Source: Candidatus Omnitrophota bacterium (GTDB lineage: Bacteria; Omnitrophota; Gorgyraeia; Gygaellales; Profunditerraquicolaceae). Taken from it: a DNA stretch of 64,000 bases. The translations under genes and the position numbers were made by a program. Position 1 is the first letter of the stretch. Every line of letters starts with the position of its first letter. Below the pieces are notes generated by a model. That model made no database searches. It was not told the DNA's origin and was given only the letters and a program-made list of their open reading frames with translations. The DNA lies in contig JAQURX010000002.1 in assembly GCA_028715415.1 (NCBI GenBank), forward strand, positions 4,703 to 68,702. Direction: 5' to 3'. Of this stretch, positions 1 through 64,000 are shown piece after piece.

Positions 1-48
1 AACCGGAGAAACAAAAATAGAGATATATGAAGGCAAGGTAGACTAAAT

Positions 49-924
49 ATGGATATGCCAAAACTCCCAATTGATAAAAAGTACCTCCCGATGATTATAG
101 CGGCTGTCGCCGGTTTAGTCGCGGTGTATCTAATTAATATTTATATCCAGCAGACAGCAGATGAAACCAGAAAGAGAGAGCAGGAGAGGAGAAAAGAACT
201 GGCAACTGTTGTCATTGCAAAGCAAGATATTGCTTCGGGGACTGCTATTAAAGACACTATGGTTAAAGAAGAAATAATCAGTAAGTCTCTGATTCAGCCT
301 CGCGCCGCAAGTTCCTTGGATAGGGTTGTGGATAGAATTACAATTGCTCCTATATCTAAAGGTGAGCAAGTGCTTCTTAATAAAGTTACTCTTTCGGGAG
401 AAGCAGTTTCGTTATCGACAAAAATTCCCCGGGGAAAAAGAGCGATTACAATTCCAGTAGATAATATTTCTTCTGTTGGAGGGATGATCAGGCCGGGAGA
501 CCATGTAGATGTAGTCAGTATGATACCAATCCCGGGGATAGGCCAGGATGGAAAACCCAGTAACCAAATGAATACTACGCCGCTTTTTCAGGATGTTTTG
601 GTTTTAGCTGTTGGGCAAGAATATGCAGCAGTCCCCGGCGGGCAAAAAGGAGAAAAAAGGCAAACTCCAATTATTACTCTGGCATTAGCGCCTCAGGAAG
701 CGAATCTTATCGCATTTATTCAGGAACAAGGCAGAATTCGTTTAATCCTTCGTTCTCCCGGAGACAGCGGATCTGAAAGAATTGCTCCTGCTAATTGGGA
801 ATCTGTATTAAGAATGACTATACCGGAAATGTTTGAAAGAGGAGAAGAGGCGCCGGCTCCAAAGCCTCGTAAAACGGTTGAAATATACCGCGGTTTGCAA
901 AAAGAAGTAAAACCTTTGGATTAG
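49..924 (+). CDS. cpaB: Flp pilus assembly protein CpaB/RcpC (N-terminal TM anchor plus SAF-like domain)
   Basis: ORF track 291 aa. N-terminal hydrophobic segment IIAAVAGLVAVYLI is followed by a stretch typical of CpaB (VVIAKQDIASGTAI...GEQVLLNKV). It sits first in a Tad operon, directly before the secretin. Confidence 0.75.
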   Translation: MDMPKLPIDKKYLPMIIAAVAGLVAVYLINIYIQQTADETRKREQERRKELATVVIAKQDIASGTAIKDTMVKEEIISKSLIQPRAASSLDRVVDRITIAPISKGEQVLLNKVTLSGEAVSLSTKIPRGKRAITIPVDNISSVGGMIRPGDHVDVVSMIPIPGIGQDGKPSNQMNTTPLFQDVLVLAVGQEYAAVPGGQKGEKRQTPIITLALAPQEANLIAFIQEQGRIRLILRSPGDSGSERIAPANWESVLRMTIPEMFERGEEAPAPKPRKTVEIYRGLQKEVKPLD

Positions 925-940
925 AAGAAAAGGATAGATA

Positions 941-2602
941 ATGACGAGAAAATATAAGATTCTCTGTAGCTTAATTTTGTTTTCATCTTTTTTATTGGCA
1001 CACAAACCAGTTTTAATTACTGCGGAGAATGAAGAAACAATCCGTATGATAGTCGGAGAGTCAAAAGTTTTTCCTACATTATCGCCTACCCGAGTAGTTA
1101 TAGGAAATCCTAAGGTTGCAGACATTGTGGATGTCACGAATACCGAGATTTCCGTAAATGCAAAATTATCAGGAGTCACTACTTTGGTTTATTGGGATAA
1201 TTATGGCGAACAATCAATGAAAATCAGAGTTGTCCCCGAAGACACTATAGAGTTAAAGCGAAGAGTAGACAGTTTAATTTCCGGTTTAGGATTAGATGAG
1301 GTGAAAACCAATATTGCCGATGATGAGGGCAAGATTTTAATTATGGGCCGGGTAAAAAACCCGCAAGACAGAGAAAGAATTGGAGTTGCGCTTGGAGCAT
1401 TAAAAGATAAGACAATTGACCTTATTGAGGTAAAAGAAGAACAGGCAGTAGTTGAAATTGACGTGCAGATATTAGAGCTTGATAAAGACGGGACTACTTC
1501 ATTAGGGTTTAGCTGGCCCGGGCAATTCTGGATTAATGAAGTTGCTTCTCCGGGTATTGCTACTACAGGAGTTACTTCAATTGTTCAAGGAGCTTCTCCT
1601 TCCACAAGTTTCTCGGTTACAAATGCCGGAACAAAACTTTCAAATTTGTATAAAGTTGTAAATTATAGCCGTAATGCTTTTGGCGTCAAGTTAGATGCGT
1701 TGATTCAAGAAGGAAAAGCAAGGATTCTTTCCCGCCCGCGTTTGGCCTGCCAGAGTGGGAAAGAAGCAGAGTTGTTGGTAGGAGGAGAAAAGCCGATATT
1801 TAGCACAACACTTGCTGCTACAACAGGAAATTCAGGAACTCAGGTAGAATACAAGGAGTACGGAATTAAGCTAAATATTAAGCCAACCGTAGGTGCTGAT
1901 GAAAAAATCAAATTAAATTTAAAGGTTGACGTAAGCGAGTTGCAGGAAGCTGAAACCATAGGGACTACGACTTCAATTACGGCAAAGGCATATCCGCTTA
2001 CTAAGCGTTCCACGTCTACAGAGCTTTTTCTTGAAGATGAGCAGACCTTAGCTATCGGAGGTTTGATAAAGCAGAAAACCTCCGAGGATTTACGTAAATT
2101 CCCTTGGCTTGCTGATATCCCCGTTTTAGGATCATTTTTTAGACAAAAAATTACGACTACTGGTGGTGGAAGCGGCGAGAAAGGGGATACAGAATTATTT
2201 ATTACGCTTACTCCGAAAATTGTTAGTAGGGAATCGGATAGTAAAAAAAATAAGAAAGAGCCAGAACCCCGGGATTTTGTTAAGCCTTCTTTGCCCGTGA
2301 ATACATCTTCCTCACCAATTAGTAACTATGCTTCTTTAATTCAAAAGCGAATTACTGATAATTTGGAGTTTCCTGCAGCAGCCAAGAAAAGCGGTTTTGA
2401 GGGGACAGTGAAATTAAGTTTGCATCTTTCGTATCAGGGGGATCTTTTGGATACAGTGGTTAAGAAAACTTCCGGATACAAAATATTAGATGAAAGCGCG
2501 GTAAAGACAGCCCGGGGCATCGGAAGTTATCCTCCGTTTCCTCCCGCAATAACATCTCAGGATATTTGGATAGACGTACCAATAGCCTATCGGCTTGATT
2601 AA
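941..2602 (+). CDS. cpaC: CpaC/RcpA-type secretin with a C-terminal TonB-C-like domain
   Basis: 553 aa with a signal peptide (LILFSSFLLA). The secretin core reads RPRLACQSGKEAELLVGGEKPI...FPWLADIPVLGSFFRQ...ELFITLTPKIV. The last ~100 aa (GFEGTVKLSLHLSYQGDLLDTVVKKTSGYKILDESAVKTARGIGSYPPFPP) resemble the TonB C-terminal fold. Confidence 0.8.
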   Translation: MTRKYKILCSLILFSSFLLAHKPVLITAENEETIRMIVGESKVFPTLSPTRVVIGNPKVADIVDVTNTEISVNAKLSGVTTLVYWDNYGEQSMKIRVVPEDTIELKRRVDSLISGLGLDEVKTNIADDEGKILIMGRVKNPQDRERIGVALGALKDKTIDLIEVKEEQAVVEIDVQILELDKDGTTSLGFSWPGQFWINEVASPGIATTGVTSIVQGASPSTSFSVTNAGTKLSNLYKVVNYSRNAFGVKLDALIQEGKARILSRPRLACQSGKEAELLVGGEKPIFSTTLAATTGNSGTQVEYKEYGIKLNIKPTVGADEKIKLNLKVDVSELQEAETIGTTTSITAKAYPLTKRSTSTELFLEDEQTLAIGGLIKQKTSEDLRKFPWLADIPVLGSFFRQKITTTGGGSGEKGDTELFITLTPKIVSRESDSKKNKKEPEPRDFVKPSLPVNTSSSPISNYASLIQKRITDNLEFPAAAKKSGFEGTVKLSLHLSYQGDLLDTVVKKTSGYKILDESAVKTARGIGSYPPFPPAITSQDIWIDVPIAYRLD

Positions 2603-2605
2603 AAT

Positions 2606-4759
2606 ATGTCCAAAACAATTTCAATATTCAGCACAAAAGGCGGCGTTGGGAAGACTTTTGTCTCAATGAATTTGGCTGTAAGCCTTGGGTACTATTCCAA
2701 GAAAAAAGTCGCCCTTATTGACCTTGATCTTCAAGCAGTAGGGGATATGTCGCGGCTACTTAATGTTCAAAGCCGCAAATCTTTATTGGACCTTGCCGAA
2801 AATATAAAGAAAAATCCCGAAGCTGTATCATTGAAGGATTATATGGTAAAAATTCCCAATTTCGGGGTTGATTTTTTACCGGCAGTCTTAAACCCGCGGC
2901 AGGCTGTGCATCTGGATAGCGATAGAATTAAATGCGTCCTTGATTATTTGGATAAGAATTATGATTTCATTCTTATTGATGCAGGGCGGGCTTTTACGGA
3001 AAGTTTGTTTTCTACTTTTAATTATACCAATTTAATCCTCTTAGTTGTAACTCCCGACGTAATTTCAGTTTATCAAACAAAATGGTCACTTGATTCTTTA
3101 CAGTCTTTGCATATCCCTCTTAATATGATAAAGATTGTTTTAAACCGCGCTGAGAGCGCAGGCAGCGTCAGTTGGCAGGAAGTGCGCGCCGCGATACCCG
3201 TTGAAATAATTGGGAGAATCCCTTCAGAGGGAAAAACTGTTGGCCTTGCATTAAACCGCGCAACCCCGGTTGTTATAGATTCTCCTCGTTCAAAAGTAGC
3301 CCTTGCCATAAGAAAACTTGAGAAAGACCTTATTGAAAAACCAAATCTTTTCCTTGAACGTCAAGAAATAGCAGTTGCCGCTGGAGAAGAAGTTGTATTG
3401 CCTAAGGAAGGTGAGTTTTGGCAGAGGTTTAATCTAGCGAAGGATGCGCTTGTTGAAACCGATACTCAAGAAGAAGATGAGATTATTGAGTTAAAGAAAC
3501 GAATCCATTCAAAATTAATTGAAAAACTGGATTTAAAACATATTGAAATTGACATGACTGATCCGGTTAAAGCGCGCCAGATAAGGGATAAAACCGAAGG
3601 GCATATCTCTACTGCTCTAGCAGAAGAGACCGGTGTATTTCTCTCATCATTTGAAATAAGAAAAAGATTAGTTAAAGAGATTGCTGATGAGGCTCTTGGT
3701 TTGGGGCCTTTGGAAGACCTCGCAAATGACCCGGACATATCAGATATTATGGTTAATAATAAAAACCAGATTTATATTGAACGAGGCGGGAAAATTAAAT
3801 TATCTCCCAAAAGATTCCTTTCAAATGAACAGGTGCGCCAGGTTATTGAGAGGATTATTGCTCCATTGGGCCGCAGGATCGATGAGTCAGTCCCAATGGT
3901 GGATGCGCGCCTTCCTGATGGCTCGCGCGTAAATGCAATTATTCCTCCGCTTGCTTTATCCGGCCCGACTCTTACGATTAGAAAATTTGGAAGAGAGCGT
4001 CTTACTATTGACGATTTGCTTCGTATAAATACTTTAACCGAACCAATGCGCGATTTTATTGCCGGCTGCGTTTTATCAAGAAAAAATATTATTGTTTCGG
4101 GAGGAACCGGTTCAGGAAAAACAACCGTTTTAAATGTGCTCTCTACGTTTATCCCGGAGAATGAGCGAATTATTACAATTGAAGATGCTGCCGAATTAAA
4201 ATTAAAACAGGAGCATTGCGTGCGCCTTGAGTCACGCCCACCTAATATTGAAGGAAAGGGAGCAATTACAATTCGCGATCTTTTCCGTAACTCTTTAAGA
4301 ATGCGGCCTGATAGAATCATTATCGGAGAATGCCGAGGGGCTGAATCATTGGATATGCTGCAGGCGATGAATACAGGCCACGATGGTTCATTAACTACAA
4401 TCCATGCAAATTCTACACAGGATGTTTTAGTCCGCCTTGACTCCATGATTTTAATGTCTGGTGTTGAGTTGCCTATCAGGGCGATTAGAGAAATGATTGC
4501 CTCCGCAATTGATATCGTAATTCACACTGCCCGTTTGTCCGACGGAACCCGGAAAGTTATACAGATTACGGAAATTACAGGCATGAAAGACGATATTCAT
4601 ATAGGTTTAGAAGATATCTTTGTCTTTAAGCAAACCGGCATTGATGCGCAGAATAATGTTGTCGGTCAATTTAAAGCCACTGGTTACATCCCTGCATTTA
4701 TTGAAGAACTTAAGATTAAAGGGATACCAATCCCCGCTGATATATTTAAATCATCTTAA
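2606..4759 (+). CDS. Fused CpaE/TadZ (ParA/MinD-like ATPase) and CpaF/TadA (T2SS-E family secretion ATPase) in one polypeptide
   Basis: 717 aa. The N-terminal half has a deviant Walker A (STKGGVGKTFVSMNLAVSLG) and a MinD/ParA-like layout. The C-terminal half has VSGGTGSGKTT Walker A, RPDRIIIGECRGAE and GHDGSLTTIHANS motifs typical of TadA/CpaF. Confidence 0.85.
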   Translation: MSKTISIFSTKGGVGKTFVSMNLAVSLGYYSKKKVALIDLDLQAVGDMSRLLNVQSRKSLLDLAENIKKNPEAVSLKDYMVKIPNFGVDFLPAVLNPRQAVHLDSDRIKCVLDYLDKNYDFILIDAGRAFTESLFSTFNYTNLILLVVTPDVISVYQTKWSLDSLQSLHIPLNMIKIVLNRAESAGSVSWQEVRAAIPVEIIGRIPSEGKTVGLALNRATPVVIDSPRSKVALAIRKLEKDLIEKPNLFLERQEIAVAAGEEVVLPKEGEFWQRFNLAKDALVETDTQEEDEIIELKKRIHSKLIEKLDLKHIEIDMTDPVKARQIRDKTEGHISTALAEETGVFLSSFEIRKRLVKEIADEALGLGPLEDLANDPDISDIMVNNKNQIYIERGGKIKLSPKRFLSNEQVRQVIERIIAPLGRRIDESVPMVDARLPDGSRVNAIIPPLALSGPTLTIRKFGRERLTIDDLLRINTLTEPMRDFIAGCVLSRKNIIVSGGTGSGKTTVLNVLSTFIPENERIITIEDAAELKLKQEHCVRLESRPPNIEGKGAITIRDLFRNSLRMRPDRIIIGECRGAESLDMLQAMNTGHDGSLTTIHANSTQDVLVRLDSMILMSGVELPIRAIREMIASAIDIVIHTARLSDGTRKVIQITEITGMKDDIHIGLEDIFVFKQTGIDAQNNVVGQFKATGYIPAFIEELKIKGIPIPADIFKSS

Positions 4760-4792
4760 TCTTTAGATAGTAATTCCTTTCTTGTCACTAAA

Positions 4793-5134
4793 ATGCAAAT
4801 AATCAATAAAACTACAAATATAAGTTTGGCCAACGAAGTTATTATAGCGCAATCTTTTTTTAAAAAAGCAAAGGGGCTTTTGGGAGTTAAAGAGTTTAAA
4901 GAAGGACATGCACTTATTATTAAGCCATGTAATTCAATCCATACTTTTTTTATGCAAATTTCAATTGATGTTATATTTGTTGATGCAGCAAATATAGTAG
5001 TTAAATGTATCCCAAATCTTCCGCCATTTCGCTTAAGCCCAATTTATTTTGAAGCAAGCTACGTGATTGAATTACCCGCCGGAACAATCAATAAAACCCA
5101 AGTTAAAACAGGTGATTGCCTTTTAATATCATAG
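4793..5134 (+). CDS. DUF192 family protein
   Basis: 113 aa. The pattern ...KKAKGLLGVKEFKEGHALIIKPCNSIHTFFMQISIDVIFVDAANIVV...IELPAGTI matches the conserved DUF192/COG1430 core. Confidence 0.65.
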   Translation: MQIINKTTNISLANEVIIAQSFFKKAKGLLGVKEFKEGHALIIKPCNSIHTFFMQISIDVIFVDAANIVVKCIPNLPPFRLSPIYFEASYVIELPAGTINKTQVKTGDCLLIS

Positions 5135-5172
5135 CCTATCTGTCCTTTTCAGTTGTTTAAACCTTATTATAA

Positions 5173-5250
5173 ATGTCCAATCAGAGTTCTTGACAATGTC
5201 CAATCTATTTGGTACACTTTAATTGCTATATAAAAATGTCCAAACTGGAG
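5173..5250 (+). promoter_or_regulatory. Cluster of three direct repeats ATGTCCAA(T/A)C overlapping the promoter; candidate operator
   Basis: Exact ATGTCCAATC at 5173-5182 and 5196-5205; ATGTCCAAACTGGAG at 5236-5250. The first two copies are 23 nt apart. The same motif recurs three times at 16493-16555. Confidence 0.5.
5190..5218 (+). promoter_or_regulatory. sigma70-type promoter TTGACA-N17-TACACT for the HTH/PE-rich gene
   Basis: TTGACA lies at 5190-5195, a 17-nt spacer at 5196-5212, and TACACT at 5213-5218. The spacer itself contains one ATGTCCAATC repeat. Confidence 0.5.
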
Positions 5251-5264
5251 TGCTTGAGGTAGGT

Positions 5265-7244
5265 ATGGGTGTAATTTATAAATTAAGGCCGGAAATTAAG
5301 GATTTTATTGTTGAGAAGAAGAAGATTAATCCAATTATTAGTTGTCGTGGCCTTACTGAGCTTATTGAATCTGAATTTAAAATTAAATTATCAAAGTCTA
5401 CTATTAATGCAATAATTAAAGATGCTGGCTTAAGTATGCCGATTGGAAGGAGGCTTAAGAAGCACAAGCATCATCCCAAGGAGCAGATTGTTGAATCAAA
5501 AGAACCGCCTCTAGAATCACCTTCAAAAGAGTTGGTTCCCGTCGAGAAAAAGCCGGAGCAAATAGCTCAGCCAATCAGTATTCCTAAAATTGAAGAACCT
5601 GTTGAAGAAATAAAACCGCCGCAAGAAGCCCCTGAAACACCAATAATTCTCCCAGAAGAAAAACCAATTGAAGAAAAGAAAGAGGAATTGCCAGAGGTTC
5701 AAATAGAAAAGCCAGAGGAGCCGGTTATTGTTGAAAAGCAAGAAGAACTGATTCCTCCTCCAGAGCCTATTTTGGCTAAAGAAGAATTAGCTCAACCTGT
5801 TGCTCCAGAAGAAGTTATTGAAAAAGAACCAGAAAAAGAAGAAATTAGTGAGCCTGTAGTAGAAAAAGTTGTCGAGCCTGCAATATTACCTGTTGCAAGA
5901 GAAGAAGTTAAGAAAAATGAATCTTATGAGGAATTAGTCTCAACTGGAGCGGTTCTTTTAAAAGCTGCTGATTTTATTATTGGTGGAAGCAGTATAATTT
6001 CTGATGCGATCAGGAGTAGAATTATGTCTCTTGATGCCGCTCTTTTAGCTAAGACTGAGAGTGCAATTTATTTGCCTCTATTCCAAGGAGTAGCTGGTGG
6101 GCAGGAAGATGATTTGGAGAAATTATGGTCTTTAGTTGGACGAAATGTCACTTTAGATGCAATTTTGACATATCTTGATGATTTGCAGAAGGTTAAGCCA
6201 GTTAATACTGATATAATCCGTATTATTGACACCTCGGCGCAGGAAGTGAGGTGTATTAAGCTAGATCTTTCTAACGGAAGTATCTTGTATTTGGATGGGC
6301 AGTTTCAAACAGTGTGGTCAACACCGCATATACCGCATAGTTTTAACCTAACTGTAAATAATGTAAAGGGTTACATCAATAATTATTTCTTTGAAGAAAA
6401 GCCGTTAATCCTCGGTATGGCCCCGGGTTATGATTCTCCAACTGATGAATTTTTTAATTTTGCTTTAAGTCTTGATTCAAGAGAAAGAAAAATACGTTCA
6501 CTTTCTCTGATTGCGGATAATCTTGAAGAAATTGAAGTAATCCCAGTTGAAACAGCCCGAAGAAGGTTTTTTATTTTTGGCTTATGGCCGTGGCAATTTA
6601 CTCAGAGCCGGAAAGTAAGTTTATCCGGGGAATTTAAACCGTATCAATCCAATGTTTGCAAAAAAGAGTTATTTATAGCTTCCCTCGGGATTATTTTATC
6701 GCAAGTATCTGGAGATAAATCACTTACATTAAGAGGCTATGCAATAAAAACAAATCTTAACGAGAAAACCAGGTTGGTAATTTTAAGTAATCTTCCCATA
6801 GATACTAGCCCGGATTTATTGATTGAGCCGTATCTTGGCCGTTGGCCGAACTTTGAAGAGGCTTTTAAGGATTTTAGCCGAAAAGTTGAATTATTTACTT
6901 ATACCGCGAATTCGCAGAAATATTTTTCCTCAGCTTCTGCAGATTTATTTACTGTGGCAAACATTGATATCAAAACGATTTTCAACCAGTATCTGAAACT
7001 TTTGGATATGTTCGTAAAATATCATTTTCTACCTCCCGGGTCTGAAGATACAGATTTCTCGTCGATGAAAGAGCAGTTTTATAGCCTTAAAACCACATTT
7101 AAGAAAGAAAAGGGCTGTGTTTTTATCAAATTTCTTACCCCCGAAGGATATGCTTCGCAAAAGCTGCTTTCTTACGCCTGCAACAGACTGAACGAAAGAG
7201 AGATTATTTTCTTTAACGGCCTGCGCGCCTGGTTTTCGCTTTAG
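5265..7244 (+). CDS. Protein with an N-terminal helix-turn-helix-like domain, a ~200-aa Pro/Glu/Val/Lys-rich linker and a ~430-aa C-terminal domain of unknown function
   Basis: The ORF track starts at a TTG at 5223. ATG at 5265 with GAGGTAGG upstream is the more likely start. The N-terminus (RGLTELIESEFKIKLSKSTINAIIKDAGL) looks like a transposase- or regulator-type HTH. The PEVK-like low-complexity region spans ~5480-5900. Confidence 0.6.
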   Translation: MGVIYKLRPEIKDFIVEKKKINPIISCRGLTELIESEFKIKLSKSTINAIIKDAGLSMPIGRRLKKHKHHPKEQIVESKEPPLESPSKELVPVEKKPEQIAQPISIPKIEEPVEEIKPPQEAPETPIILPEEKPIEEKKEELPEVQIEKPEEPVIVEKQEELIPPPEPILAKEELAQPVAPEEVIEKEPEKEEISEPVVEKVVEPAILPVAREEVKKNESYEELVSTGAVLLKAADFIIGGSSIISDAIRSRIMSLDAALLAKTESAIYLPLFQGVAGGQEDDLEKLWSLVGRNVTLDAILTYLDDLQKVKPVNTDIIRIIDTSAQEVRCIKLDLSNGSILYLDGQFQTVWSTPHIPHSFNLTVNNVKGYINNYFFEEKPLILGMAPGYDSPTDEFFNFALSLDSRERKIRSLSLIADNLEEIEVIPVETARRRFFIFGLWPWQFTQSRKVSLSGEFKPYQSNVCKKELFIASLGIILSQVSGDKSLTLRGYAIKTNLNEKTRLVILSNLPIDTSPDLLIEPYLGRWPNFEEAFKDFSRKVELFTYTANSQKYFSSASADLFTVANIDIKTIFNQYLKLLDMFVKYHFLPPGSEDTDFSSMKEQFYSLKTTFKKEKGCVFIKFLTPEGYASQKLLSYACNRLNEREIIFFNGLRAWFSL

Positions 7245-7274
7245 AAAACGCTTTCTTTATACTCCCAAATATCA

Positions 7275-7303
7275 TTGACACTGTATTATATTAATGTTAT
7301 ATT
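7275..7303 (+). promoter_or_regulatory. sigma70-type promoter TTGACA-N17-TATATT (extended -10 TGt) for the Flp pilin operon
   Basis: TTGACA at 7275-7280, a 17-nt spacer, then TATATT at 7298-7303 with TG at 7295-7296. It lies ~230 nt upstream of the first pilin gene. Confidence 0.55.
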
Positions 7304-7311
7304 TTGAATGC

Positions 7312-7445
7312 AATTGAAAGGCGGCAACGAAAAGGCAATTCCACTATGGAGGTAGTGGATGCGCAAAGCCACGGTGAGTATGCTCGCAAAATATTGTTTT
7401 TATATTTCTAGCTTTGGGTCAGAGCGAGAAACTTTTACCGGGTTA
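7312..7445 (+). promoter_or_regulatory. Candidate c-di-GMP-I (GEMM)-like riboswitch aptamer in the pilin operon leader
   Basis: GGCAATTCCACTATGGAGGTAGTGGATGCGCAAAGCCACGG ... GAGCGAGAAACTTTTACCGGGTTACCGAAAGCC shares the GGCAAAC/hairpin/GGACGCAAAGCC and CGGGGTTACCGA signature blocks of the Vc2 c-di-GMP aptamer. It also matches the second element at 16925. It has a longer insertion than typical. Confidence 0.4.
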
Positions 7446-7478
7446 CCGAAAGCCGTCAATGGCTTTCGGTTTTTTATT
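7446..7478 (+). terminator. Intrinsic terminator/attenuator hairpin plus U-tract (expression platform of the leader element)
   Basis: Stem CCGAAAGCC (7446-7454), loop GTCAAT, stem GGCTTTCGG (7461-7469), then TTTTTTATT. The 5' arm overlaps the aptamer 3' stem GGGTTACCGAAAG. Confidence 0.6.
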
Positions 7479-7534
7479 GGATAAATTAGTAAAGACTTTG
7501 TAAAATCAATTAATAAGTTAAAGGAGGTGAGAAA

Positions 7535-7723
7535 ATGTTAAGTTTAAGAGGGAAAAAAGCTCAGAGTACATTAGAGTATATCTTGGTTCTTACGGCTATT
7601 GTTGCAGCAATCGTGGTTGTTTCACAGGGGGTAATAAAAGAAAAGGTTATAAGTATGTTCGGCAATGTAGCTAATCAGGCTGATAAGGCAGTTTCAAAGA
7701 TTAATTTTGATAACGAAGAATAA
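7535..7723 (+). CDS. flp: Flp-family pilin (class III signal peptide, A-QSTLEY motif)
   Basis: 62 aa MLSLRGKKAQSTLEYILVLTAIVAAIVVVSQ. AGGAGGTGAG RBS. G/XXXXEY-type motif with Ala at -1. Confidence 0.75.
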   Translation: MLSLRGKKAQSTLEYILVLTAIVAAIVVVSQGVIKEKVISMFGNVANQADKAVSKINFDNEE

Positions 7724-7751
7724 ACAAAAATTTTTGAGGGAGGTGAAGAAA

Positions 7752-8108
7752 ATGTTGATCTATTTAAACAAAAAAGCGCAAAGCACAGCCGAGTATGTCA
7801 TTGTGTTGGGGTTGGTTGTAGGAGCTGTGGTTGCTATGCAAACATTTGTAAAAAGAGGCTTGCAAGGCAGAATCCATGACGCAGTAAAATATACCGGGGC
7901 TGCAGGCGATACAGATGCAAAAGCAATATTTAAAGGCAACCAGTATGACCCGAATTATGTTGAGAGCAATTTAACAAGATCAAGCTCTTCAGAAGAAAGT
8001 GAAAAAATTGCTACAGGCGGAGGAGAGATTACAAAAGAACTTACCAAGGAATCAAGCTCCACAACTGGTACGCAGACTATGGAAGCAGAAGATGGCAATA
8101 ACGATTAA
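7752..8108 (+). CDS. Flp-type pilin paralog with Ser/Thr/Glu-rich C-terminal tail
   Basis: MLIYLNKKAQSTAEYVIVLGLVVGAVVAM. RBS GAGGGAGGTGAAG before ATG 7752. The ORF track start at 7707 is an upstream in-frame extension. Confidence 0.7.
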   Translation: MLIYLNKKAQSTAEYVIVLGLVVGAVVAMQTFVKRGLQGRIHDAVKYTGAAGDTDAKAIFKGNQYDPNYVESNLTRSSSSEESEKIATGGGEITKELTKESSSTTGTQTMEAEDGNND

Positions 8109-8177
8109 AAGTATGTACTTAACCCCCAATTTTATCGGATAAATTGGGGCGGGCTTGTGCCCAGGGAGGTGGAATAA

Positions 8178-8495
8178 ATGTTGAGATATCACTTAAGAAA
8201 AAAAGGCCAGTCAACTCTGGAATACGCGATTCTTATCGGAGTTATTGTTGCCGGGCTTATCGCGATGCAGACGTATATCAAGAGAGGCTATGAGGGAAAA
8301 TTAAGAGAGAGTGCTGATACTATGGGTAAGCAGTATAATCCCGAGGACACAACTTATAATTATACTACTTCAACCTCTTCTTTAAGTACTGAGGTTGTTT
8401 CTGATTCTAAAACAACAACAACAATTCAGAATCAGACATCGAATAGGACTGGAAACGAAACAGTTGGCGGCGTTACAAACGAAACATTGTTTTAA
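8178..8495 (+). CDS. Flp-type pilin paralog with Thr/Ser-rich C-terminal tail
   Basis: MLRYHLRKKGQSTLEYAILIGVIVAGLIAM. G-QSTLEY fits G/XXXXEY exactly. RBS GGGAGGTGG. Confidence 0.7.
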   Translation: MLRYHLRKKGQSTLEYAILIGVIVAGLIAMQTYIKRGYEGKLRESADTMGKQYNPEDTTYNYTTSTSSLSTEVVSDSKTTTTIQNQTSNRTGNETVGGVTNETLF

Positions 8496-8528
8496 GCAGG
8501 TTAATTAAATTTAAGAGGGGAGAAGCCC

Positions 8529-9380
8529 ATGTTTGTAAAAGCTTTGATATTTTTGGTCGTCTTTGGGGTGATATTCTTTCTTGTCACTTCTGCGTACCCC
8601 GCGTTTGAGATTTTAATGAAACGTTGGCGCAGAAAAAGAATGGATAATATTACCCCAAAGCTGGACCATATGTTTCTGGATATTACATTGCAGAAGCTGA
8701 TGTTTCTGGATGTGTTAGTACCTGTAATATTCGGGATTATAGCAGTTACAGTTTCCAGAAACATTTGGATAGTTTTAGGGGCAATCGTGTTGGGTTTAAT
8801 CATCCCTATCTTCGTGATTAAAAAGTTAGAGTCAATACGCCGGAATAAATTTGCGGGACAAATAGTAGATGTATTGATGATTCTTTCCAGCTGCCTTAAA
8901 GCAGGTTTGAGCATGACGCAGGCTCTGGAAGTTGTGGTTGAAGAAATGCCTTCTCCTGCTAACCAAGAATTTGGCTTAGTAACCCGCCAGATGCAAATGG
9001 GTGTATCTTTGGAGGATGCAATGAACAGCTTGCGCCGGCGTATGAAGGTAAGTGATCTGGATATGGTAGTAACAGCGATGATGGTTGCGAGGGAGAGCGG
9101 AGGAGACCTTACAGAAACATTCTCCCGCCTTGTCTTTACGATTCAGGAACGCAATAAATTAATCAGCCGCGTTAAAGCTTTGTGCGTTCAGGGAAAGTTG
9201 CAGGGTGCGATTATGTCGTTATTACCGATCTTTTTTGCGCTTTTTGTTTATAAGGTTAACCCGCATTTTTTTGATATCTTTTTTGAGGATAACTTTGGAA
9301 GGATGCTTTTTGCATACGCGATAATTTCAGAAATAATGGGGATAATCTTTATCCGCAAATTAAGCAAAGTGGATATTTAG
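8529..9380 (+). CDS. tadB: TadB-like inner-membrane platform protein (T2SS-F domain)
   Basis: 283 aa, multi-TM, with a GspF-like cytoplasmic domain (LKAGLSMTQALEVVVEEMPSP...GVSLEDAMNSL). RBS AGAGGGGAG. Confidence 0.8.
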   Translation: MFVKALIFLVVFGVIFFLVTSAYPAFEILMKRWRRKRMDNITPKLDHMFLDITLQKLMFLDVLVPVIFGIIAVTVSRNIWIVLGAIVLGLIIPIFVIKKLESIRRNKFAGQIVDVLMILSSCLKAGLSMTQALEVVVEEMPSPANQEFGLVTRQMQMGVSLEDAMNSLRRRMKVSDLDMVVTAMMVARESGGDLTETFSRLVFTIQERNKLISRVKALCVQGKLQGAIMSLLPIFFALFVYKVNPHFFDIFFEDNFGRMLFAYAIISEIMGIIFIRKLSKVDI

Positions 9381-9393
9381 GAGAATATATATT

Positions 9394-10287
9394 ATGTTAA
9401 TAATAATAGGGTTGCTTTTAAGTTTAGCGATATATTTAGTGCTCTACCAGATTGGGGTTGCTGCTTCTGAAAAGGCGCATCTTCCGCAGGAAGTTTTTTC
9501 CAATGATGTAGAGCAATCACTTTTGCGTTCTAGTGCTAGCATTGAAACACAGAATACCGCCTGGCTTTCTATTACTAAGCGGTTTAGGGCTCTCGAGAAG
9601 CGTATAAAAGCTACTGGCTTAAGAAGAAAGATAATCAAAGCAGGTTCTCCTATGGGTGTTTTGGAATTCATTTTCTTAAAGATACTTTGTATGACAGCAG
9701 TTCCTTTGATTGCCTTTATTTTATTAGGAAATAAATTTCCGCAGCATTTGGTATTTATTATATCGTTGGGTGTTGGCTTTATTCTTCCGGAATTTTGGTT
9801 GCAAAGGCAGATTAAGATCCGCCAGAACAATATCAGAAAGGACCTGCCCAATATTATCGACCTTTTAAATTTGTGCGTTAGCGGCGGTATGGATTTTATG
9901 CTTGCAGTTAACCGTGTTGTAAAAGAATTACCCAAGTGCGACTTAACGCAGGAATTAAGTGAAGTATACCGCCAGACCCAGATGGGTAAAAGCAGGAAAG
10001 AGGCTTTAAAAGAAATGGCTTGGCGTATAGATATGGCAGAGGTTTATTCATTCGTCAGAACTCTTGTGCAGGCAGATAGGATGGGTTCTCCGATGGCAGA
10101 GGCATTAAAACTTCAGTCAGAAGAGGTCAGGACAAGAAGATTCCATAGAGGAGAGGCAATGGCTTTAAAGGCACCTATAAAACTGCTCTTTCCTCTTTTT
10201 GCATTTATTTTACCGGTTGTTTTGATTATTGTAGGCGGCCCGATTATTTTAAATTTTGTGCGTAACAATGTCAGTATGGGGTTTTAA
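9394..10287 (+). CDS. tadC: TadC-like inner-membrane platform protein (T2SS-F domain)
   Basis: 297 aa. CVSGGMDFMLAVNRVVKELP...YRQTQMGKSRKEALKEMAWR is typical of the GspF/TadC domain. TM segments flank it. Confidence 0.8.
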   Translation: MLIIIGLLLSLAIYLVLYQIGVAASEKAHLPQEVFSNDVEQSLLRSSASIETQNTAWLSITKRFRALEKRIKATGLRRKIIKAGSPMGVLEFIFLKILCMTAVPLIAFILLGNKFPQHLVFIISLGVGFILPEFWLQRQIKIRQNNIRKDLPNIIDLLNLCVSGGMDFMLAVNRVVKELPKCDLTQELSEVYRQTQMGKSRKEALKEMAWRIDMAEVYSFVRTLVQADRMGSPMAEALKLQSEEVRTRRFHRGEAMALKAPIKLLFPLFAFILPVVLIIVGGPIILNFVRNNVSMGF

Positions 10288-10289
10288 AA

Positions 10290-10484
10290 ATGAGAAGACT
10301 AAGACGAGGCCAGAGTACGATTGAGTATTTTTTGATTATGGTGGCTTTTATTTTGGCGCTTCTCGTCAGTAACTTTATTTACAGATTGCATAATCCGACG
10401 GGTTCAGGGATATTCGATAGGTACTTTGTGAATCCGTCCAGCAGGATAGCAGGAAGCATTGGTGCAATGCATTTATTCCATTAA
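10290..10484 (+). CDS. Flp-type pilin paralog
   Basis: MRRLRRGQSTIEYFLIMVAFILALLV. Confidence 0.65.
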   Translation: MRRLRRGQSTIEYFLIMVAFILALLVSNFIYRLHNPTGSGIFDRYFVNPSSRIAGSIGAMHLFH

Positions 10485-10503
10485 GAATTTGGAGGGAAAA
10501 GTT

Positions 10504-10668
10504 ATGTTTAAGAATTTTAGATGCAGAAAAGCGCAAAGCGTTTTGGAATACGCAATGCTCATTATCATTATTGTTACAGCCCTAACAGCTATGAGTTTGT
10601 ATATTCAGCGCGCAATAAATGCCCGTATGAAACAAGTTCAGGCTGAATTGGATGAAAATAAAAGGTAA
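10504..10668 (+). CDS. Flp-type pilin paralog
   Basis: MFKNFRCRKAQSVLEYAMLIIIIVTALTAM. RBS GGAGGGAAAAG before ATG 10504. The ORF track begins at 10459 in the same frame. Confidence 0.65.
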   Translation: MFKNFRCRKAQSVLEYAMLIIIIVTALTAMSLYIQRAINARMKQVQAELDENKR

Positions 10669-10675
10669 GGTAAAT

Positions 10676-11044
10676 ATGAGAAGAGCCCAGAGCACATTAG
10701 AATATTTGGTTTTTATCGCTATCATTGTTGCGGCAGTTACTTCCATGGCCGTATATATGAAAAGGGCTATTCTTGGAAAATACAGGACAAATGCCGAGCA
10801 GGTTAGCGGAAGGTCATTTTATTCTCCGGGAGCAACGGAATCATATTATAAAACAACAAAGGATGTAATAGAGAATAATCATTCGGACAAATTTATACAA
10901 GAAGAGGGCGTTGTCCCTCCGCCAGTAGATGTGCTTGGTTTATCTCTGGGGGGGGAACCGGTGGTTACGCCTAACGTAACTAATATAACAGTTAATTCGG
11001 CTGAAACAGTGTTGCCTTTTGCAAAAGAGCCAGTGAGGCCGTGA
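10676..11044 (+). CDS. Flp-type pilin paralog with extended C-terminal domain
   Basis: MRRAQSTLEYLVFIAIIVAAVTSMAVYM. Likely start ATG 10676 preceded by AAGGTAAGG. ORF track start at 10652. Confidence 0.6.
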   Translation: MRRAQSTLEYLVFIAIIVAAVTSMAVYMKRAILGKYRTNAEQVSGRSFYSPGATESYYKTTKDVIENNHSDKFIQEEGVVPPPVDVLGLSLGGEPVVTPNVTNITVNSAETVLPFAKEPVRP

Positions 11045-11045
11045 T

Positions 11046-11834
11046 ATGAACTACAAAATTAACACAAGAAAACAGAGAGGATTTGCGTTTGCAGAATACG
11101 CTATTCTTATCGGCTTGGTGGCTATGGTGTTTGTAACTATGGATATGTATATTAAACGCGGTATTCAAGCGCGCACAAAGGATATAACAGATTTTTATTT
11201 AAGCCCTAATGGCGCGCCTAAGCAAGCAGTAGACCAGCTTTTGCCCAATAAAACTTACACAAGAGACTCTAGTACGGATTATGATGCAACTTCAGATTTA
11301 TCTATGTCTACAGGTGGAGGTACCGGAGTAGATGTAAGTTCAACCATGACTTCAAAAACACATTCAAAAACTGTAGATCAGGATTTGTATAGCGGCATAC
11401 TACCCGGGAACCTTTTAACTTTTATTCCTTGGGAATCTGGAGATATTCAGGCTCCAAAAAGCGAAGATTATACCAACCCGGATCATACTACTGAAGAAAC
11501 AAAATATGATTGGGAAATTGATGATGATATTCCTCGGCTGCAGGCAGAGGTAGATAAATTGGTTACGAAAGCGCAGATGTTAGAAGAAAGGGCGGCAATG
11601 TTAGATAAAACAAGCGGTTCTGTGTCTTCAGATGCTAATATTTTAAGTGGCAATTTTTTTACCAGTTTCTTTTCTGCAATCACAAGTGGGACTAATTCAA
11701 TGAATCAGACCAGCTCTGATTTATCCAATAATGCCAGTGACCTAAGAAGGCAGGCGCAAGAATTTAGAGATAGGGCTTCTCAAATAGAAGCGAGAATCGC
11801 AAGCCTTACGCAATCAACACAGGTAGGTGCATAA
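11046..11834 (+). CDS. Pilin-like protein (N-terminal Flp-like hydrophobic segment) with a C-terminal coiled-coil region
   Basis: 262 aa. RGFAFAEYAILIGLVAMVFVTM, then Ser/Thr-rich, then a heptad-like C-terminus (LQAEVDKLVTKAQMLEERAAML...RRQAQEFRDRASQIEARIASL). Confidence 0.55.
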   Translation: MNYKINTRKQRGFAFAEYAILIGLVAMVFVTMDMYIKRGIQARTKDITDFYLSPNGAPKQAVDQLLPNKTYTRDSSTDYDATSDLSMSTGGGTGVDVSSTMTSKTHSKTVDQDLYSGILPGNLLTFIPWESGDIQAPKSEDYTNPDHTTEETKYDWEIDDDIPRLQAEVDKLVTKAQMLEERAAMLDKTSGSVSSDANILSGNFFTSFFSAITSGTNSMNQTSSDLSNNASDLRRQAQEFRDRASQIEARIASLTQSTQVGA

Positions 11835-12649
11835 TGATTATATGCGGAAATAATAGAGGACAGGCGGTGTTAGAAATGTCGATTTTCGCGGTTGTATTAT
11901 TTATGGTCTTAGGGGGCCTTATTAGTTATATCCAGCAACTTAACGACCAGCAATATGTGCAGATGGAAACTTTTCGCAGGGCGCTTCAAACAGCAGGTGG
12001 ATCTTTCCCCCAATCATATTTACCAGAAGCTTTAGGAGGCGGCAAAGGAGCGGGTGCTGCGGTTAACTATGTTCTTGTCCAGCACCGTAGATATACTGAT
12101 TTTTCGGATTTCTTCAGGAAAGGCCAGCTGGTTCCTGTCTCTGGCAATGCTTCAATATACTGGGCGATCCCGGCAATTGGCGTAACAAAACCGCAGGACC
12201 GTTTAATTTATAGAATTAATGATGATGAGCCGCTACTTCCTCAAATTGTAAATGATGTAATGGGCGAGTTAAAAGATAGCATCCCGTCAATAGACATTCC
12301 TATTTTAGGCGAAAGTAGTATTACAGTGGGAGTTGCAGATATAAAAACAGATGTTAGTACAGATTTTAAAGAACGGGATATTAAACAAGAAAGCATAAAC
12401 AGTATTATTACTACAAAAAAATCCACACTGAAAGATACGATAAGGACAAGCTTTGGTTATACGGTTATACCGACTGGCTTAGCATCGGATTTAATTGGTA
12501 TTGACCCGGCAAAATTCCCCCAAGCAAATCATTCTATTACGCAGAGATTATATCGGGATGCAAGCGGGCAATATAGATATTCAAGGTTTGTTCCTGAAGG
12601 CACAACTGTAGAGAGAGGCAGGACATGGGAAACTCCTATTGGAAAATAA
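11834..12649 (+). CDS. tadE: TadE-like pseudopilin
   Basis: MIICGNNRGQAVLEMSIFAVVLFMVLGGLISY matches the TadE N-terminal (RGQ..VE..) pattern. Confidence 0.6.
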   Translation: MIICGNNRGQAVLEMSIFAVVLFMVLGGLISYIQQLNDQQYVQMETFRRALQTAGGSFPQSYLPEALGGGKGAGAAVNYVLVQHRRYTDFSDFFRKGQLVPVSGNASIYWAIPAIGVTKPQDRLIYRINDDEPLLPQIVNDVMGELKDSIPSIDIPILGESSITVGVADIKTDVSTDFKERDIKQESINSIITTKKSTLKDTIRTSFGYTVIPTGLASDLIGIDPAKFPQANHSITQRLYRDASGQYRYSRFVPEGTTVERGRTWETPIGK

Positions 12650-12912
12650 AAAATATTATTAAGAATAACAAGGGGCAGAACACTCTGGAGATTACCCTTG
12701 TTTTAATAATTATGATTAGCCTTCTTTATGGAGTGATTAATGTCTGGCTTTGGGGTAACAAACAGATTGTAAAAAGGCAGATTTCGTATAATAATTCAAG
12801 GATACAGGCTGGAACAGCTAAAGATGTATATCTTGAGCCGGTGTGGTGGGATTATAGAGGTAAAGACGCTATAGAAAAATTAACGGAAAACCAAGTCTTA
12901 ATTGATAAATAA
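12625..12912 (+). CDS. Small TadE-like pseudopilin
   Basis: 95 aa NKGQNTLEITLVLIIMISLLYGVINVWLW. Overlaps the preceding gene by 25 nt. Confidence 0.5.
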   Translation: MGNSYWKIKNIIKNNKGQNTLEITLVLIIMISLLYGVINVWLWGNKQIVKRQISYNNSRIQAGTAKDVYLEPVWWDYRGKDAIEKLTENQVLIDK

Positions 12913-12923
12913 AAAGGAAAATA

Positions 12924-15071
12924 ATGTTTATTTATTTTCACCAGAATAGATTAAATTACGAAAAAGGGCAGATGATGCCCGTTTTTATTTTGGTGCTGGT
13001 AGTTATTATTACAATGGCATTGGTTACTGTAAATATTTCTAAGATTGGTCTAATCAAGACAGACTCTTCAAATGCTGCAGATGCCGGTGCTCTGGCCGGA
13101 GGCGCTGCAATGGCAAATACTTTTAATAGTATTGCCTATGCTAATTCAGAGATGAAGGCTGCATATGATGAATTCTTCGCGCAGATGTCCACGATGTTTG
13201 CTATGCAGCTGGTTGCTTTAGTGTTGACTAAAACTTCCGCGACCGCAGCTCAAATAAGCGCAACAGCAGGCTTAGCAGCCGGCCAGGCCGCTGATACGTC
13301 TGCAATGTTAGCATTAGATGAAATTAATAGTGATTTGCCTTGTATTGCAATTGGATTTGCGGAATCGGCTTCTCAAAGCACTACTGCAGCACTCGCAGCT
13401 ATGACAGCTGCTGAAGCTTCAATTGGAACAGCTACTGCCATGATGACTGCAATAAAGATAACAACAGTTGGAATGATGTTATCTACTTTCTTTTTTGCGG
13501 TTGCGCAGAATTTTATGTATTTATCTATCAGAAAAATGGCGCGAGAAGGCAGAAAGAATGCAATCAGGGTTGCCCACCAGTATCTATTTAACAATAGCGG
13601 GATAACTCAAAAGTTAAAAAGGAATATTCTAAAAGACCCGGATTTTGGAATCGGCAATTGGCAGCAATTTAGCAATTATCAACAGGCATTTGCGCTTTTT
13701 ATGAAGTTTATTGTTAAAGACAACTCTTTTTATACTTACCCGTGGATAGATGGGCAAAATAGGACGCATACGGTTACTTCGCAGGTTGACATACGTCCGG
13801 TGGATAAGTTTTCGTTAAAAGTTTCTAATCTGCCGCTTCCCGCAATAGAAGCAATTTTTGCTGTAATCTTAATAACCGTTTCTGCGGCTATCTCTCAGTT
13901 TTCTGCAACCCTTGCTTCTTATGGAAAGGCAATAGCTTCTTACACCGACACAAAAACTAATTATGAGAAGGCACTTGAAGCTTTAGAGAGAGCTTGTGAT
14001 ACTTATTGGCCTTGCCATCTACTTGGAATAAGTTGTGATGTTTATGAGGCATCAATGAATGATGCTATAACTGCATTAACAAAAGGTGAAGAAGCTAACA
14101 AGGCAGGCAATGGTTTTGTTGAGGCTGGCTTAGGCACAAATGCATCAGCAATTGGTACAATTGCCCCAATAAGCACTCTTTTAGTAGGAGGAAATGCTTC
14201 TGCTTTGGGTGGCTTAAGGCCGGGCCCTACATTTACCAGTTTTAGCGATGCCGATGGGCTTTTGTTTATTATTGACTGGATAGAAGATGTTGTGCATGAT
14301 CGTTTAGTGCGCGTTTCAACGACGCAAACTCATGCTGGAGGAGATTTGACTTTATGGCAGACTAAGTATCCAAATATTAGCAGCTATTCTATAGTTAGCT
14401 TTCAGGGAGACGGTCAAATTAAACCTCAGCCAAAAGCAAATTTTGATGCAGATATAAAATGGACTGATATCTATTTACCTGAGATAAATCCTCCGGAGGA
14501 CGCGGTTTGTAAAGAAGTAGAAGGCAAAGTAGGTTTATTGCAAGAGCAGTTGGATAATCTTCAGGCAAGCAGTGATTCAATGGAAGCAAATGCAAATGAT
14601 GTAGATGGGTATGCTCAAACTGTTACAGAAGATAGCAATGCTTTGGCATCAAGTTATACTAGCATAGGCTCAGGGCTTTCTTTGAGCGCTGCGGAAACCA
14701 GAGAAGGGACTAGTGCGATAGATAATAAGGTGCAGAACATAGTAAATTCTTTGCAATCCATCTTAACTTGGATTCAAATCCTGATGGATCCACAGTTGCT
14801 TCCGATATTACTGGAGTTGATAAAGTCGCTTCCTCAAATAAAGGATGGTATTCTTGCAGGCGCAAGTTTTCTTGACGGAGGAGCAAGCTTTCTTAATGGA
14901 GAAGCTGACAGGTTAAATTCTACTGTTGGCTCGGAAACGCAGGCTTACGGAGAATCCACGAACACTATAAGAGAGCATATAGGAGAAGGCGGAGTGCAAC
15001 AGAATGAAATTAATGCAATGCAGGCTGAAATAGAGCAGTATAAAAAAGATTATTCCCAGTGTTCGTTTTAA
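12924..15071 (+). CDS. tadG: TadG-like pilus assembly protein (Tad_N/TadE-G N-terminal domain plus large C-terminal region)
   Basis: 715 aa. MMPVFILVLVVIITMALVTVNISKIGLIKTDSSNAADAGALAGGAAMAN matches the conserved AADAAALAGA block of TadG. The true start may be the ATGATG at 12972. Ala/Ser/Thr-rich. Confidence 0.7.
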   Translation: MFIYFHQNRLNYEKGQMMPVFILVLVVIITMALVTVNISKIGLIKTDSSNAADAGALAGGAAMANTFNSIAYANSEMKAAYDEFFAQMSTMFAMQLVALVLTKTSATAAQISATAGLAAGQAADTSAMLALDEINSDLPCIAIGFAESASQSTTAALAAMTAAEASIGTATAMMTAIKITTVGMMLSTFFFAVAQNFMYLSIRKMAREGRKNAIRVAHQYLFNNSGITQKLKRNILKDPDFGIGNWQQFSNYQQAFALFMKFIVKDNSFYTYPWIDGQNRTHTVTSQVDIRPVDKFSLKVSNLPLPAIEAIFAVILITVSAAISQFSATLASYGKAIASYTDTKTNYEKALEALERACDTYWPCHLLGISCDVYEASMNDAITALTKGEEANKAGNGFVEAGLGTNASAIGTIAPISTLLVGGNASALGGLRPGPTFTSFSDADGLLFIIDWIEDVVHDRLVRVSTTQTHAGGDLTLWQTKYPNISSYSIVSFQGDGQIKPQPKANFDADIKWTDIYLPEINPPEDAVCKEVEGKVGLLQEQLDNLQASSDSMEANANDVDGYAQTVTEDSNALASSYTSIGSGLSLSAAETREGTSAIDNKVQNIVNSLQSILTWIQILMDPQLLPILLELIKSLPQIKDGILAGASFLDGGASFLNGEADRLNSTVGSETQAYGESTNTIREHIGEGGVQQNEINAMQAEIEQYKKDYSQCSF

Positions 15072-16009
15072 GGAGGAGGTGTAAAGTGTTGTTAAAAGCA
15101 AGATACAAGATAATTTCTTTTCTCGCGGCTTTATTTATTTTATCTAATTTGGGAACGTGTTTTTCTGCTTGGTGGGATAATTCATATATACCGGCTCCCC
15201 CTGAAACCGAACAGCTAAGGACGCAAACAAAAGTCTTTTCCGGGACAGAATTCAAATTTACATATTATACCAGCACGCAGGATGAAAAGAGTATAAAGGA
15301 TTTCTATAAACGGGAACTAATTAATTTAGGTTGGAAGGAAAAGCAGATTTTGGATGGTTTAATGGGAGACAAAAAAGAGGAGATAAAAGAGGGTTCAACT
15401 TTAGATTTATTTTTTGACAACAATCTTATTTATGAAAAAGACGGGAAGATGCTCACTGTAACATTCCTTCCTAAAGAAGTCAGGCAGCAAGGAAGGGTTG
15501 ATTATTCAATTAGCATAGGAAAGCCTGATTTCGAAAAGTTTAAAGTTTCTCCTCAGGCAAGCCCAATTCCAAAATTAATGGCTAAGCCCCAAAAGAATGT
15601 TGCCCCGGTTTATCCCGGAGCAGTGTTAGTTAGCCTTTCAGAAAAAGCCGAGTATTTAAAAGCAGTTTATTATACTCAAGATGATATTGAGAAGGTTATG
15701 GATTATTATAAAGGAAAAATGCCTTCATCCGGATGGTCATTGGTTGATGAAGTCCCAATTACAAAAACAGATTACAGTAAGGCAACTGAAAAATTATGGG
15801 ATTTGGAATCATGCCCAACTTGCCAGCAAGGAAAAATAGGATTTTCTCAGATTATGGGAGAGGTTTGGTTTGGAGAATTGAGTTATGCTAATCAAAAAAG
15901 CGATACCTGTAAAGTTGGTTTTATCAACAATGCAAAAGCAGAGGGAGGAAAGCAGGGATATTTACCAGGCTTTACCGCTATAAGAGTAGACTATGAGAAG
16001 AAGAAATAG
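15059..16009 (+). CDS. Secreted or lipoprotein-like protein of unknown function with two internal repeats
   Basis: 316 aa. Likely start GTG 15086 after AAGGAGGAGG. Signal peptide ends near LGTC. Repeated block YYT..D..I.DFYK..L...GW appears at residues ~70 and ~200. Confidence 0.5.
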   Translation: MFVLRRRCKVLLKARYKIISFLAALFILSNLGTCFSAWWDNSYIPAPPETEQLRTQTKVFSGTEFKFTYYTSTQDEKSIKDFYKRELINLGWKEKQILDGLMGDKKEEIKEGSTLDLFFDNNLIYEKDGKMLTVTFLPKEVRQQGRVDYSISIGKPDFEKFKVSPQASPIPKLMAKPQKNVAPVYPGAVLVSLSEKAEYLKAVYYTQDDIEKVMDYYKGKMPSSGWSLVDEVPITKTDYSKATEKLWDLESCPTCQQGKIGFSQIMGEVWFGELSYANQKSDTCKVGFINNAKAEGGKQGYLPGFTAIRVDYEKKK

Positions 16010-16481
16010 TTTTATAAACGCTCAATCATTTGTTGAGTATGCTGTGATTATTGCAGTAGTAGCTGCTGCAATTTTGGCAGGGAGGGCCTTTTTTGTTCGA
16101 GCCTTGCAGGCAAAATACCGCCAGAGCGCAGATACTTTTGGCCAAGGCGAACAGTATGATAAAAGAGCGACCAAAGACGTTTCTTTAGATACTCCGGGGT
16201 CAGATCTTGTCCCTACAATACTCCCTGAGCTTGTGCATGATTGTGATGTAATTAGAGAAAGAGTAACCGGCTTAGAAACATCAATTAGTAACCTTTATAG
16301 TCAGGCAGATAAATTGGAGCAGAGTGCTGCAAGTTTGGCAGTAAGCGCGGCATTGGTAGGCAGCGTAAGCGATATTTCAATTAAGCAGTATAAATCTGAA
16401 GCAACATCTTTAAGAGATGAAGCAGCAGATAAGCAACAGCAGGTAGATACCATTAGAGGCAAGTTTCCAGATTGTTTTTAG
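15993..16481 (+). CDS. Pilin-like protein with C-terminal coiled coil
   Basis: MRRRNSFINAQSFVEYAVIIAVVAAAILAG, then a heptad-like C-terminus. The start overlaps the stop of the previous gene. Confidence 0.6.
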   Translation: MRRRNSFINAQSFVEYAVIIAVVAAAILAGRAFFVRALQAKYRQSADTFGQGEQYDKRATKDVSLDTPGSDLVPTILPELVHDCDVIRERVTGLETSISNLYSQADKLEQSAASLAVSAALVGSVSDISIKQYKSEATSLRDEAADKQQQVDTIRGKFPDCF

Positions 16482-16492
16482 CATGTTTTAAT

Positions 16493-16555
16493 TGTCCAAT
16501 CTGCTAATAAGTAATGTCCAATCTGGATAAAATACAATAAAAATGTCCATTCTGA
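16493..16555 (+). promoter_or_regulatory. Second cluster of three TGTCCAATCTG-type direct repeats
   Basis: TGTCCAATCTG at 16493-16503, ATGTCCAATCTGGA at 16514-16527, ATGTCCATTCTGA at 16543-16555. Spacings are 22 and 29 nt. Same motif as 5173-5250. Confidence 0.5.
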
Positions 16556-16568
16556 AACAAGGTTTTCG

Positions 16569-16654
16569 CTGGTAGATAGAAAAATAGAGGTTGGTTAAGC
16601 TTGTTTCGTTGCCACGAATAAGCGCCTTTCAAGCCAGCCTCTTATTTCTACCAG
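16569..16654. repeat. Long imperfect inverted repeat (potential ~85-nt hairpin)
   Basis: 5' arm CTGGTAGATAGAAAAATAGAGGTTGG (16569-16594) and 3' arm CCAGCCTCTTATTTCTACCAG (16634-16654). The outer 8 bp and inner AGAGG/CCTCT pair perfectly. Confidence 0.4.
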
Positions 16655-16858
16655 TGTTTCAAACATCCCACCATTAGGTTCTCTAAAAGTGAAGTAATCA
16701 TGAAAAACAATAGTTTTTGGGAAGCTTTTGCTTCTTTTCTGGCCAGGTAATTGACAATTAAACTAACTAAAAGTAAATTTTTTAAGCAGAGTTAAAACAT
16801 GCTCAAACTAAAGAACTTTCAATATGAAAGCGCTATCATTTTGGTATGATTTTTTGCT

Positions 16859-16887
16859 TGACACTATTAATAACTATATGATATACT
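16859..16887 (+). promoter_or_regulatory. Near-consensus sigma70 promoter TTGACA-N17-TATACT with extended -10 (TGa)
   Basis: TTGACA at 16859-16864, 17-nt spacer, TATACT at 16882-16887, TG at 16879-16880. About 35 nt upstream of the riboswitch. Confidence 0.6.
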
Positions 16888-16924
16888 TTTGATGCTCTTG
16901 GAAATAAGATTGTTTATCTGAAAA

Positions 16925-17005
16925 AGGTAAACTCCGAGTAATCGGAGGACACAAAGCCACGGGTCCTCACGCGAGAAAGAATTGTAGGATAGCCGGGTTG
17001 CCGAA
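16925..17005 (+). promoter_or_regulatory. c-di-GMP-I (GEMM) riboswitch aptamer
   Basis: GGTAAACTCCGAGTAATCGGAGGACACAAAGCCACGGGTCCT...GTAGGATAGCCGGGTTGCCGAA aligns block-for-block with the Vc2 aptamer (GGCAAACC-hairpin-GGGACGCAAAGCC ... GGTAGGTAGCGGGGTTACCGA). Confidence 0.6.
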
Positions 17006-17038
17006 TAAAAAAATTATTTGACAATCCGGCTTTTTTTT
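16991..17038 (+). terminator. Intrinsic terminator acting as the riboswitch expression platform
   Basis: AGCCGG (16991-16996) pairs with CCGGCT (17025-17030) and is followed by TTTTTTTT (17031-17038). The 5' arm is shared with the aptamer P3 stem, so the two structures are mutually exclusive. Confidence 0.6.
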
Positions 17039-17079
17039 GAAGCATTAATAAATAGTTTGTTAAAGAATAAAAAAAGAAA

Positions 17080-18078
17080 ATGAAAAACTTACTATCAAAC
17101 AGATTAATAAAAATAATCATAATTTTAATTATGGTTATTTTTTCTTTTAACCAGGTCGCCTTTGCAGCTCGTCATGCAGCTGGCGGAGGCGATATGGCGA
17201 AATTTAATGCCGGCAAATTCGCAGTAGGAACCGGTATTGGTTTAGCTTCTTTTACTGTTGGTAGTGCTTTAGCTGGCGGGATTTCATCTGGTATGCAAGG
17301 TGGCAGTTTTTCCGCAGGTATTGCTGCAACAAAACCATTAGCCTTTTCCACATGGGCAACAAATTATAGTGTAATGACTACAACCGGCCAATTAGGCAGG
17401 GCTGTTGGTAATATGGGCAATTATTATGGGTGGAATCCAAAAGCCACCTTAGCAATCAGCTCTGCTTTGCAGGGCGTTGTTGGCGGAGGGATGAATCCTG
17501 CAGCTTACGGAACCTCAAGCGTTTTAAATGGCATGGCATTAGGTGGGATCAATGGTAGTGTGCAGGGCGCTGTTTTGGCAGCAACAGCAAATAAAAGAGG
17601 TGTTGTACAGCCTTGGGCTGGAGCTGTAGCAGGAATAGCAGGTGGTTTTGCCAGTGGATTTGTTTCCGGAGCGCTTACGCCTACCAATGGAAACTTTTCT
17701 TTCGGAAATAAATTTAATGCGGGGGCTGGATTTAAAGCCGCGGCTACTTCTACAATTCAAAGCCTTCCTTCTCAAGCAATTAGCGTGGGTGTTGGTTACA
17801 TTGCTCAGAATTCAAAAAATCCACAAGATAGATATATGATTCAACAGGCATTTAGCGGTGTTTATCCTATGGTAAATGCGGTAACTAATCCAGTTTCTGT
17901 AACAAACGTGAGGCAGCTTGGCCCCGGCTTTATTAACGTAAGGGCAACACCAAGCGCATACAATTATTCTCAATTCCAGCATGCTAATCCTGTTGGTTCA
18001 GGGTTGCCATCGAATCAGACTCTTAATTATAATTCAAATTCAGGGATTAATAATTTCCCAACAGCTGGTAGTAGATAA
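17080..18078 (+). CDS. Secreted Gly/Ala-rich protein of unknown function
   Basis: 332 aa, signal peptide IKIIIILIMVIFSFNQVAFA, then Gly/Ala/Ser-rich low complexity. Its stop TAA overlaps the ATG of the giant ORF (TAATG). Confidence 0.65.
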   Translation: MKNLLSNRLIKIIIILIMVIFSFNQVAFAARHAAGGGDMAKFNAGKFAVGTGIGLASFTVGSALAGGISSGMQGGSFSAGIAATKPLAFSTWATNYSVMTTTGQLGRAVGNMGNYYGWNPKATLAISSALQGVVGGGMNPAAYGTSSVLNGMALGGINGSVQGAVLAATANKRGVVQPWAGAVAGIAGGFASGFVSGALTPTNGNFSFGNKFNAGAGFKAAATSTIQSLPSQAISVGVGYIAQNSKNPQDRYMIQQAFSGVYPMVNAVTNPVSVTNVRQLGPGFINVRATPSAYNYSQFQHANPVGSGLPSNQTLNYNSNSGINNFPTAGSR

Positions 18079-21000
18079 TGCATAATTTTGCGCAACTAAA
18101 AACAAACATGAGCGAAGACAGAAACACGACAGAAAATAATCTTCAGGCGGAAGCGGTAAAGGAAGAATTCAAATCCAGTTTTAAAGCTTGGATTAGAATT
18201 GTTGCTTTTATCGTCGTGGCTGTGTTTTTGCCTGAGCAGGCTGCCCAAGCTGCAGGGTATGACTGGAGAGTTATTTGGAATAAGCCGGGTTTATCTATGC
18301 CTGCTGTTTTAAATTCAAATGTCGGCCAAGTTAATCAAATTGATATCCCGTTAACCATAAAGAATATTTTAAAAGAAGTTTCCGGTAAACCTTACACTGC
18401 GATAAAGCTCTCTGATAAATTGACCGTTAATTTAGATAAGCCAATTAACCTTTCCCAAGAGAGAATTGAAGAAATTTACAGCTGGCTTAAAGGCAAGCCA
18501 TGCGGATCAAAAGCACTATTAGATTATTTAAAACTTAAAGGTGTGCAGGTCAGCGAGCAGGATATTGCTGTTATGGCTTTGACAGTGGATATTATGAATG
18601 ACGTGGTCAAGCCGGAAGGCAACCCCGCAATTATTTTGAACTCATTATATGCTTTATCTAAAACCGCGGAATTTTATGGACAAAAACTTTACTCTGTTAA
18701 ATTAGCAACTTCAGATTACGGATCATGGAATAAAATAGCGCCTTTTATCGCCCATCTAAACGGCAACCACTTTGTTTTAATAAATAAAATTTCTGGCAAC
18801 AAAATTTACCTTTCCGATAATCACGCAGAAAAAGTTTTATCCACAGATGAATTCAAAAAACAATTTACCGGCTATGCTTTAATCCCTGAAACTAGCAACC
18901 TGAAACCTGAAACTGTTGAATTGTCTGATGCAGAAGCAATGAAGATAATGGGGGCTGCTGCTGCCAATGATAATGTTTGGGGCGGCCAGCTTAACTTGAG
19001 CTTAGATAGCGGTTCTTCGCCTTCGCGTTCTCCTGCACCGACAACTCAGCCTAGTTATACGCCTCAAGCGCCTGCTCAGCTCGGTCTTGGTTATAGCCCT
19101 TCAACACCGTCTTATACACCTACTTATACGCCAAGCTATACTCCAAGCTATACTCCGACGACTCAACCGTCTTATACTCCTGCTGTGCAGACACCAATGC
19201 CTCAAATTACCAATAATTTCTGGACTAATGTGAATAATTTTGCGAATTATACTCCTACGCCAGTTTATACACCACAAGTTAATACTTATACACCTCCGAC
19301 AAATTACGTAACACCTTATACACCGACAACTCAACCAGTGGTTTATACACCCAGCGTTACCCCATCATACAACCTTAATCTTTTTTCTCCAGTTTCCAAT
19401 TATATTCAAAATACTCAACCTGCTTATAACATAACTGTTCCTTTCGCAGCTCCGGCTTATACGCCTCCAGCAAATAATTATGTTACAACTACTCAGCCTG
19501 CTTATACTCCTGTATCTTTTAAACTAGATTTTAATTCTCCGATAGCAGCTCCGTCTTATACATCGCTTACTAATTATGTTGCACCCGTAGCTAAATTTAC
19601 TCCGACAACGCAACCCGCAGCGGTTAGCATGCCTCAGGCAGGCCCGACATTCTGGGATAGCGTGAATAGTTTCTCTAAATATACTCCTCCTGCTGTTCAG
19701 TCTTATTCAGCTCCTCAAATGCCTGTTGCTCAGCTTACTATAGACCCAGTTGCAAATTCTAAACAATGGTCAAATCAGCCTTATGGAAATAATGTAAGTA
19801 TTATGGGGACAAATGCTGCTGGAATGACTACGATTAGCGGAGCAAAGAATTATTCTTCGCATAACAACACAGTAGCTGTTAATTATCCACAGGGAGCTGT
19901 TTTATTTAATGATAGCAAAAGAGGTTTAGGGGATAGGATAGCTATTGGAGTAGGTAGGGTTGCGGCGAGCTATTTAAATATTCCAAAAAACAGTCCAGTT
20001 AGAGATGTTGCGCTTCAGGTTTGGGATAAAGAAACAACTTCTGTCCGGTATTCTTTGGATACAAATCGGGTAACAGGTGGGTTAACAAGCGGCTCTAAAT
20101 TATTTACAGATTTTTCTTTAGCACCGAAAAGCTCAGTTGTCGCAAATACTGTTTCTCCAGTAAATCGTAATGAACACGCCCTGGTTTTAGGAATAAATAC
20201 TCCTAAATCACCTACGGCATTTCAGATTACGCATGTTGACAGGACTCCTGTCAGCCAGCATATGGGGTATTTTCCGCAGGTAAATACTCTACAAGGAAAG
20301 ATTGCTTTTGATCCCTTGGTTTTGGATACAGGAAGATATAATCCTGTAACTCAATCTATCGCTGGCAAGGGCTGGCATACGGATTTGGCAATTAAAAATG
20401 CCCCTAGTAGTAATTTGCAGGTAGTAGTTGGAAAAACTTTTATAGACAAATTACCCGCTTCTTTACCCGGCATCCAGTCGACAATGACTATCCCAAGCGT
20501 TTCTCGTATGGATATTCCTATGGGTTCAGCAGGGTATAACGCAACGCTTAAAGTCGCGGACAACTATAATTTTTCATCCGGCAGTAAGAAATTTAACGGG
20601 GATTTATATGTAGGAATTCCAGATGCCAAAATAGATTCATTTCAGCAATTGGCTTGGGGTACTAAAGCCCCCGGTAAAATCTGGGTGGATATCAATAAAA
20701 TTCCAAATTTAACCAATAATCCATTTAGTAATTCTCCTGCATTTGGCCCGACAGTTACAAGTAAAATGATCGGAGTAGACCTTTCTCAATTTGCGAAGAA
20801 TCAAAATGCCGCGCAAGGCGGAAAGCCCCAGAAATTACAAGGCGGATGGGAATTAGAAGGAAAGTTAAGTTTTGTTAAGATCGCAAATTATAATTCTAAC
20901 TCTCCAAAGATTAAATCACAGACAGATTGGACATTTAATACTAACGGGTTAGGCGCTCGTTATACCAATATAGGTAAAAATTTGGATTCAACGCCTTTGG

Positions 21001-24000
21001 CTCCAAGTTTGGGGATTATGAAGGGAGATACATTGGCTCACTTGCCTTTTGCAAGTACTCATAATCCATCTAGCTCGGGCTTATTCCTGTCAACTTCCCG
21101 TCCAGATGTTCAATTTAGAGATTGGAAGACAAATCATGATTCTACTTGGAACAAACAAACGGTGGTTAATCAGTATAATGCGGGAGTTGAAAGAATAAAT
21201 GCAAGGTTAATTCCCGGTGAAAGAATACAGCCTATAAGCGCAAATAAATACCAGTATTTCCCTCTTTTAAAACCGCAAGTAATAGGTTCTGATATTGTTT
21301 CTGTAAATCATTTTGTCAAACTTCCAATTTCACAAAAGGCTTCTTCTGCTGATGCTGCCAGAATATTTGGCGAAGATTTCTTAAGTACCTACAAAGTAGA
21401 AAAGATAGGGCGTGGTTTACAGTTGACAGGCAAAAATGAATTTAGCGGGCTTTGGCAGATAAATACATTAGGAGTAGATGGTAAGTTAGTAACACGGACA
21501 ATTACTGAAGGTTATGTTTGGACAAATAAAGTCGGGAAAATAGGCGATGTGGATTTAAGCCAAAAAAATAACGTAATAAGCGACGCTCGTTTTAATTTTG
21601 ATCATTTTAAAGGCGATGCAAATGTAATTCCTTTTAAAACAGGATACGGAGTTAACTTAGCTGGCGCTAGAATTGAAAGCGGCATGATTAAAGGGCCCGG
21701 GCTTGCCACTGGGGCATTACCGCAGCGAGTAATAAATAAAGTAGATGGCCTTCTTAAGGCTACCGATATCCACCAGGTATTTCCAAATAATAAGCAAATT
21801 AATCTTACTACAAAAATTAATAGCGATGGAAGCCTCGTAGAAAATTATTTTATAAAAGATAAGAGTTACAGTGCAAGTGTTTTAAGCGGTAAATTCGAAC
21901 AAGATATTACTAATGTGCCGCTAAAAGTAAAATATGATTTGAATAAATTTTCTGCACAGCTTATGCCTAATGGCTCAGTAAAATTAATTACTCCCAACAA
22001 TGCCATTACTTATAGCTATTCTCATCTATTGTCTAATCAGGGTGGTAGTGGTGTAGGCATTAAAAATTTAGGAAAGGGTGTGGAATTAGACTGGATTTCT
22101 CCTGTTTCCAGAGGAGCGGATGTAAATGTTCATTTAGGCAAAGCAGGCATTTTAATCAATCCTCAGGCTAATACGCTGGATTTCTCTCCAACTTATTCCG
22201 AAGGTGCGGTATGGAAGAAGACCGCGGAATTTAATATCGTTAGCAAAGACCAAGCAGTATATGCAGATAAATTAACTGGCATACATTTTTCTTCTGATAC
22301 ATGGTTAGGGCATTTAAAAGGCCAGTCTGGAAGAATAGAAATTGGCGAGCCAGGCAAATTCTCCGGAGATGCAGCTTTTATCAAAGCATTTGCTAATAAT
22401 ACTCCTTATCAATTAACTTCTCAGGATAAAGCAAAATCATTAAATGTTAGCTTAACTCAATTTGATTTGGTAAATAGATTTGATGTAAAAGGCCAAGTTG
22501 CTCCGGATTGGCACTTGTCTTATATGAAAGGCAACGGCATTGTTAATGGCAACAAAATTGATATATTTGATTTAGGGGTAACTAAATTTAGTAATGGCAA
22601 TGAAATGCCCACCTTAGGCGTTAAAGCTGTTAAATCAGGCAATTTATCTATTCCGGAATTTTTCAACAAAGCCGGCGGAGGTTCTTCTGCAGAAATAACA
22701 TACAGTAGCTTTAGCCCGAAATTAAATCTCTTAAAGGTTCAGAATACGACAGAATTAATTGCTAAACAAAATGGCCAGGATATTTATCGCAGAACAAATA
22801 TTGCAAGCGGAACAACGGGCATTTTACTTAACCCAGCAGAAATCAACAAACAGCAGACTTATTTTGACGGCCAGGGAAATTTTGTAGTTGGCTCTGCTGA
22901 TATCAGCTCTTTGTCTTTAAGCAATCGTGCTGAGTGGCAAAATGTTGGGAAAGCTTCTTTAATAAATGGAAAGATTTATGCGAATGACGAAAAGCTCGTT
23001 GCTTTTTCTACTAATTTAAATGGAGATAAAGTAATCCGTGCATCTTTAGGAATTAAAGCCGGAAAAGAATCAGGAGATGTATTAAAAATAGGTAAAAATG
23101 ATTTTCAATTAACTAGTTATCTTCTATCTTCTCCTGAAAAAATTAAACAATACCCGGGAATGAATTTATCTCCTTTGCAAAGAAGCACATTAGGCATGCA
23201 AGAGATAGTTCCTCAATTGTTTTCCGGTGTTGATTCTTATGATCCTCTTGCTGGTTTTTACTCTTCATTAATGCCAAGCTCAAAGAATTTGTCTGAAATT
23301 AATCAAATCATGGGCAGCAATCTTTTACAGAATATTTACAAAGATTGGCCTTCAATTGCAAACACCGGCATAGAATATACTATTTCATCTTGGGCTACTT
23401 ATCAGGAAAGAGATGCCTTGGGGAACATGGTTTTTCCTAACAAGGATGTTATCTTTGGAAAAGGCATTCAGGATAATCATTCTATCAATTGGAAAATTGG
23501 CCAGGTTGATATAAATGGGGAGATAGGTCCTCTTGCTGAAGGAACAAAAACTCTTCTCGGGAATGATTTAATAACCAAGGGGTCCTCTCCTTTGGTTATG
23601 CAAAAGGCAGCTACAGAAATAAATATGAAAGATGGTAAGCCGGTAAATGAAGCTATCGGGCTTTTAGGCTGGCAAGGATTGCCTGTGATTTCTCAGGGGC
23701 TTGTTAATGCAACGGTTAACGCCGGAGGAAATTTATCAACAGATGCTAATCAAAATGGAACAATTCTTAATTCCGAGCATACCTACAATATTAGTGACCG
23801 CATAGGTGGTGTTTTATTAAATGATAATGCTACTCTTACGAATTTAGGTATTGATAATAATGGTAAGGTTAATTTTAACCCTGTAACCCAAGCGGGAAGA
23901 TTAGGGTATTCAAACGTAAAAACATCAGAAATTGTTAATAACAAAGATCTTTCCAGAGTGGCTGATATCAAATGGAAAGATGGTTCGCTTGCAATGCCAT

Positions 24001-27000
24001 GGAATTTAAGTGTTAATGTAAATAATGAAGGAAAACCGACGCATTTTGAAGTTGGATATTTAGGCGGGGCTAATAGCAAATCCGTTAAATTCGACGAGAA
24101 AGGTAATTTAATGAATGGGGCTGGGCAAATTACTTCTACCCAGTATTTATTATCATTAAGGCCTGGTCTGGAATATGGGCCTGATGCCAAGATGCTCACG
24201 CCTGTTTTGTATAGATACAGCGAATTGAAAGATGGTTCTTGGCAGATTCCAAAAGGGAGCACATATTTTGGAGAGAATTTAAAATCGATGATTGGCAAGG
24301 TTATTTCTATTCCAGAAGGCAGTGCAGCACGGAGAATTTTTACTGCGCAAGGCGAAGAATTCAAATCAGGTTATTGGGCTGCTGATCAGAATGGGAAGGT
24401 GTGGGCTTTGAGCCCAACCGCAATGCGTTATGGTATTTTGAATGTTGATGGGTCTTTGCAATATTTAAATAGCGAAGGCCAATCTTTTAAGGAAAGCGAT
24501 ATTCCTGAGGAGATAAGGCCGAATTTAACCTTAGCAAAAGAAATAGCTTTACAGAAAAAGAGCATTGCTGAAAATTCGGAATTTGTGCATAACCAGCTTA
24601 ATGATTTGCATAATGGATTCGCTTATAAATATTTTAGAGCCGGAGAAGGCACAGAAAAAGCATTGAATAATGAGCTTGCAGCAATTCACGATAAGAAGCT
24701 TCTTATCAAAGAAGCTGAAGCGTTCTTGAATGTTGATAATATTGATGGCGCGAAAAATACATTTGATATGTTGGTTGGCGGAGATGCTTTAGCAAAAGTT
24801 GTTGTAGAGGCTCTTCCTTATGCCAAGCACGACGAAAGATTAGTTTTAGATGCATATATGCGTAATGCTGGTGTTAAAGATGATAAAGATGTTGCAGGTA
24901 TTGCAAGAATGGTAAGAGAGGATCCTAAAGCGCGCATGTTTGCTCATAAACTCCCGCAATGGATCAGAGAAAGTAATGATGAATTAAGAGATTGGAAACA
25001 GGGAAATGATATTGTGCGCGATAATCCGGACAGCCCTTGGACAGTATGGGCAGAATCTTTTTATCGCGAAGCTGCAAGTAAAATTTTACCCGTAGATTAT
25101 GTTTTAAATAATCCGGATGCTTCAATGCCTCGCCAAGGTTGGGAAACTTTCAAGAACGTCGGCTCAACTGAATTAGAAGGTTTGGGTATGATGTCTAAGG
25201 GGGGTTGGCAAGGAGTAAGGTCAGTAGTTACAGAACTAGGTGTTTTAGGAGATTCTTTAGTAAGATGGGATTCTTCAGAATTAAAAGAGGGTTCTTTGCT
25301 AGCTTGGGAAACTTTAAAGGGAGGTTATAACCCTTACGACGATGCTTACAACAAAGGCGGCGCATGGAAATCCTTATATTATATGGGGAATGGTTCAGAA
25401 ATTACTCTTGAGATTTTATTAGGCAGAGGCGTTTTGCGTGGGCTAAAACTTGGAGAATACGGAGCTGCCGGAGAAAAGTTAGGACAAGTTTTATCATTCG
25501 GCGGAAAAGTTTCACCTTATGCGACAGCTTCTTTATTGACTGGTGCTGCTGCCGCTGGCGGAACTGCAGTTTATAATGCAGCAGAAGGCAAACCAGTAAC
25601 AGAGGATTTAGCTAAAAATTCACTTCAGGGTTTGCTCGCACCATATCTTATTCATCCTACTACCAAAAGCATTGCTGCTAAAGTAGCGGCTTATGGCCCA
25701 TCTATATTGGGTTTGATGGCTACTCTTGGCGGCACTCTCGATCTAGCTCTTTCTTCCGATAAGAAGTTGGAACGCTATTATAGCGTTGGTGAAAACAAAA
25801 CTTCCGTAAAAGATTCTTCTACAACCTTCTCGTTTGAAAGGTATTTTATTTTTTCTTTTGCAGGAGAACTTTCTGCAGCAGCCGGATCGGTTGTAAGAAA
25901 TTTTGCCCTTTCTTTGGCCGGCAAACTTTCTGCAACAACTGGATATATATCTGGAGATAAAGCAGGCGCGGAAGCAATGGATACGATTACAAAAGGTTTT
26001 GAGGCTTCATATCAAAAGACTTTAGGAAACTTTGTAGAAGTAACCAGAAAATTATTTGGAGATATCCCAGCTATCATTCCAGAGGTGTTACGTACGTTGC
26101 CCGGATTCGCGGGTTTCCCACATACTGTGCTACGTGATATGGCTTATTTTGGCAGAGAAAACGCCGATTTAGCTAATCAGTTTGGCGGAGATCAGATGGG
26201 TGGTTGGATTGCAGGAATTTTCCGCGGCTCAGCAAAAGGTGCTTGGGGTATGTTTAGTTATGTTACTTCTATAGCTGATGCTTCATTGCATGTATTTGAA
26301 GGCGGCGGGGACACTGGAAAGTTCTATCAGGGATTTATTGGCGATAAAATAAAATCAGTTTTAGGGCAAGAGGTTTCTATTTTTGTAGATCCTGAAGGAA
26401 CTGCTAATATTGTAGCTCAACGAGCCTATGAAGGATTTTCATATGTTATTGCTAATTTATTGCTTATGCCTGGAGCGCAACATATAGGTAAAGGCGAGAA
26501 TATTATGGCAGCTGAGAAAACTGCACCTAAGAGCACAGCGGGACAGGTTGCAGTGAGCATTCTTGATGGCTATAACGCAGCAACACGCGCTATACTTCTT
26601 CCTACGGATATGTTAATAGGGATTGGTAAAGCTCCATTAATAGTTGGCAAAGAGACTATTAAAGGAGAGATCTTAGGCAAAGATACCGATACTTCAATAT
26701 ATTCTGGTTTGGTTAAAGCAGGCAAAGAAATAGAAAATAAAATTCCCGGGTTAAGACAGGTTAATACTGAGGCTCCAAAGAAGGCCAATGAATCCCGACC
26801 TACTTTTAAAGACGGCGAAGTTGGCGGCAGACAAGGATCGAAAGTAAGTGCTGCAGAATTAAATTCCGCTGCAAAGGATGCAAGATATGTAGGAACATAT
26901 AATGACGTAGAGGTTTGGTTAAAACCAGGTAATGAAGTAGTCCCTGGACAAGCCGGTGCCGGCGGATTAACTATTGATGGCAAACAAGTAGTCCTTATCG

Positions 27001-30000
27001 CAGAAAATACTTGGAGAAATGCAGAAGGCGGTAACGCAGATGCAAAGTGGACTGTGCATCATGAGTTAATAGAAGCAGCTGGCCGCGGTTCATTCGCAGA
27101 GGGGCCTTTGGCTCCATCTAAAGAAAAAGTTTCTGATGCGGTGCATTGGGAAGGTGAATTAGGTAAAGCGTATGAAGATAATGTAAAGAAAAATTGGCAG
27201 ATGCCGAGATTTGAAGAAGCAACTCCAATCTATTCTAGGGTTGCTACTCCAATGCAAAGAGCAATGGCTTTATTTAATAATATAGCAGGTAGAGCTCCGA
27301 CGCAGAAAGAAATGGTTACAATCATTAAGAACTCACCAATAAAAACAGACTTTATTGATGCAGCAAGGAATGTAGCTAAGGAAACTAAAGTTAAAATAGG
27401 TGACGAATTCTCTTTTGATAATGCTTGGGCAGGGAAATTGTTTAGGGTGAAAGCAAAAGCTACTGAAGGAGAAGGCTGGATCACAGAATATTATTCTGAA
27501 GGGGATAATGCATGGAAACATTTTGCGTTTAAGAAGTTTAGCAGCAGAGAAGTGGTGTTAGGGCAAGAAAAGTTAGCCGCTCAAAAGTCATTAACTGAAG
27601 TGCAACAGGCAAATTTAGATTTTGAAAGATTAACAGGGCACAATCCATCATACAACGAAACAAAGGCAATTGTCACAGAAGTGGTAAACAGGGGAGGAAG
27701 GACAACTTATAGAGATGTTGCTATGGAAAGAGCGGAAATCATAAAAGCCAATCAACGTCTACAGCCCACAGGCACCTTACCTATTATTAATGAAGGCCCT
27801 CTGCAGTTTGCCGAAGGAAGGTTTGGGTTTAATGAGGGAGATGCTAAAGTTGGTAAGGTAGAGGAAAAAGACTTAGCTACACGTGTTGCCGAAGCAACTG
27901 GTGGTAAAAAGATTGAGGAGTTAAATCTTAGAGAAAGAGTGTTTCTTGCTTGGAGCGATGTGCGTTCTTCTCTTCCAAAGGATCAAGCGCAGGCAGATTT
28001 ATTCTGGAGAATAGATTCTACTAATCAAGAGGTAGTATCAAGATTACAAAATAGAACTCCAGGAAAAGATGTCATTCCTCCTACATTTGAAATCCAAGGT
28101 GGTATGTCTTCAGGTAAAGATTCAGGTGCATTGGTATACGACAGTTTACGTCTAAGTGAATTAGGTGATCCAGCAATAGGTAGAGAGGTAGTACCATTAA
28201 GAACTCATTCACAAGCCCAAGAAACAGCAGCTGAGGTTAGAAGAATAATTACTCATCCTTTAATTGGGCTTAAAGAAGGAGACGTTGCAGTTGTTTCTGC
28301 GCACGATCCTAAATCAATAAAGGCTGCAGAAAAAGCACAATTTGTATTCTCTGCAAATGAGGATTTACAGCTTCTTTCTGCAACTCCAGAAGGAAGGAAA
28401 TCAATTGAATCTTTTATGGGGTCTAAAGATGCCCGTCGTCATTATTGGAATCCAGAGGCTGAAGATACTCCAGGCCTTATGGTAGGGACTAAGGCAGCTA
28501 GGAATCTCTCCGCTAAAGAAGGGAATGTCGGGGGCGAGACTCAAAATGTGCTAACCGAGAGACTGGGTTCAGAAACTGCAACAAGAAATGGTGAGAAAAT
28601 TATTTCAAAAGATACTGATCATATAGTGAGTTTAAATGAACCATTAATAGAATCTATTATGCCCGTTTTGAAAGCGGATAGCTTAGAGGAGGCAGTAAAA
28701 ACTGAAGATGGGGCTTTAAGAATGTCGGCAATGGCAGCGAATGCTAAAGCACGCCACGATAAACTTGGTGTTGATGTTGATAGGTTAGAAAATGGGCAGA
28801 CATCTCCGTTGGATGGTCTTTCTGGTGTTAGGCATAGGGTAAGGCCGCATGATCCAATGGATGCAGTTGCTCAAGCCCATATTACAAGAGCAAAAATGGG
28901 AGAGATAACAGGAGAGACTCCTGATTTGCCTGCTAATATTGAATCCCAAGCAGAAACTACCAAGGTTTTAGATGAACAAATGATAAGGATATTAAGGCCA
29001 AGCTCTGTTCGTTTTGCAACAGGCTCTCTTACTTCTGAGGCAGCAAAAAGAAATCAGGTGGTCTATGGTGCAGAATTGCCGCCAGGTGATAGTGTTGCTC
29101 CTTTAGATTTAGCCAGCCTTAAGGTAACCCAAGGGGAACATGATACCGGAGTTAAAAATTTTGAAACTATAATGCAAAAACTGGCTCAAGAAAAAGTCAG
29201 CGGGATTATAACTATTGCAGCTAGAGGAGAAGATTTGCCTGCTTTTGTAACACGAGCAACTGAATTAGCTAAGAATACACAGCAAAGAGTTATATTAGTT
29301 GATGCTGCCGGTGAAAGCAGTTTTGTCACAGGATCTAAAGAACGCATTGCAAGTGATAAAGATGTTAATACTCAGTTAGTTACTTCAGATAACATTGTAG
29401 TTATAGTAGCTCATGGATCTGCAAAGAGTAAGAGTTATTATTTTGGCCAGGATTCTGAAGGAAAACCTCTTGGTAGAGGTTTTGTTTTGGCTGATGGAAA
29501 AGCTTATGCAGAAATTGTCGCACAAGGCACCAAACGTCCAAGGACAGCAGCTACTCTTAATGAAAATGGCGAATTAGTGAAAGATTGGGGAAAACAGCAA
29601 GAGGTATCTGATACTGTTGAAGTTGTAGCTTATGGCCCTACGCGTGAAGGTGCTTCCACCCATCAGGAGAGTTGGTTGAGGAACCAGAGAGACGGAGAAT
29701 TAAGAGCTAATCATCGTAAAGTTATAGATAATTCAATTAGAATGCCGCATGATTCTTTGGAATATTTAGCTCAACTAGCTCCGGAAGCAAGTAAAGAAAT
29801 AGCTACAAGATTAGAGAGAAGAAGACAAGAAGATACGATTTACAAGAATACTGAATTACGAGGCGATGCTGAAAGTGGAGAAACTTCAGCTCTTAGGACA
29901 AGAGATAGGTCAAATATCTGGCTTAGGGAGCAGATGAAGAGTTTGGAATCTTTTGTTAGGGCGGATAATACACAAGCAAGGGATTTTATGAAAGAAATAC

Positions 30001-33000
30001 TCGGTGAAGAATTAAGCCGTGGTCCAGTGCCTTTAGGGTATGCACGTACTCCCGCTGAATTGATTGAAGCTTTAAAAAGATTTGATTCTGCTGATTATCC
30101 AGCTCGCACTCCTCACTACGTAGAAGCAGGTGTTGCTTCAGCTGATGCTGCTGCAGGAGCAAGAAAAGATTTAGGGTTAAAAGGACATGAACCTATAATA
30201 GCAGAAAGATTATTAGCAGTTAGAGGCATTGCTCCAGCAAATGCTCAATGGTTGAAGGATAATGGCTATGCTGATCCTCAAAGCGGCGTTTTATATATTG
30301 ATTCACAATTCTTACCTATAATTAATCAGTTAGTTAATTCTACACAAGCTACAAGACAGGCGTTAAATAGTGGTTTATCCACTCTTAATATTACAGCTGC
30401 TACTTTGCCTGATTCGGAAACTGTTTCAAACCAGCAGGCCTTTGATACACTAAAATCAATTATTGATAACGTTGTGCCGGCAGCTAATACAAGGCAAGGT
30501 TTTAATTCTCTCATGACTTTAGGCCAGCTCGTTAAACCTTTTGAGAGTACTGGCGATAGCGTCTCGATTACTCCTGGAGCATTCAAGAAAGCCCAGCAGA
30601 GCTCGGATTATTTAGCAATTGTAGATTTGGTTTTAAACCTGGTAAGAGCGAGCCATCCTGAAAAAGCAAAAGCCATAGATAACTTGCTTAATGATAAAGT
30701 TAGAAGCGCATATAAGAAAATGCAGATGGCAAGAACTGATGCAGAACGCAAAGCCGCTGCCAAAGCTTTAACTAAAGCTTTGCCTACCCGTACTGCTATT
30801 TATGATGCAATGACGCCTTTTGGCACAGCTGGCACAACTGATGATGAGTGGAAAGCTCCGGAAAAACTTCGTTCAATGGAATTCGTGCCTTTCTTAATTC
30901 CTATGTCTCCAGAAGAAACACGCAATTTAATTGCTGTTGATGATGCCTTATTAGAAGATGATTTGCTCCCAGCATCAGTAGCTACAAAGGTTCCTTTAAT
31001 TGATACAGTAGCTGTTGCCCAAGGCCAGATGAATTTCTCGGGTTTGATTTCCAGATGGGGCGGCAGAAGCGAAGTAGCTAAAGCTGCCAGAATGCTTAGT
31101 AATTTAGAGAATGCTTCCGCAAGGTTATCCGCAGCTAGGAGAATACTTAGCAAACAGGCGCAATCCGGAGAACAACCAGATAAGAAATTACAAAGCGCAT
31201 TAAAGAGTTTATCAAAGCAGATTAAGAGATTGCAAAGATTAGGGCTTGATCCTACTCAATATACCAGTAATGATAATCTAACTGTAATTGCACAAAGAAT
31301 TGTTGGCGAGGATAAGGCTAAAACAGATAAATTAATGGAAAAATTAATTCTTCTTTCTATGGCAGGAAGAAGAGATTTGCTTGAGAAGCAGGTTAATAAA
31401 CATAAAGAATCTTTGGATCCGGCTATCGCAGCGTTGAATGCATTAATTGAGGAAGAAAGGCCGATTGCTGAAGGCGGAGAGAATTTAACAAAGAAAGCCG
31501 AAGAAGTCCGCCAGCAAAGAGAACAGAGGCGTCAACAGCAGATTGCTCAGGTTGAAGAAGATGCAGCTAAAGCAGCCCAAGAGGGAAAAACAGTAGAACC
31601 AACCGAAATCCCAGAAACAGATAGCGTTGAAACGATTGCTGCAGAATTACAAAGCCGCGCTAAAATAACAATTGATTTAGCTAAAGAAAAGTTGGCTAAA
31701 CTTGAAAAAGAAAAGGCTGATGCTGCTGCAGTAACTAATGAAACTCCTCTTGCACAGCAATATGCTGCTACAGAAGCTTATCTTCCTGAAGCATTAGAGT
31801 TGTCCATTAGAAGCGAAGCTTACCAGAAATTTGCTAAAGATAAAGCTGCTGAAGAAAATCAGCCTGCAACAACTGAATTCTCCGCAGAAGACGTGGCTAA
31901 TCGCCTTAACGAAATTTCGAATCAAGATTCCGGCGAACATATGAATCTTATGGCGAAGAAATATACTTATAACACCATCACTCCTGACGAAGATGTCCGA
32001 TTGAATGAAATTGAGAAGAATCGTAGGCAGCAGGCAGAGAGTTTACTCCAGGGCCTTAGTATTGAACAATTGGAAGCAGTTGTAAGGCTTAATGTTGAGC
32101 AGGATGAACGTTTAAATAATGGAGAAAAGCCAGCTTCGTTATTTGGTAATGGAGCTCCAGATTATGCCGCGCAAGAGTTAATAAGGAAATTAAAAGCTAG
32201 GGATGAAGCCAAGTCCGATGCACAATCGAAACAAGGTAATCAACCAGTGGCTCAAGAGCCAAGTAATCAAAGCTTCTTTAAGCGCGCATTGTATTATAAA
32301 GTCACCCTGCCTTTATCAGAAAAATTATTGGGCTCCCCGGTAAGCGTGCATTGGAGTGTTGCTGCTTTAGTAGCGTTCTTGGGGATTAAATTTGGAGGTG
32401 TTACAGCTGGTTTGGCGGCTGCAACGCCTATTATGATTTCAGTATTCTTACATGAAGCTGGGCATGCATGGGCTGCATTTAAGAAAGGAATGAAAACCGA
32501 TAATATTACTCTATTTGGTTTTGGTGGATCAACTAATTTTGATAAAGATAGATATGAAGCTATGTCTCAGAAAGATAAGAAATTTGTCGCTTTAGCTGGC
32601 CCGGCGATGAATTTTGTTTTGGCTGGTGGAGCAGCTATGTTGAATGCTTTAGGCGTTATTGATTCACATTCGGCAAATTATTTTGCTAACATGAATTTAT
32701 TCTTAGGGGCATTTAACTTGATTCCTTTCTGGCGGATGGATGGGGCAATTATATTCAGAAATATTGGTAGAGCTACTAGTAATGCCTTTACACCGCTTGG
32801 CTTGATGATTTATGCTGCTGGGAAGCTTATGTTTGGTAATGGCGGATTAGACAATGCAGGTGTTTCTGGCGCTGGGCAGAATAGTAATGGTGGCGCTAAA
32901 GAAAAGCCTGAACAACAGCCGATGGGTCAACCTCTGCCTTTCACAAATATTCCAACACCAAATGTTAATAATTTGAAGGTTCCTGCAAGTAATGGCTTAA

Positions 33001-36000
33001 TTCAACATTTACATAGCATATTTGGTTTGTTTGGACAGGCGTTATCATTCGCAAGGCCAGCTTATGCCGGAGAAACCAGCTCCCAGCATCTCACTAAGGT
33101 AGCTGGTGCAGGCGTATTTGGCCGTAGCAGCCCGGGTGTCAACTCCGCGGCTGCGATTAGCCCAATCGCAGGTCGTGGTTCTAGGCAAGAGGGCAAAAAT
33201 AGTGCAGGTTCAGTAACTCTTGCTACTACGGAGACTGGATCTGAAACAAGAAATGAAGTAGTAGGTGCAGAAAGTGCCGAAGGAAAGGTAGATGCCCAGA
33301 GTGCAACTAGAAAAACTCAAGGCGCAAATACAGGTTCTAATGATAGAACCGGTGGTTCGACAAGTGCAACCTTAAATGGCACAAATTCTGGTAACGGCAG
33401 CGGTGCAAATAATGGTGCAGCAGGCTTAGGTGGAAAATTAATATTAATTCCTCCAATGGTATGGAGGCTTTTGCGTCTTCTTAATACAATTATTCCTCCA
33501 CAAATCCTCGGCAATAACCATAATGCCCGTGGTCCGCCCGCCAAACTTGGCGCATTAGTAAAAACTTTATCAACTGCTGTATTAATCCTCGCTTCAATCT
33601 GTGGTTGTGCTTCAAATCAAAATCAATATAATCAATCTTCCTCTATCCAAGTTGTTGGCATTATCGCTGCCGTATTAATTATCGCATTACCAATAGTAAT
33701 TAAATTATTAACCAAGCCGGTTTCTGTTCCTTCCGTGGCAGGAAAGACAGTCCCGGCTTTTGTTGTAAATGAGGGCTTCGCAGGAACCCTCCTCCAGGGA
33801 TTGACCCTTCTTGTTGGAGCCCTCATTACAACTGTTTCAAAAATTATAGGAGGTGTAAAATGGTTAAAATCAATTTATCAGAGCTTAGTTTCGACCATCT
33901 TGTCATCTTTGAGAAAGACAGTACAATCTTTGCAGCAGCCCGGTGCGTTGATAAGAATCTTAGGATCTTTCTTATCCATGATAAAACAGGCAACGCATAC
34001 ACCCGTAACGGCAGAGCAGACAGCTGGGAAGAACTCTGTGATACCGACAGAGATATCGTCCTCCAGCGAATTATCGCAGCCCGAAAAACCAATGCAATCC
34101 CAGTCTACAGAATCAACGGAAGACACGATAGCTGATGAAGATGTGCCGTATGTTGTTTACAGAAGAAGATTTGGAATTGTTAATCCTTATCTTTTAGAAG
34201 GTGGATTAAAGGACGATGATTTTAGAGTTGTTTCTGGTGATAGAAGATATAAGCTAGGTCAATTAATTCCCGGGTTTTCTAAGCCAACTCCTGAGGATTG
34301 GGATGAAGCAGATGCATATTTCGCACAAGAAGCTGAGAAAGAAAATCAGGCTGCAGGCGTAATTGCGGGATTACCATTAAGAAGAATGGCTAAAGCCGCC
34401 GGCTTCGTTGTATTAGTAGGCGGTGCGCTTTACGCTGGTGCTGCCCTGTTTGACGGCACACCAGTTTATGCAGCAGATAATCATGCTTCAACCATGAATG
34501 CTCCAAGATTGGATTTGGGAGAAATGTTGAATAATGATGGGAATATCTTTGGGCAGACAACAACTTCTCAGGCCGCACAATTGACAGAAGCAGTAATTGA
34601 GAATGGTAAAGCAGTGCAGATTGTCGATGGAAGCCATCGTATGATATTAGGCGTTCCTGCATTAAACTGGCAGAATTATTCTGATTATCAGGCCTTTAAG
34701 AATGCTGTTAGGAAGAATGTTGAAAGCCAGATCGAATCTTTAAACTTATATACTAAGAAGAATTATTCAATTGATAATCTTAAACAGTACAACGGTTTAA
34801 TTACGAAATATTTAGAAGGTGCATATTGGGCGTTTGATGCAAGAAATAGAAAAGTAACTACAACTTCTTCAACTGCTACGGCAACAGCTACTGCGTCAGT
34901 AACCACGACTAGCAACTTATCTACAACGACTTCTAGCAATGTAGCTACATCTAACGTAACTACTACCACAACAACAGATTCTGCTCCAGCTTTAACTGAA
35001 CAGCCATTTATTTTAGTTGAAGACATCGAAAAGGTTAACTTTGGAAGGCCGTTGTTTGTTGGCCCAGTTGATTCTGTGATTATTACTACTGTTGATGGCG
35101 CACATTTTGTAATTGATGACGCAGAATTCTTAGCTAACCAGTTCGGCTTAAAGACCGGCAAGATTACAAAGATGGAATTTGGCCGTGCAAAGAAGATAGA
35201 AGTTATAGGCGTAGATGGCGAAGTAAAAGTACTTGGTATCAAAGGCATAATAGAAGAAGCAAGAGCACAGCAAGCAAATAAAACTTATCAGTCAAACACC
35301 AATCCTCGTTTTAATATTGATTTAGTTAGAAATGCTCACGAAAAAGGCCTGACAAGAGGTTTACGCGAAGTTCTTACTCTCGGTATTGTTAAGGGCCCGC
35401 GCGCTACCGGATTATATCAGCTTGATTTAAATGGCCGCCAGGTATTTGTATATTATGGTGGAAGCAATGGCCAGGATTTACTCAATGCATTAAATGATTT
35501 TGGTGTCCCAGATGAAAATATTCTTATGGATTCAGCTAAAGAGGAAAAAGTAAAATCATGGGGAATGGCTGCAGGGCGTACTTACGCAGTTGATGTCAGA
35601 CTTCCTGATGGAGAAGTTGTAACAGCTACTTATGATAATGCTTTAGAGATTGCACATCTTTTTAAAGATGCTAAACAGGCAGCCAAAATCAAGCCTGTTA
35701 AACCAGTTCCTGTTACTTCAATAACAACTACTAATACAACAGACATCGGTACTCCTTTTACTCAATCAATGCCGAGCTCTAAGCCGGTTGATACTTTACC
35801 GACAACAACAAGTTTACCTGTAGTAAATCCAGAACCAACAACAACTACAAAGGCAGTGTTACCTCCTGTTACAACAACTAAGCCAGTTGTGCCGACTACA
35901 CAGGCTGCTCCTAAAGCAAAAGTTACTCCAGTAATACCGACAGTAACTACTCCACTACATACCCGCGCTCCTCCGTATGTGGCTCTCGCTGCTCTTTTCT

Positions 36001-39000
36001 TTGCTCTCGCCGCTGGATTATTATCCAAAAATCGCAATTGGGAAATAAAGAATCGTATTAACGATATCCTTAAGAAAGTATTCCCCGAATCCCGCTGGTT
36101 AGCTCCTGCCGTTGAAGGTATCAAAGGTGTTAGAGGTTTAATCAATAGTGCCAAAAATGCATGGTACAACTGGACTTCAAATCATAGTGACTTACGTAAT
36201 ACCATTTTTATTACCGGAGCAGGATTAGTTATTCTCGGTATTGTAGTGGATGGTTCAGTATTTGGTTTTGATTATCATTATAATTGGAACAAAATAACTG
36301 ATGTCTTAAGATTTACATTTACCGGGATTGCGATAGGCTTTGGTTATTTAGCAATAATCGCTGCACTGTTATGGAGAGTTAAGCAAGGCATCCAACCAAT
36401 ACCAGAGGATGACAAATTTGCTCGTATTACAGGCGGCGATCCGGTAGATTTATTAGTTAATGCATATGGATATGGAGAAGAAGAGAGCAATTCAAGCATG
36501 CTTGAGACTGCAGCTAAGTTTTTGCGCAAGAGAGGTTCAGCTGCGCTTTTAGCTGGTATTATGTCTGACAGTGATTATCCGTTAGATTCATATGCAGAAA
36601 TAGTTGGATACTTGAATAGGCAGTCAAGAAGTTGGATAAGAGAGCTAAGTGAAATGGATCGTCAAATTGGGGTTCCAATGCATAGGGATTGCAGAGTTGT
36701 GGTTGGTATACCAGTTGCTGGCCACCAGGAAGGGGATAATATTTATCGTACGTTACAAAGCTATACTCATCAAACTGATAGGTCAGGTAAGGCATTAAAT
36801 AATAATTATTTTGAAATAATTGTATTCATAAATCATCCTTCTGATGTTGCTCCGGATAATACAATTGACGAAGTCCGAAGATTCCAGGCTGATTATCCGC
36901 ATATAAATGTAAGAATGGTCTATAAAAAATTAGATCGTTCAAATATTACGATGGGTAGAATTAGAAAATATGCAACTGACTTGGCGTTGTTAAGACATAA
37001 AAATAGGCACAACAATAGTGATTTGATAATTATTGGAAATGATGCTGATTTAAATGGTTTAGCTCCTACTTATATTTGGGCATTTATTAATGGATTTGAT
37101 ACTCATAGCAATTGGGATGGTATTTTGGGTAAATTAGATTGGGGCTATGATGGGTATTTATCTTCACCTGTATTTCATTTTGGTACTAGGATTTTCCAAT
37201 TGCAGGAGATTATATGTAGGCGTAACTGGGGAACTCCGGGTAGTAGTGGGGCTAACTTTGGTTATAGAGCTAGCCGATATGCTGCTTTGGGAGGTTACAA
37301 CGATAGGATGAAGTGGGGTGAAGATTCAGAATTTGGCTTAAGATTAAGAATGGCAAGAGATAAGAGAGCATTCAAAGCCATCGACCATCCTACTTCAGCT
37401 AATGTTGGTTATGTAGGAAATGCAGCCCTACTATTTACTAACGCAAGAAGAGGGATAGATGCTGTTATTAAAGGAAAAGCTCCTATAGAACAGTGGGATA
37501 GATTTGGTCCTGATGATGCTTTAAGAAAACAGCGCTGGGCAAGGGATCAGAATGATGCATTTAGTGTGGTTTTAAGTCCGGAAGAATTAAGGGACTTATT
37601 AGATAATCCAGCTTATTTGGAAAGATTAAAGAAGGATTTGGAAAGAGTTTTAAATAGAACTTTCATGGGTAGATATGATATTTATGTAGAGCAGGTTCTT
37701 AGGTTGTTGGGGGTACAGCACATTTTATCTACTGATCCCGATGGCAAAAGATGGATAATCTTAACCGATATTACCAAGGCAGTTAAAGGGTTTAAGAGAT
37801 TTCAAGAAACAGCTTCTTCAATATTCGCTGGCAAGACAGGGGCAAAGAAAATAGTCACAAATACTGTTAAGCAGTCAGCTCCTGTAGAGCAACCTGTTTC
37901 TCATGAAGAAAATACAGATGCTCTGCGCACCCAAGCTGAAGAAGCATTGAAGGCAAATGAAGAAATTCTGGCGAGAATTCGCGCGGCATTGGATAGCTTA
38001 GCCAAATCGGAAAATGAATTAGAGCAAATGTTGAATAGGTTGCAAGAGGCACAGCAAGCTGAGCTAACTATAAAGGAAGAATCTACTGTTGAAGCTGCCA
38101 AGCCGGTAGAAGTTGAAGTAATGTCAGTAACTACTGAATCTATTGAAGAAGAGAAGGAGAGATTATTTGGAAAACTAAGGGATATCGGATTTGAGGATTT
38201 TAAGAAATTGAATAAAGCTATATTTGATGCAGCAAGAAATGCAGAGCCTGAAAAAGCACAAGAAGCAATTATAGAAGCTTTAAGGAGAATAGTTAAAGAA
38301 GCAATTGCAGCTTGGCAAAATGCGCAAGCTGCTGTTGAAGTTGTCAAACCGGTAGAAGTTGGAGTAATACCAGCAGCTCCTAAGGCCATAGAAGATGAAG
38401 GTGTGATTGATGTTGAATTTACACCAGTTGAAGATAGCGTAAATAATCAAGTTGAGGATAGCAGAGATCCAGCTGAAAGAGCAATTGAAGATTTATTTGC
38501 CCACAAAGAATTCTTGGAAAATGCGTTAGAAGCTCCTTCATTGCGTCTTAGAAACGGCGCTGCTAAAGAGGCAAGGGAATCATTAGAAGCTGCTTTGGAA
38601 GATGTTAATGCAAAAATAGCACAATTGGAAAAAGAAGCAGATGCAGAAGTTGAGCCAGCAGAAAGTGAAGTAATCCCAGCAACTCCTGAAGCCGCGAAGA
38701 AGGAAGGTGTGATTGATGTTGAAGCGCAACCCGTAACTACTAAAGATGATCCATATGCGTTAACTCAAGAGGAATTAAATACATTAATAGAGGAATTGGG
38801 AGAAGAGCTTGACCCTGTAACTCCTCCAGCAGTAGATAATAATGTTGTTGATGCTGAACCGGCAACTGCTGACCCGATTGTAGCGACTTACCGATTCTTG
38901 AAGCCCAATGATGCTTACGATACAGAAGTTTATGACCAATTAAAAGCATTGGGAGCGCCCATAGATATGTATATAGGTAATGCTGAACCTGGGCAGATAA

Positions 39001-42000
39001 TAGAATTAAAGAAAGGATGGCTATTTAAAATAGGCCTTGATTCTCAGCTTAGAAGAGCGATTTTAATGGTATATCAGACCAGCGCTGCAATAGTAAATGA
39101 GCCAAAAGTAGAGCAGTCTGTAGTAGAAGCTCCTAAGGCGGAAGCAAAGCAAGGCTGGTTAAAGAGAGCTGGAGCTCGAGTGCTCGGAAGATCCTATTCT
39201 ATTATTCCTTTGGGTGCATTATTCCCTCTCGCTAATAATACTTCAACTCCCGTAGTTAACGATGCTTGGGTTATGGTTGTTTTACTTGTTATCGCCGCAA
39301 TATTATTGCCGGTTGCTTTTGCAGATATGGCAGATATGAGGGTAAATTCTTCAACTGTTACTAAGATTAGCCCTGTTGTTGGAGCATTCTTAAATCGCGA
39401 GAAAGAAAAGAACTCAGCAAAAGAAGAAGGGGCTCGCGAAGATACAGTAGAAATTTCTGAAGAAGCACGCAGAGCTGCAGCGCAGAAAGTAGCCAAGATA
39501 TTTACTGGATATGGTTTTGTTGGCACAAGAGATGGTGGGATTGATGTCGTAGCTTTAGGATTAATTTGGTGTGCTTGTGTTGGCATATTTGATGACAAAA
39601 ATAACAAATTCGTCGTGGCACATCTTGGAATGGATAATGATGTTGCTGCCTCTATAGATTTATTACTTGCTAAGTTAGGGAATGCAAATATTAAAGAGCT
39701 TAGATTTGAGGTAATTTCTTCAAAAGAAGGGGATATCTTAAAGAATGAAATTATGCGCGAGCTTGGTAGAAGAGGAATTGTGTTATCTCAGGTTGCTGAA
39801 TCTAGGGTTGAGCAAATGTCTGCTAACGCTTATTTGAATGCAAATAGCGCTAGTATGGATGTACGTAAGAGCGAAAACTTAACCTTTGATTTAATAGCTT
39901 CTCAAGATAAGGTTGGCCAAGGGCAATTCGAGTTGCCGCTAAAGAATTCTTCTTTAAGTAAATCTTTATTTGATTTTGGTGCTATTGTTGCTGGTTTAAT
40001 GACTCAATCAGCATTCGGCGCTAGCACAAGTATTCTTGCAAATGCAGGTGACGCAATAAATTCAATCATGACTTATCTTCAATATGCATTAATCGCTTTA
40101 ATTATTTATGGCATATATTCAATTATGCAGAAAAGATTTGTTGCCGGAATTTATAGTATTGTATTATCAGCTGCGATGTTTGGCATAATGGCAATGCCGC
40201 AAGTTAGCCCTGAATTAGCTTTAGCTGTATTTGCTATTTCCGGGCTGGGTGGATTAGGCGCAAAATTATATTTTAGAAGAGCAAGTGCTCGTGATATTAA
40301 TTTTGGTAAATTGCTTTTGACTTCATCTTTATTGACTGCAATTCTTGGTATGGTTGCAGAGGCAAGAGGCAACACAACTCAGATCCAGTCTTCAGCAACG
40401 ACTGTTAATTCGTTAGTATTAGGGGCTGTAAATAAAGTTAAAACTCCTGTAAGAGCTGCAAATAATGTTAAACCTCAAAAAGCCGGTAAATCAGCGCTCA
40501 AAGCACGCAGCCCACCAGTAATTAATTATAAATCTTTTGAATTGAATGAACTTACCAGAGTAATTGTCGGTGAAAATATTTTCGAAATCCTCAAAGCCTC
40601 CAATAAAGCACAAAGAGAAAGAATAATCGCTTCAATTGTCTGGATTGTTATTAACAGAGCAAAAGACGGTGATTTTGGCGGTAACACTATTTGGAAAGTT
40701 CTAACTTATTCAAATGCTTTCAGCTGCAGATATGATAGAAACAGTAATTATTATACCTATTATAATGATGTTGATAACAAAGAAGAAATTGCTCGTATTA
40801 AAGCCGCTGTTCAGGCTGTCTTGACAGGTAAAATCGCCAATCCAATCGGTAAGGCCACTCATTATTATAATCCGAATAAATCGAATCCTTATTGGGGTAT
40901 AAACGCCAAGACAATAGCTTGGGTTGGCCCGCACAGATTCGTAAATGTGAACAACAAAGAACTTCCTACCGCTAGCCAGAAAATAGCAAGCACAACTAAA
41001 TATTATGGCAAAAAAGCTATTAATGCAGCTTCAAAAGCAGCTTTAAGAGCTTTAAAGAATGCTTTTTCAACAAAAGGTGTTAAACATAGAGATGTTGGAA
41101 CTGGCCTTGTTCTCGTAGGTGTAGTTGGCACAGAAGCTTTTGCAGGCATACTATTAGCTGTAGTAGCTTTACTGGTTATTAAATTAGCACTTAATAGAAT
41201 TGATATAAGAAAAGCTTTGATTGCTGTAACTTTGCCAGCGATGTTCTTCTATGCAGATGTAAAAGATACTGTTGCCAAGTTTATGGATAGTGAAAAATTA
41301 GTTTGTTCCCACTGTAGTAAATTACCTCCGGGAGGAATCAGCCCTAAGCTTGCTGCTCAAATTGATGTATTAGAAGCTCGCCTGAAAGAATTCTTCCAGA
41401 ATAAGAAAGAAATAAAGATTATACCAACATCCGTCTATAGATGCCCTGCATACAATAAGCAAGTTGGCGGTGCGAAGAATTCGCAACATGTAGACGGAAT
41501 CGCTGCTGATTTTCAGGTATTTGTTGATGGAAAGCAAATGCCGGCTATACTTGTGAGGCATTTTATCGACCAATTTAATCTTGGATTTACAGGTAATGGC
41601 ACATATCATGTCAGAAAAATTGTTAATGGAAAAGTGACCTATGTTGATTGGAATCATGGGGATGTAAGAGAAGGTGCTAAGGCCGAATGGAAAGATATCG
41701 ACTCTGGATCTACTAACCAGAAAAATACCAAAGTAACTAAGTATACTCATCACCGTCATGGCCGCGCAAGAGGGTGTTCAATGTTAGGTTCATTCTTCTT
41801 TGGCGCGCTTTATTATCGTGATGACGGGAAATTACTGCTCCATCAAGGACTGATTATTAGAAAAGCATTTGTTGCCACATATGGAATGTTCTGGGGTAAT
41901 ATTTATGCGTTGACCAGTCCGATTATCAGCCAGACTGTATTAAGTTATGATATGGAAGCTGATGCGGCGTTTGGTTATCTTGAAAAAAGAGCAGAATACA

Positions 42001-45000
42001 AAAGATTTGTTGATGCTATTTTAAAACATGAGCATGTCCACTTAACAAGTACTTCTGAAAGAGTTGCGTATAGAGTTAACTTAATCGCATTACAGAGAGC
42101 AAAAATTAATTCATTTGAGGACTTAGTTGAATATTTGGCTCCAAAAGTAGAAATTGCAGAAAGGGGATTTGATCCTAGAGATGAAGAGAAAACTATTGAT
42201 ATTGTTGCTGATAAAAAACCCGCGGTTAATATCTCTGTAGTGGTTGTTAGGCCGGAATCAGGACATTACTTAGATGTTAAGCCTTGGCAATTAAATAGCT
42301 TTATTGTCGGTGCACTCGTTGCCTTCTTCGGCTTAGGCGAGGTAGTGGCTAATGCTGCTACAACTGCTGTTCAGGATCCAACCAATAGCGATTTACTTGG
42401 CCTTCTTGCAGTTGCCTTTGTATTATTCATTAGCCCTATAACAGCTATATTAGCAGGATTTACAAAGGCTTCTGAACGTAACGGTACTGTGATACATGAA
42501 TCAAGAGAAGATGTAGGTCTTCCTAGCGAAGCATATATCATCATCTACGCCTTAACCTTGATATCCAGCATGATCTTGCCTGAATTACGTGTAATAACCA
42601 GCTTCGCAGGCCTACTTGGTATAGCAGTATTTTCCTTAAAAAGAGGCGTTATTAATGACATAAAGAAATATAAAGAAGAGTTGATGGTGCTTGCAGTGAT
42701 GGTCATAGTTATCCTTGGTATTGTAAAGATGATGAATAGCATGCCAATAGCAGGGCAAAGCAGTATTTCTTTAGGAGTTGTATTGCCGCTTGCTATTCTT
42801 GCGGTATTAGCTTTAAGTAATCTTAATTTCTCCGCAACAGCGGTTAGGGCTAGGCCAACAGTGGCCCAGGATAAGAATTTAAGAAAAGCAATTAGATTAA
42901 TAGATATAAAACTTAAGAAAATTAATGGAGCAAGGCCGGCTGTCGTAATTATTGATGGCGCTTCTGGGGTTGGTAAAACTGTTTTTGGAAAGAGACTCGC
43001 AGCGCAGTATAAAGGCTCCAGGCTTATAGACGTCGATGATTATGTCCGAGAAATGCATCCAGATGGTGATAGCATTGAAATGGTTGATTATTGGCAAATC
43101 AAGAATGAAATTGAGAATTCGGATAATAGTCTTGTGATAGTTTCTGGGTTAAATGCTTTGTATAATTTAAGCAGTATTAATGTTGATGTTACAATAAAGC
43201 TGAAAGCAGATGAAGAAACAAGAGAGGCTCGGCTTCTTAAGAAAGCCAAAGAATTAAGTTTGACTGAAGAAGAGTTGAATGATAGAAGAGATTCATTCTC
43301 TCTTTCCGGTGATAATAAGTTTGATTTAGTGATTGATGTTAGCGCGCAGAAACAAAAGAATTCAAGAAGCACATCTTTAGCTACCGCAGTTGTGTATTTA
43401 GTTGCAGGTTTAACCGCCTTCTTTGGCTTAGGCGAAACTATTGTTAATGCAGCGACAAGCGGAATTGTTGCGCAAAACAGTATTTTTGTTAACGCTATCC
43501 CGGTAATCTTAATAATTTTAGTTATATTGGCTGGGGCATATATCATTAATCCTAAAGTTAGAGATGGTATTGATAACACGTTAGCGCAGATTAAGGATTG
43601 GATAGTAGCAAATAAATTCGTAGTTAAAATTTTCTCAGGTATTGTAGTAGGAATTTCGCTAATCTTATTTACTTTTAACCATTTCGCTTCTTTAAGGAAT
43701 AAAGAGTGGAATGAGTCTAAGAGCAATAAGAACTTAGTTGAAATCAAGAATGCTTTTGAAAATAAGAATAGCGAAGCGCTTGATGGAATTATTAAAGATG
43801 CAACTGCGCGCGGCAATAGAATGCAGGAACGCCTCAAGAAAGCTGAAGTAAGCAAGGCCAAGAAAGTAGAGGATGCTACTAACGACCCAGTTAAGCTCGC
43901 AAAACGTTATCTTGCTTATGACCGTATGGTTGCTAATTTGGCTGAATTATTCAAGAACCAGATTACAGATAAATCTTCAAGCCGCATTGGAGCAATAACT
44001 CCTAATGCTTGGAAAAAAGAACTGAATGATTTAGAGCAGGATGCTATTAAAACCGAATTTGAAGGTTATTTATTCGCTGCATTAAAAGCTCTTCATAACG
44101 AAATCCTCGCCCAACAATTTAAAGCAAAGCAATCTGAAGAAACCATCAATGGATATAAATCTGCGGCACCTTTCTTATTTAAGAAAAATATGGGAGATGT
44201 AATTAATCAGGCAATCGCAGCATTAGAGCAATTTAAGAAAGAAATTGCTGTAGAAGAATCTCAATACAATTCCAAAACCGCAGCAATGAGACAGCGCGTA
44301 AGCGATAAGCTTTATAAACAAGATAATGCATTTAAGGCCCATCGCGATAGAAGAGATGACTTAGGAAAATTATTAAACAGCAAGATTGTGCCTATGGTGG
44401 AAATTGCAAAAGAAATTGACAGTAACCTTGAAGGAGTGATTTCGGCTAGAAATAAAGAAACAGAAATGAATGCTTTGGCTGAGGCTAATAAGGACGTTGC
44501 AGAAGAAGAGGTGGAAAGAAATTCAAAAGGCGAAATAGTCCGTCGTTATACAGTATATAGAGATTATAGCGGTCCTTATAGAGCAGCTGCAGCCGTCGCA
44601 GCTTCGGATGCGCAAAGCCACGCCCGTAAGGCAAATGAGGGAGCAGAAAAGCTAAAGAAGCAATTATTAGAGTTAAAGAATGATAAAATTTTTGTTTCTG
44701 AAGAACTTGGTTCCATGCTAATTGGTGGAATAAATGTTAAGCTTGGCCAAGGCCATGGTATTTTCTCAGATTTGTTCTTGCCGCCAGTGTTAAATATATT
44801 TACTGGAGTTAGTTCTTCTTCATCTGCATCAAGCGCTCGCGTAGAATTTGCTCCGTTACTAGCTTCTTTGAAAAATGTTCAAAATATTGTTCAAGGTAGG
44901 CTTGATGTTGAGAAAAAATGGATTAATGCTCAAATCGACGCAGAGCTCAATCGGCAGATTTTACAGGTTAAACCAGAAAAGGAATCTCTTCAGCCAGAAA

Positions 45001-48000
45001 GAGCTCCAAAATATTCTTCGAAAAAACTAAACAAAGTATCAACTAAACAAGAAAAACCATTCTGGGCTGCTTTGAATGAGAAGGCTCAGCGCAATAGACG
45101 CTTTGTAACACTCGGCGCCCTCAACGTCTTCTTCGGTGCTGAGACGATTGTTAATGCAGCACAAACTGCCACTACTCAGCCAGCTCAACAGCCTTCTATT
45201 TTAGCCGCAGTTATAGTAGCAATTATCGCATTAGCCGCGGTTGGATATTTAAATCACTCAATGAATAAGTTTGGAGGTTCCGAATCACAGAAGAATGTTA
45301 AAGGCGATGCAGAAAGTATTGATTTAATTGATATGTACGGTATTAGCTTATTGCCTTTAGCACTGCCTCTATTAATGGGGGCAGCTCCAGCAGCCACCTC
45401 TGCTGCACAGACATCTGCTCAGTTAAATGATGGGTTTGCTATTTTAGGACTCTCCTTCATTATTCCAGTAAGCATTGTATGTGCAATAGCAGGAGGAATC
45501 CTAAATGCTGTTGAACGTAATGGTAGCTTAAATGAATCAAGAGATGACGCTGGAATCCCCAGCATATTCTTAATAGCTATCTATGTATTAACTTTAGTAT
45601 CCAGCATAATATTACCCGAAGCCAGATTAATAACCAGTTTTGCCGGATTGATAGGAGTAGCTGCCTACTTATTAGCAAGAGGTATCATTAAAGAAACCAA
45701 AGCTTTAGCAATATCCGTTGCAACTAAAATCTATTCTGGCATCAAATTATCTAGTAGGGCATCGTTAGTATTATTGGTGTTAGCTTTACCTATATTAATG
45801 GGTGCAGCTAGCGTAGATTTAGATAGTATCGATCCTTTTGTTATAATTCTTCCTCTTTCTTTAATAATAGTAGGAGCTGTTGTTATTTCTATTGTATCGC
45901 GTTACAACCGAAATTTAGCGAAGTCAGGTTATGATTTAGAAGCTCTTAGTAAAATGACAGATACAGAAAAAGCAATGCTTGTCCCGCAGCTTATCGAAGA
46001 TGTCCAGCAACAAAGAAGTGAATGGGAAAAAGCGGTTATTATCTTGGGATTAATAGGTGACAAGATGGCAAGTAGGCCTTTAGTTAGGCTTTTAAATGAT
46101 CAGATAACTCGCTACTTGGCGTCCTTAGCTGCTAAAGATGGTATGAATAGTAATATAGAAACTTGGTATAAAGAATGCATAAGCGCGATATTAAAATCAT
46201 TAGAACAGATAGGGGATATATCAATTGCTGCGAATTTGATTCTTATGTCTTATCGTATACCAAAAACAGTCAGAAGAGTAGATGTAGCAGCTAATAGCAT
46301 CAGTTTAAATGTTACCTCAGAGTATGCTCCGAACGAAATATATAATATGTTTAGTAGTACCATTAGCAAAATGTCTAGCAGTTCTTCGCTAGCTGTCTCT
46401 TTTGCAAATTCAGTTGCATATGGCTTATTGTTTATTGGGAGAAATGGTACGTATCTGATTAAACAGGCTTTTAGGGTTGCCCAGGCTTTTATAAAAGAAT
46501 ATGGGATATTGAACGGTTTACTGAAAGCATTAAAAGCACCCATTGCTACACCATATAATTATGATATTGCTTTTAGGAATTTACCTAATAAATATCAAGA
46601 TGCAATAAATATGCATGAATGGGCACATGAAAGAGGATATAACGAATATGTCGCTTACAAAGCACAGGTAAGATTTATGAGAAAAGAAAATAAAAATTCT
46701 TCTCTTCGTCAGGCAAGAGCAGTTCTTTCTGCAATTAGAAAGCCTTACGAGGATTTAATAAATACTGTAAATGAGCAAATAGAAAAACAATCATATTTGG
46801 AAGGATCTCTTTCAAAGAAAGCAAGAACAATAATTAATTATAGGATAGAAAGCCTCAAGAAAATATTAAGCGATATGAAAGAAGATAAAATTGGCTTAAG
46901 AGGCGCTCTAAGTAGCGTCCCCGTTAAACTTCGCGATAGTATTTCATCAGAAGTAAATCTTACTGAAGAAATATTGACGGAAATGATTAACAAAGAAGTT
47001 GCAAGATTAGAGAATCTAAATAATTTACGAATTAATAACCGGATAATGCCTGCTGAGAATAAAATAGACGCTTTAGCGAAGAATGGCCCTACGATATCAG
47101 AATGGTTGGTTTATACTGTATTCAACAACTATTATCGTTGGCTCAGAGAATATGTAGCTCACAATAATTCTATGCCATCTTTGAATGTGAGATTAAATAA
47201 GTTTATTGGGGTAGGGAAAGGTTTAAATTTTAAGGAGAGTTTATTAGGGGAGTATCTATTAAAGACTATTCAGGCGTTAGTTGAGGAGAATAAAGAGATT
47301 AAAGATGTAGAGATAATTGCTTATTTAAACGAAATGTTAGATTCTAAGACGTATAAACAACTTATATCTTTGGTTATCGGTGAAGATGAAAAATTAACCG
47401 AAGAGATTATTGCTAATCAGCGTGAAAACGCAATTAACGTGGCACTAAGCGATATAAGAGTAAGGCGCGTTTTGCGTGAGAGAGTAGCCATAGTTAATGA
47501 TTATGCGGCGGATTTAGGTTTGTTCGGTAGACTCGTTCGTGCGGTAAAGCGTTTTGTGGCAAAATTAAGCGGTGAAATCAAATCGTTAGAAATGATGGAA
47601 AGAGATATTGCTACTCGTGTAAAGGAAGCGGTTCTAGCTATAAGAAAGAATGCAAATGAATTAAGGCAAAATAGCAGTAATCTCTATGATTCTTTTGCTG
47701 CGTTAATTGAAAATGATGAAGATGCAGTTATTTCAGGTGGAGTTAGAATGGGTTGGTTGAAGTTCGCTCCGGCTACCGTTGGTGTTTTAGGCTTAGTTGC
47801 GGTTTGTGGGATACTCTGTGGTGGATGTGCCGCTGGTTCAAATCTATCCTCCGGTTTTATGACAACAATAGATAATTCAACTATGGATTATCCTGATGTT
47901 TCAATGGATGGTAACAATCAATTATCCTCACAGAATTTATCTGTTGGAGCTTATCCTTATTTTGCACCTGTAGTAAAAGCTTTGAATGCTGTAATGCTTG

Positions 48001-51000
48001 GGCAGGTGGAGAAGGATGATGATTTACATGTTAAAATTTATACTGGTGATTGGTGTGGGATGTGCCATGCAGCGAAGGATTTCTTTGATAAACAAAGTAT
48101 CCCTTATGAAGAATATAATATAACCAATAATAAAGCTAATGCAGAAGAGGCCAAAGCAAAGTCTGGGCAAGATGCTATACCGGTTATTGATATTAATGGT
48201 ACAGTTATTGTAGGCCTTGAGCGTGAGAAGATTTTAGCGGCAATTGCGCAGGCAAAGCAGGAATTAGAAGCAAAGCGTGCAGCTGAAGCAGCAGCGAAAA
48301 CTGTTAAAGAAACTCCTGTTGTAGAAGAAGTAAAAGCAAAAGAACCTGTTGAACCAAAAGAAAAAGCAATACCGCCAGCCCCAGCCTTAATGGAAACAAC
48401 CAAAGTTAAATCTATTTCTCAATATGGCATTACTTGGACATTTGATAAAGAAGTTGAGGCATTCCAGTTTGTAGACGGAAGCTGGGGAGTTAAAGGGCCG
48501 GTAACAGTTGTTAGTATTAATCCTATGCCGTCTGATGGAAGCAATGGTTCAATGGTTAATCCTATGCCTGGAACAGAGCAGGCATATGATTCACGTATTG
48601 CTGGTTACAACAGCGCGTTGTCAATACAACCTCCATTTACACTTGAACCAAATGAATCTTTAGTTTCTACGATTAGCACTGATAATGGACAGCAGACTAA
48701 TTATAGAGGATATACTGGAGCAAGGTCTTTATTAAAAACCGCCGCAGTATTAACTTCTTTGGAGAATGTCCCTGCTAAAGGCGCATTTCGTCCTCCTTAT
48801 ATTGGCAATGAAAAGCCTGTATTTAATACTAATAAACTACGCACAGAACTTCTGCCTTCATTAAAACCTGTAGGAAATGTTCCGGAATTGTCAACTTTTG
48901 AGCGTGATTTCCAGAGAGTTTGGATTGATCATATGACAGGATGGCAAAGCCGCTTTATGCATCCTTTGGAAAATATGGAAGATTACGGTGCGCGTATCGC
49001 AGGCGTTGTTGGTGAAGCAGGATTATTGCTTTCAATGGATTATCCTCTTAAAGAAAAACAAACATTGCTTAATGGAGTTGTCCAAACCGGAATTGATTTG
49101 TATGGAGTTGCAAAATTACATAAATCAATTTGGGAGCCTGATGGCGGCCATGGCCCGGGACGCAAATGGTTAATTACTTTTGCCGGATACATGCTTAATG
49201 AAAAAGATTTTTATATGAATGATTATTTAAGCGAAGATAATAATACCTATTATGGTGATGAGCAGAATCAGCTTTGGACTGGCTGGCAGAATTCTGGCAA
49301 TCCTTATGCAGCGAATGTAATGTGGAGAATGAGGGTTGATCCTGATAAATTCAATTATGAACATATAATACCTGAGAATTGGGATAAAGCACCTTTCCCC
49401 ATTAACGGGCAATACCCATATAACAAATTCCGCGCTTATCAAGGTTTATGGTCTAAGGCTGTGGTAGCAGAGGCACTTGCTGCACGGCTAATTGGTTTTA
49501 AGGATAAATGGAATCACGATGCTTTCTTTGATTATGTTGACCGCTGGGTTTATGAAGATGATGTAATGGTAAGGAAAGCGATTCAAAATGCCGCTATTTC
49601 TAATGATTGGTCTGATCCGCAAGGCCGCGATCCAAAAGATATTAATTATTACGCTCCTTATTTTGGCCAGACTGCCTCAGAGCCTTGGGTAATGGATATG
49701 TATAAAGAGTATCGTTCTTCTCATCCAGCAACAATTGAAACCGTAGCAACAAAACCTGCGAAGAGTTTAGCAAGCAAAGTAATAAAAACGGCAAAAAATC
49801 TTAAATATGAATTAGGCCTTACTAAGAAGAATGCCGCAAAATTGGCGTTAACAGTTGCTAATTTAATTCCTCAAACTCCGGCAACGTCAATGCCAACAAG
49901 TAGAGACAATGTTAATTTCCCCGCTGCAAGAATAGTAACGCTTAATCCAGCAGATGCAACCGTAGATAATTATGGCCTTGGTTTATTTGATGAAAATGGA
50001 AATATTAATTTAAATAGAATAATGATGTTCCCTGAAACAAAAGATTATTTGAAGTTTAGCGGCCTGGCTCCTCCAGTATCTAGCCATCCAGCAACCCAAA
50101 CACAGATTAAAGATTTATTAGGCGAGATTGCGCAAATCGTAGCACAAAAAGATCAAACATTGGCTGCACAGTTACGCAAAGCCAATGTAGTTATTTCTGA
50201 TAAAACACAAGGTGTTGTATTTGTTAAGGAAGGCGTTTATATTGCAAAGGATATAATTGATAATCCTCAGGAACTCATCCGTTCAATCATTCATGAAACA
50301 GGCGCAGCATTAGGAAAGTCAGATACAGAGAATCAAAAACTCGAACAGGCCTATGCAGAATGGAAAGGGAAGCAGAAAGTTTCAACTAAGCCTGTTGTTG
50401 CCCCCACCACCAAAGAATCTGTGTCTAAGCCGGCTAATAATAAAGAAGCTACTGACGATAAGTATAAGAAAATATTAACCGCTTTTAAGTCCGCAGGAAA
50501 GTTAGACATCGCAGCTAAAAGAATATGTTGTGTACAGTTGGGTATGTATGTAGAAAAAGAGCCGATGCCAGATCAGGTAATCAAGGTTCTTGTAGAGGCA
50601 GCTACGGCAAATAAAGAAAATGTATTTTATATACCGGTCCGTCAAGCGGCAGCAATGGAATTAGCAAGCCAGGTTAGAAAATACGGATTACCGGAAAGCG
50701 CAATAAGGGATTTATCCAGGGCTTTTGTTTCAGAAAAATCCCCGGAAATGTATGATCCTATTACTGTCATATTTAGTATGTATTCAGAAAAGCAAAGATT
50801 ACCAGAAGATGTCTTATTGTCCCTTGTTTCTAAATTAAATAAAGAATATAAAGATATTAATGCGCAAACCAATATAATCCCAGCATTATTAACCCATACT
50901 CAAAGACACGGCCTTCCAGAAAAAGTATTCTCTGTTTTTATCAATATATTAGGTTATGACAATATCGATGAATTTCAGCGTTGGTATGTTACTGAAGCTG

Positions 51001-54000
51001 CAATTTGGCAGGCACAAAACAAGAATATAGATACAACTTCGCTTAAGGAAATTCTTGGAACAAAAGTAAAAGAGCACAAGGCTACTAAATTCTCAGCTGA
51101 AGAATTAAATGCAGTAAGAAATGTTTTTGAAAAGAAAGCTATTAAGGTAGCGCCCAAAGAGGTTGCGCCTCAAAAAGTTACACCCAAAAAGGTTGTTCCT
51201 AAAATAGCGGAATCAACAGTTACTGTTGATTGGGAGACGCAGAGGAAGGCACAGATGGAAGAATTTAAACGTGCACTTCAACTTGCTCCTGAACCGAAAT
51301 TTGTCCAGGCAAAGAGCGAAGCAGTCTCGGCTTCGGCAACTCTTGATTTAGGCATGATAACTGGCCAGGACACTCGCTCTGCTGAATGGTCTGCATGGTG
51401 GAAAGATTTTACTAATCCAGTTGATTTTTCTTCATTCCGCTTTGTTAATTTAAAAATTCGCGGTGAAGGCAATGTTTACTTCCAATTAGTAGATAAAAAT
51501 ACTCAGGATGGCGCACCGGGAGGAATGAATCGCAAGGCTTATAAATTAAATAGTGAAATTTCTGTAATAAGTGTGCCGCTAAGTGAATTTACAGGAATAG
51601 ATTTGACTCAAATAAGAAGGCTTGTAATCAATGGTGGGCCGGATGTATTTGGTGATAAGATTAATTCTGAGCAAGCAAAGGTATATGTCGAGAATATCTG
51701 GGCTTCTCAAGTAGAAGGTGAAATTAAAGAAGCGGCAGAAGAACAAGTTGCTGCTTATCCTCAAGCTTTAACTCCAACATTTGTACAGGTGGCACATACT
51801 GACGGTGGTTTTAAATTAGAAGTAACAGGGCAAGCTGCCGGTAAACAGTGGTCTGCTATCTGGTCAGATTTCCCAGCTATGGATTTTCGTAATTTTGAGA
51901 GCCTTAAGTTGATAGTCAGAGGGCAAGGGAATTTCACAGTGCAGTTATTAACAAAAGATGCTGATGAAAACCAGCCACAAGGAATGCATGCAAAGACTTT
52001 TGCTTTAAGCCAAGAGCAGAAAGAAATTTCCATACCTTTAACTGGATTCGGTGTTGATTTAAGTGCGATAAGAAGAGTGATTATACATCGCGGTGAAGAA
52101 GTTTATGGCCAGGTTCTAAACAAAGACGGAAAAGCAGAAATTGTTGTTGATGGATTGTATGTATCAACACAAAATGGTGAGCGTAAGATTTTGACTCCTA
52201 ATGGGCCAGAATTTGGTTTGGTAAAAGCAGTTAATTATATGCCAAATCCTGTAGGCAAGAGCCCCGATGCAGGGAATCTTGTGGTGCATGCTGATTGGTT
52301 AATCAGTGATGCTAATAAAAATGGTATGCCTGATGGACCGTTTGATTCATGGGTGGATTTGAATAGGAATAATCGTCAGGATAGTAACGAAAAGGCAGTA
52401 GGAGATTTCTGGCTCATGCGTCAGATGAACGCTAATGTAGTGAAAGTTTATCAGGTAGAGTGGGATAATCTTGCTCAGAGAAAACAAGTGCTAAGAACCG
52501 CGTTTGATAAGAACGACTTAATGTTCATTATGGGTGATTATTTAGGAGCGTATGGCCAGCACGCAGGTATTAAGTGGCCGGAGATAACAGACTATAGTAA
52601 TGACCAGCAGCGACAGGCTATGACTGATTTTGTCTTAAAGATGGTTAAAGGATATAAAGATGAGCCATATGTATTAATGTGGATGCTTGGTAATGAAAAT
52701 AACTTTAAATTTACTAACACTAACGCTGGGCAGAACATGAAAGTTTTCTTAAAGTTTGTTAATGAGGTGGCACTTAAAATCAAGGAAATTGATGCAAGGC
52801 ATCCTGTTAGTATTTGCCTTGGTGGAGATGATGCTAATCTTGTAGAAATTCTTAAATTAATGAAAGAATATTGCCCTGCAGTTGATATCGTAGGCCTTAA
52901 TTCTTATAAAAATGGTAACAACTTTGGCCCTATTTGGCAGCAGGTTAAAGATAATTGCGATAAACCGGTTTTCATTACTGAGTTTGGCTGTCCTGCTTAT
53001 ATTCCGGGTGAGAGTGTTCAAGTTGCTGAAAAAGCACAGGATCAATATTTGCAATCCTGCTGGAATGATATAGTTGCAAACAGCTTTGGAAAAGGAAAAG
53101 TTGGTAATGCATTGGGTGGAGCGGACTTTGAAATACTGGATGAATGGTGGAAAGTTCAGCCTCATCATAATGGTGGAGCTAACGCTAGCGCAGACAGACA
53201 GGATGCAATTAGTGTTGCTCCCGGTCCATTCCCTGGTAAAGGATTCTATGAGGAATACTTTGGTTTAATGTCACAAGGTGACGGCAGCAACAGCCCGTTT
53301 GCAAGACAGCTTCGACCAGCTTATTTCATGTTTAAAAAGGCCTGGAGTAATGAAGTCACAGATTATAATCGCGCAAGAAATACAGCTAATCCTCCGACAA
53401 AAGAAGAAGTAACCGCTGCTTTAATATCCGGTCAACAGCGCAATGAATTCAGCGATGTTGCCGCGGATGCTCGTGTTCAGTCAGCGGTCAAGGAAGTAGC
53501 AAGATTCTTCTCTGAAACAGCTCGTGAAGCAGAAGCTCAGCGCCTGAAATTAATGGTTAAGCAAGGTTTGTTACGTGCCGGGCCAGCATTTGATAAATTT
53601 ACTGCTACGTATCAACCCCCGCAGCTTTTTGTTAACAAATCTTTATTAAGTTATCCTCAAAAACTTATCTCTCAGATAAAATCACTTTTTGGAATTGCTC
53701 CTACATCTCAAACAACCAGCGCGGCTAAATCATCTGCATTAGAAATTAAGCCGGGTAGTTTGGCTTATACTATAAAAGTAAGTGAAAGAAATCTCCAGAT
53801 TAATACTATGGCCGCAAAGAATTCGTTTGAAGATGCGCTAAGAGGCAAGAATCAATCTATTGCATTAAAAACAGCCCCAGAGAATAAGCTTACTCTTTCT
53901 TTAAATGGGATGAATGAAGCGGTGAAGTTTGATATCGCTGGGTATAAAGATGTAAGAATTGCTGCTCACGCCGTAATTGAGAATTTATTTAAAGACGGGT

Positions 54001-57000
54001 TAATGAGTTTAAGTGCTCCCGCAGGATATTATTTTGCACGCGGCAATGCTGGAAATCAAGTTAACGTAATTAATGCAAGTGATTTTGATGCAGGTATATT
54101 GCCAGCTGGTTATAAATTGTATTGGTTTGAAAAACAAAACGGTAAATGGGCAAAAGTTAATCAAGGGGACCTTGGCAATTCAGATTATATGGCTGTGCTC
54201 TTACCGGAAGCAAACAGAGAAAGGCATTGGTGGTGGCTTTTTGGTGCGCCAATAGATCCGGATAAACTTGAAAAAGCAATTTCCCGCGGCGGGATGGTTG
54301 TTTCTAAGACAATCAGTAGTTGGGATGTGTATGAAGATCTTTTCTTGGCTGACGGAGCTGCCGGTGCGAGGACATTTAGCTCAATACTTACTACAATTGA
54401 TGGCGAAGATGCTGTTGAATTTACTCCAGTGTTCTTCCACAGGGGATTAAACTTTATTGATATTGATTATCTGGATGCTGTAGAGAGGGTTGTTTATGTT
54501 GATGTAAGCGTTAAGCCTATCAGAGTTATGGATAAGTTTGAAGCCATTGGTAAGGCATTCGGAAGCTTTGATGTGTATTTAACTCCGGAAGGTAAGCTCG
54601 CCGAACAATATAAAACCGGCGAAACTGTAAGAAAAGAGTGCCTTAATATACGCTCACTTGATAAAACAGCCAGAGTTATGTCTGATTGGGGATCTGATGT
54701 AGCAAGAAACAGAGCATTTGTTGCGATGTTACAGCTTTCAGGCAGCCTTGTAAATGTTATTCAGATAGGCGAAGACGGTATATTAAAAATGGTGAAGTCT
54801 TACTCTGATGAAGCGGAATTTGAAGAAGATAGGAATAACGGAACGTTAAATAATTTAGTTAATCAATATAATACATTCTTAGTTTATGGATGCGGTTCAT
54901 TGAAATTACCGGAAAACTTCTTTGTCAAGCATGGTAATGCAGTGCAGCTTATCATTGACTTGTTTAAGAAACATAAGAAAGAAATCGCTCCTATTGCCGG
55001 CGGCTATATGTTATTTGCTCCTTATTCTGCAGATAAAGAAGCTTATCTTGTTCCATTAGAGGAAATAGAAAAGCGTTTCTTATTGTCAAGATGGACAGAG
55101 GTAACTCCGAATTACAGTAGGGCGCAAATGGTTTCTTTTAATCAAGATACAGCTAAGCTTGAAGTTAAGGCTGAGGCGGATTTACTTTGGTTGTATGGCA
55201 AGAAAGAAAACTTAAAGTATAGCTTCATTACGCGTCCTTTCTTTACCCTCGCATTTGATACTAATTCTAATGTTTGGCATGTTGAAGATGTTTATAAAAC
55301 CGAGAACGAGCATAACAAAGGCGCTTTGGCTTTTAGAAGCAAGGTTTTATATATGAAAGACGGCGAATCGGTAGTCGGATGGTTTGATTATGGCCATCTT
55401 CCTGCAGATCCAGCAGCTATAATTCTTGAAGTCCGTGACATTGAAGGTAATTTAGTCTGGGGTAAAACATTAACTGCGGCAAAGTATCTTTATGAGAAAG
55501 CCCAGAGAAGCGTTTATTATAACCTTCAATCACAGAATGCCGCAACCAGAGGCACTCTTATTAATATCGCTAAAGATGTTTTTAAGAATGGCACGATACT
55601 AAATCCTATGTATTTGCAAGAAATCGCCAATTCAATTAAATATTATTCTATCCTTTCCGGTTGGGGCGGAGAAGATGTGGATCTTAATTTCTTGCCTAAG
55701 CCAGCTCTTGATATGTTCGGCAATTATTTCCCGCATTGGGCTACAGCAAAGAGTTTTGATAAAGGTTTTGATATAGGAGGATTTGCGAAGACAGCTTTAT
55801 TGGGGGCAAAATTACCAAAAGATAATCCTAATTCAATCGAGGATTTAGGTAATGGTAATTACACTATGACAATGGAAGTTCCTTATGGAAAAGGAATTCC
55901 TGAACAATTGATTCTAAAGGAAAATAGCTGGTTTGTAATTAATTGGCTTTGGGATACATTCTGCGTGCATCCGAATCAGTTTATCATGGGTTCAATTGGC
56001 GCAGGCAATCCTACTCCTACACAGAAATTCTACTTTTTAACTCCTAATGGCCATAAGGTATTTATTCCCGGAATCAAAATGGCGTTACGCGGTTTGGAAG
56101 CGAATAAGATAAATTATGAGAATAGCGTTAGAGAATATGAGCATTTAGGCCAGAGCATTGTAAGGTCTTGGTGGGTAGACGCTGAAACCGGATATCTGCA
56201 TATTGAGGTTGCTTTTGGGCATGATGAATATATCAAAACCCAGAAATTGGCTCAAGCCCAAAGAGCTTCTATTGAAAAAGGCCAATTCCAATATACTGAC
56301 GAGAAAGGTAATACTCACTACGTTGTAATTGAGACGGGAGTGGAAGATGCCTTTAAAGTCGCTCAGTATTTGAAAGCCGCTGTAAAGTACGCCTACGACA
56401 TTAAAGCAATAGCAATTAATGGCGGCACGATGGTTATTCCGAATGAAGAAGGTAAATTTTATCTTCTTGGCGAAACTCCTCAAGGATTAAAGATTAATGT
56501 AGGAGGCAATCCTTTAGAGGCATTTGCAGGGCTACAGAAACAAATTGTAACTGGTAATGCGGTAGACTCAATTAATAACTATTTAAGATTTTATAGATTG
56601 ATTAAGCCGAGCGAATCAGTAACTCTGGATAAGGCAATTGGCATCTTAGGCAGCTACGATAAAGATGTTAATTTAGCCGAGCTCAAGGCTTACTTGGAAA
56701 ATAAAGGGGCTGCAGCAGTAACGCCAGAATTGCTCTGGCTTATTTCCCGCCCACCGTTTGAGTTTGATTGGGTTGTGTATTCCAAGGCAAATAATAGTTT
56801 CTATAAGTTCGCGTTTAACCCCGAAGATACAAAAGAATTAACCCGCCTGCAGAATCAGAAACATTCTCTTGAATTGGCATTAGGTAATTTAACCAAGGCA
56901 GTTAATGATCTTGGAGATGGGGCACCATATCCTTACTTAGATTTTATGAATGCGATTGTAAATGAAGAATATGTGATTGAACATGGTACGCCATTTAAAG

Positions 57001-60000
57001 TAATTACATTTGAAAACGCAGTTACCAAGAAACAATTCAGGGCTACGTTTGATACAAAAGGTTATCTTATTAAAACAGTTGATTCTGATTCTAAAGAAAC
57101 AATTCTTTATGATTACGACGCAGAGATTGGTAAAGACGTGCCTTTAGAGGCGTATGATGCTAAGCGTACAGGCGTTGCATTATTTACAGCAAAGAAGGCG
57201 GAAAATAAAACATATGAAATTATCCGTACAAATCATGAGCCTATAAATTATGAGAAACAAGTTTCTATTCTTTACGCGGAAGACGGGTCAGAACTAGCAA
57301 AAACAATAGTTCTTTCAAATGGCGATGTGATAAAAAATGTTTATTTAAGAGATGCCACTAATATTAAGAGATTTATTGTTGCTTATAAGAATGGGCGCTT
57401 CTTTAAGATTTCCAGATTTGATTCTCAAGAGGCAAATGGTAATAGCCGTTATGAGGTAGTGGAAGCTAAAGAATTATGGTCTATACCCGCACAATTAGAA
57501 ACTGCAAATGGAGTTTTAAATGTTAATCAGGCAGAAACAATCTTTGCAGGGCTTAACCGTAAGAGTCCCGCAGCCACAACTTATGGGAATTACGATGCAA
57601 GGTTTGACAGAGAGATATCTAAGGTCATTGAAATGAAAGACAAAGACAATAAGGTTGATATTAAGAGAATTATAGAGTTTGTTTATAAGGGAAATTCAAA
57701 GATTCCTTCAATGACAATCTTAAGAGAAGATGTCCGTAATAATGAAGTCGTGAATAAGATTTGGTCTGTATCAGTAAGGGAAGATGGAACTGAGGCTGAA
57801 GTGCATCGTGAATTTTTGCAGCGCATGGGGATAACTGAAGAAAGCGCCATTGAAAAATTCTTTGCTGAATTAATAGAAGGCAAGAGAGGGCTGCCGGAAG
57901 TAGTAAGAATCCATACCCGTAATGTTCATGGCTGGGATACAGAAGTTAAATTCGGCGGAACAAGGCAATATTTTATCTATGATCAAGATGGCGTGTTAAA
58001 GGGCGGCATAAATACTGTAGCAGGGGAAATTGATACTTTGAGTTATGTTGATGATAAAGGCTTGATTCATCTTCTTGAGTTAAATAGTTTAGATAAAGAA
58101 ACAGCTGAAGGCATTCGTAAAGAATTTTCTGGCCTTCCAAAGCTAGTAAAGGAAAATCACAGCATTTTAAATGCCAATTTCAATATTGAAAGATTGCGCG
58201 AAGTTATCAATAAAAATGCCCTTCGTATTTTAGAGGCTGACTTCTTCGGAGATATAAGGAAAGAAGACGTTGGCGTCCGTAAGATAACCTACAAAACCGA
58301 TGTGCGCGTTGACCATAAGTTAGGTATTACTACTGTTAATGGAAAGTTAGTTGAGGCAAGCTTTAACATTGATAAAAACACTCCTTGGATTGTTTATCGC
58401 ATCAAGGCAAAGAATTTGTCCGCAGAAGAGGCTAAGCTTATTGAAGGGTTGCTTGCGAAAGGGTACATCTCTACAGAATCTAAGAGTGAACTTGATATAA
58501 AGAAGTTGGTTGATATCTTTAAATCCAGAGAAACCAAAGCCCGTGTTACTTTTATTGATATGTATCGCAACGAGGCTTTCTATATTGAAAAAGGCAAGCT
58601 TCAATTCCCCATAAGGGATCGCTTAGGCAGAATTTTACACACCTTAGCTTACGAGATTAAGAATAGCGGGAATGTTGTGGCTGAATTAAATAAACTTCTT
58701 GCTGCTTCTGGGTATGAATATAATCAGAAATTATACGATAGTGTTAATGCGCTTGGGTGGTTAAGCCCGGTTTCTTATACCTTAGAGCTTGGTTCGATTA
58801 CTCTTCCTGATGGAGCTAAAGCCCGCCTGATGCAAGTTCACGAATGGAAAGATAAGAAAAAAGCAATTGGCAGCGGTAAGCTCTTGCGCACCTTCGGCGT
58901 GGATATGTTTGGTGATGAAGTAGTAAAGATTAAATATTGGAATGATGCAAAGAAAGATATGCTGTTTATTGTGAGGGATAGTAAGGATATTAGTCATAGT
59001 ACCGCTTTTATAGGGGGCATTGATAGAGAGAATAGCATTGTTAAAGATCAAGTAATCTCTGTATCAAAAGAAGGGGTGTTCGCAGATATAGTAAATAATG
59101 AAATGAGAAGCCGCATACTCGGAGTGGAAAGATTTCTCAAAAGCCAAGGCTTTGCTACTGATATGGGGTTTGAAGGTTTGACTTGGGCTAAGATTACCAT
59201 GCTTGATAAAAATAATAGGCCTATTAGTGAGTCTATCCAGGCTTTTAAGGATAGCGAAGACCCAGTTGTAAAGATTGAAAAAGACTTGGCCGACTTTGTA
59301 TTTGTTTATGCAGGGAAAGAAATTAGTTTACGTTTTGATTTATCCGTAGCGTTTGACGAAAAAACTGCAAGCCCATCTGTTATTGCGAATGTTGAGAATA
59401 AATACAGTAGGCTGATTGTTGATCTATATAAACAGATGATCTTTAGGGATAGAGCAGATGATGATAATACTAAGATTACACGTGAACATTTACGTAAGAA
59501 TGGCTTATTTAACCATGATTGGAAATGGTTCTTGGAAAATATAGCAGAAATAGGTAAGAGGCCAATAGATCGAGAAGAAAAATTTGATTATCAGGAAGTC
59601 AAAGTTGGTAAAACAGTATTTTCTTCTTCTTTGCTGAAAGCTTTAGATGTTCCTTCACTGTCAGATACCTCTTATCAATTTGTTCATACTACTGATCCGG
59701 AGATACATACTCTGCATATAGGGCAAGGGCGGTTAGAGAATATAGATTGGGAAAATCATTTAATAGTTTCCCGAAACGAAATATTCTTTTATAACAATGA
59801 AAATGTTGATAGTAAGGATGTATTTTTTACAATCTACTATAAAGCATACCGAGATTTCTCTGGTAACATACCAATCCAAACATTTTACGCCGATAAAGAA
59901 TATAATGATCCTCGTTTTTCAAGCCATGTTTTTGATTTTGATCGTTATGGAATTGGGCGTCTTTCAGCTGTATTTGGCAAGGAAGAATCCGGAGCATGGG

Positions 60001-63000
60001 AGCCTCTTAGTGTTGGTAGATCGGTTAGACAGGGTATCTCTAATAATAGGTGGGAACCTTTAGTTGGCGGGGCAAGTGTTACTCCAGTTAAAATGCTGCT
60101 TAAAAATTTGGTTAACCAAGATACTAATGAAAACATCTTCTTTTTTGAAATTACTGATATTAACCGAACTATTGATATAGGATTTAATCCTTCAGATCCA
60201 GTTTCTACCTATAAGAATATTTATGCTAAATTTAATGAGCTTTTGGCGAAGGAATATATTAAGGAACGTTATATTATAGGTAAAACTGGTACAGGAAGAA
60301 TGGTTACTCGCTTGATAGATTTCAAACTTAATTCGGCTGGAGATATTATTAGCGATCCACGTTTGATTGTTTATTTTCTATATACTCCAGAAATCTTGAG
60401 CGCCACAGAAGCAGGCCCGCTTCACTTTGGATATTCTCGAGAAAGCTATATTTATCCATATAATAAACAAGAAGGCCTCGATGTTATGTCGTATGCAAAT
60501 AAAGAATGGAGTAACAGTAATTGGGTCGCACATATTTTTAATCGTCAGTTCGCTACCGACTTACAAACAAAAGAGATATTAATACATTATGATGTGCAAG
60601 ATCGTAGAGAAGGGTATACATTTATTGGCAAGGCTCTTTCAACCTATGGGATGCTTAAATATGATGAGTATTTAGGGCAGTCTGGGGAGCCCGAAACAAT
60701 GAGAATTTATTATGGCCTTCGTGAGATACCAACAAAAGCCGTTGGTTTTGATATGAAAGGGAATAACCCGGAATTATGGAGACAATACCGTAATAGCGTA
60801 GTGGATGAAAACGGGCATACCTATTTGATAGTTGATGAAATCGATCCTATTAGGAATGCTCATCCATATATGTATGCTGCAGAAAAATTTGTTTATCCTG
60901 AACTTAATTGGTTTGTTTTGCGGGATGGAATGTTCTTTGCTCGCGCCGATAAATGGAATTATTCTACGCAAAAATATAAAGCAACGCGTGATTTTTCTGA
61001 AGATGTATCAAATAGCGGATTGTTTAGGATTCTTGGTAATCAAAAAGCTGTCAAAGAATCAAAGAAAGTAATTGAAAAAGCGTTGAAAGAAAATAGATTT
61101 AATCCTGTTCCGGATGTTTCTCAAGATGAAATTAAGAACGCAATGGAAATGCGCAAAGCGCGTTCCATTGATGGTTATGTGCCAGTAATGTTAATTATCG
61201 CAGGAATTATTGGCTGGGTTGTTTTGGTATGGCAATTGTTGAAATTTGCTGTTTCTAAACCAAATATTAATTCTGCAAATAAGGAAGAGCTTGAAGGAGT
61301 TTTTTCTCCGCATGATGCAGGGAATATCCTTCTAGCCCGCAAAGAGCGCGTAGCAATTGGCAATGTAACAGAATTGCCAGAACTGCGCGATACTACAGTA
61401 GATAAAATAAGAAACAAGATTAGGTTTACTGAAACAGTAGGAGGGATTACTCTTGAAGAAATAAGTAGTCTTAATGATTTCAAATATGAGAATATAGAAG
61501 GTACAATTCTTTCTGATAGCGTGGAGTATGTTAACGATCTTATTGAGAAAGGTTTCATTTCTAAAGAAGAAGTCGAACAGATTGTACGCGAATTGGCTAA
61601 AGGGTTATCTGTTGGAGTGTTGCCATTGAGTTTGGTAAAGGCTAAATTACTAAGTAGAATCTTTAGGTGTGCTTACTGGGATGGTAGTTACCTTCTTAAA
61701 GATAGTGTGAGAAAAACTTTAACTAAAGCAATAAAAGACCTGTTTACAAGAATAGACATGCCAGTCTCTAAGGTTCTCCCAGATCAGTTTATCAATGAAA
61801 TTATCCAGGAAATATCTGTCCATCGTGTACCTGAGTATGTATATGATTGCGATACGGGTAAATATGAAGGTGGCAAGAAACTTTCTTTAGGCACTGGTTT
61901 GTGGGTGTTTGATCCCAAAGCAGATTATCAAGTTGTTTCTTTAGAGGACTTTGTAATTAAGTATAAGGTAATTTATACATTAGTGCCATTTTTTAGCACC
62001 CATACCCCGGCAGTAAATTGGTTTACTCGCCAGGTAAAAGAGATGCTTATTAATAAACAAGATAAGGATATAAAGGCTTTTATCAATAACCATCGGAAAT
62101 TTTGGTATCAAGCGTTAAAGGATCAGTTGGATAATAAGTGGGAACCTATGCGTGACGACCGCGGTAAAGGGCCTGCTTATGAGAATGAAAAGACCAGAGA
62201 GTGGAAATATTTAATGATTTGGTCTGAATTCAATGATTTATTCCGTTATTTGCTGGAAGTGGACGATTACAATAAGCCATTACCTTGCCTTAAAGATGGA
62301 ACATTCTTCGATCTTAAACAAAAGATAATGACCGATGTTTTTTCTAAGATTGCAGCTGGTGATACACAGTTTACAAATGATGAGCTGACCTCAGATTTTC
62401 TCCAGAAGATAGTGGATGTTTATTTCAAGCCATTTAATCTTTACGTAACCGGTAAATTAAGAATTCCTTATTATGATAGGAAAGTATACAAAGCCAATAA
62501 TACGGGTGATGTTAAGACCGGAATATGGGCAAAGATTAAGCCTTATATTCCGTTTGTAAGGAGATGGAGAAGCCCTGAACGAGGAGAGATCGGCCTTTGG
62601 GCCTTTGTATTATTTAAATTGTTAGGAGATAAAAGATTTTGGAGTAAGGATATCAAAGATAAAAATAGAAATGCCGGGAAAAAATCTAGTTTTGTATCGA
62701 GTATCCCTGTATTTATCCGTGTAGCAGGATATGCCACTATAGCTATTTTAGCTGCAGTTTACATTCCCGAATATCATCTTTTAGGATTCAATGTTCCATT
62801 CTGGTTTAATTCTGTGGCAGCAGTAGGTTTAATAATGACTATACGTTTATTCCTGAACGATACTACTTTAAAAGCCCGTCGCCAAGCGTTGATCTGGGGT
62901 GCAATTAGCTTAGTAACCGGCATGTTTATTACATATATCATAGGATACGTAGCAACGCATTGGATGTTTATGCCTATACCTTTTGAACTTAGTTTTTCAC

Positions 63001-64000: not shown

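Follow-up and report, generated by a model that had tools for sequence, protein, structure and literature searches.

A predicted c-di-GMP-I riboswitch in the leader of an Omnitrophota giant-gene operon

The leader of a giant gene in a 64,000-nt stretch of Omnitrophota DNA, hereafter called the window, probably functions as a c-di-GMP-I riboswitch that turns transcription on at high levels of the second messenger. As predicted from the sequence, the switch would control an operon of two genes, one for a small Gly-rich protein and the other for a giant protein of the Archaeovorin type. The identity of the aptamer, the ligand pocket, the covariation of the helices, the strength of the terminator, the mutual exclusivity of aptamer and terminator and the conservation of the arrangement before giant genes were all computed here. 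Positions refer to the window, and all features are on the plus strand unless stated otherwise.

A cmscan search of the whole 64-kb window identified a single Rfam match, which was full-length (model positions 1-80) and covered a c-di-GMP-I (GEMM-I) aptamer at 16917-17006 (67.7 bits compared to a gathering score of 59, E = 7.4e-14). The first-pass annotation of this DNA had read the leader as a GEMM/c-di-GMP-I aptamer, and the covariance-model score is in agreement with that reading. An E-value of this order, taken together with the presence of the module in 16 other loci, indicates that the match is more than a chance resemblance.

The giant-gene locus and the conservation of its leader

The reading frame of the giant gene is open from 18078 to the end of the window at 64000, which gives a partial gene of more than 15,307 codons. 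The encoded protein has an N-terminal transmembrane (TM) segment and Pfam matches to Peptidase_C39 (18642-18893), Peptidase_M50 (32421-32642), the cell-wall hydrolase family Hydrolase_2 (40638-40940) and Peptidase_M15_3 (41358-41531), in addition to weak GH2 matches. Upstream of the gene are genes for RcpC, a secretin, a TadZ/A-type ATPase, two T2SSF proteins and a Tad protein. The N-terminus of the giant protein is 42-56% identical to the proteins encoded at 17 Omnitrophota loci, and the 17 best matches are all from Omnitrophota MAGs. On these features, we classify the protein as a cell-wall-hydrolase-bearing giant of the "Archaeovorin" type and the locus as one of the Omnitrophota giant-gene type.

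The giant gene is preceded by a reading frame for a protein of 332 aa (17080-18078), which would be the first gene regulated by the riboswitch. The protein contains 15% Gly and 14% Ala and starts with a signal-peptide-like segment; it had been described as a Gly-rich secreted protein, and the composition bears out the first half of that description, while secretion goes beyond what this segment indicates. Searches for Pfam and NCBIfam families yielded no match to the small protein, and none of its seven homologs has a Pfam domain. It is predicted to be all-helical and glycine-zipper-like; an AF2 model built from 7 sequences was helical with a pLDDT of 46. Homologs of the small gene are located in the same place 5' of a giant gene in L018/L019 and L001.

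The TAA stop codon of the small gene (18076-18078) overlaps the ATG of the giant gene (18078-18080), a TAATG junction that had already been seen in the first pass. Since the giant gene starts at the stop of the small gene, the two should be co-transcribed and are probably translated by termination-reinitiation. A tight juxtaposition of stop and start is conserved at the giant ATG, with a uORF of about 25 codons taking this position in the relatives and the 332-aa gene in the window. The overlap on which translational coupling had been proposed is thus present and fits a family-wide pattern, which makes the coupling itself plausible. The control proposed here is transcriptional and does not need coupling.

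At the gathering threshold, the aptamer was detected in each of the 15 homologous giant-gene loci for which upstream DNA is available. It is located 160-180 nt 5' of the giant ATG in these 15 relatives, and the interval contains no other gene; the order in L018/L019 is the aptamer, the small-gene homolog and the giant homolog. In all, the promoter-aptamer module was found in 16 other loci, consisting of the 15 giant-gene loci and an independent locus with the small gene. L001 lacks the aptamer because the contig begins inside the small gene. The presence of the module in 15/15 loci and the covariation of the aptamer helices P1a and P1b argue for riboswitch control of the giant gene as a conserved trait. 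The earlier suggestion that the giant gene is under second-messenger control is strengthened by these comparisons, in which 15 of 15 relatives with upstream DNA have the aptamer right before the giant gene.

The riboswitch might instead control the small gene only, with the giant gene transcribed mainly from a promoter of its own within the 3'-terminal part of the small gene. At 18004-18033, 45 nt 5' of the giant ATG, there is a promoter-like sequence (TTGCCA-18-TATAAT, 11/12 matches) that could drive the giant gene independently. We consider this unlikely, since the location of the aptamer directly before the giant gene in 15 relatives without the small gene identifies the giant gene as the conserved target. 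By chance alone, 1.9 kb of this AT-rich region should contain about 4.7 promoter-like matches, and the internal promoter was rejected as the main explanation because L018 and L001 have no such site at the equivalent place. Moreover, there is no terminator between the small and the giant gene, since the stop and start codons overlap.

Upstream of the aptamer is a putative sigma-70-type promoter (16858-16887) with an 11/12 match to the consensus plus an extended -10 TG. It consists of TTGACA (16858-16863), a spacer of 18 nt, in which the TG is located at 16879-16880, and TATACT (16882-16887), and transcription would start near 16894. The near-consensus promoter had previously been placed at 16859-16887 as TTGACA-N17-TGaTATACT; the assignment was sound, while the start and the spacer length were off by a slip of one base. 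Among the homologous loci, TTGACA is kept in 16 of 17, and most have a spacer of 17-18 nt (one is 19 nt by regex) as well as the extended -10 TG. A conserved box, GAAAGCGCTATCATTTTGGTATGA, is located at 16826-16849, 9 nt 5' of the -35 element, and is present in the same place in 15 of the 17 loci, the version in the relatives being GAAAGCGYTACCAAAAT. It is possibly an activator or UP-type site.

The combination of a strong terminator with a near-consensus, extended -10 promoter upstream of it is also what could be expected if the main product were the terminated leader RNA itself (about 140 nt), serving as a sponge or store for c-di-GMP with downstream control in a secondary role. Such a role has been proposed in another bacterial predator, in which a c-di-GMP-I RNA, merRNA, is the most abundant transcript in the attack phase and a putative c-di-GMP store (PMC3627812), and the Omnitrophota have been described as predatory (West-Roberts et al.). 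Nevertheless, we find it quite unlikely that storage is the primary function here, since merRNA is without a conserved downstream ORF, whereas the downstream ORF is conserved at every locus in this family, and since the overlap of terminator and aptamer is that of a classical cis-acting switch. The roles of leader-RNA store and cis-control are not mutually exclusive.

Identity of the aptamer and its ligand pocket

The aptamer contains two main helices. P1a is formed by 16927-16928/16951-16952 and 16932-16937/16942-16947 and is capped by the GNRA loop GUAA (16938-16941), while P1b is formed by pairing of 16955-16958 and 16960-16967 with 16987-16991 and 16994-17000. As read from the covariance-model alignment, the pocket nucleotides G20, A47 and C92 correspond to 16926, 16953 and 17001. 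The equivalents of C44 (16950) and G83 (16992), which would form the interhelical pair, are also present. In the Vc2 riboswitch, G20, A47 and C92 contact the ligand and C44-G83 is a conserved interhelical pair (PMC4744006; PMC5888326). With all three contact equivalents present, the pocket matches that of canonical c-di-GMP riboswitches. A47 and C92 are kept in 16/16 aligned Omnitrophota aptamers, and L018 also has an A at the A47 position; G20 is kept in 15/16, with L017 being the only relative that carries an A. The GNRA loop is present in all 16 aligned aptamers, and the C44/G83 positions deviate in L005 and L007.

The alignment provides strong support for the two helices. Seven pairs in P1a and P1b change on both sides, and 91.3% of the cells are paired compared to 30-50% when the partners are slid, and the covariation score of the aptamer alignment was higher than for 500/500 shuffles. 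P1a is 100% paired with 5/8 pairs covarying and P1b is 98% paired with two pairs covarying. Both helices, termed P2 and P3 in the first-pass annotation, were recovered independently by RNAalifold. The closing helix P1 is less well supported: the MAFFT alignment pairs 37% of its cells, and a possible P1 in the window (16913-16920/17002-17009, 7/8 pairs, AU-rich) has a duplex energy of about -2 kcal/mol, which is no better than for shuffled sequences.

In Rfam, the window scored highest on the "GGC" variant RF03167, a member of the c-di-GMP-I clan, rather than on the RF01051 family that had first been named. Clan competition shows the best model per site, and the RF01051 score of the window is therefore not displayed; one other clan member overlapping 16917-17006 also passed its own gathering score. 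RF03167 was the top model for 13 of the 15 relatives as well, and the A at the G20 position in L017 is a change that is associated with GEMM-I variants sensing c-AMP-GMP. The c-AMP-GMP riboswitch (GEMM-Ib) reportedly has an A replacing G20. Rare c-AMP-GMP variants are also mentioned in PMC7266159. Taken at face value, these features could suggest a true c-di-GMP-I-GGC riboswitch or another GEMM-I variant of altered specificity, with a different ligand or a changed affinity for c-di-GMP.

Such a change in specificity is very unlikely given the pocket nucleotides. We deduced the position that defines RF03167 by comparing the consensus lines of the RF03167 and RF01051 models, and the only systematic difference is a G rather than an A at the A47 position. 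The window has an A at 16953, which is a mismatch at RF03167 model position 37 in the covariance-model alignment, and the 16 other Omnitrophota aptamers compared also have an A at this position. The RF03167 scores barely exceed the gathering score of that model. Competition between the models is moreover unreliable, as illustrated by L120, a genuine G47 RNA that scores best on RF01051, and by L017 and L012, which obtained 59.5 and 57.8 bits on RF01051 (gathering score 35). The window itself has a G at position 20 (16926) and is thus without the signature A of GEMM-Ib. A search with the true-G47 pattern AAAC-N14-18-GRCRCGAAGCCNCGG yielded 120 metagenome loci, of which only L040, L109 and L120 are GEMM-I-like; the pattern is too loose, and nearly all of these loci are chance matches in GC-rich DNA. 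A note of caution is that the Rfam label "c-di-GMP-I-GGC" can fall on RNAs with a canonical pocket. The first assignment to RF01051 holds as a c-di-GMP-I label at the level of the ligand pocket, while the best-scoring family is another one. We take the RNA to be a canonical c-di-GMP-I (GEMM-I) riboswitch with c-di-GMP as its likely ligand.

Two other types of candidates in the leader were dismissed. Low-threshold Rfam matches to snoRNAs and miRNAs had E-values of 5-7 and are attributed to chance, and a 68-aa ORF on the minus strand (16914-17120) was taken as an AT-rich chance ORF beneath the conserved RNA.

Terminator and direction of the switch

An intrinsic terminator overlaps the 3' end of the aptamer, with a stem of 17 pairs and one C.A mismatch (16991-17008/17014-17031), the loop AAAAA (17009-17013) and a U8 tail (17031-17038). 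The hairpin has a folding energy of -22.3 kcal/mol (z = -4.6), and 0/200 shuffles fold as well. The 5' arm is identical to the 3' strand of the aptamer, comprising the 3' strand of P1b, the C92 equivalent and the 3' strand of the possible P1. Both the fold and the alignment thereby confirm the terminator previously described at 16991-17038, which was said to share its 5' arm with the P3 stem (here P1b). A simple terminator scanner missed this structure because the long stem counts as a 30-nt loop and exceeds the limit on loop size; the only hairpins that it reported in this region were on the minus strand and represent the aptamer helices read backwards.

Folding of the leader without constraints gave a structure of -43.3 kcal/mol that contains the terminator, whereas enforcing the aptamer gave -25.2 kcal/mol and a structure in which the terminator cannot form. 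The mutually exclusive arrangement suggested in the first pass is thus seen as competition between the two folds. Enforcing the aptamer also abolishes the terminator in 9/15 relatives, and an equivalent arm with a U-tail pairs at 9 or more of 10 positions in 12/17 loci. In 6/15 relatives the 3' arm of the terminator is degraded (CGG to CGA/CAA), leaving a 6-bp hairpin or, as in L004, a divergent platform. Since the enforced aptamer abolishes the terminator, the leader is predicted to be an ON switch in vivo. The terminator fold is favored over the aptamer fold by about 18 kcal/mol, and the switch would therefore have to be under kinetic control.

The proposed mechanism is as follows. Transcription from the strong, constitutive-looking promoter at 16858-16887 would begin around 16894. 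At low c-di-GMP levels, 16991-17008 would pair with 17014-17031 to form the 17-bp hairpin, and transcription would stop at the end of the U8 tail (about 17038), before the coding sequence. At high levels, the ligand would lock the three-way junction through 16926, 16953 and 17001 and sequester 16991-17008 in P1b/P1. Formation of the terminator would then be prevented, and the RNA polymerase would continue into the small gene for the 332-aa Gly-rich envelope-type protein and from there into the gene for the giant protein (>15,300 aa).

The opposite polarity or an action on translation, in which the ligand lowers expression or the hairpin affects ribosome access, is the least probable reading of all: c-di-GMP-I riboswitches occur in both polarities (PMC11218506) and some relatives can form a short hairpin (GAGUUG/CAACUC, with a U-rich tail) even with a folded aptamer, but the only terminator in the window requires the 3' strand of the aptamer and is removed when the aptamer folds, the hairpin ends 41 nt 5' of the small-gene ATG and is clear of its ribosome-binding region, and a tail such as U8 is a typical feature of intrinsic terminators.

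Implications and comparison with known systems

Within the searchable literature, nothing has been published on the regulation of Omnitrophota giant genes. PilZ genes downstream of giant genes and GGDEF domains within the giants have been described (West-Roberts et al., bioRxiv 10.1101/2023.11.21.568195); PilZ and GGDEF are mentioned in that study of 2023 and in a 2026 Omnitrophota preprint, while a riboswitch, a promoter and a leader ORF are absent from both. With tens of thousands of codons, the giant genes are among the costliest single genes of any cell. The ON switch proposed here offers a first concrete hypothesis on how these uncultured predators regulate their giant genes, namely that c-di-GMP, a signal to attach or become sessile, licenses production of the giant protein, and it connects the previously scattered observations of PilZ and GGDEF at giant-gene loci. 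The small size of the RNA makes this hypothesis testable without cultivation.

In a broader interpretation, to which we assign a little less than an even chance, the promoter, aptamer and terminator with the abutting leader ORF may represent a phylum-wide master switch for the predation-associated giant genes of the Omnitrophota. If so, the largest known bacterial genes would be transcribed only at high c-di-GMP levels, and the GGDEF domains in many of the giants along with the downstream PilZ genes would close a second-messenger feedback loop around prey attachment.

The aptamer in the window shares with Vc2 from Vibrio cholerae (RF01051) the three-way junction, P1a with a GNRA loop, P1b and the G20/A47/C92 and C44/G83 nucleotides, and the blocks AAAGGYAAAC, GGACRCAAAGCC and AGCCGGGYUGCC match the consensus of the c-di-GMP-I (RF01051) model. 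It differs in having a G 5' of C92, where Vc2 (and also L018) has an A, and in its occurrence in the Omnitrophota, its expression platform and its target, a giant gene in place of tfoY or gbpA. The RF03167 consensus is almost the same and shares UGCC at the 3' junction, but has a G at the A47 position where the window and its relatives have an A.

According to the account given in PMC11218506, which cites Tang et al. 2016, Bc2 is a c-di-GMP-I ON riboswitch 5' of the collagen-adhesion gene cap in Bacillus thuringiensis. As far as that account goes, the two systems have in common the aptamer class, the transcriptional ON logic at high c-di-GMP (predicted here) and a large cell-surface target, whereas the system in the window belongs to another phylum and has a target that is 1-2 orders of magnitude longer, contains peptidase and cell-wall-hydrolase domains and has its start codon abutted by an upstream ORF, either the small gene or a uORF.

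Similarly, merRNA of Bdellovibrio bacteriovorus (PMC3627812) is a short RNA with a c-di-GMP-I aptamer and a very active promoter in a predator, but it is thought to be a store of c-di-GMP, whereas the aptamer in the window is fused to a competing terminator before conserved genes. The Archaeovorin loci (West-Roberts et al. 2023, bioRxiv 10.1101/2023.11.21.568195) have the same combination of a TM segment with C39 and cell-wall-degrading domains and an upstream Tad/T2SS-like locus. Compared to these systems, the riboswitch class and its logic are known, and it is the target that is new.

Position of the riboswitch relative to the giant gene

The only Rfam match in the window, scanned at gathering thresholds, was a c-di-GMP-I-clan aptamer at 16917-17006 on the forward strand (67.7 bits, gathering score 59, E = 7.4e-14, model positions 1-80 of 80), and a local rescan around it at E = 10 added only chance snoRNA and miRNA matches. 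To the 3' side lie a small gene (17080-18078, forward strand, 332 aa) and the giant gene, whose ATG at 18078 overlaps the TAA of the small gene and whose reading frame has no stop in the 15,307 codons up to the window end.

A search with the first 500 aa of the giant protein gave 17 loci in species-representative genomes (42-56% identity), nearly all of them Candidatus Omnitrophota MAGs, the Lac Pavin genomes included. The Rfam scan placed an aptamer above the gathering threshold in 15 of these loci; the other two lack room for one, L003 beginning within the giant gene and L001 within a small-gene homologue. The distance from aptamer to giant ATG was 160-180 nt, with no ordinary gene in between, in 15/15 loci, and because the giant gene directly follows the switch in these relatives it would be the conserved target. 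L018/L019, an independent locus from metagenomes, encodes a small-protein homologue (53% identical); its order is aptamer, small gene, 4-nt gap, giant-gene homologue.

The giant gene could in principle be fed independently from a promoter-like site at the 3' end of the small gene (TTGCCA-18-TATAAT, 11/12, 18004-18033, forward strand), 45 nt before the giant ATG. However, matches of this kind are expected in AT-rich DNA, and the site is missing at the equivalent place in L018 and L001. Riboswitch control extending to the giant gene, as proposed in the first-pass annotation, is supported by the gene order in the 15 relatives and by the TAATG junction, which leaves neither terminator nor gap between the two genes of the window.

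In 14 of the 15 relatives without the small gene (L002, L004-L010 and L012-L017, but not L011), the 170-nt leader holds an ORF of 21-31 codons (e.g. L010 3893-3979, L016 3938-4018, L005 879-956), in many cases accompanied by a Shine-Dalgarno-like GGTGA/GGTGG. Stop codon and giant ATG are -4 to +16 nt apart, most commonly in the form TAA-AAR-ATG. The small genes meet the giant gene with a 1-nt overlap in the window and with gaps of 4 nt in L018 and 2 nt in L001. Since both the leader ORFs and the small genes of three lineages abut the giant start codon, an upstream ORF ending there is, judging from these sequences, a family trait. This pattern is in keeping with termination-reinitiation, and the suggested translational coupling gains unexpected support. 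The leader peptides share a conserved core (...G-V-R-G-x-[I/F]-Y-F-L-F...) encoded by a GGGGTAAGGGG box and a U-rich run; one-nucleotide indels in this G-box shift the frame in L009 and L004, so the conservation may partly be at the RNA level.

The small protein (15% Gly, 14% Ala) has a signal-peptide-like N-terminus and seven homologues, all unannotated, in which a GGG motif after the signal-peptide-like segment is invariant. It had no match in Pfam or NCBIfam, and its AF2 model shows Gly-rich helices at low confidence (pLDDT 46). Secretion, as described in the first-pass annotation, is one possibility, and a place in the membrane or envelope as a glycine-zipper protein is no less probable.

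Aptamer class, binding pocket and helices

The top model at the window site was RF03167 ('c-di-GMP-I-GGC') rather than RF01051 of the same clan, which the first-pass annotation had named; a second clan member also passes its gathering threshold there. The choice of model has consequences here, since the ligand may differ in a variant class. We derived the position that defines the variant by comparing the consensus lines from cmscan (RF03167, ...GGGACGC-G-AAgCcAcGG...GcUGCcg; RF01051, ...ggGACGC-A-AAgCcAcgG...GcUgCCgaa), in which the sole systematic difference is a G versus an A directly 3' of helix P1a. By alignment this position is A47 in the numbering of the Vc2 archetype. The adenine A47 contacts the ligand, whose two guanines are recognised by G20 and C92 (PMC4744006; PMC5888326); 'GGC' can therefore be read as G20, G47, C92.

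At the three pocket positions the window RNA carries G (16926, G20), A (16953, A47) and C (17001, C92), the A being a mismatch to RF03167 in the covariance-model alignment. C 16950 and G 16992 correspond to the interhelical C44-G83 pair, which is conserved, and the GNRA loop is GUAA (16938-16941). The A at 16953 speaks against a GGC-variant identity. We conclude that the predicted pocket is the canonical one of c-di-GMP-I and that the RNA ought not to be classed with the GGC variants; the proposed class stands, although its top model is another.

The A47 aptamers of Omnitrophota scored best on RF03167, barely over its gathering score. A separate metagenome pattern scan for G47 aptamers gave L120 (5160-5309, reverse strand), with G at the A47 position and yet best on RF01051 (46.2 bits), and L040 (563-675, reverse strand), a further aptamer in the comparison of the two models. 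Because L120 favours RF01051 and the close relatives L017 and L012 reach 59.5 and 57.8 bits on that model (gathering score 35), clan competition fails to track the defining nucleotide and is an unreliable discriminator; the A47 position should be inspected wherever a 'GGC' label was assigned automatically. L017 (3739-3830) is alone among the 17 loci in having an A at the G20 position (AAAAGUAAAC), the change associated with c-AMP-GMP-sensing GEMM-I variants.

In a 16-sequence alignment (A1) compared with the Rfam structure, standard pairs occupied 91.3% of the cells versus 30-50% when the 3' partners were slid by 1-3 columns. Both-sided changes occurred at seven pairs, and the covariation score exceeded all 500 column shuffles. 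P1a was 100% paired with five covarying pairs and P1b 98% with two; RNAalifold, with no structure supplied, recovered both helices with six compensatory pairs. Covariation in these helices, called P2/P3 in the first-pass annotation, was a preset test, and it came out in favour of the aptamer. The closing helix P1 was unsupported in the 16 sequences (37% of cells paired, in a badly aligned region), and a possible AU-rich P1 in the window (16913-16920 with 17002-17009) has about -2 kcal/mol, no better than shuffles, which is a weakness of the evidence and not a contradiction.

Promoter, terminator and switch mechanism

A consensus scan identified a sigma-70-type promoter on the forward strand (TTGACA 16858-16863, 18-nt spacer, TG 16879-16880, TATACT 16882-16887) with 11/12 consensus matches and an extended -10; its position, like the other coordinates in the first-pass annotation, had been given correctly to within one base. 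TTGACA is kept in 16/17 homologous loci; most have a spacer of 17-18 nt (19 in one by regex score) and the TG-extended -10. The box GAAAGCGCTATCATTTTGGTATGA at 16826-16849 (forward strand), immediately 5' of the -35, has the form GAAAGCGYTACCAAAAT in the relatives (15/17 loci) and may serve this promoter as an activator site or UP-type element. Three direct repeats of (A/T)TGTCCAnTCTG (16493-16503, 16515-16525 and 16544-16554, forward strand) lie 310-365 nt 5' of the promoter, right behind the last gene of the upstream Tad locus. With 2-3 copies at the equivalent place in L002, L006, L009, L012 and L013, they are probably a cluster of protein-binding sites.

Folding placed an intrinsic terminator on the forward strand at 16991-17008/17014-17031 with an AAAAA loop, followed by U8 (17031-17038). 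The hairpin has 17 pairs with one C.A mismatch (-22.3 kcal/mol, z = -4.6; 0/200 dinucleotide shuffles fold as well). Its 5' arm doubles as the 3' strands of P1b and P1 and includes the C92-equivalent nucleotide. The free fold of the leader contains the terminator (-43.3 kcal/mol), whereas with the aptamer pairs enforced (-25.2 kcal/mol) it is unable to form, as expected from the proposed competition for a shared arm. Until the 3' arm is transcribed, the structure of lowest energy already consists of the P1a and P1b hairpins. As modelled, the leader is built like a kinetically controlled ON switch: transcription would end at about 17038, 41 nt 5' of the first start codon, when no ligand is present, and would read through when ligand is bound. 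We infer both the ON direction and c-di-GMP as the ligand. When only the aptamer is folded, GUUUAUCU of the 5' leader forms pairs with AGGUAAAC (J1/2 and the P1a base; 16912-16932, forward strand), giving a hairpin in which the G20 equivalent would be hidden and which could belong to the ligand-free state.

The overlap of aptamer and terminator recurs in the free fold of 9/15 relatives, and 12/17 loci have a 3' arm that is complementary (at least 9 of 10 positions paired) and has a U-rich tail. Changes in the arms are partly compensatory (C:G in L006 versus U:A in others), and the inner stems of L018 and L013 differ and still pair. Because the 3' arm has decayed in six relatives, leaving just a 6-bp hairpin (or, in L004, a divergent platform), switch strength probably varies between lineages.

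Comparison with known systems

The giant protein has an N-terminal TM segment and a C39 peptidase, followed on the forward strand by a Peptidase_M50 (site-2 protease) segment (32421-32642), a cell-wall Hydrolase_2 domain (40638-40940), a Peptidase_M15_3 domain (41358-41531) and weak GH2 matches; GGDEF was not detected in its first 14,974 residues (E <= 1e-4). Directly upstream on the same strand is a complete Tad/T2SS-like locus (49-16481) encoding RcpC/CpaB, a secretin with a C-terminal TonB_C domain, a 717-aa ATPase in which ParA/MinD-type (TadZ) is fused to T2SSE (TadA-type), two T2SSF proteins, a 715-aa Tad-domain protein and a 162-aa protein with a weakly Flp-pilin-like N-terminus. The TM segment with C39, the cell-wall domains and the upstream locus are all shared with the giant-gene loci of West-Roberts et al., whose 2023 preprint reports PilZ genes downstream of giant genes and GGDEF domains inside giant proteins.

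The sequences support the overall interpretation of the first-pass annotation. Aptamer class, pocket and ON-terminator logic are of known kinds; found by a standard Rfam scan and with a textbook mechanism, the riboswitch is made more than routine by its target. Its association with a giant gene appears to be new: neither the 2023 giant-gene preprint nor a 2026 Omnitrophota genome preprint mentions a riboswitch, and full-text searches for 'riboswitch' with 'Omnitrophica' and for 'Archaeovorin' returned nothing relevant.

In Bdellovibrio a c-di-GMP-I riboswitch is the most abundant attack-phase RNA and a proposed c-di-GMP store (PMC3627812), a precedent for the terminated leader acting as a c-di-GMP sponge with control of downstream genes secondary, but this is improbable here as the conserved ORFs downstream of the Omnitrophota aptamers favour classical cis-control. 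For such cis-control, Bc2 of Bacillus thuringiensis, a characterised c-di-GMP-I ON switch that precedes the cap adhesin gene (PMC11218506), provides a precedent, and the Bdellovibrio RNA a parallel in another predator.

Follow-up and report, generated by a model that had tools for sequence, protein, structure and literature searches.

The window, by which we mean the whole stretch of 64,000 nucleotides that was analysed, opens with a Tad/Flp pilus operon and ends within a giant open reading frame on the same strand, which hosts the M50 domain described here (Table 1). The operon encodes RcpC, a secretin-TonB_C fusion, a TadZ-TadA fusion, DUF192, three Flp-like pilins, TadB, TadC and a TadG-like protein, and a Tad operon is likewise found upstream of a giant-type gene at loci L165-L167. 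It is followed by a riboswitch region, in which a terminator hairpin with a U8 tail overlaps the c-di-GMP-I-GGC aptamer, and by an ORF of 332 residues that is translationally coupled to the giant ORF, its TAA stop overlapping the giant's ATG (TAATG). The c-di-GMP-I-GGC riboswitch and terminator also precede the giant gene in the related loci L165 and L166.

Table 1. Features of the locus, with nucleotide positions in the window and residue numbers of the giant protein.
Feature	Position	Strand	Residues (giant)	Remarks
Tad/Flp pilus operon	49..16481	+		upstream of the giant ORF
Promoter-like site, c-di-GMP-I-GGC aptamer (16917-17006) and terminator	16858..17039	+		upstream of ORF 17080-18078
ORF of 332 aa	17080..18078	+		without family match
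Giant ORF, host of the M50 domain	18078..63998	+		ATG at 18078; 15,307 codons or more; continues past the window's 3' end
N-terminal hydrophobic anchor	18180..18230	+	36-52	kept in 45 Omnitrophota homologues
Peptidase C39 domain	18462..18899	+	~130-275	conserved Cys (GKPCG), His (NHF) and Asp
M50/S2P core domain	32304..32843	+	~4744-4923	PF02163, PDB, alignment, AF2, Foldseek
HEAGH (two putative zinc-ligand His and catalytic Glu)	32451..32465	+	4793-4797	predicted cytoplasmic end of TM2
LAGPAMNFVLAGG	32592..32630	+	4840-4852	TM3 A-G-P motif
NLIPFWRMDGA	32715..32747	+	4881-4891	TM4 motif with putative third zinc ligand Asp4889
Hydrolase_2 (SleB-type cell-wall hydrolase) domain	40638..40940	+	7522-7622	47.4 bits
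Peptidase_M15_3 domain	41358..41531	+	7762-7819	39.3 bits
P-loop kinase-like domain	42945..43268	+	8291-8398	23.5 bits, under gathering cut-off
Glutaredoxin domain	48030..48209	+	9986-10045	
CIA30-like beta-sandwich tandem repeats, then GH2 TIM-barrel	51234..53000	+	11054-11371; 11438-11642	

The host frame is free of stop codons from position 18075 to the window end (0 in 15,308 codons, compared with 1,175 and 1,752 in the other frames), and on these counts a chance ORF was rejected; an alternative genetic code was also rejected, as the upstream genes use all three stop codons. The placement of the M50 domain within a protein of more than 15,000 residues, made in a preliminary description of this DNA, is thereby confirmed. 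The first ~280 residues of the giant are 50-59% identical to 45 Omnitrophota proteins, across which the catalytic residues of the N-terminal C39 domain (PF03412, 44.7 bits), intact in the giant, are conserved, and the closest taxonomic matches are Omnitrophota MAGs. The giant carries ~40 hydrophobic segments or TM helices, with no strong TM segment between residues 53 and 4755. Its Pfam matches also include GH2_C, and the P-loop kinase-like region matches AAA_18, AAA_33 and Zeta_toxin, all below threshold. A strong TM segment separates the two peptidoglycan-acting domains. Over the whole giant, several weak segments make a count of TM parity unreliable, and orientation can be argued only locally, for the M50 module. 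The motif FFG[LA]GE..NAA is repeated three times on the giant's helices, at residues 8083, 8448 and 9018. A second, paralogous HExxH module occupies residues 7880-8070; its AF2 model reached a pLDDT of only 35.9, and PDB and Pfam searches with it gave nothing significant. A domain search found no SecA match in the visible 15,308 residues, the C-terminal part and the genes downstream lying beyond the window. Judged by its homologues and domain layout, the host frame belongs to the predation-linked giant genes of Omnitrophota and follows their published layout.

The region from residue ~4744 to ~4923 is almost certainly a genuine M50/S2P-type intramembrane zinc-metalloprotease module of the mjS2P/SpoIVFB subgroup. 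We base this identification on a PF02163 (Peptidase_M50) match of 69.4 bits (E = 3.7e-19, gathering cut-off 27.2 bits), on PDB sequence matches to the site-2 protease (S2P) of Methanocaldococcus jannaschii, mjS2P (3B4R, E = 7.7e-13), and to SpoIVFB (8VJL, E = 1.4e-10), in both of which the motifs line up with those of the giant, on the retention of 18 of the 22 columns conserved at ≥85% among 163 homologues, all catalytic ones included, and on the agreement of the AF2 and Foldseek results described below. The core comprises, in order, an N-terminal beta-hairpin, TM1, TM2 with HExxH, a re-entrant beta-hairpin, TM3 with AGP, TM4 with NxxPxxxxDG and a weak TM5, which is followed by a Gly/Ser/Asn-rich linker. 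HEAGH aligns with HELGH of mjS2P and SpoIVFB. In the alignment of 163 homologues its columns are 99-100% conserved, as are the Gly (100%) and Pro (99%) of the TM3 motif, and N4881, P4884, D4889 and G4890 occupy invariant columns; altogether, the H, E, H, G-P, N, N, P and D-G of the giant fall in columns conserved at 98-100%. The preliminary description had recognized an S2P-like M50 protease from three signatures, and all three occur in frame in the giant ORF. Its extent of 32330-32800 was correct as to place, the span being slightly wider (~32304-32843). As for SpoIVFB and RseP, with which it suggested alignment, kinship with the former is borne out by alignment, and that with the latter is marginal by sequence (E = 0.33). 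RseP-type profiles scored 13.3 bits against 477 (NF008046) and 11.6 bits against 147.6 (TIGR00054), and a Pfam search of the module returned neither PDZ nor CBS domains (no match to PF00571). On this profile evidence, the domain is neither an RseP-type nor a CBS-bearing SpoIVFB-type S2P.

The fold was assessed from an AF2 model (pLDDT 83.5, pTM 0.78; 83-97 for the active-site helices). Foldseek matched the model to 3B4R (E = 1.7e-9, TM scores 0.71/0.66, RMSD 3.1 Å over 191 columns), to SpoIVFB (8VJL/8VJM, E = 1e-6) and to E. coli RseP (E = 5e-3). As in mjS2P, a 28-residue helix (residues 42-69 of the model) carries HExxH at its C-terminal end, and the motif is predicted to be inside the membrane; the earlier placement of HEAGH within a TM helix thus stands, and a topology with HExxH outside the membrane is not what was found. 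Some 14 Lys and Arg residues lie on the N-terminal flank and the TM2-3 and TM4-5 loops, compared with ~1 on the opposite loops, a distribution that fits the canonical S2P orientation, with the active site predicted to face the cytoplasm. With this module, ~4,700 TM-free residues of the giant give way to the first membrane-embedded element that follows them.

Against this background of conservation, at an overall identity to the homologues of only ~31%, the domain departs from the family consensus in several places. The flank of the Asp ligand, P-x-D-G-G-[RKH], is not matched; the giant reads R-M-D-G-A-I, and its R4887, A4891 and I4892 around Asp4889 stand where the 163 homologues have P, G and R in 99%, 98% and 91% of cases, respectively. 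A Glu conserved in 86% of the homologues is replaced by Lys, and TM6 is missing from the core. The altered Asp flank and the absence of TM6 could mean that activity is changed or lowered.

The domain is seamlessly embedded in the giant chain, since there are 0 stops in 15,308 codons, GC is uniform (0.40-0.42 across the domain and both flanks) and there is no Met between residues 4626 and 4786. The domain edges carry no start codon or stop remnant, and coiled-coil and low-complexity linkers run straight into the domain. Because GC is uniform over the junctions, a recent insertion of the domain was rejected. The embedding given in the preliminary description holds, while its "mid-protein" needs qualification, since the host frame runs off the window: the domain lies 31% along the visible part only. 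Among the 80 metagenome loci and the best 150 HMMER matches described next, the relatives of the domain itself are all stand-alone proteins, in ORFs of no more than 850 residues. A scan of GTDB species representatives returned none, and a scan of JGI metagenomes gave 80 loci with a best identity of 39%, the longest ORF that holds a match having 850 residues. HMMER with giant residues 4601-5200 against 1.84 billion representatives gave 5,593 matches, none below 1e-30, the best 150 of which are 140-484 residues long and match only residues ~4748-4920. In the databases, the closest relatives bear the annotation "stage IV sporulation protein FB"; the nearest are conventional S2P genes that stand alone in unremarkable surroundings. 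A word-indexed search found no homologues of residues 3601-4749, directly upstream, and the contigs of the N-terminal homologues P0174, P0198 and P0165 end within ~1,100-1,700 residues, short of the M50 region.

We put the probability that the M50 domain is catalytically active and serves the giant itself, by self-processing, at roughly one in three. An active module would cut one or more TM helices of the giant, either in cis or in a neighbouring copy, and, together with the embedded C39 domain, such cleavage would release or remodel modules of a membrane polyprotein. This proposal, which the preliminary description had made as autoprocessing of the giant polypeptide into fragments, is reasonable because the host offers ~40 TM helices as possible substrates together with an intact C39 domain, and because the giant-gene literature already speculates along these lines, embedded C39 and S8 peptidases having been suggested to split Omnitrophota giants (West-Roberts et al. 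2023). It is weakened because the giant interior has no homologues, such that conservation of the embedding in other giants cannot be shown, because the residues beside the Asp ligand depart from the consensus and TM6 is missing, and because the domain is an orphan (among the best 150 of the 5,593 relatives and the 80 metagenome loci). The usual substrates of S2Ps are single-pass type-II anchors that have first been cut at site 1, or pro-sigmaK; no S2P is known to act in cis, polytopic hosts included, which weakens the proposal further.

It is nearly as probable that the domain is instead an active S2P that works on other proteins and is fused to the giant only for co-expression or co-localization, perhaps as the housekeeping S2P of a lineage with a reduced genome; an anti-sigma factor-like regulator, cut by regulated intramembrane proteolysis, or leftover signal peptides are examples of its targets. 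The intact catalytic residues, the canonical orientation and the stand-alone S2P genes that are its nearest relatives are all consistent with such an enzyme. Furthermore, Omnitrophota giants are reported to gather many unrelated enzymes, signal peptidase II included, and their embedded peptidases "may cleave other protein substrates" (West-Roberts et al.). However, a housekeeping protease placed in a riboswitch-controlled ORF of >46 kb could be made only when the giant is made, the module lacks a PDZ or CBS regulatory domain, and the divergent DG flank and missing TM6 suggest specialization.

A non-catalytic or decaying S2P fold, retained to anchor the chain in the membrane, to act as a scaffold for insertion or to hold substrates as a pseudo-protease, much as some ABC transporters have C39-like domains that are inactive, is unlikely. 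The substitutions of P, G and R right around the Asp ligand, the Glu-to-Lys exchange and the loss of TM6 argue for it, as does the status of the domain as an orphan without conserved partners. In opposition, the H, E, H and D residues and all but two of the 98-100% columns are kept, which at ~31% identity would scarcely be expected unless the metal site were under selection, and AF2 models the active-site helices with confidence. That the embedding is an artefact, in which a stand-alone M50 gene was joined to a neighbouring long ORF by chimeric assembly or by sequencing error, is highly improbable. In favour of an artefact, no second giant with an M50 domain was found among the GTDB representatives, the JGI metagenomes and the best 150 of the 5,593 HMMER matches, and the public short-read assembly of the source sample is fragmented (TadZ-TadA, the one protein looked up, is only on a 5.4-kb contig). 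Against it, no stop interrupts the frame over the 14.2 kb that precede the domain or the 31 kb that follow it, in addition to the uniform composition, clean edges and continuous linkers described above.

Self-processing by the M50 domain may be taken further, to an improbable but explicit model in which the giant would be a membrane polyprotein with its own processing machinery. The M50 domain would cut particular TM helices of its own chain, the FFG[LA]GE..NAA helices being candidates, and free modules during predation, with the c-di-GMP-I-variant riboswitch switching the system on. The modules freed, on either side of the membrane, would be the cell-wall hydrolases, the zeta-like kinase, the glutaredoxin and the glycosidase.

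Whether Omnitrophota giants act as one chain or as cut pieces is an explicit question in the field (West-Roberts et al. 2023). Lying at the junction of the TM-free N-terminal third and the TM-rich body, the M50 domain provides a concrete, mutable candidate for an enzyme that would split the giant, and, as a short expressible module of ~200 residues, it lends itself to trials against the giant's helices. For the S2P field, it would be an unprecedented architecture and an unusual variant of the Asp flank. Should the polyprotein model be true, this would be the first case of an S2P acting on the chain that carries it, and of a cellular polyprotein processed by intramembrane proteolysis; should the domain be only a captured housekeeping enzyme, it would be one more domain annotation in a known gene class.

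Among known systems, certain viral polyproteins are long multi-pass chains with embedded proteases and membrane-spanning segments. They are alike in concept, with no homology to the giant, whose processing is hypothetical, and none of their proteases is known to be of the S2P type. The host finds its closest counterparts in the Omnitrophota giants known as "Archaeovorins", which include the 39,678-residue protein of V. archaeovorus (West-Roberts et al. 2023, Seymour et al. 2023). Like the host, they have an N-terminal anchor with C39, TM helices by the tens, domains that degrade cell walls and, upstream, a Tad/T2SS-like locus whose pilins carry class-III signals. For the published giants, a divergent SecA DEAD-like domain and downstream PilZ genes are described, and reports credit them with divergent domains for their own secretion and processing (SecA-like, signal peptidase II); the main text of West-Roberts 2023 and that of a 2026 Omnitrophota preprint do not mention M50, site-2 or intramembrane proteases. 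Of the S2Ps, E. coli RseP (group I) shares the catalytic motifs and core fold with the giant's M50 domain, but it bears two PDZ domains and is without the TM helix that comes first in the mjS2P-type core. SpoIVFB of Bacillus subtilis (PDB 8VJL/8VJM) is of the same M50 subgroup as the giant's domain and differs from it in its C-terminal CBS domain; its dedicated substrate, pro-sigmaK, is soluble. The best match in both sequence and structure is mjS2P (MJ0392, PDB 3B4R). It too has an N-terminal beta-hairpin, a TM2 with HExxH, a re-entrant hairpin, a TM3 with AGP and a TM4 with NLIPxxxMDG, and it is equally devoid of PDZ and CBS domains. Its motif reads PMDGGR, in contrast to RMDGAI in the giant, and it has TM6, the gating helix that the giant's domain lacks. 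mjS2P is a free protein of 224 residues, a minimal stand-alone M50 core with six TM helices, whereas the giant's M50 domain, with five, is part of a chain of more than 15,308 residues.

The three M50 (S2P-type) motifs named in the preliminary description were all found in the reading frame of the giant, the stop-free ORF that runs past the window end (features are collected in the table; aa numbers are residues of the giant), and the family call was correct, with concordant Pfam, PDB-sequence, alignment and AF2/Foldseek evidence. A 400-aa slice matched Pfam Peptidase_M50 (PF02163) at 69.4 bits (E = 3.7e-19; gathering cut-off 27.2), and NCBIfam gave remote matches only (daptide M50 protease, RseP), far under equivalog cut-offs. 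The top matches in the PDB sequence search were M. jannaschii S2P (mjS2P, 3B4R, E = 7.7e-13) and B. subtilis SpoIVFB (8VJL, E = 1.4e-10), and in both the catalytic motifs were in register; E. coli RseP, a group I S2P, was marginal (E = 0.33). Mean overall identity to the 163 nearest homologues is only 31%, yet of the 22 columns conserved at 85% or above, 18 are unchanged in the giant, among them H, E, H, G-P, N, N, P and D-G. The AF2 model from a 14-sequence alignment (pLDDT 83.5, pTM 0.78) runs from an N-terminal beta-hairpin through TM1, TM2 (28 residues, HExxH at its end), a second beta-hairpin, TM3 and a kinked TM4 to TM5, which is modelled less confidently. The HExxH lies within a helix and not outside the membrane, so the intramembrane placement first described stands. 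Foldseek matched the model to 3B4R over 191 columns (E = 1.7e-9, TM 0.71/0.66), ranking 3B4R above SpoIVFB and SpoIVFB above RseP. Since sequence and structural evidence agree, the M50 module is assigned as an mjS2P/SpoIVFB-type core without PDZ or CBS domains.

Features of the giant and its upstream region.
Feature	Residues (aa)	Position (nt)	Strand	Basis or remark
Secretin with C-terminal TonB_C		941-2602	+	unusual Tad-operon fusion
TadZ(ParA-like)-TadA(T2SSE)		2606-4759	+	single 717-aa fusion
Flp-type pilins (class III signal)		7535-7723, 7707-8108, 8178-8495	+	Tad operon
Promoter, aptamer and terminator		16858-17039	+	
c-di-GMP-I-GGC aptamer (RF03167)		16917-17006	+	Rfam 67.7 bits, cut-off 59
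Same aptamer, related Omnitrophota locus L165		9831-9923		
Same aptamer, related Omnitrophota locus L166		9738-9829		
332-aa ORF		17080-18078	+	
C39 peptidase	~190-273			Pfam
Almost cysteine-free region (0.0%)	53-4750	18231-32324	+	~4,700 residues
M50 module	~4744-4923	32304-32843	+	
HEAGH	4793-4797	32451-32465	+	giant's frame
LAGPAMNFVLAGG	4840-4852		+	giant's frame
NLIPFWRMDGA	4881-4891		+	giant's frame
Hydrolase_2 (SleB-type)	7522-7622			Pfam
Strong TM helix between SleB-type hydrolase and M15 peptidase	7690-7706	within 40638-43268	+	
Peptidase_M15_3	7762-7819			Pfam
HExxH-x5-E modules	~7900-8026, 9440-9570	41772-42152, 46392-46784	+	
FFG[LA]GE[TV][IV][VA]NAA[TQ], three copies	8083, 8448, 9018	42321, 43416, 45126	+	
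P-loop kinase, AAA_18/Zeta_toxin-like	~8291-8398			Pfam, sub-threshold
Glutaredoxin	9986-10045			Pfam
Tandem CIA30-like repeats, then GH2 TIM barrel (Pfam)	11054-11642			
Second P-loop motif, VGKTVF	13844	~59604		

Hydrophobicity scans found about 40 TM-like segments in the giant, one at aa 36-52 and clusters from aa 5160 on, with no convincing TM helix in aa 53-4755; the M50 module sits where this TM-free N-terminal third gives way to the TM-rich body. Lys and Arg total about 14 on its N-flank, TM2-TM3 hairpin loop and TM4-TM5 loop versus about 1 on the opposite loops, a pattern that fits the canonical orientation of S2Ps, in which the active site lies close to the cytoplasmic face, as established for mjS2P, RseP and SpoIVFB. 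A module so oriented would place the region directly upstream in the cytoplasm, and this would need either an N-out first anchor, with the C39 domain cytoplasmic, or an unrecognised TM helix. In PCAT transporters the C39 domain is cytoplasmic.

All detectable relatives of the module are stand-alone proteins. A word-indexed search gave 13 matches (185-397 aa), and an exhaustive one over 1.84 billion representatives returned 5,593, none below 1e-30; the best 150 of these are 140-484 aa long and cover only aa ~4748-4920. The best matches carry SpoIVFB or Zn-dependent protease annotations, and the one inspected lies in an ordinary gene context. A scan of GTDB representatives found no relative, and the longest ORF with an M50 match in 80 metagenome loci was 850 aa. 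The flanks (aa 4601-4747 and 4921-5200) had no homologue in the exhaustive search, nor had the 1,149 aa upstream (aa 3601-4749) in 5.8 billion proteins. The composition of the module is indistinguishable from that of its flanks, and no residual start codon is present at it.

The giant's frame has 0 stops in 15,308 codons (+ strand, nt 18075 to the window end); the other two forward frames have 1,175 and 1,752. TAA, TAG and TGA all serve as stops in the 18 genes upstream, so the standard genetic code applies. The likely start is ATG 18078, overlapping the TAA of the preceding 332-aa ORF (TAATG), which suggests translational coupling; that ORF matches no family and carries a hydrophobic segment at its N-terminus. 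Just upstream of it lies a c-di-GMP-I-GGC riboswitch aptamer, preceded by a near-consensus sigma-70-like promoter (11/12) and overlapping a strong terminator hairpin with a U8 tail (z -4.4). In two of the three related loci the giant gene is likewise preceded by this aptamer, at a distance of 80-170 nt. A riboswitch is mentioned in neither giant-gene paper; PilZ genes downstream of, and GGDEF domains within, these giants have been reported (West-Roberts et al., doi 10.1101/2023.11.21.568195).

Further upstream, a Tad/Flp pilus operon encodes RcpC, secretin-TonB_C, TadZ-TadA, DUF192, three Flp-like pilins, TadB, TadC and a TadG-like protein. Taxonomically the DNA belongs to Omnitrophota. The TadZ-TadA fusion has full-length matches in many phyla, the best (58% and 52%) in Candidatus Omnitrophota MAGs, and the pilin ORFs start K-K-[AG]-Q-S-T-[LA]-E-Y before a hydrophobic helix. 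Among the scanned upstream ORFs, none was recognised as an A24 prepilin peptidase. Searched with its first 900 aa, the giant matched 45 proteins, nearly all labelled partial C39 from Candidatus Omnitrophica/Omnitrophota, in most over the first ~280 residues only (50-59% identity); at least 80% of these proteins retain the anchor and, in the C39 domain, Cys (GKPCG), His and Asp. In three such homologues the giant gene likewise comes after a Tad locus, and each of the three is truncated by a contig end.

Other observations concern the body of the giant. A Pro/Thr/Ser/Tyr-rich repeat stretch lies near aa 320-420, and the zeta-toxin-like kinase lies downstream of the M15 peptidase, with five or six TM helices between them. 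Two soluble modules, paralogous and 27-30% identical, have D-A-I-x2-H-E-x2-H-x5-E-x-V-A-Y in common and may be further zinc-peptidase-like sites; they had no significant match in Pfam or the PDB, and AF2 gave pLDDT 35.9. Each FFG[LA]GE..NAA copy falls within the weak first hydrophobic segment of a TM cluster; the motif may be what is left of a duplication, or may serve as a signal for recognition or cleavage. Two TM clusters (aa 8119-8197 and 9132-9209) share 54% identity.

An intact, correctly oriented S2P-type module is carried by a giant that also has an intact C39 peptidase. Our favoured reading, held tentatively (probability about 0.35), is that the putative protease would be catalytically active and would cut the giant's own TM helices, either in cis or in trans; the self-processing first proposed is plausible as a putative function. 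Such giants seem to bring along domains for their own biogenesis and processing, and their proteolytic splitting is already suspected (doi 10.1101/2023.11.21.568195). That an active S2P serves other substrates and is fused merely for co-expression is held to be almost as likely. A non-catalytic anchor or pseudo-protease is unlikely, and draws on two deviations: the Asp ligand is flanked as RMDGAI, where the consensus of the 163 homologues is P (99%)-x-D-G-G (98%)-R (91%), and TM6 is missing, a Gly/Ser/Asn/Thr-rich linker of ~230 aa following aa 4923 before the next hydrophobic segment at aa 5160. A fourth conserved column is also altered (E to K, aa 4835). That the embedding is an assembly artefact is highly improbable, as the frame stays clean over a long distance and the composition is uniform.

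The giant's architecture is that described for Omnitrophota giant genes, which combine an N-terminal C39 domain near a signal peptide with many TM helices, lie downstream of a T2SS/pilus-like locus with class-III signal peptides, and are predicted to act in prey attachment and cell-wall digestion (West-Roberts et al. 2023, doi 10.1101/2023.11.21.568195; Seymour et al. 2023, PMC10066038). M50, site-2 or intramembrane proteases are named in the text of neither West-Roberts et al. nor the 2026 Omnitrophota preprint. Membrane proteases in giants are not unprecedented, since signal-peptidase-II content was reported in a 147,155-aa giant (2026 Omnitrophota preprint, doi 10.64898/2026.06.07.730766); the protease family and the giant-gene class are both already known, and what is new is the architecture, an M50 family member within a giant.

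Follow-up and report, generated by a model that had tools for sequence, protein, structure and literature searches.

Predicted SleB-like and M15 peptidoglycan-cleaving domains in a giant membrane protein of an Omnitrophota bacterium

A stretch of 64,000 nucleotides from a Candidatus Omnitrophota bacterium, referred to here as the window, contains part of a gene for a giant membrane protein, which runs beyond the window. A first-pass annotation had placed two adjacent peptidoglycan hydrolases within this protein, one SleB/CwlJ-like and the other an M15-type LAS metallopeptidase, and suggested that they attack or remodel peptidoglycan, possibly that of another cell. The locus raises the question of whether these domains are genuine wall-cutting enzymes and, if so, whose wall they would reach.

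Identity of the two domains

The identities hold. In a Pfam scan Hydrolase_2 (PF07486) matches nt 40638-40940 at 47.4 bits against a curated cut-off of 27 (E 3.2e-12), and Peptidase_M15_3 (PF08291) matches nt 41358-41531 at 39.3 bits against 23.2 (E 7.9e-10). The range originally given for the pair, 40540-41690, is accurate, as judged from the domains that fold in the AlphaFold2 models (Table 1). Single-sequence searches of the PDB were marginal (E about 0.3-0.7), and profiles were needed to reach 4F55/4FET and 1LBU; an alignment spanning both domains (A1) was discarded and each domain modelled separately, because MAFFT had stacked SleB-only sequences onto the M15 region. With both Pfam scores over curated thresholds, and with profile matches and fold searches in agreement, the domain matches are far beyond chance. 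The giant polytopic protein carries two genuine, predicted peptidoglycan-cleaving domains, with conserved catalytic residues and a membrane helix between them.

Table 1. Features of the window on the forward strand (nt, window positions; aa, residues of the giant protein)
Feature	nt	aa	Strand	Basis or remark
Tad/Flp pilus-secretin cluster, immediately before giant ORF	49..16481		+	Domain content
Giant ORF, partial	18078..63998		+	Stop-free frame; hosts SleB-like and M15 domains
Peptidase_C39, N-terminal in giant protein	18642..18893	190-273	+	Pfam PF03412, E 1.5e-11
Four candidate membrane helices	40074..40364	7334-7430	+	Hydropathy; upstream of SleB-like domain
Lys/Pro/Ala/Asn-rich tether, ~57 residues	40365..40532		+	Sequence; first ~17 model residues non-helical, lower pLDDT
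SleB/CwlJ-type (Hydrolase_2) lytic-transglycosylase-like domain	40533..40988	7487-7638	+	Pfam, profile, AF2, Foldseek
One strong membrane helix between domains	41103..41192	7677-7706	+	Mean Kyte-Doolittle 2.36
Weak hydrophobic stretch	41211..41255	7713-7727	+	Doubtful helix; decides M15 facing
M15A-type LAS zinc-peptidase domain (predicted)	41289..41702	7739-7876	+	Pfam, profile, fold
HExxH block (H7985-E-H-V-H), directly after M15	41772..42152		+	Motif positions; no Pfam match
Six candidate membrane helices	42300..42824	8076-8250	+	Hydropathy, loop charges
P-loop NTPase-like domain, after six-helix cluster	42924-43268		+	Weak AAA_18/AAA_33/Zeta_toxin matches, all below Pfam gathering scores

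The putative catalytic residue of the SleB-like domain, Glu7500 (nt 40572-40574), lies in the motif G-E-N-I-F-E, which fits the N-terminal G-E-x3-E of the family. Its column (Glu31 of the alignment termed A2) is invariant in 28 sequences, and N7527, R7528, Y7597, W7607, H7620 and F7622 are conserved in the same alignment. The A2 profile, which includes the window sequence, matches the SleB structures 4F55 (E 2.7e-24) and 4FET (E 1.5e-23) and aligns the Glu7500 column with the first Glu of YGESRGE, at chain position 26 in 4F55 and 120 in 4FET, counted along the deposited chains; these positions we take to correspond to Glu157 and Glu151, respectively. The AlphaFold2 model of the domain (pLDDT 86.2, pTM 0.81) has 4FET_A, 4FET_B and 4F55 as its top three Foldseek matches, with probability 1.00 and target TM 0.79-0.81. 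What it has in common with SleB of Bacillus cereus and B. anthracis (4F55, 4FET) is the fold and the catalytic Glu in G-E-x3-E. It differs in overall sequence (identity ~20%), in a 9-residue insertion after the motif, common only to the large proteins P0003 and P0026, and in having no N-terminal PG_binding_1 domain: Pfam finds none beside it, and a low-complexity tether lies upstream instead. The match to the spore_SleB model TIGR02869 is weak, reaching 24.6 bits where the cut-off is 236.5, and the domain falls in the PHROG endolysin family phrog_938. Judged by sequence, it is a member of the Hydrolase_2 family but no SleB orthologue, and as the host is no spore former, muramic-lactam cortex is ruled out as the substrate.

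The M15 signature quoted in the annotation, YRCPAYNKQVGGAKNSQHVDGIAAD, is present inside the giant ORF at aa 7788-7812 (nt 41436-41510). The three H-x6-D...H zinc ligands, His7805 (nt 41487-41489), Asp7812 (41508-41510) and His7861 (41655-41657), are invariant across 35 aligned sequences, and Asp7863 (41661-41663) is nearly so; checked by alignment, this triad and the SleB-type Glu are both intact, with no substitution. The LAS fold is present in a confident AlphaFold2 model with which fold searches agree, and the M15 profile, again including the window sequence, matches 1LBU, the zinc D-Ala-D-Ala carboxypeptidase of Streptomyces albus G (MEROPS M15A), at E 2.9e-14. Identity to that enzyme is 19-22%; the window domain differs from it by an insertion of about 10 residues before the third ligand, by its membrane tethering and by the absence of the N-terminal wall-binding domain of 1LBU. 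The one hint at bond specificity (DD-carboxypeptidase, L-Ala-D-Glu or LD-endopeptidase) is a weak match to MepK (14.4 bits, cut-off 185).

Both domains are divergent, the best identity among 1.84 billion cluster representatives being 36-39%. Searched by word index, the 431-residue module gave no protein match at E <= 1e-3, its own fragments included; species-representative genomes contained no relatives of the SleB-M15 module, and JGI metagenomes, searched with an alignment of three giant-type SleB sequences, had none either. A profile search of a large protein collection gave small canonical cell-wall hydrolases only and no giant proteins, and when the entire giant protein was compared by tblastn with the loci collected for the analysis, the only match was the SleB one, in the locus L082.

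The pairing itself has precedents. Hydrolase_2 and M15_3 co-occur in eight proteins among the cluster representatives searched with HMMER, seven of them Pfam-confirmed for both domains; in P0040 the pair is backed by phmmer only. From these sequences the combination is a recurrent, putatively wall-cutting unit, found in small lysins and in phage baseplate-spike proteins. Such proteins, typified by P0001 (Synechocystis sp. FACHB-383, WP_190598164.1) and the metagenomic P0031 and P0119, join both catalytic families in one polypeptide; with 36% identity they rank with the best matches that the window module has in sequence. They are soluble and have additional domains, for wall binding (PG_binding_1 or SH3_3) or for puncturing (Gp5_OB or Phage_base_V), whereas the window pair has no PG_binding, SH3 or OB-fold partner and instead has a membrane helix between its members and helix clusters around them. 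A SleB-like fold acting outside sporulation and against Gram-negative walls is also known from the type VI effector T6EC3, which kills E. coli and whose catalytic Glu is essential (PMC11148199). T6EC3 is secreted as a toxin and has a cognate immunity protein; for the window module neither an immunity-like partner nor a secretion signal was identified.

The giant protein and its neighbourhood

The frame that hosts both domains is stop-free on the + strand over nt 18075-63998, with an ATG at 18078 as its likely start; it continues past the 3' end of the window. Reads in SRR22315506 also cover the locus. It comprises at least 15,308 codons and at least 45.9 kb, since the window end cuts it, which places it above the 20 kb criterion for giant genes of Seymour et al. 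(West-Roberts et al. used >90 kb). Hydropathy analysis gives 48 Kyte-Doolittle peaks; by a stricter summed-dG criterion there are 17. Elsewhere in the ORF Pfam finds C39, M50, an AAA_18/zeta-toxin-like P-loop, glutaredoxin and a GH2 TIM barrel; it finds no SecA_DEAD domain in the 15,308 residues within the window. At E <= 1 nothing credible appears on the antisense ORF 41370-41759, the HExxH block, aa 7100-7330 or aa 9280-9900. The HExxH block has a second copy at aa 9440-9570 (self-BLAST, 27% identity, E 2e-8). Base composition has no GC anomaly near 40-42 kb that would hint at recent insertion.

Giant membrane proteins of the "Archaeovorin" or multi-enzyme class have been described from Omnitrophota (West-Roberts et al. 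2023, 10.1101/2023.11.21.568195; Seymour et al. 2023, PMC10066038; 10.64898/2026.06.07.730766). The window protein has in common with them a single ORF of tens of kb, the N-terminal C39 domain that is a hallmark of the class (10.1101/2023.11.21.568195), numerous membrane helices, a mosaic of mutually unrelated enzyme domains, a sequence with hardly any relatives, and a gene cluster of RcpC, secretin, ATPase and GspF-like pilus components before the gene, with small pilin-like genes. That upstream cluster here encodes RcpC, a secretin fused to TonB_C, a ParA-like protein fused to T2SSE, two T2SSF proteins and a Tad domain, together with four small ORFs (7535-7723, 7707-8108, 8178-8495 and 15993-16481) whose N-termini resemble class-III signal peptides, ...QST(L/A)EY.... 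In a search of 185,579 species genomes, TadZ-TadA has its best full-length matches in two Candidatus Omnitrophota MAGs (58% and 52% identity), and RcpC and secretin are syntenic with an Omnitrophota MAG, at 39% and 49% identity. As a secretin fused to TonB_C is encoded here, the cell can be taken to have an outer membrane.

Giant genes of Omnitrophota have already been "implicated in cell wall degradation" in published work, and an SLT-type lytic transglycosylase domain is known from some of the proteins. These proteins, of which 5,761 with at least 10,000 residues have been published from Omnitrophota, are mostly unannotated, and the proposed role rests on few recognisable domains. The window protein differs in that its wall-cutting families are SleB/Hydrolase_2 and M15_3, neither of which is mentioned in the searchable main texts on Omnitrophota giants or in the one supplementary file of the 2026 preprint. 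The architecture is that of the published giant-gene type, and the SleB-M15 pair was not found reported in searchable text. It leaves current views standing and adds a solid but unsurprising example to a suspected wall-degrading class.

Tethers, helices and the facing of the domains

That both domains are flanked by segments rich in membrane helices, as the annotation stated, is borne out by four segments before the SleB-like domain, one of 30 residues between the domains and six beyond the M15 domain (Table 1). The topology given here is derived solely from hydropathy and the positive-inside rule; for Omnitrophota giant proteins the published predictors do not agree with one another. In the upstream four-helix cluster the Lys+Arg counts of the short loops alternate 2/0/4, which would leave the chain outside after the fourth helix; in the large homologues P0003 and P0026, which carry the same SleB variant, a K/R-rich loop likewise precedes the last helix before the domain. 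The SleB-like fold begins 57 residues past the end of this helix and stops 38 residues before the next one.

The facing of the M15 domain is less simply assigned. The helix between the domains contains the only inter-domain segment that scores as membrane-spanning, aa 7688-7706, with a summed biological-scale dG of -1.75. The weak stretch that follows (aa 7711-7727) gives +5.8 in a 17-residue window and +8.7 in a 19-residue window, poorer than all other candidate helices. With one solid helix between them, the two domains may be on different sides of the membrane. The loops of the six-helix cluster beyond M15 hold 0, 3, 1, 5 and 0 Lys+Arg, after which a stretch rich in K/R leads to the P-loop domain, and these charges fit a cytoplasmic M15 domain better than a periplasmic one. 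The picture of two activities displayed on a giant envelope protein stands for the giant helix-rich host; joint display is not established, since a single scoring helix separates the domains. Deciding between same-face and opposite-face arrangements could calibrate topology predictions for the whole protein class.

Which wall would be cut

Omnitrophota make ordinary peptidoglycan (10.64898/2026.06.07.730766). Both window domains would, from their families, be aimed at bacterial peptidoglycan and not at archaeal envelopes, in which they differ from the described giants; this points to a bacterial wall, either the cell's own or that of a bacterial partner, and away from archaeal envelopes such as the one cultured relative attacks. 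We favour, tentatively and at somewhat short of even chances, a membrane-anchored cutter of glycan and peptide that acts near the membrane of its producer. The SleB-like domain would lie on the periplasmic face of the inner membrane, held by its two short tethers, and would cut peptidoglycan glycan strands within about 15-20 nm of that membrane. Its likeliest substrate would be the producer's own sacculus, at the site where both the giant protein and the adjacent Tad machine must cross the wall; wall material brought into the periplasmic-side space is an alternative. In the same polymer or its fragments, the M15 domain would cut cross-links or stem peptides that contain D-Ala, a division of labour between glycan cutter and peptide cutter such as two-domain phage lysins have. 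The periplasmic placement by charge and the short tethers favour such near-membrane action over long-range attack: given the outer membrane, the producer's own wall would be within reach and anything beyond the outer membrane would not, unless proteolysis freed the module. That the target is another cell, as the annotation suggested, is not established for a SleB-like domain tethered at both ends (~57 and 38 residues) in a secretin-encoding cell.

An offensive role is nevertheless quite possible, given the spike-protein pairs and the toxicity of the SleB-like type VI effector, although on the whole we hold it to be unlikely. The module would attack the peptidoglycan of an attached host or prey bacterium, after proteolytic release or at a contact site where envelopes have merged. 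Degradation of prey cell walls has been proposed in the literature for Omnitrophota giant proteins, which are more abundant in attached cells; the Phage_base_V and Gp5_OB spike proteins that bear the same pair breach walls from outside; and T6EC3 depends on its catalytic Glu for toxicity to E. coli (PMC11148199). The C39, M50 and HExxH protease-like parts of the giant protein could free the module, and the gene adjoins a Tad pilus cluster, Tad pili being the means by which Bdellovibrio-like predators attach. Against this, the tethers that fix the SleB-like domain at its two ends are too short to cross the producer's outer membrane, no release signal was found, and the sole cultured relative preys on archaea, which have no peptidoglycan. 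Quite improbable, in our estimate, is an arrangement with the SleB-like domain in the periplasm and the M15 domain in the cytoplasm, acting in VanX/VanY-like fashion on D-Ala-D-Ala, wall precursors or imported muropeptides, so that breakdown outside is coupled to salvage inside; this part of the giant protein would then serve for salvage or feeding, as an in-line conveyor, and not as a surface weapon. The energetics of the single scoring helix speak for it, as do the short-loop Lys+Arg counts over aa 7300-8300 (10 on the inside to 1 on the outside, where the alternative topology gives 7 to 3), the K/R-rich exit from a membrane cluster that precedes the second HExxH copy, and the many other domains of the class that require cytoplasmic cofactors, P-loop and glutaredoxin here and Glu dehydrogenase in P0026. 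The nearest relatives in structure and sequence, 1LBU and phage endolysins, act outside the cytoplasm, however; marginal helices can insert with the help of neighbouring ones, and for proteins of this class topology assignments have a record of being unreliable.

Either domain could also be read as a mere wall-binding or scaffold module that has lost catalysis, or as a chance match. The divergence of the domains, and the insertions near the SleB-type Glu and before the third zinc ligand, would suit such a reading. It is very improbable in view of the retention of every catalytic and near-invariant family residue, the match of confident models to enzyme folds and the Pfam scores above curated cut-offs. 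The two fragments, of about 150 residues each and with named catalytic residues, should be straightforward to express.

Two predicted wall hydrolases in a giant reading frame

A plus-strand frame of 15,308 codons with zero stops runs from nt 18075 to nt 63998, where the window's last full codon ends; its probable start codon is the ATG at 18078, and it was absent from the ORF listing solely because it is open at the window end. A Pfam scan of the entire translation returned the domains tabulated below, together with a glutaredoxin domain and a GH2 TIM barrel. The SleB-like and M15 domains noticed in the first-pass annotation at 40540-41690 are both borne out, as significant matches to Hydrolase_2 and Peptidase_M15_3, and the M15A-type motif that it quoted lies at aa 7788-7812. 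Domain scans, alignments and structural models together show a giant membrane protein, beside a pilus/secretin cluster, that anchors two predicted wall-cleaving folds whose sets of catalytic residues are complete.

Features of the Tad cluster and of the giant protein (nt, window; aa, giant protein)
Feature	aa	nt	Strand	Basis or remark
RcpC/CpaB				Tad/Flp cluster, upstream of giant ORF
Secretin with C-terminal TonB_C		941-2602		Tad cluster
TadZ (ParA-like)-TadA/CpaF (T2SSE) ATPase fusion		2606-4759		Tad cluster
Two T2SSF genes, one TadG-like gene				Tad cluster, upstream of giant ORF
Four small ORFs		7535-7723, 7707-8108, 8178-8495, 15993-16481		Tad cluster
332-residue ORF		17080-18078
Peptidase_C39	190-273		+	Pfam
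Peptidase_M50 (site-2-protease type)	4783-4902	32421-32780	+	Pfam; amid hydrophobic segments
Four candidate helices	7334-7430			Hydropathy; 57-residue Lys/Pro-rich tether to SleB fold
SleB fold	7487-7638			38-residue tether follows
Hydrolase_2 (PF07486)		40638-40940	+	Pfam, E 3.2e-12, 47.4 bits (cut-off 27)
Strong hydrophobic segment (30 residues)	7677-7706			Hydropathy
Weak hydrophobic segment (15 residues)	7713-7727			Hydropathy
M15 fold	7739-7876
Peptidase_M15_3 (PF08291)		41358-41531	+	Pfam, E 7.9e-10, 39.3 bits (cut-off 23.2)
Antisense ATG ORF (129 codons)		41370-41759	-
HExxH block, copy 1	7900-8026	41772-42152		C-terminal of M15 fold; KHEHVH
Six candidate helices	8076-8250			Hydropathy; P-loop domain follows
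Helix block, copy 1	8106-8197	42390-42665
AAA_18, AAA_33, Zeta_toxin (P-loop)	~8284-8398		+	Pfam, weak; each under gathering score
Helix block, copy 2	9119-9209	45429-45701
HExxH block, copy 2	9440-9570	46392-46784		MHEWAH
Hydrophobic, Cys-rich lipobox-like segment, then glutaredoxin-like domain	~9900-10045	47772-48209		LVAVCGILCGGCAAGS; CGMC

Searched exhaustively with HMMER against 1.84 billion cluster representatives, the 431-residue module spanning both domains gave 344 proteins at E <= 1e-3, just three of them at E <= 1e-10, and the best-scoring full-domain matches reach at most 36-39% identity; the module is divergent, yet by its sequence clearly a member of both families. Alignment of the SleB-like domain to 27 small homologues shows no variation at Glu7500, Arg7528 and Trp7607 and very little at Asn7527, Tyr7597, Pro7605, His7620 and Phe7622. 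The profile of this alignment matches the SleB catalytic-domain chains 4F55 (E 2.7e-24) and 4FET (E 1.5e-23), the Glu7500 column falling on the first Glu of YGESRGE; we take this residue to be Glu157/Glu151 of the SleB structures, in agreement with counts along the deposited chains. The domain's own motif, GENIFE, keeps G-E-x3-E and is followed by a 9-residue insertion found otherwise only in P0003 and P0026, two large membrane proteins recovered in the search. This catalytic Glu is reported to be essential for SleB and for a SleB-like T6SS toxin (PMC12331253, PMC11148199). A confident AlphaFold2 model of the domain (pLDDT 86.2) matches SleB structures alone in Foldseek, at probability 1.00 and target TM ~0.8.

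The M15 alignment (35 sequences) has Arg7789, Asn7794, Gly7799, Ser7803, His7805, Asp7812 and His7861 invariant and Asp7863 nearly so, giving the LAS signature H-x6-D...H(-x-D), with an insertion of ~10 residues ahead of its last His. Its profile matches 1LBU, the zinc D-Ala-D-Ala carboxypeptidase of Streptomyces albus G (E 2.9e-14), and the AlphaFold2 model is likewise confident (pLDDT 89.2). SleB-like and M15 domains alike match PHROG endolysin families. The residues on which the first-pass annotation hinged, the SleB-type Glu and the M15 H-x6-D...H, are thus conserved rather than substituted.

A giant-gene locus of Omnitrophota type

Among 185,579 species, one genome each, the TadZ-TadA fusion finds its best full-length matches in two Candidatus Omnitrophota MAGs (58% and 52% identity), and the adjoining RcpC and secretin-TonB_C are syntenic with Omnitrophota MAG genes (39% and 49% identity). 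Both fusions also occur in the Omnitrophota MAG locus L002, and an identical TadZ-TadA protein is encoded on a short contig assembled from run SRR22315506. The four small ORFs share the N-terminal pattern K(K/G)(A/Q)QST(L/A)EY ahead of a hydrophobic stretch and look like pilins of the Flp/TadE type that have class III signal peptides. Published Omnitrophota giant ORFs have C39 at the N-terminus, many membrane helices and low sequence conservation, and are preceded by a conserved gspD/gspE/gspF/rcpC cluster and class-III-signal-peptide genes; a proposed role for them is the binding and breakdown of prey cell walls (10.1101/2023.11.21.568195; PMC10066038; 10.64898/2026.06.07.730766). The window locus is of this type and adds one more giant membrane protein of the Omnitrophota kind.

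West-Roberts et al. (10.1101/2023.11.21.568195) count an SLT-type lytic transglycosylase domain among the less frequent components of such proteins; SleB/Hydrolase_2 and M15 go unmentioned in the main text of that paper as searched, and in that of Seymour et al. (PMC10066038) and of the preprint 10.64898/2026.06.07.730766. As far as these texts extend, the wall-degrading content here comes from domain families that we did not find reported for Omnitrophota giant proteins. The SleB+M15 combination is already common in lysins, and the protein as a whole would not surprise a specialist; the practical value lies in two short enzyme fragments open to testing, and the giant protein poses a sharp question of membrane topology.

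Topology and possible sites of action

Both domains were placed by simple rules (hydropathy, loop charge, hydrophobicity scale), and the placements are to be taken as predictions. Short-loop K+R counts in the helix cluster at aa 7334-7430 alternate 2, 0, 4, which would put the SleB-like domain outside the cytoplasm; P0003 and P0026, as in the window, have a K/R-rich loop ahead of the last helix preceding their SleB domain. Candidate segments were scored by summing a biological hydrophobicity scale (Hessa et al.) with no position weighting: aa 7688-7706 scores -1.75; aa 7711-7727 is the poorest of all (+5.8 to +8.7), the remaining candidates reaching +4.5 at most. Loops of the downstream six-helix cluster carry 0, 3, 1, 5 and 0 K+R before a K/R-rich segment entering the P-loop domain, and these charges, with six helices, suggest a cytoplasmic M15/HExxH region, consistent with a single helix separating the SleB-like and M15 domains. 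By our estimate the two are slightly more likely than not to lie on opposite membrane sides; conflicts between TMHMM and DeepTMHMM topologies of Omnitrophota giant proteins have been stressed in published work (10.1101/2023.11.21.568195).

The most economical reading is that wall material is cut locally, close to the producer's inner membrane. The SleB-like domain would work in the producer's periplasm, an outer membrane being implied by the secretin encoded upstream, and the tethers at both its ends would limit its reach to ~15-20 nm. Omnitrophota make ordinary peptidoglycan (10.64898/2026.06.07.730766); the domain might open the producer's own sacculus to let the giant protein and the Tad machine through, or process wall material present in the periplasmic space, and the wall's peptide portion would fall to the M15 domain.

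A strong rival is offensive use against a bacterial partner, a possibility raised in the first-pass annotation and supported by the literature on Omnitrophota giant proteins, by spike-protein relatives carrying the SleB+M15 pair and by the precedent of a SleB-like T6SS effector (PMC11148199). It needs the module to be released from the giant protein, which the C39, M50 and HExxH parts of the same protein could provide; M50 and the N-terminal C39 could cleave it in or near the membrane. A more novel and less probable reading is split-face salvage, in which wall breakdown by the SleB-like domain outside would be coupled to salvage by an M15 domain facing the cytoplasm. That both domains lack function is unlikely because their catalytic residues are conserved.

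Relatives and internal repeats

P0003 (2,807 aa) and P0026 (3,128 aa, MDP8298582.1) carry the window's SleB variant behind a helix cluster. P0026, which combines Glu/Leu/Phe/Val dehydrogenase, an M50-like motif and Hydrolase_2, is flanked on one strand of an 86-kb MAG contig by ORFs of 10,442 and at least 3,157 residues (GCA_030765685.1, JAVCCB010000015.1, 57093-86299), which looks like a giant-gene region split among several very large ORFs. Neither protein has M15 beside its SleB domain, so proteins of this kind do not always carry the pair; in P0006 (2,094 aa) an M15 domain sits between hydrophobic segments. At least seven of the best 150 representatives combine both families by phmmer; Pfam upholds both domains in six (P0040 has M15 alone) and adds an eighth such protein, P0150, overlooked by phmmer. 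They include a Synechocystis 'cell wall hydrolase' with PG_binding_1, another protein with PG_binding_1 and SH3_3, and two with Phage_base_V or Gp5_OB puncturing domains. As it recurs in lysin-type proteins, the joining of a glycan cutter and a peptide cutter from these two families is an established design among lysins; the membrane-embedded setting is the unusual element in the window.

The ORF antisense to the M15 domain matched no family credibly (E 0.16 at best); most likely its open frame is a side effect of the coding sequence opposite. The HExxH block, unmatched in Pfam and perhaps a metalloprotease-like module not yet recognised as such, is present in duplicate (27% identity), as is a membrane-helix block (50-54% identity), the order of the two being swapped from one copy to the other. 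One hydrophobic segment lies between the second HExxH block and the lipobox-like/glutaredoxin region. The 332-residue ORF ending exactly at the giant-ORF start is Gly/Ala/Ser/Asn-rich, with a hydrophobic segment at its N-terminus.

Follow-up and report, generated by a model that had tools for sequence, protein, structure and literature searches.

A role in predation or host dependence is presumed for the giant proteins of the Omnitrophota, and we know of no domain in any of them whose substrate has been established. The stretch of DNA analysed here, a window of 64,000 nucleotides from a Candidatus Omnitrophota genome, encodes such a protein with a carbohydrate-active block set deep within it, which raises the question of what glycan this block might act on and on which side of the membrane it would do so. 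As an enzyme the block is of an ordinary kind; what is unusual is its setting within a giant multi-pass membrane protein. Weighing the evidence below, we favour, with somewhat more confidence than doubt, the reading that this intact module is a probable extracytoplasmic retaining beta-glycanase, with beta-glucan as the favoured substrate.

The giant open reading frame (ORF), with ~39% G+C, is free of stop codons over 45,924 nt (Table 1). A hydropathy scan finds 27-35 hydrophobic segments in it, and its Pfam domains comprise C39 (N-terminal, aa 190-273), M50, Hydrolase_2, M15_3, AAA_18 and Glutaredoxin. A Tad pilus locus lies upstream, and the proteins upstream of the ORF are identical to the Candidatus Omnitrophota metagenome-assembled genome entries MDD5431564-582. 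In length, transmembrane (TM) segments, N-terminal C39 domain, adjoining Tad cassette and Omnitrophota genome, the ORF fits the Peptidase C39 architecture group. Glycosyl hydrolase (GH) domains and GH2-type flanking genes have previously been reported for Omnitrophota giant proteins (West-Roberts et al. 2023 preprint; 10.64898/2026.06.07.730766). The reported proteins have in common with the window ORF (>15,000 aa) many TM segments, an N-terminal C39 domain and an upstream Tad/type II secretion-like cassette, as well as their cell-wall hydrolase and glycosyl hydrolase content; their GH domains and flanking GH2-type genes are mentioned in general terms only.

That the carbohydrate-active block shares its protein with peptidoglycan hydrolases, as a sequence-only reading of this DNA had proposed, is borne out by a single stop-free frame that also holds Hydrolase_2 and Peptidase_M15_3. 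An assembly or frame artefact, in which a normal gene of carbohydrate-binding module (CBM) and GH domain was joined to its neighbours and the block does not truly lie in the giant protein, is barely credible. A stop-free run of this length and G+C content is impossible by chance, the upstream proteins exactly match one NCBI contig of 196 kb, and C39-type giant ORFs adjoining Tad cassettes are a described Omnitrophota architecture (10.64898/2026.06.07.730766). The borders of the block also lack a stop codon or start signal and consist instead of Pro/Lys-rich linkers, Pro-rich after the barrel. These points outweigh the origin of the sequence in a metagenome-assembled genome and the absence of the giant protein itself from the protein collections searched.

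Table 1. Positions in the window of the giant ORF, the carbohydrate-active block and its predicted functional residues.
Feature	Position (nt)	Strand	Basis or remark
Giant ORF, runs off the window	18075-63998	+	Stop-free frame 3, at least 15,308 aa
SleB-like Hydrolase_2, peptidoglycan hydrolase of the giant ORF	40638-40940	+	Pfam E 3.2e-12
Peptidase_M15_3, peptidoglycan hydrolase of the giant ORF	41358-41531	+	Pfam E 7.9e-10
Final hydrophobic segment ahead of the block, aa 9902-9920	47778-47834	+	Signal-anchor-like; hydropathy scan, K/R bias
CBM-like beta-sandwich repeat 1, aa 11086-11231	51330-51767	+	Profile envelope; best CIA30 Pfam stretch here
CBM-like beta-sandwich repeat 2, aa 11233-11371	51771-52187	+	Profile envelope; all-beta AF2 model
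Clan GH-A (beta/alpha)8 GH domain, ends ...RPAYFMFKKAW	52188-53345	+	Pfam GH2_C; GH158 best; AF2 pLDDT 87.4
Two tandem EF-hand/dockerin-like loops (DANKNGMPDG..., DLNRNNRQDSNE)	52308-52391	+	Inserted after barrel strand 1
Asn11540-Glu11541, predicted acid/base, end of strand 4	52692-52697	+	Invariant, 55 sequences; aligns with Glu143 of GH158(Pro)
Tyr11611 (LNSY), after strand 6	52905-52907	+	Invariant; position from AF2 model
Glu11636 (ITEFG), predicted nucleophile, end of strand 7	52980-52982	+	Invariant; aligns with Glu229 of GH158(Pro)

The block consists of two repeats followed by a GH barrel of ~385 aa, ~680 aa in all. Structure prediction of the GH region (AF2 pLDDT 87.4, pTM 0.89) gives a (beta/alpha)8 barrel in which eight strands and eight helices alternate, and the two predicted catalytic Glu come at the ends of its strands 4 and 7 (model residues 173-178 and 272-277). 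The GNEN and ITEFG motifs, earlier assigned to a TIM-barrel-like region, are both located there, within MLGNENN (nt 52683-52703) and FITEFGC (nt 52971-52991), and Glu11541 and Glu11636 stand 95 residues apart. An alignment of 55 homologs contains 40 invariant columns, both Glu among them, and the window sequence keeps all 40. In clan GH-A, a tyrosine after strand 6 hydrogen-bonds the nucleophile, and by analogy Tyr11611 would be expected to do so here. Taking alignment and model together, the predicted catalytic set for a retaining mechanism is complete in the barrel (Asn-Glu11541, Tyr11611 and Glu11636). The liganding positions of the two EF-hand-like loops are conserved in at least 50 of the 55 family members, with pLDDT of 86-97 in this part of the model, and the loops are putative Ca2+ sites; a Myxococcus homolog is without them.

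We then asked how closely this barrel can be placed among known families. The call of a glycoside hydrolase is upheld by Pfam, where Glyco_hydro_2_C (PF02836), at 26.7-28.9 bits, clears its cut-off of 21 and is the domain's only GH model above threshold, and by GH158 as the best match in both sequence and fold. The single sequence finds two GH158 enzymes as its best solved relatives (E 3.8e-15 and 2.5e-7), the family profile again ranks GH158 first (E 2.7e-19 and 9.7e-16), and so does a Foldseek search with the barrel model (E ~3e-14, TM 0.51, identity 17-20%), though the sequence match spans only ~130 residues (strands 4-7). The top Foldseek matches are all GH-A barrels, from GH158, GH2, GH53, GH1 and GH17. 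GH2 enzymes form a second tier by sequence (E 2e-13, profile) and by fold, with beta-glucuronidases and beta-galactosidases a few orders of magnitude worse. Within the family, Glyco_hydro_2_C matches all 55 members and Glyco_hydro_72 matches 38 (best E 3e-8), whereas the window sequence itself has no Glyco_hydro_72 match at E<=0.01. The label 'GH5-like' given in the sequence-only reading proved too specific, as two of the 55 members match a GH5 model, weakly, and the nearest groups are GH158, the GH2 barrel and GH72. The domain belongs to clan GH-A; membership of GH158, GH2 or GH5 is not established. Neither an absence of GH and CBM family matches nor a lack of conservation at the catalytic Glu, the two outcomes that would have overturned the sequence-only reading, was observed.

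The comparison with GH158 shows both likeness and departure. In GH158(Pro) the acid/base is Glu143 and the nucleophile Glu229, and an Ig-like domain of eight strands is joined to the C-terminal end of the barrel (PMC13195107). The window domain has the same (beta/alpha)8 barrel as BuGH158 (PDB 6PAL) and GH158(Pro) (PDB 9ORO/9P25), and its two Glu align exactly with theirs; the retaining clan GH-A chemistry of these endo-beta-1,3-glucanases would likewise be expected of it. Unlike GH158, however, the window domain carries the additional insertion of two EF-hand-like loops, and the C-terminal Ig-like domain is absent: free-standing homologs continue for no more than a few residues past the final helix of the barrel. 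In GH158 an aromatic platform (Trp77, Phe278, Tyr291 and Trp236) imposes beta-1,3 specificity, while the likeness of the window domain was judged on the barrel and catalytic Glu.

The closest relatives of the GH domain are free-standing enzymes of ~650 aa from Omnitrophota and Elusimicrobia, with 45-49% identity over the whole barrel. They belong to a large family of free-standing proteins, ~630-690 aa long, in Omnitrophota, Elusimicrobia, Endomicrobia and Auribacterota. The window barrel aligns end to end with their C-terminal ~410 aa and shares the same invariant residues and EF-hand-like loops, and these proteins are the true family of the window GH domain. Their N-terminal ~240 aa differ from the window module and give TPR matches, and 74 of 99 full-length homologs start with a hydrophobic signal, a predicted signal peptide. 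Whereas the homologs are encoded by separate genes, the window copy lies in frame within the giant ORF, behind two CBM-like repeats. It is also the longest branch of its family (0.32 versus a median of 0.11), which could point to an altered specificity.

Database entries call these free-standing proteins either 'GH2 TIM barrel-domain containing protein' or 'beta-glucuronidase'. Such names, the single above-threshold Pfam match and the second-tier rank of GH2 glucuronidases would suit an exo-acting GH2-type glycosidase (a beta-galactosidase, beta-glucuronidase or beta-mannosidase) that trims single sugars from glycoconjugates rather than cutting polymers. We consider this unlikely. Although the window sequence passes the PF02836 barrel model, its GH2 scores are weaker than those for GH158, whose endo-glucanases come first in all three comparisons, and 38 of the 55 members match Glyco_hydro_72 too. 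The N-terminal sugar-binding and Ig-like domains that define GH2 (PF02837, PF00703) were not detected at E<=1 in window positions 51120-53520, where CIA30/CBM11-like repeats take their place. Finally, the GH94, GH116 and GH5 neighbours of the homologs suit gluco-oligosaccharides. About 6 kb separate one free-standing homolog from an upstream giant gene of at least 7,941 aa. Our analysis places the 'GH2' enzymes that have repeatedly been noted beside giant genes outside typical GH2, in a separate family with GH158 as its closest relative.

The neighbourhoods of the free-standing homologs encode SBP_bac_1 with two permeases, MFS_2, GH94, GH116, GH5 with CBM6/35, LacI, ROK and PGM. By their content, these loci point at least as much to the harvest of beta-linked glycan for uptake as to the broader envelope-degrading repertoire proposed in the sequence-only reading. 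They also bear on whether transglycosylation, as in the GH72 and GH17 glucanosyltransferases, is the main activity of the barrel, which would then remodel a beta-1,3-glucan-like surface or matrix polymer of the producer rather than degrade a foreign glycan. Retaining GH-A enzymes can transglycosylate; such a role would agree with the Glyco_hydro_72 matches in the family and with a GH17 laminarinase among the Foldseek matches. Degradation fits the uptake and catabolic loci of the homologs, in which ABC transporters, a phosphorylase and a beta-glucosidase are encoded, and with the window sequence itself free of a GH72 match at the threshold above and no glucan synthase seen nearby, transglycosylation as the main activity is very unlikely.

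The repeats in front of the barrel read WSAWWKDF..FVNLKIRGEGN..FQL..VPLSEFTGIDLTQIRR and WSAIWSDF..LKLIVRGQGN..VQL..IPLTGFGVDLSAIRR, with the second one residue shorter at F-G. They are identical at 48 of 125 positions (38%), a likeness far above chance given their BLASTP E value of 2e-28, and recur with a period of 154 aa, made up of a domain of ~130 aa and a linker of ~20 aa. The earlier description of tandem repeats therefore stands (frame-3 translation, same BLASTP value), except that its pattern was off by one dot and should read W...W.DF instead of W..W.DF. A search with a profile of both repeats found just these two copies in the 15,308-aa ORF and excluded further ones.

Their designation as CBM-like holds for fold and superfamily and no closer. 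Only the sum of both repeats takes Pfam CIA30 to 24.1 bits, its cut-off being 24; repeat 1 alone has no Pfam match, and a single repeat passes no Pfam model. The AF2 model of repeat 2 is all-beta (pLDDT 77.6, pTM 0.76), and its top Foldseek matches are CBM11 (6r31, TM 0.60), CIA30 (7zkq, TM 0.57) and CBM29, at E ~1e-3. Against solved structures, a profile of the repeat family gives CBM30 as its best match (1wmx and 2c24, E 0.006), whereas a single repeat sequence reaches only a meaningless E of 0.13. The window repeats share the beta-sandwich (jelly-roll) fold of the galactose-binding-domain-like CBM11/CBM30/CIA30 group, from which they are very distant (13-15% identity in fold alignments).

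Relatives of the repeats are scarce. A profile search of 1.84 billion proteins returned 59 representatives, some of which match Pfam CBM30 (E 4e-17), CBM_11 or CIA30, and a CBM-type match (CBM30 or CIA30) is found in only 6 of 32 repeat-family members. In an index of 5.8 billion proteins, a single-sequence, word-based search gave nothing at E<=1e-3, and the profile of 32 sequences gave three proteins only. We conclude that the repeats are a rare, divergent family at the fringe of the CBM11/CBM30/CIA30 group.

Repeat and GH-A barrel do occur together in fragments of other Omnitrophota giant proteins, in the same order in P0135. Contig searches for the block returned the GH part or nothing: all 80 loci found in genome contigs match the GH part only, an exact 44-nt string has no match in metagenome contigs, and a protein scan of metagenome contigs yielded no relatives of the repeats. 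The in-frame module of two CBM-like repeats and a GH158-like domain was found in no other genome or metagenome contig searched.

On which side of the membrane would such a module work? The block lies within a TM-free stretch of 4,450 aa (aa 9921-14370), and the orientation favoured by K/R bias puts it outside at all three hydropathy thresholds, in a topology that is a crude hydropathy count. If aa 7674-7706 forms one helix, this count assigns opposite sides to the SleB-like and M15 domains. The signal-anchor-like segment before this stretch leads into a Ser/Asn/Thr-rich start. Glutaredoxin-type domains are usually cytoplasmic, and one (WCGMC) is found in the same TM-free stretch as the block; other Omnitrophota giant proteins combine the repeat with cytoplasm-type domains (GT5 starch synthase, CsrA, HPr and transaldolase). 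With the long branch of the GH domain and the crudeness of the topology estimate, these observations could fit a module that is cytoplasmic or catalytically idle, placed among assorted metabolic domains and acting on internal or imported oligosaccharides or as a scaffold only. We judge this decidedly unlikely: all 40 family-invariant residues are kept, the catalytic set included, free-standing homologs carry signal peptides, and both the K/R bias and the signal-anchor-like segment with its Ser/Asn/Thr-rich sequel favour the outside.

Returning to the extracytoplasmic beta-glycanase that we favour, the module would face the outside of the membrane from within its long TM-free stretch. The beta-sandwich domains would hold a beta-linked glycan, likeliest a beta-glucan (with beta-1,3 or mixed linkage favoured), which the barrel, putatively stiffened by Ca2+ bound in its EF-hand-like loops, would cut by double displacement with retention. 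The target may be the envelope or matrix of prey or host, or else glycan of the surroundings; in the former case the module would work alongside the protein's own peptidoglycan hydrolases, SleB-like and M15. Freed oligosaccharides could then feed ABC/MFS uptake and GH94/GH116 breakdown systems of the kind that accompany the free-standing homologs. As for the origin of the module, the giant gene seems to have captured a secreted enzyme and linked it to binding domains from a pool of giant-protein domains.

A bolder, joint reading has three parts. The GH domain, with its more than 200 relatives, would be an unclassified clan GH-A family, sister to GH158, that has the tandem EF-hand insertion as its mark and no Ig-like domain; the repeats would be a new CBM family largely confined to Omnitrophota giant proteins; and the pair, exposed on the cell surface, would cleave a beta-1,3-linked glycan in the envelope or matrix of prey. 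We regard the three together as rather unlikely. Were they true, the module would be the first small, expressible handle on the target of an Omnitrophota giant protein.

With ~680 aa, clear borders and a complete predicted catalytic set, the module could be expressed alone, and identification of its glycan would reveal the target of at least one giant protein. Furthermore, a single family copy taken into a giant gene offers a concrete example of how these genes may grow by capturing neighbouring functions.

Frame 3 of the window is free of stop codons from nt 18075 to the window end at 63998, giving a giant open reading frame (ORF) of at least 15,308 aa that, given its stop-free length at a G+C content of ~39%, is not explicable by chance. 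Most of the encoded protein lacks a match in a Pfam scan. Directly upstream is a complete Tad/Flp pilus locus (nt 49-18078), whose small prepilin ORFs share the leader (K/R)(A/G)QST(L/A/I)EY; the proteins encoded upstream of the giant ORF are identical to MDD5431564-582 from a Candidatus Omnitrophota MAG (196-kb contig). Within this locus is a 673-aa ORF (5223-7244, TTG start) without a Pfam match; its first third includes a long low-complexity stretch rich in Glu, Pro and Lys. A 2026 preprint describes giant proteins of the C39 type encoded beside a Tad cassette (10.64898/2026.06.07.730766), and the giant ORF shares this arrangement.

Features of the pilus locus, the giant ORF and the repeats, in window coordinates
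Feature	Position (nt)	Strand	Remark
RcpC/CpaB	49-924		Tad locus
Secretin fused to TonB C-terminal domain	941-2602		Tad locus
TadZ(ParA-like)-TadA ATPase fusion	2606-4759		Tad locus
Flp-type prepilins, at least 8 small ORFs	starts 7535, 7707, 8178, 10290, 10459, 10652, 11046, 15993		
TadB + TadC	8529-10287		Tad locus
TadG-like protein	12924-15071		Tad locus
Giant ORF	18078-63998	+	27-35 hydrophobic, TM-like segments (hydropathy scan), mixed domain set
Peptidase_C39	18642-18893	+	Pfam, first domain in order
Peptidase_M50	32421-32780	+	Pfam, second
SleB-like Hydrolase_2	40638-40940	+	Pfam, third
Peptidase_M15_3	41358-41531	+	Pfam, fourth
AAA_18/zeta-toxin-like P-loop domain	42945-43268	+	Pfam, fifth
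Glutaredoxin-type domain with WCGMC	48030-48209	+	Pfam, sixth
Repeat 1	51330-51767	+	frame-3 translation
Repeat 2	51771-52187	+	frame-3 translation

At aa ~11076-11749 of the giant ORF is a modular enzyme in which two carbohydrate-binding module (CBM)-like repeats precede a glycoside hydrolase (GH) barrel. The sequence-only reading had assigned this barrel to clan GH-A from its GNEN and ITEFG motifs. Both are present in the translation (MLGNENN at nt 52683-52703, FITEFGC at nt 52971-52991), and their glutamates, aa 11541 and 11636, 95 residues apart, are among 40 columns invariant across 55 homologs. The barrel exceeds the Pfam gathering score for Glyco_hydro_2_C (26.7-28.9 bits versus 21). 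Searched alone against solved structures, it matches GH158(Pro) 9ORO best (E 3.8e-15), followed by BuGH158 6PAL (E 2.5e-7) and, further down, GH2 enzymes and GH5 mannanases; a profile of the 55 sequences likewise ranks GH158 (2.7e-19, 9.7e-16) ahead of GH2 beta-glucuronidases (from 2e-13). In GH158(Pro), the acid/base is Glu143 and the nucleophile Glu229 (PMC13195107), and the GNE and TEFG glutamates of the window align exactly with these once the numbering of the deposited chain is shifted by 8 residues. An AF2 model built from the family alignment (pLDDT 87.4, pTM 0.89) shows eight strands alternating with eight helices; N-E11541 directly follows strand 4, Y11611 comes past strand 6, and strand 7 ends at E11636. 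This modelled placement at strands 4 and 7 is the clan GH-A (4/7) signature. Foldseek against the PDB also places GH158 first (E ~3e-14, TM 0.51), above GH2 glucuronidases, a GH53 galactanase, GH1 enzymes and a GH17 laminarinase. Because the Pfam, solved-structure, AF2, Foldseek and conservation comparisons concur, the predicted assignment to clan GH-A is solid.

Below the clan level, the earlier label "GH5-like" is unsupported, as only 2 of the 55 members match the GH5 model, and weakly. Membership in GH2 fails on architecture, since Pfam finds neither the GH2 sugar-binding domain nor the GH2 Ig-like domain at the block. GH158 is the nearest family, but membership is not established: the sequence match is limited to strands 4-7, structural identity is 17-20%, and the Ig-like domain found alongside the GH158 barrel is missing here.

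Our family search identified 219 proteins at E<=0.001, the best 120 of which show 40-49% identity across ~95% of the barrel. Nearly all stand alone, at 630-690 aa, and come, among the matches listed, from Omnitrophota, Elusimicrobia, Endomicrobia and Auribacterota and are named "GH2 TIM barrel-domain containing protein" or "beta-glucuronidase" at source. Their C-terminal ~410 aa match the window barrel end to end; the N-terminal ~240 aa are unrelated to the window repeats and show weak TPR matches. An N-terminal hydrophobic signal in 74 of 99 full-length members indicates that the family is exported. In the 55-sequence sample, Pfam matches GH2_C in all members, GH72 (beta-1,3-glucanosyltransferase) in 38 and GH42 in 26. 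The window barrel is the most divergent member sampled (terminal branch 0.32 versus a median of 0.11), yet retains every family-invariant residue.

Common to this family are two tandem EF-hand/dockerin-like loops inserted past barrel strand 1 (window 52308-52391; D11412-x-N-x-N-G-x-x-D and D11428-x-N-x-N-N-x-x-D-x-x-E). Their liganding positions are kept in at least 50 of 55 members, and they fall within a high-confidence part of the AF2 model; judging by the motif, they may bind Ca2+. We know of no counterpart to such a site past strand 1 in GH158 or GH2. More remote homologs with 27-32% identity, which occur in predatory Myxococcota, in Bradymonadia and in Oligoflexus (loci L049-L080), have no such loops; the Myxococcus homolog is one of them. 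The one Myxococcus ORF read (L053 9455-12916, Myxococcus sp. Y35) encodes a protein of ~1,150 aa, in which the barrel has a C-terminal extension of ~600 aa, and adjoins a GH1 beta-glucosidase gene. There may be a link to the myxobacterial outer-membrane glucanase GluM.

The tandem repeats noticed before the barrel are evident in translation, with 48 of 125 residues identical (38%; BLASTP E 2e-28); one place in the motif first proposed for them is wrong by one position, and the rest of that observation holds. A profile built from both finds no third copy in the giant ORF. Repeat 1 by itself has no Pfam match, and the CIA30 cut-off is reached only with both repeats summed (24.1 bits versus 24). 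A word-indexed protein search returned no homologs of the repeat, and HMMER, run exhaustively over 1.84 billion representatives, gave only 59 relatives at E<=1e-3 (10 at E<=1e-10), which indicates that the repeat family is rare. Among 32 aligned members, six match CBM30 or CIA30 and five CBM_11 in Pfam; against solved structures, the family profile places the CBM30 modules 1WMX and 2C24 on top (E 0.006), with CIA30 lower. Repeat 2 is modelled by AF2 as an all-beta sandwich (pLDDT 77.6), closest in fold to CBM11 with bound mixed-linkage glucan (TM 0.60), CIA30 (0.57) and CBM29, all with weak E values (~1e-3). The description "CBM-like" is thus supported for the predicted beta-sandwich fold and remote homology, and the repeats may bind carbohydrate.

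Several relatives of the repeat are Candidatus Omnitrophota giant-protein fragments that fill their contigs. In four of the relatives there is also a GH-A barrel, a more distant one; P0135, one of the four, has the same order and is colinear with window repeat 2 plus barrel across 462 columns. The pairing of this repeat with a GH-A barrel thus recurs. The closest small relatives (P0180, P0181, P0160; 242 aa) join a signal peptide to a CBM30-type domain and a PGF-CTERM sorting signal (PF18204), and look like archaeal surface proteins. The block itself looks mosaic: the barrel has its nearest relatives in the secreted free-standing family, the binding domains theirs in other giant proteins. In the helical region just 5′ of it (window ~50580-50950, aa 10836-10960), a motif recurring every ~60 aa (..YGLPES.., ..QRLPED.., ..HGLPEK..) suggests an alpha-helical repeat scaffold.

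The block lies within a TM-free stretch (aa 9921-14370), preceded by a segment that looks like a signal anchor, with basic residues, a hydrophobic core and a Ser/Asn/Thr-rich start. The orientation favored by K/R bias places this stretch outside at each of three thresholds, as does a TM count that takes M15 as outside and the P-loop domain as inside, though the hydropathy/K-R method is crude and puts SleB-like and M15 on opposite sides of the membrane if just one helix spans aa 7674-7706. The glutaredoxin-type domain within the same stretch counts against an outside location. On balance, the stretch probably lies outside. Also bearing on the membrane side of such stretches, three Omnitrophota giant-protein fragments (P0124, P0134, P0149) combine the repeat with normally cytoplasmic domains: GT5 starch synthase, CsrA, transaldolase, PTS HPr, PEP-utilising, ARMT1-like and PRPP synthetase N-terminal.

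We compared the neighborhoods of free-standing barrel homologs at seven loci. In two of them, SBP_bac_1 and then two BPD_transp_1 permease genes immediately precede the homolog; in a third, these genes are nearby. Recurrent neighbors are an MFS_2 transporter, a PilZ protein of ~600 aa, GH94 (disaccharide phosphorylase) or GH116 (beta-glucosidase type), GH5+CBM6/35, LacI, ROK kinase, phosphoglucomutase and tandem paralogs of the GH itself. GH94 and GH116 suit beta-gluco-oligosaccharides, and the nearest characterized relatives, GH158 and GH72, are both active on beta-1,3-glucan; we therefore favor beta-glucan as the probable substrate. On one Omnitrophota contig, the homolog lies ~6 kb 3′ of a giant gene (at least 7,941 aa), in agreement with published flanks: pilZ, solute-binding, transporter and glycosyl hydrolase genes occur downstream of giant genes, and "GH2" genes are their most frequent catalytic flank (10.64898/2026.06.07.730766).

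Starting from the domain identities, catalytic residues, family relationships and genomic setting established here, we infer the remaining mechanism. The beta-sandwich pair would anchor the module onto a beta-linked glycan, which the barrel, with Ca2+ bound by its EF-hand-like loops, would cut by double displacement, E11636 attacking C1 and E11541 serving as acid/base. The module's place of action would be the cell surface and its target either the envelope or matrix of a prey or host, attacked alongside the peptidoglycan hydrolases, or an environmental glycan; the cell would take up the products.

Earlier work already reports, in general terms, that Omnitrophota giant proteins contain glycosyl hydrolase domains and that GH2-type genes flank giant genes (10.64898/2026.06.07.730766 among the sources). 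New here are the exact identity of the CBM-GH module, the finding that the "GH2" family is closest to GH158, with hallmarks of its own, and the fusion of one GH copy and rare CBM-like repeats into the giant ORF, an arrangement of two repeats plus barrel with no second case in the genome and metagenome contigs searched. The block matters mainly as an experimentally tractable way into giant-protein function.
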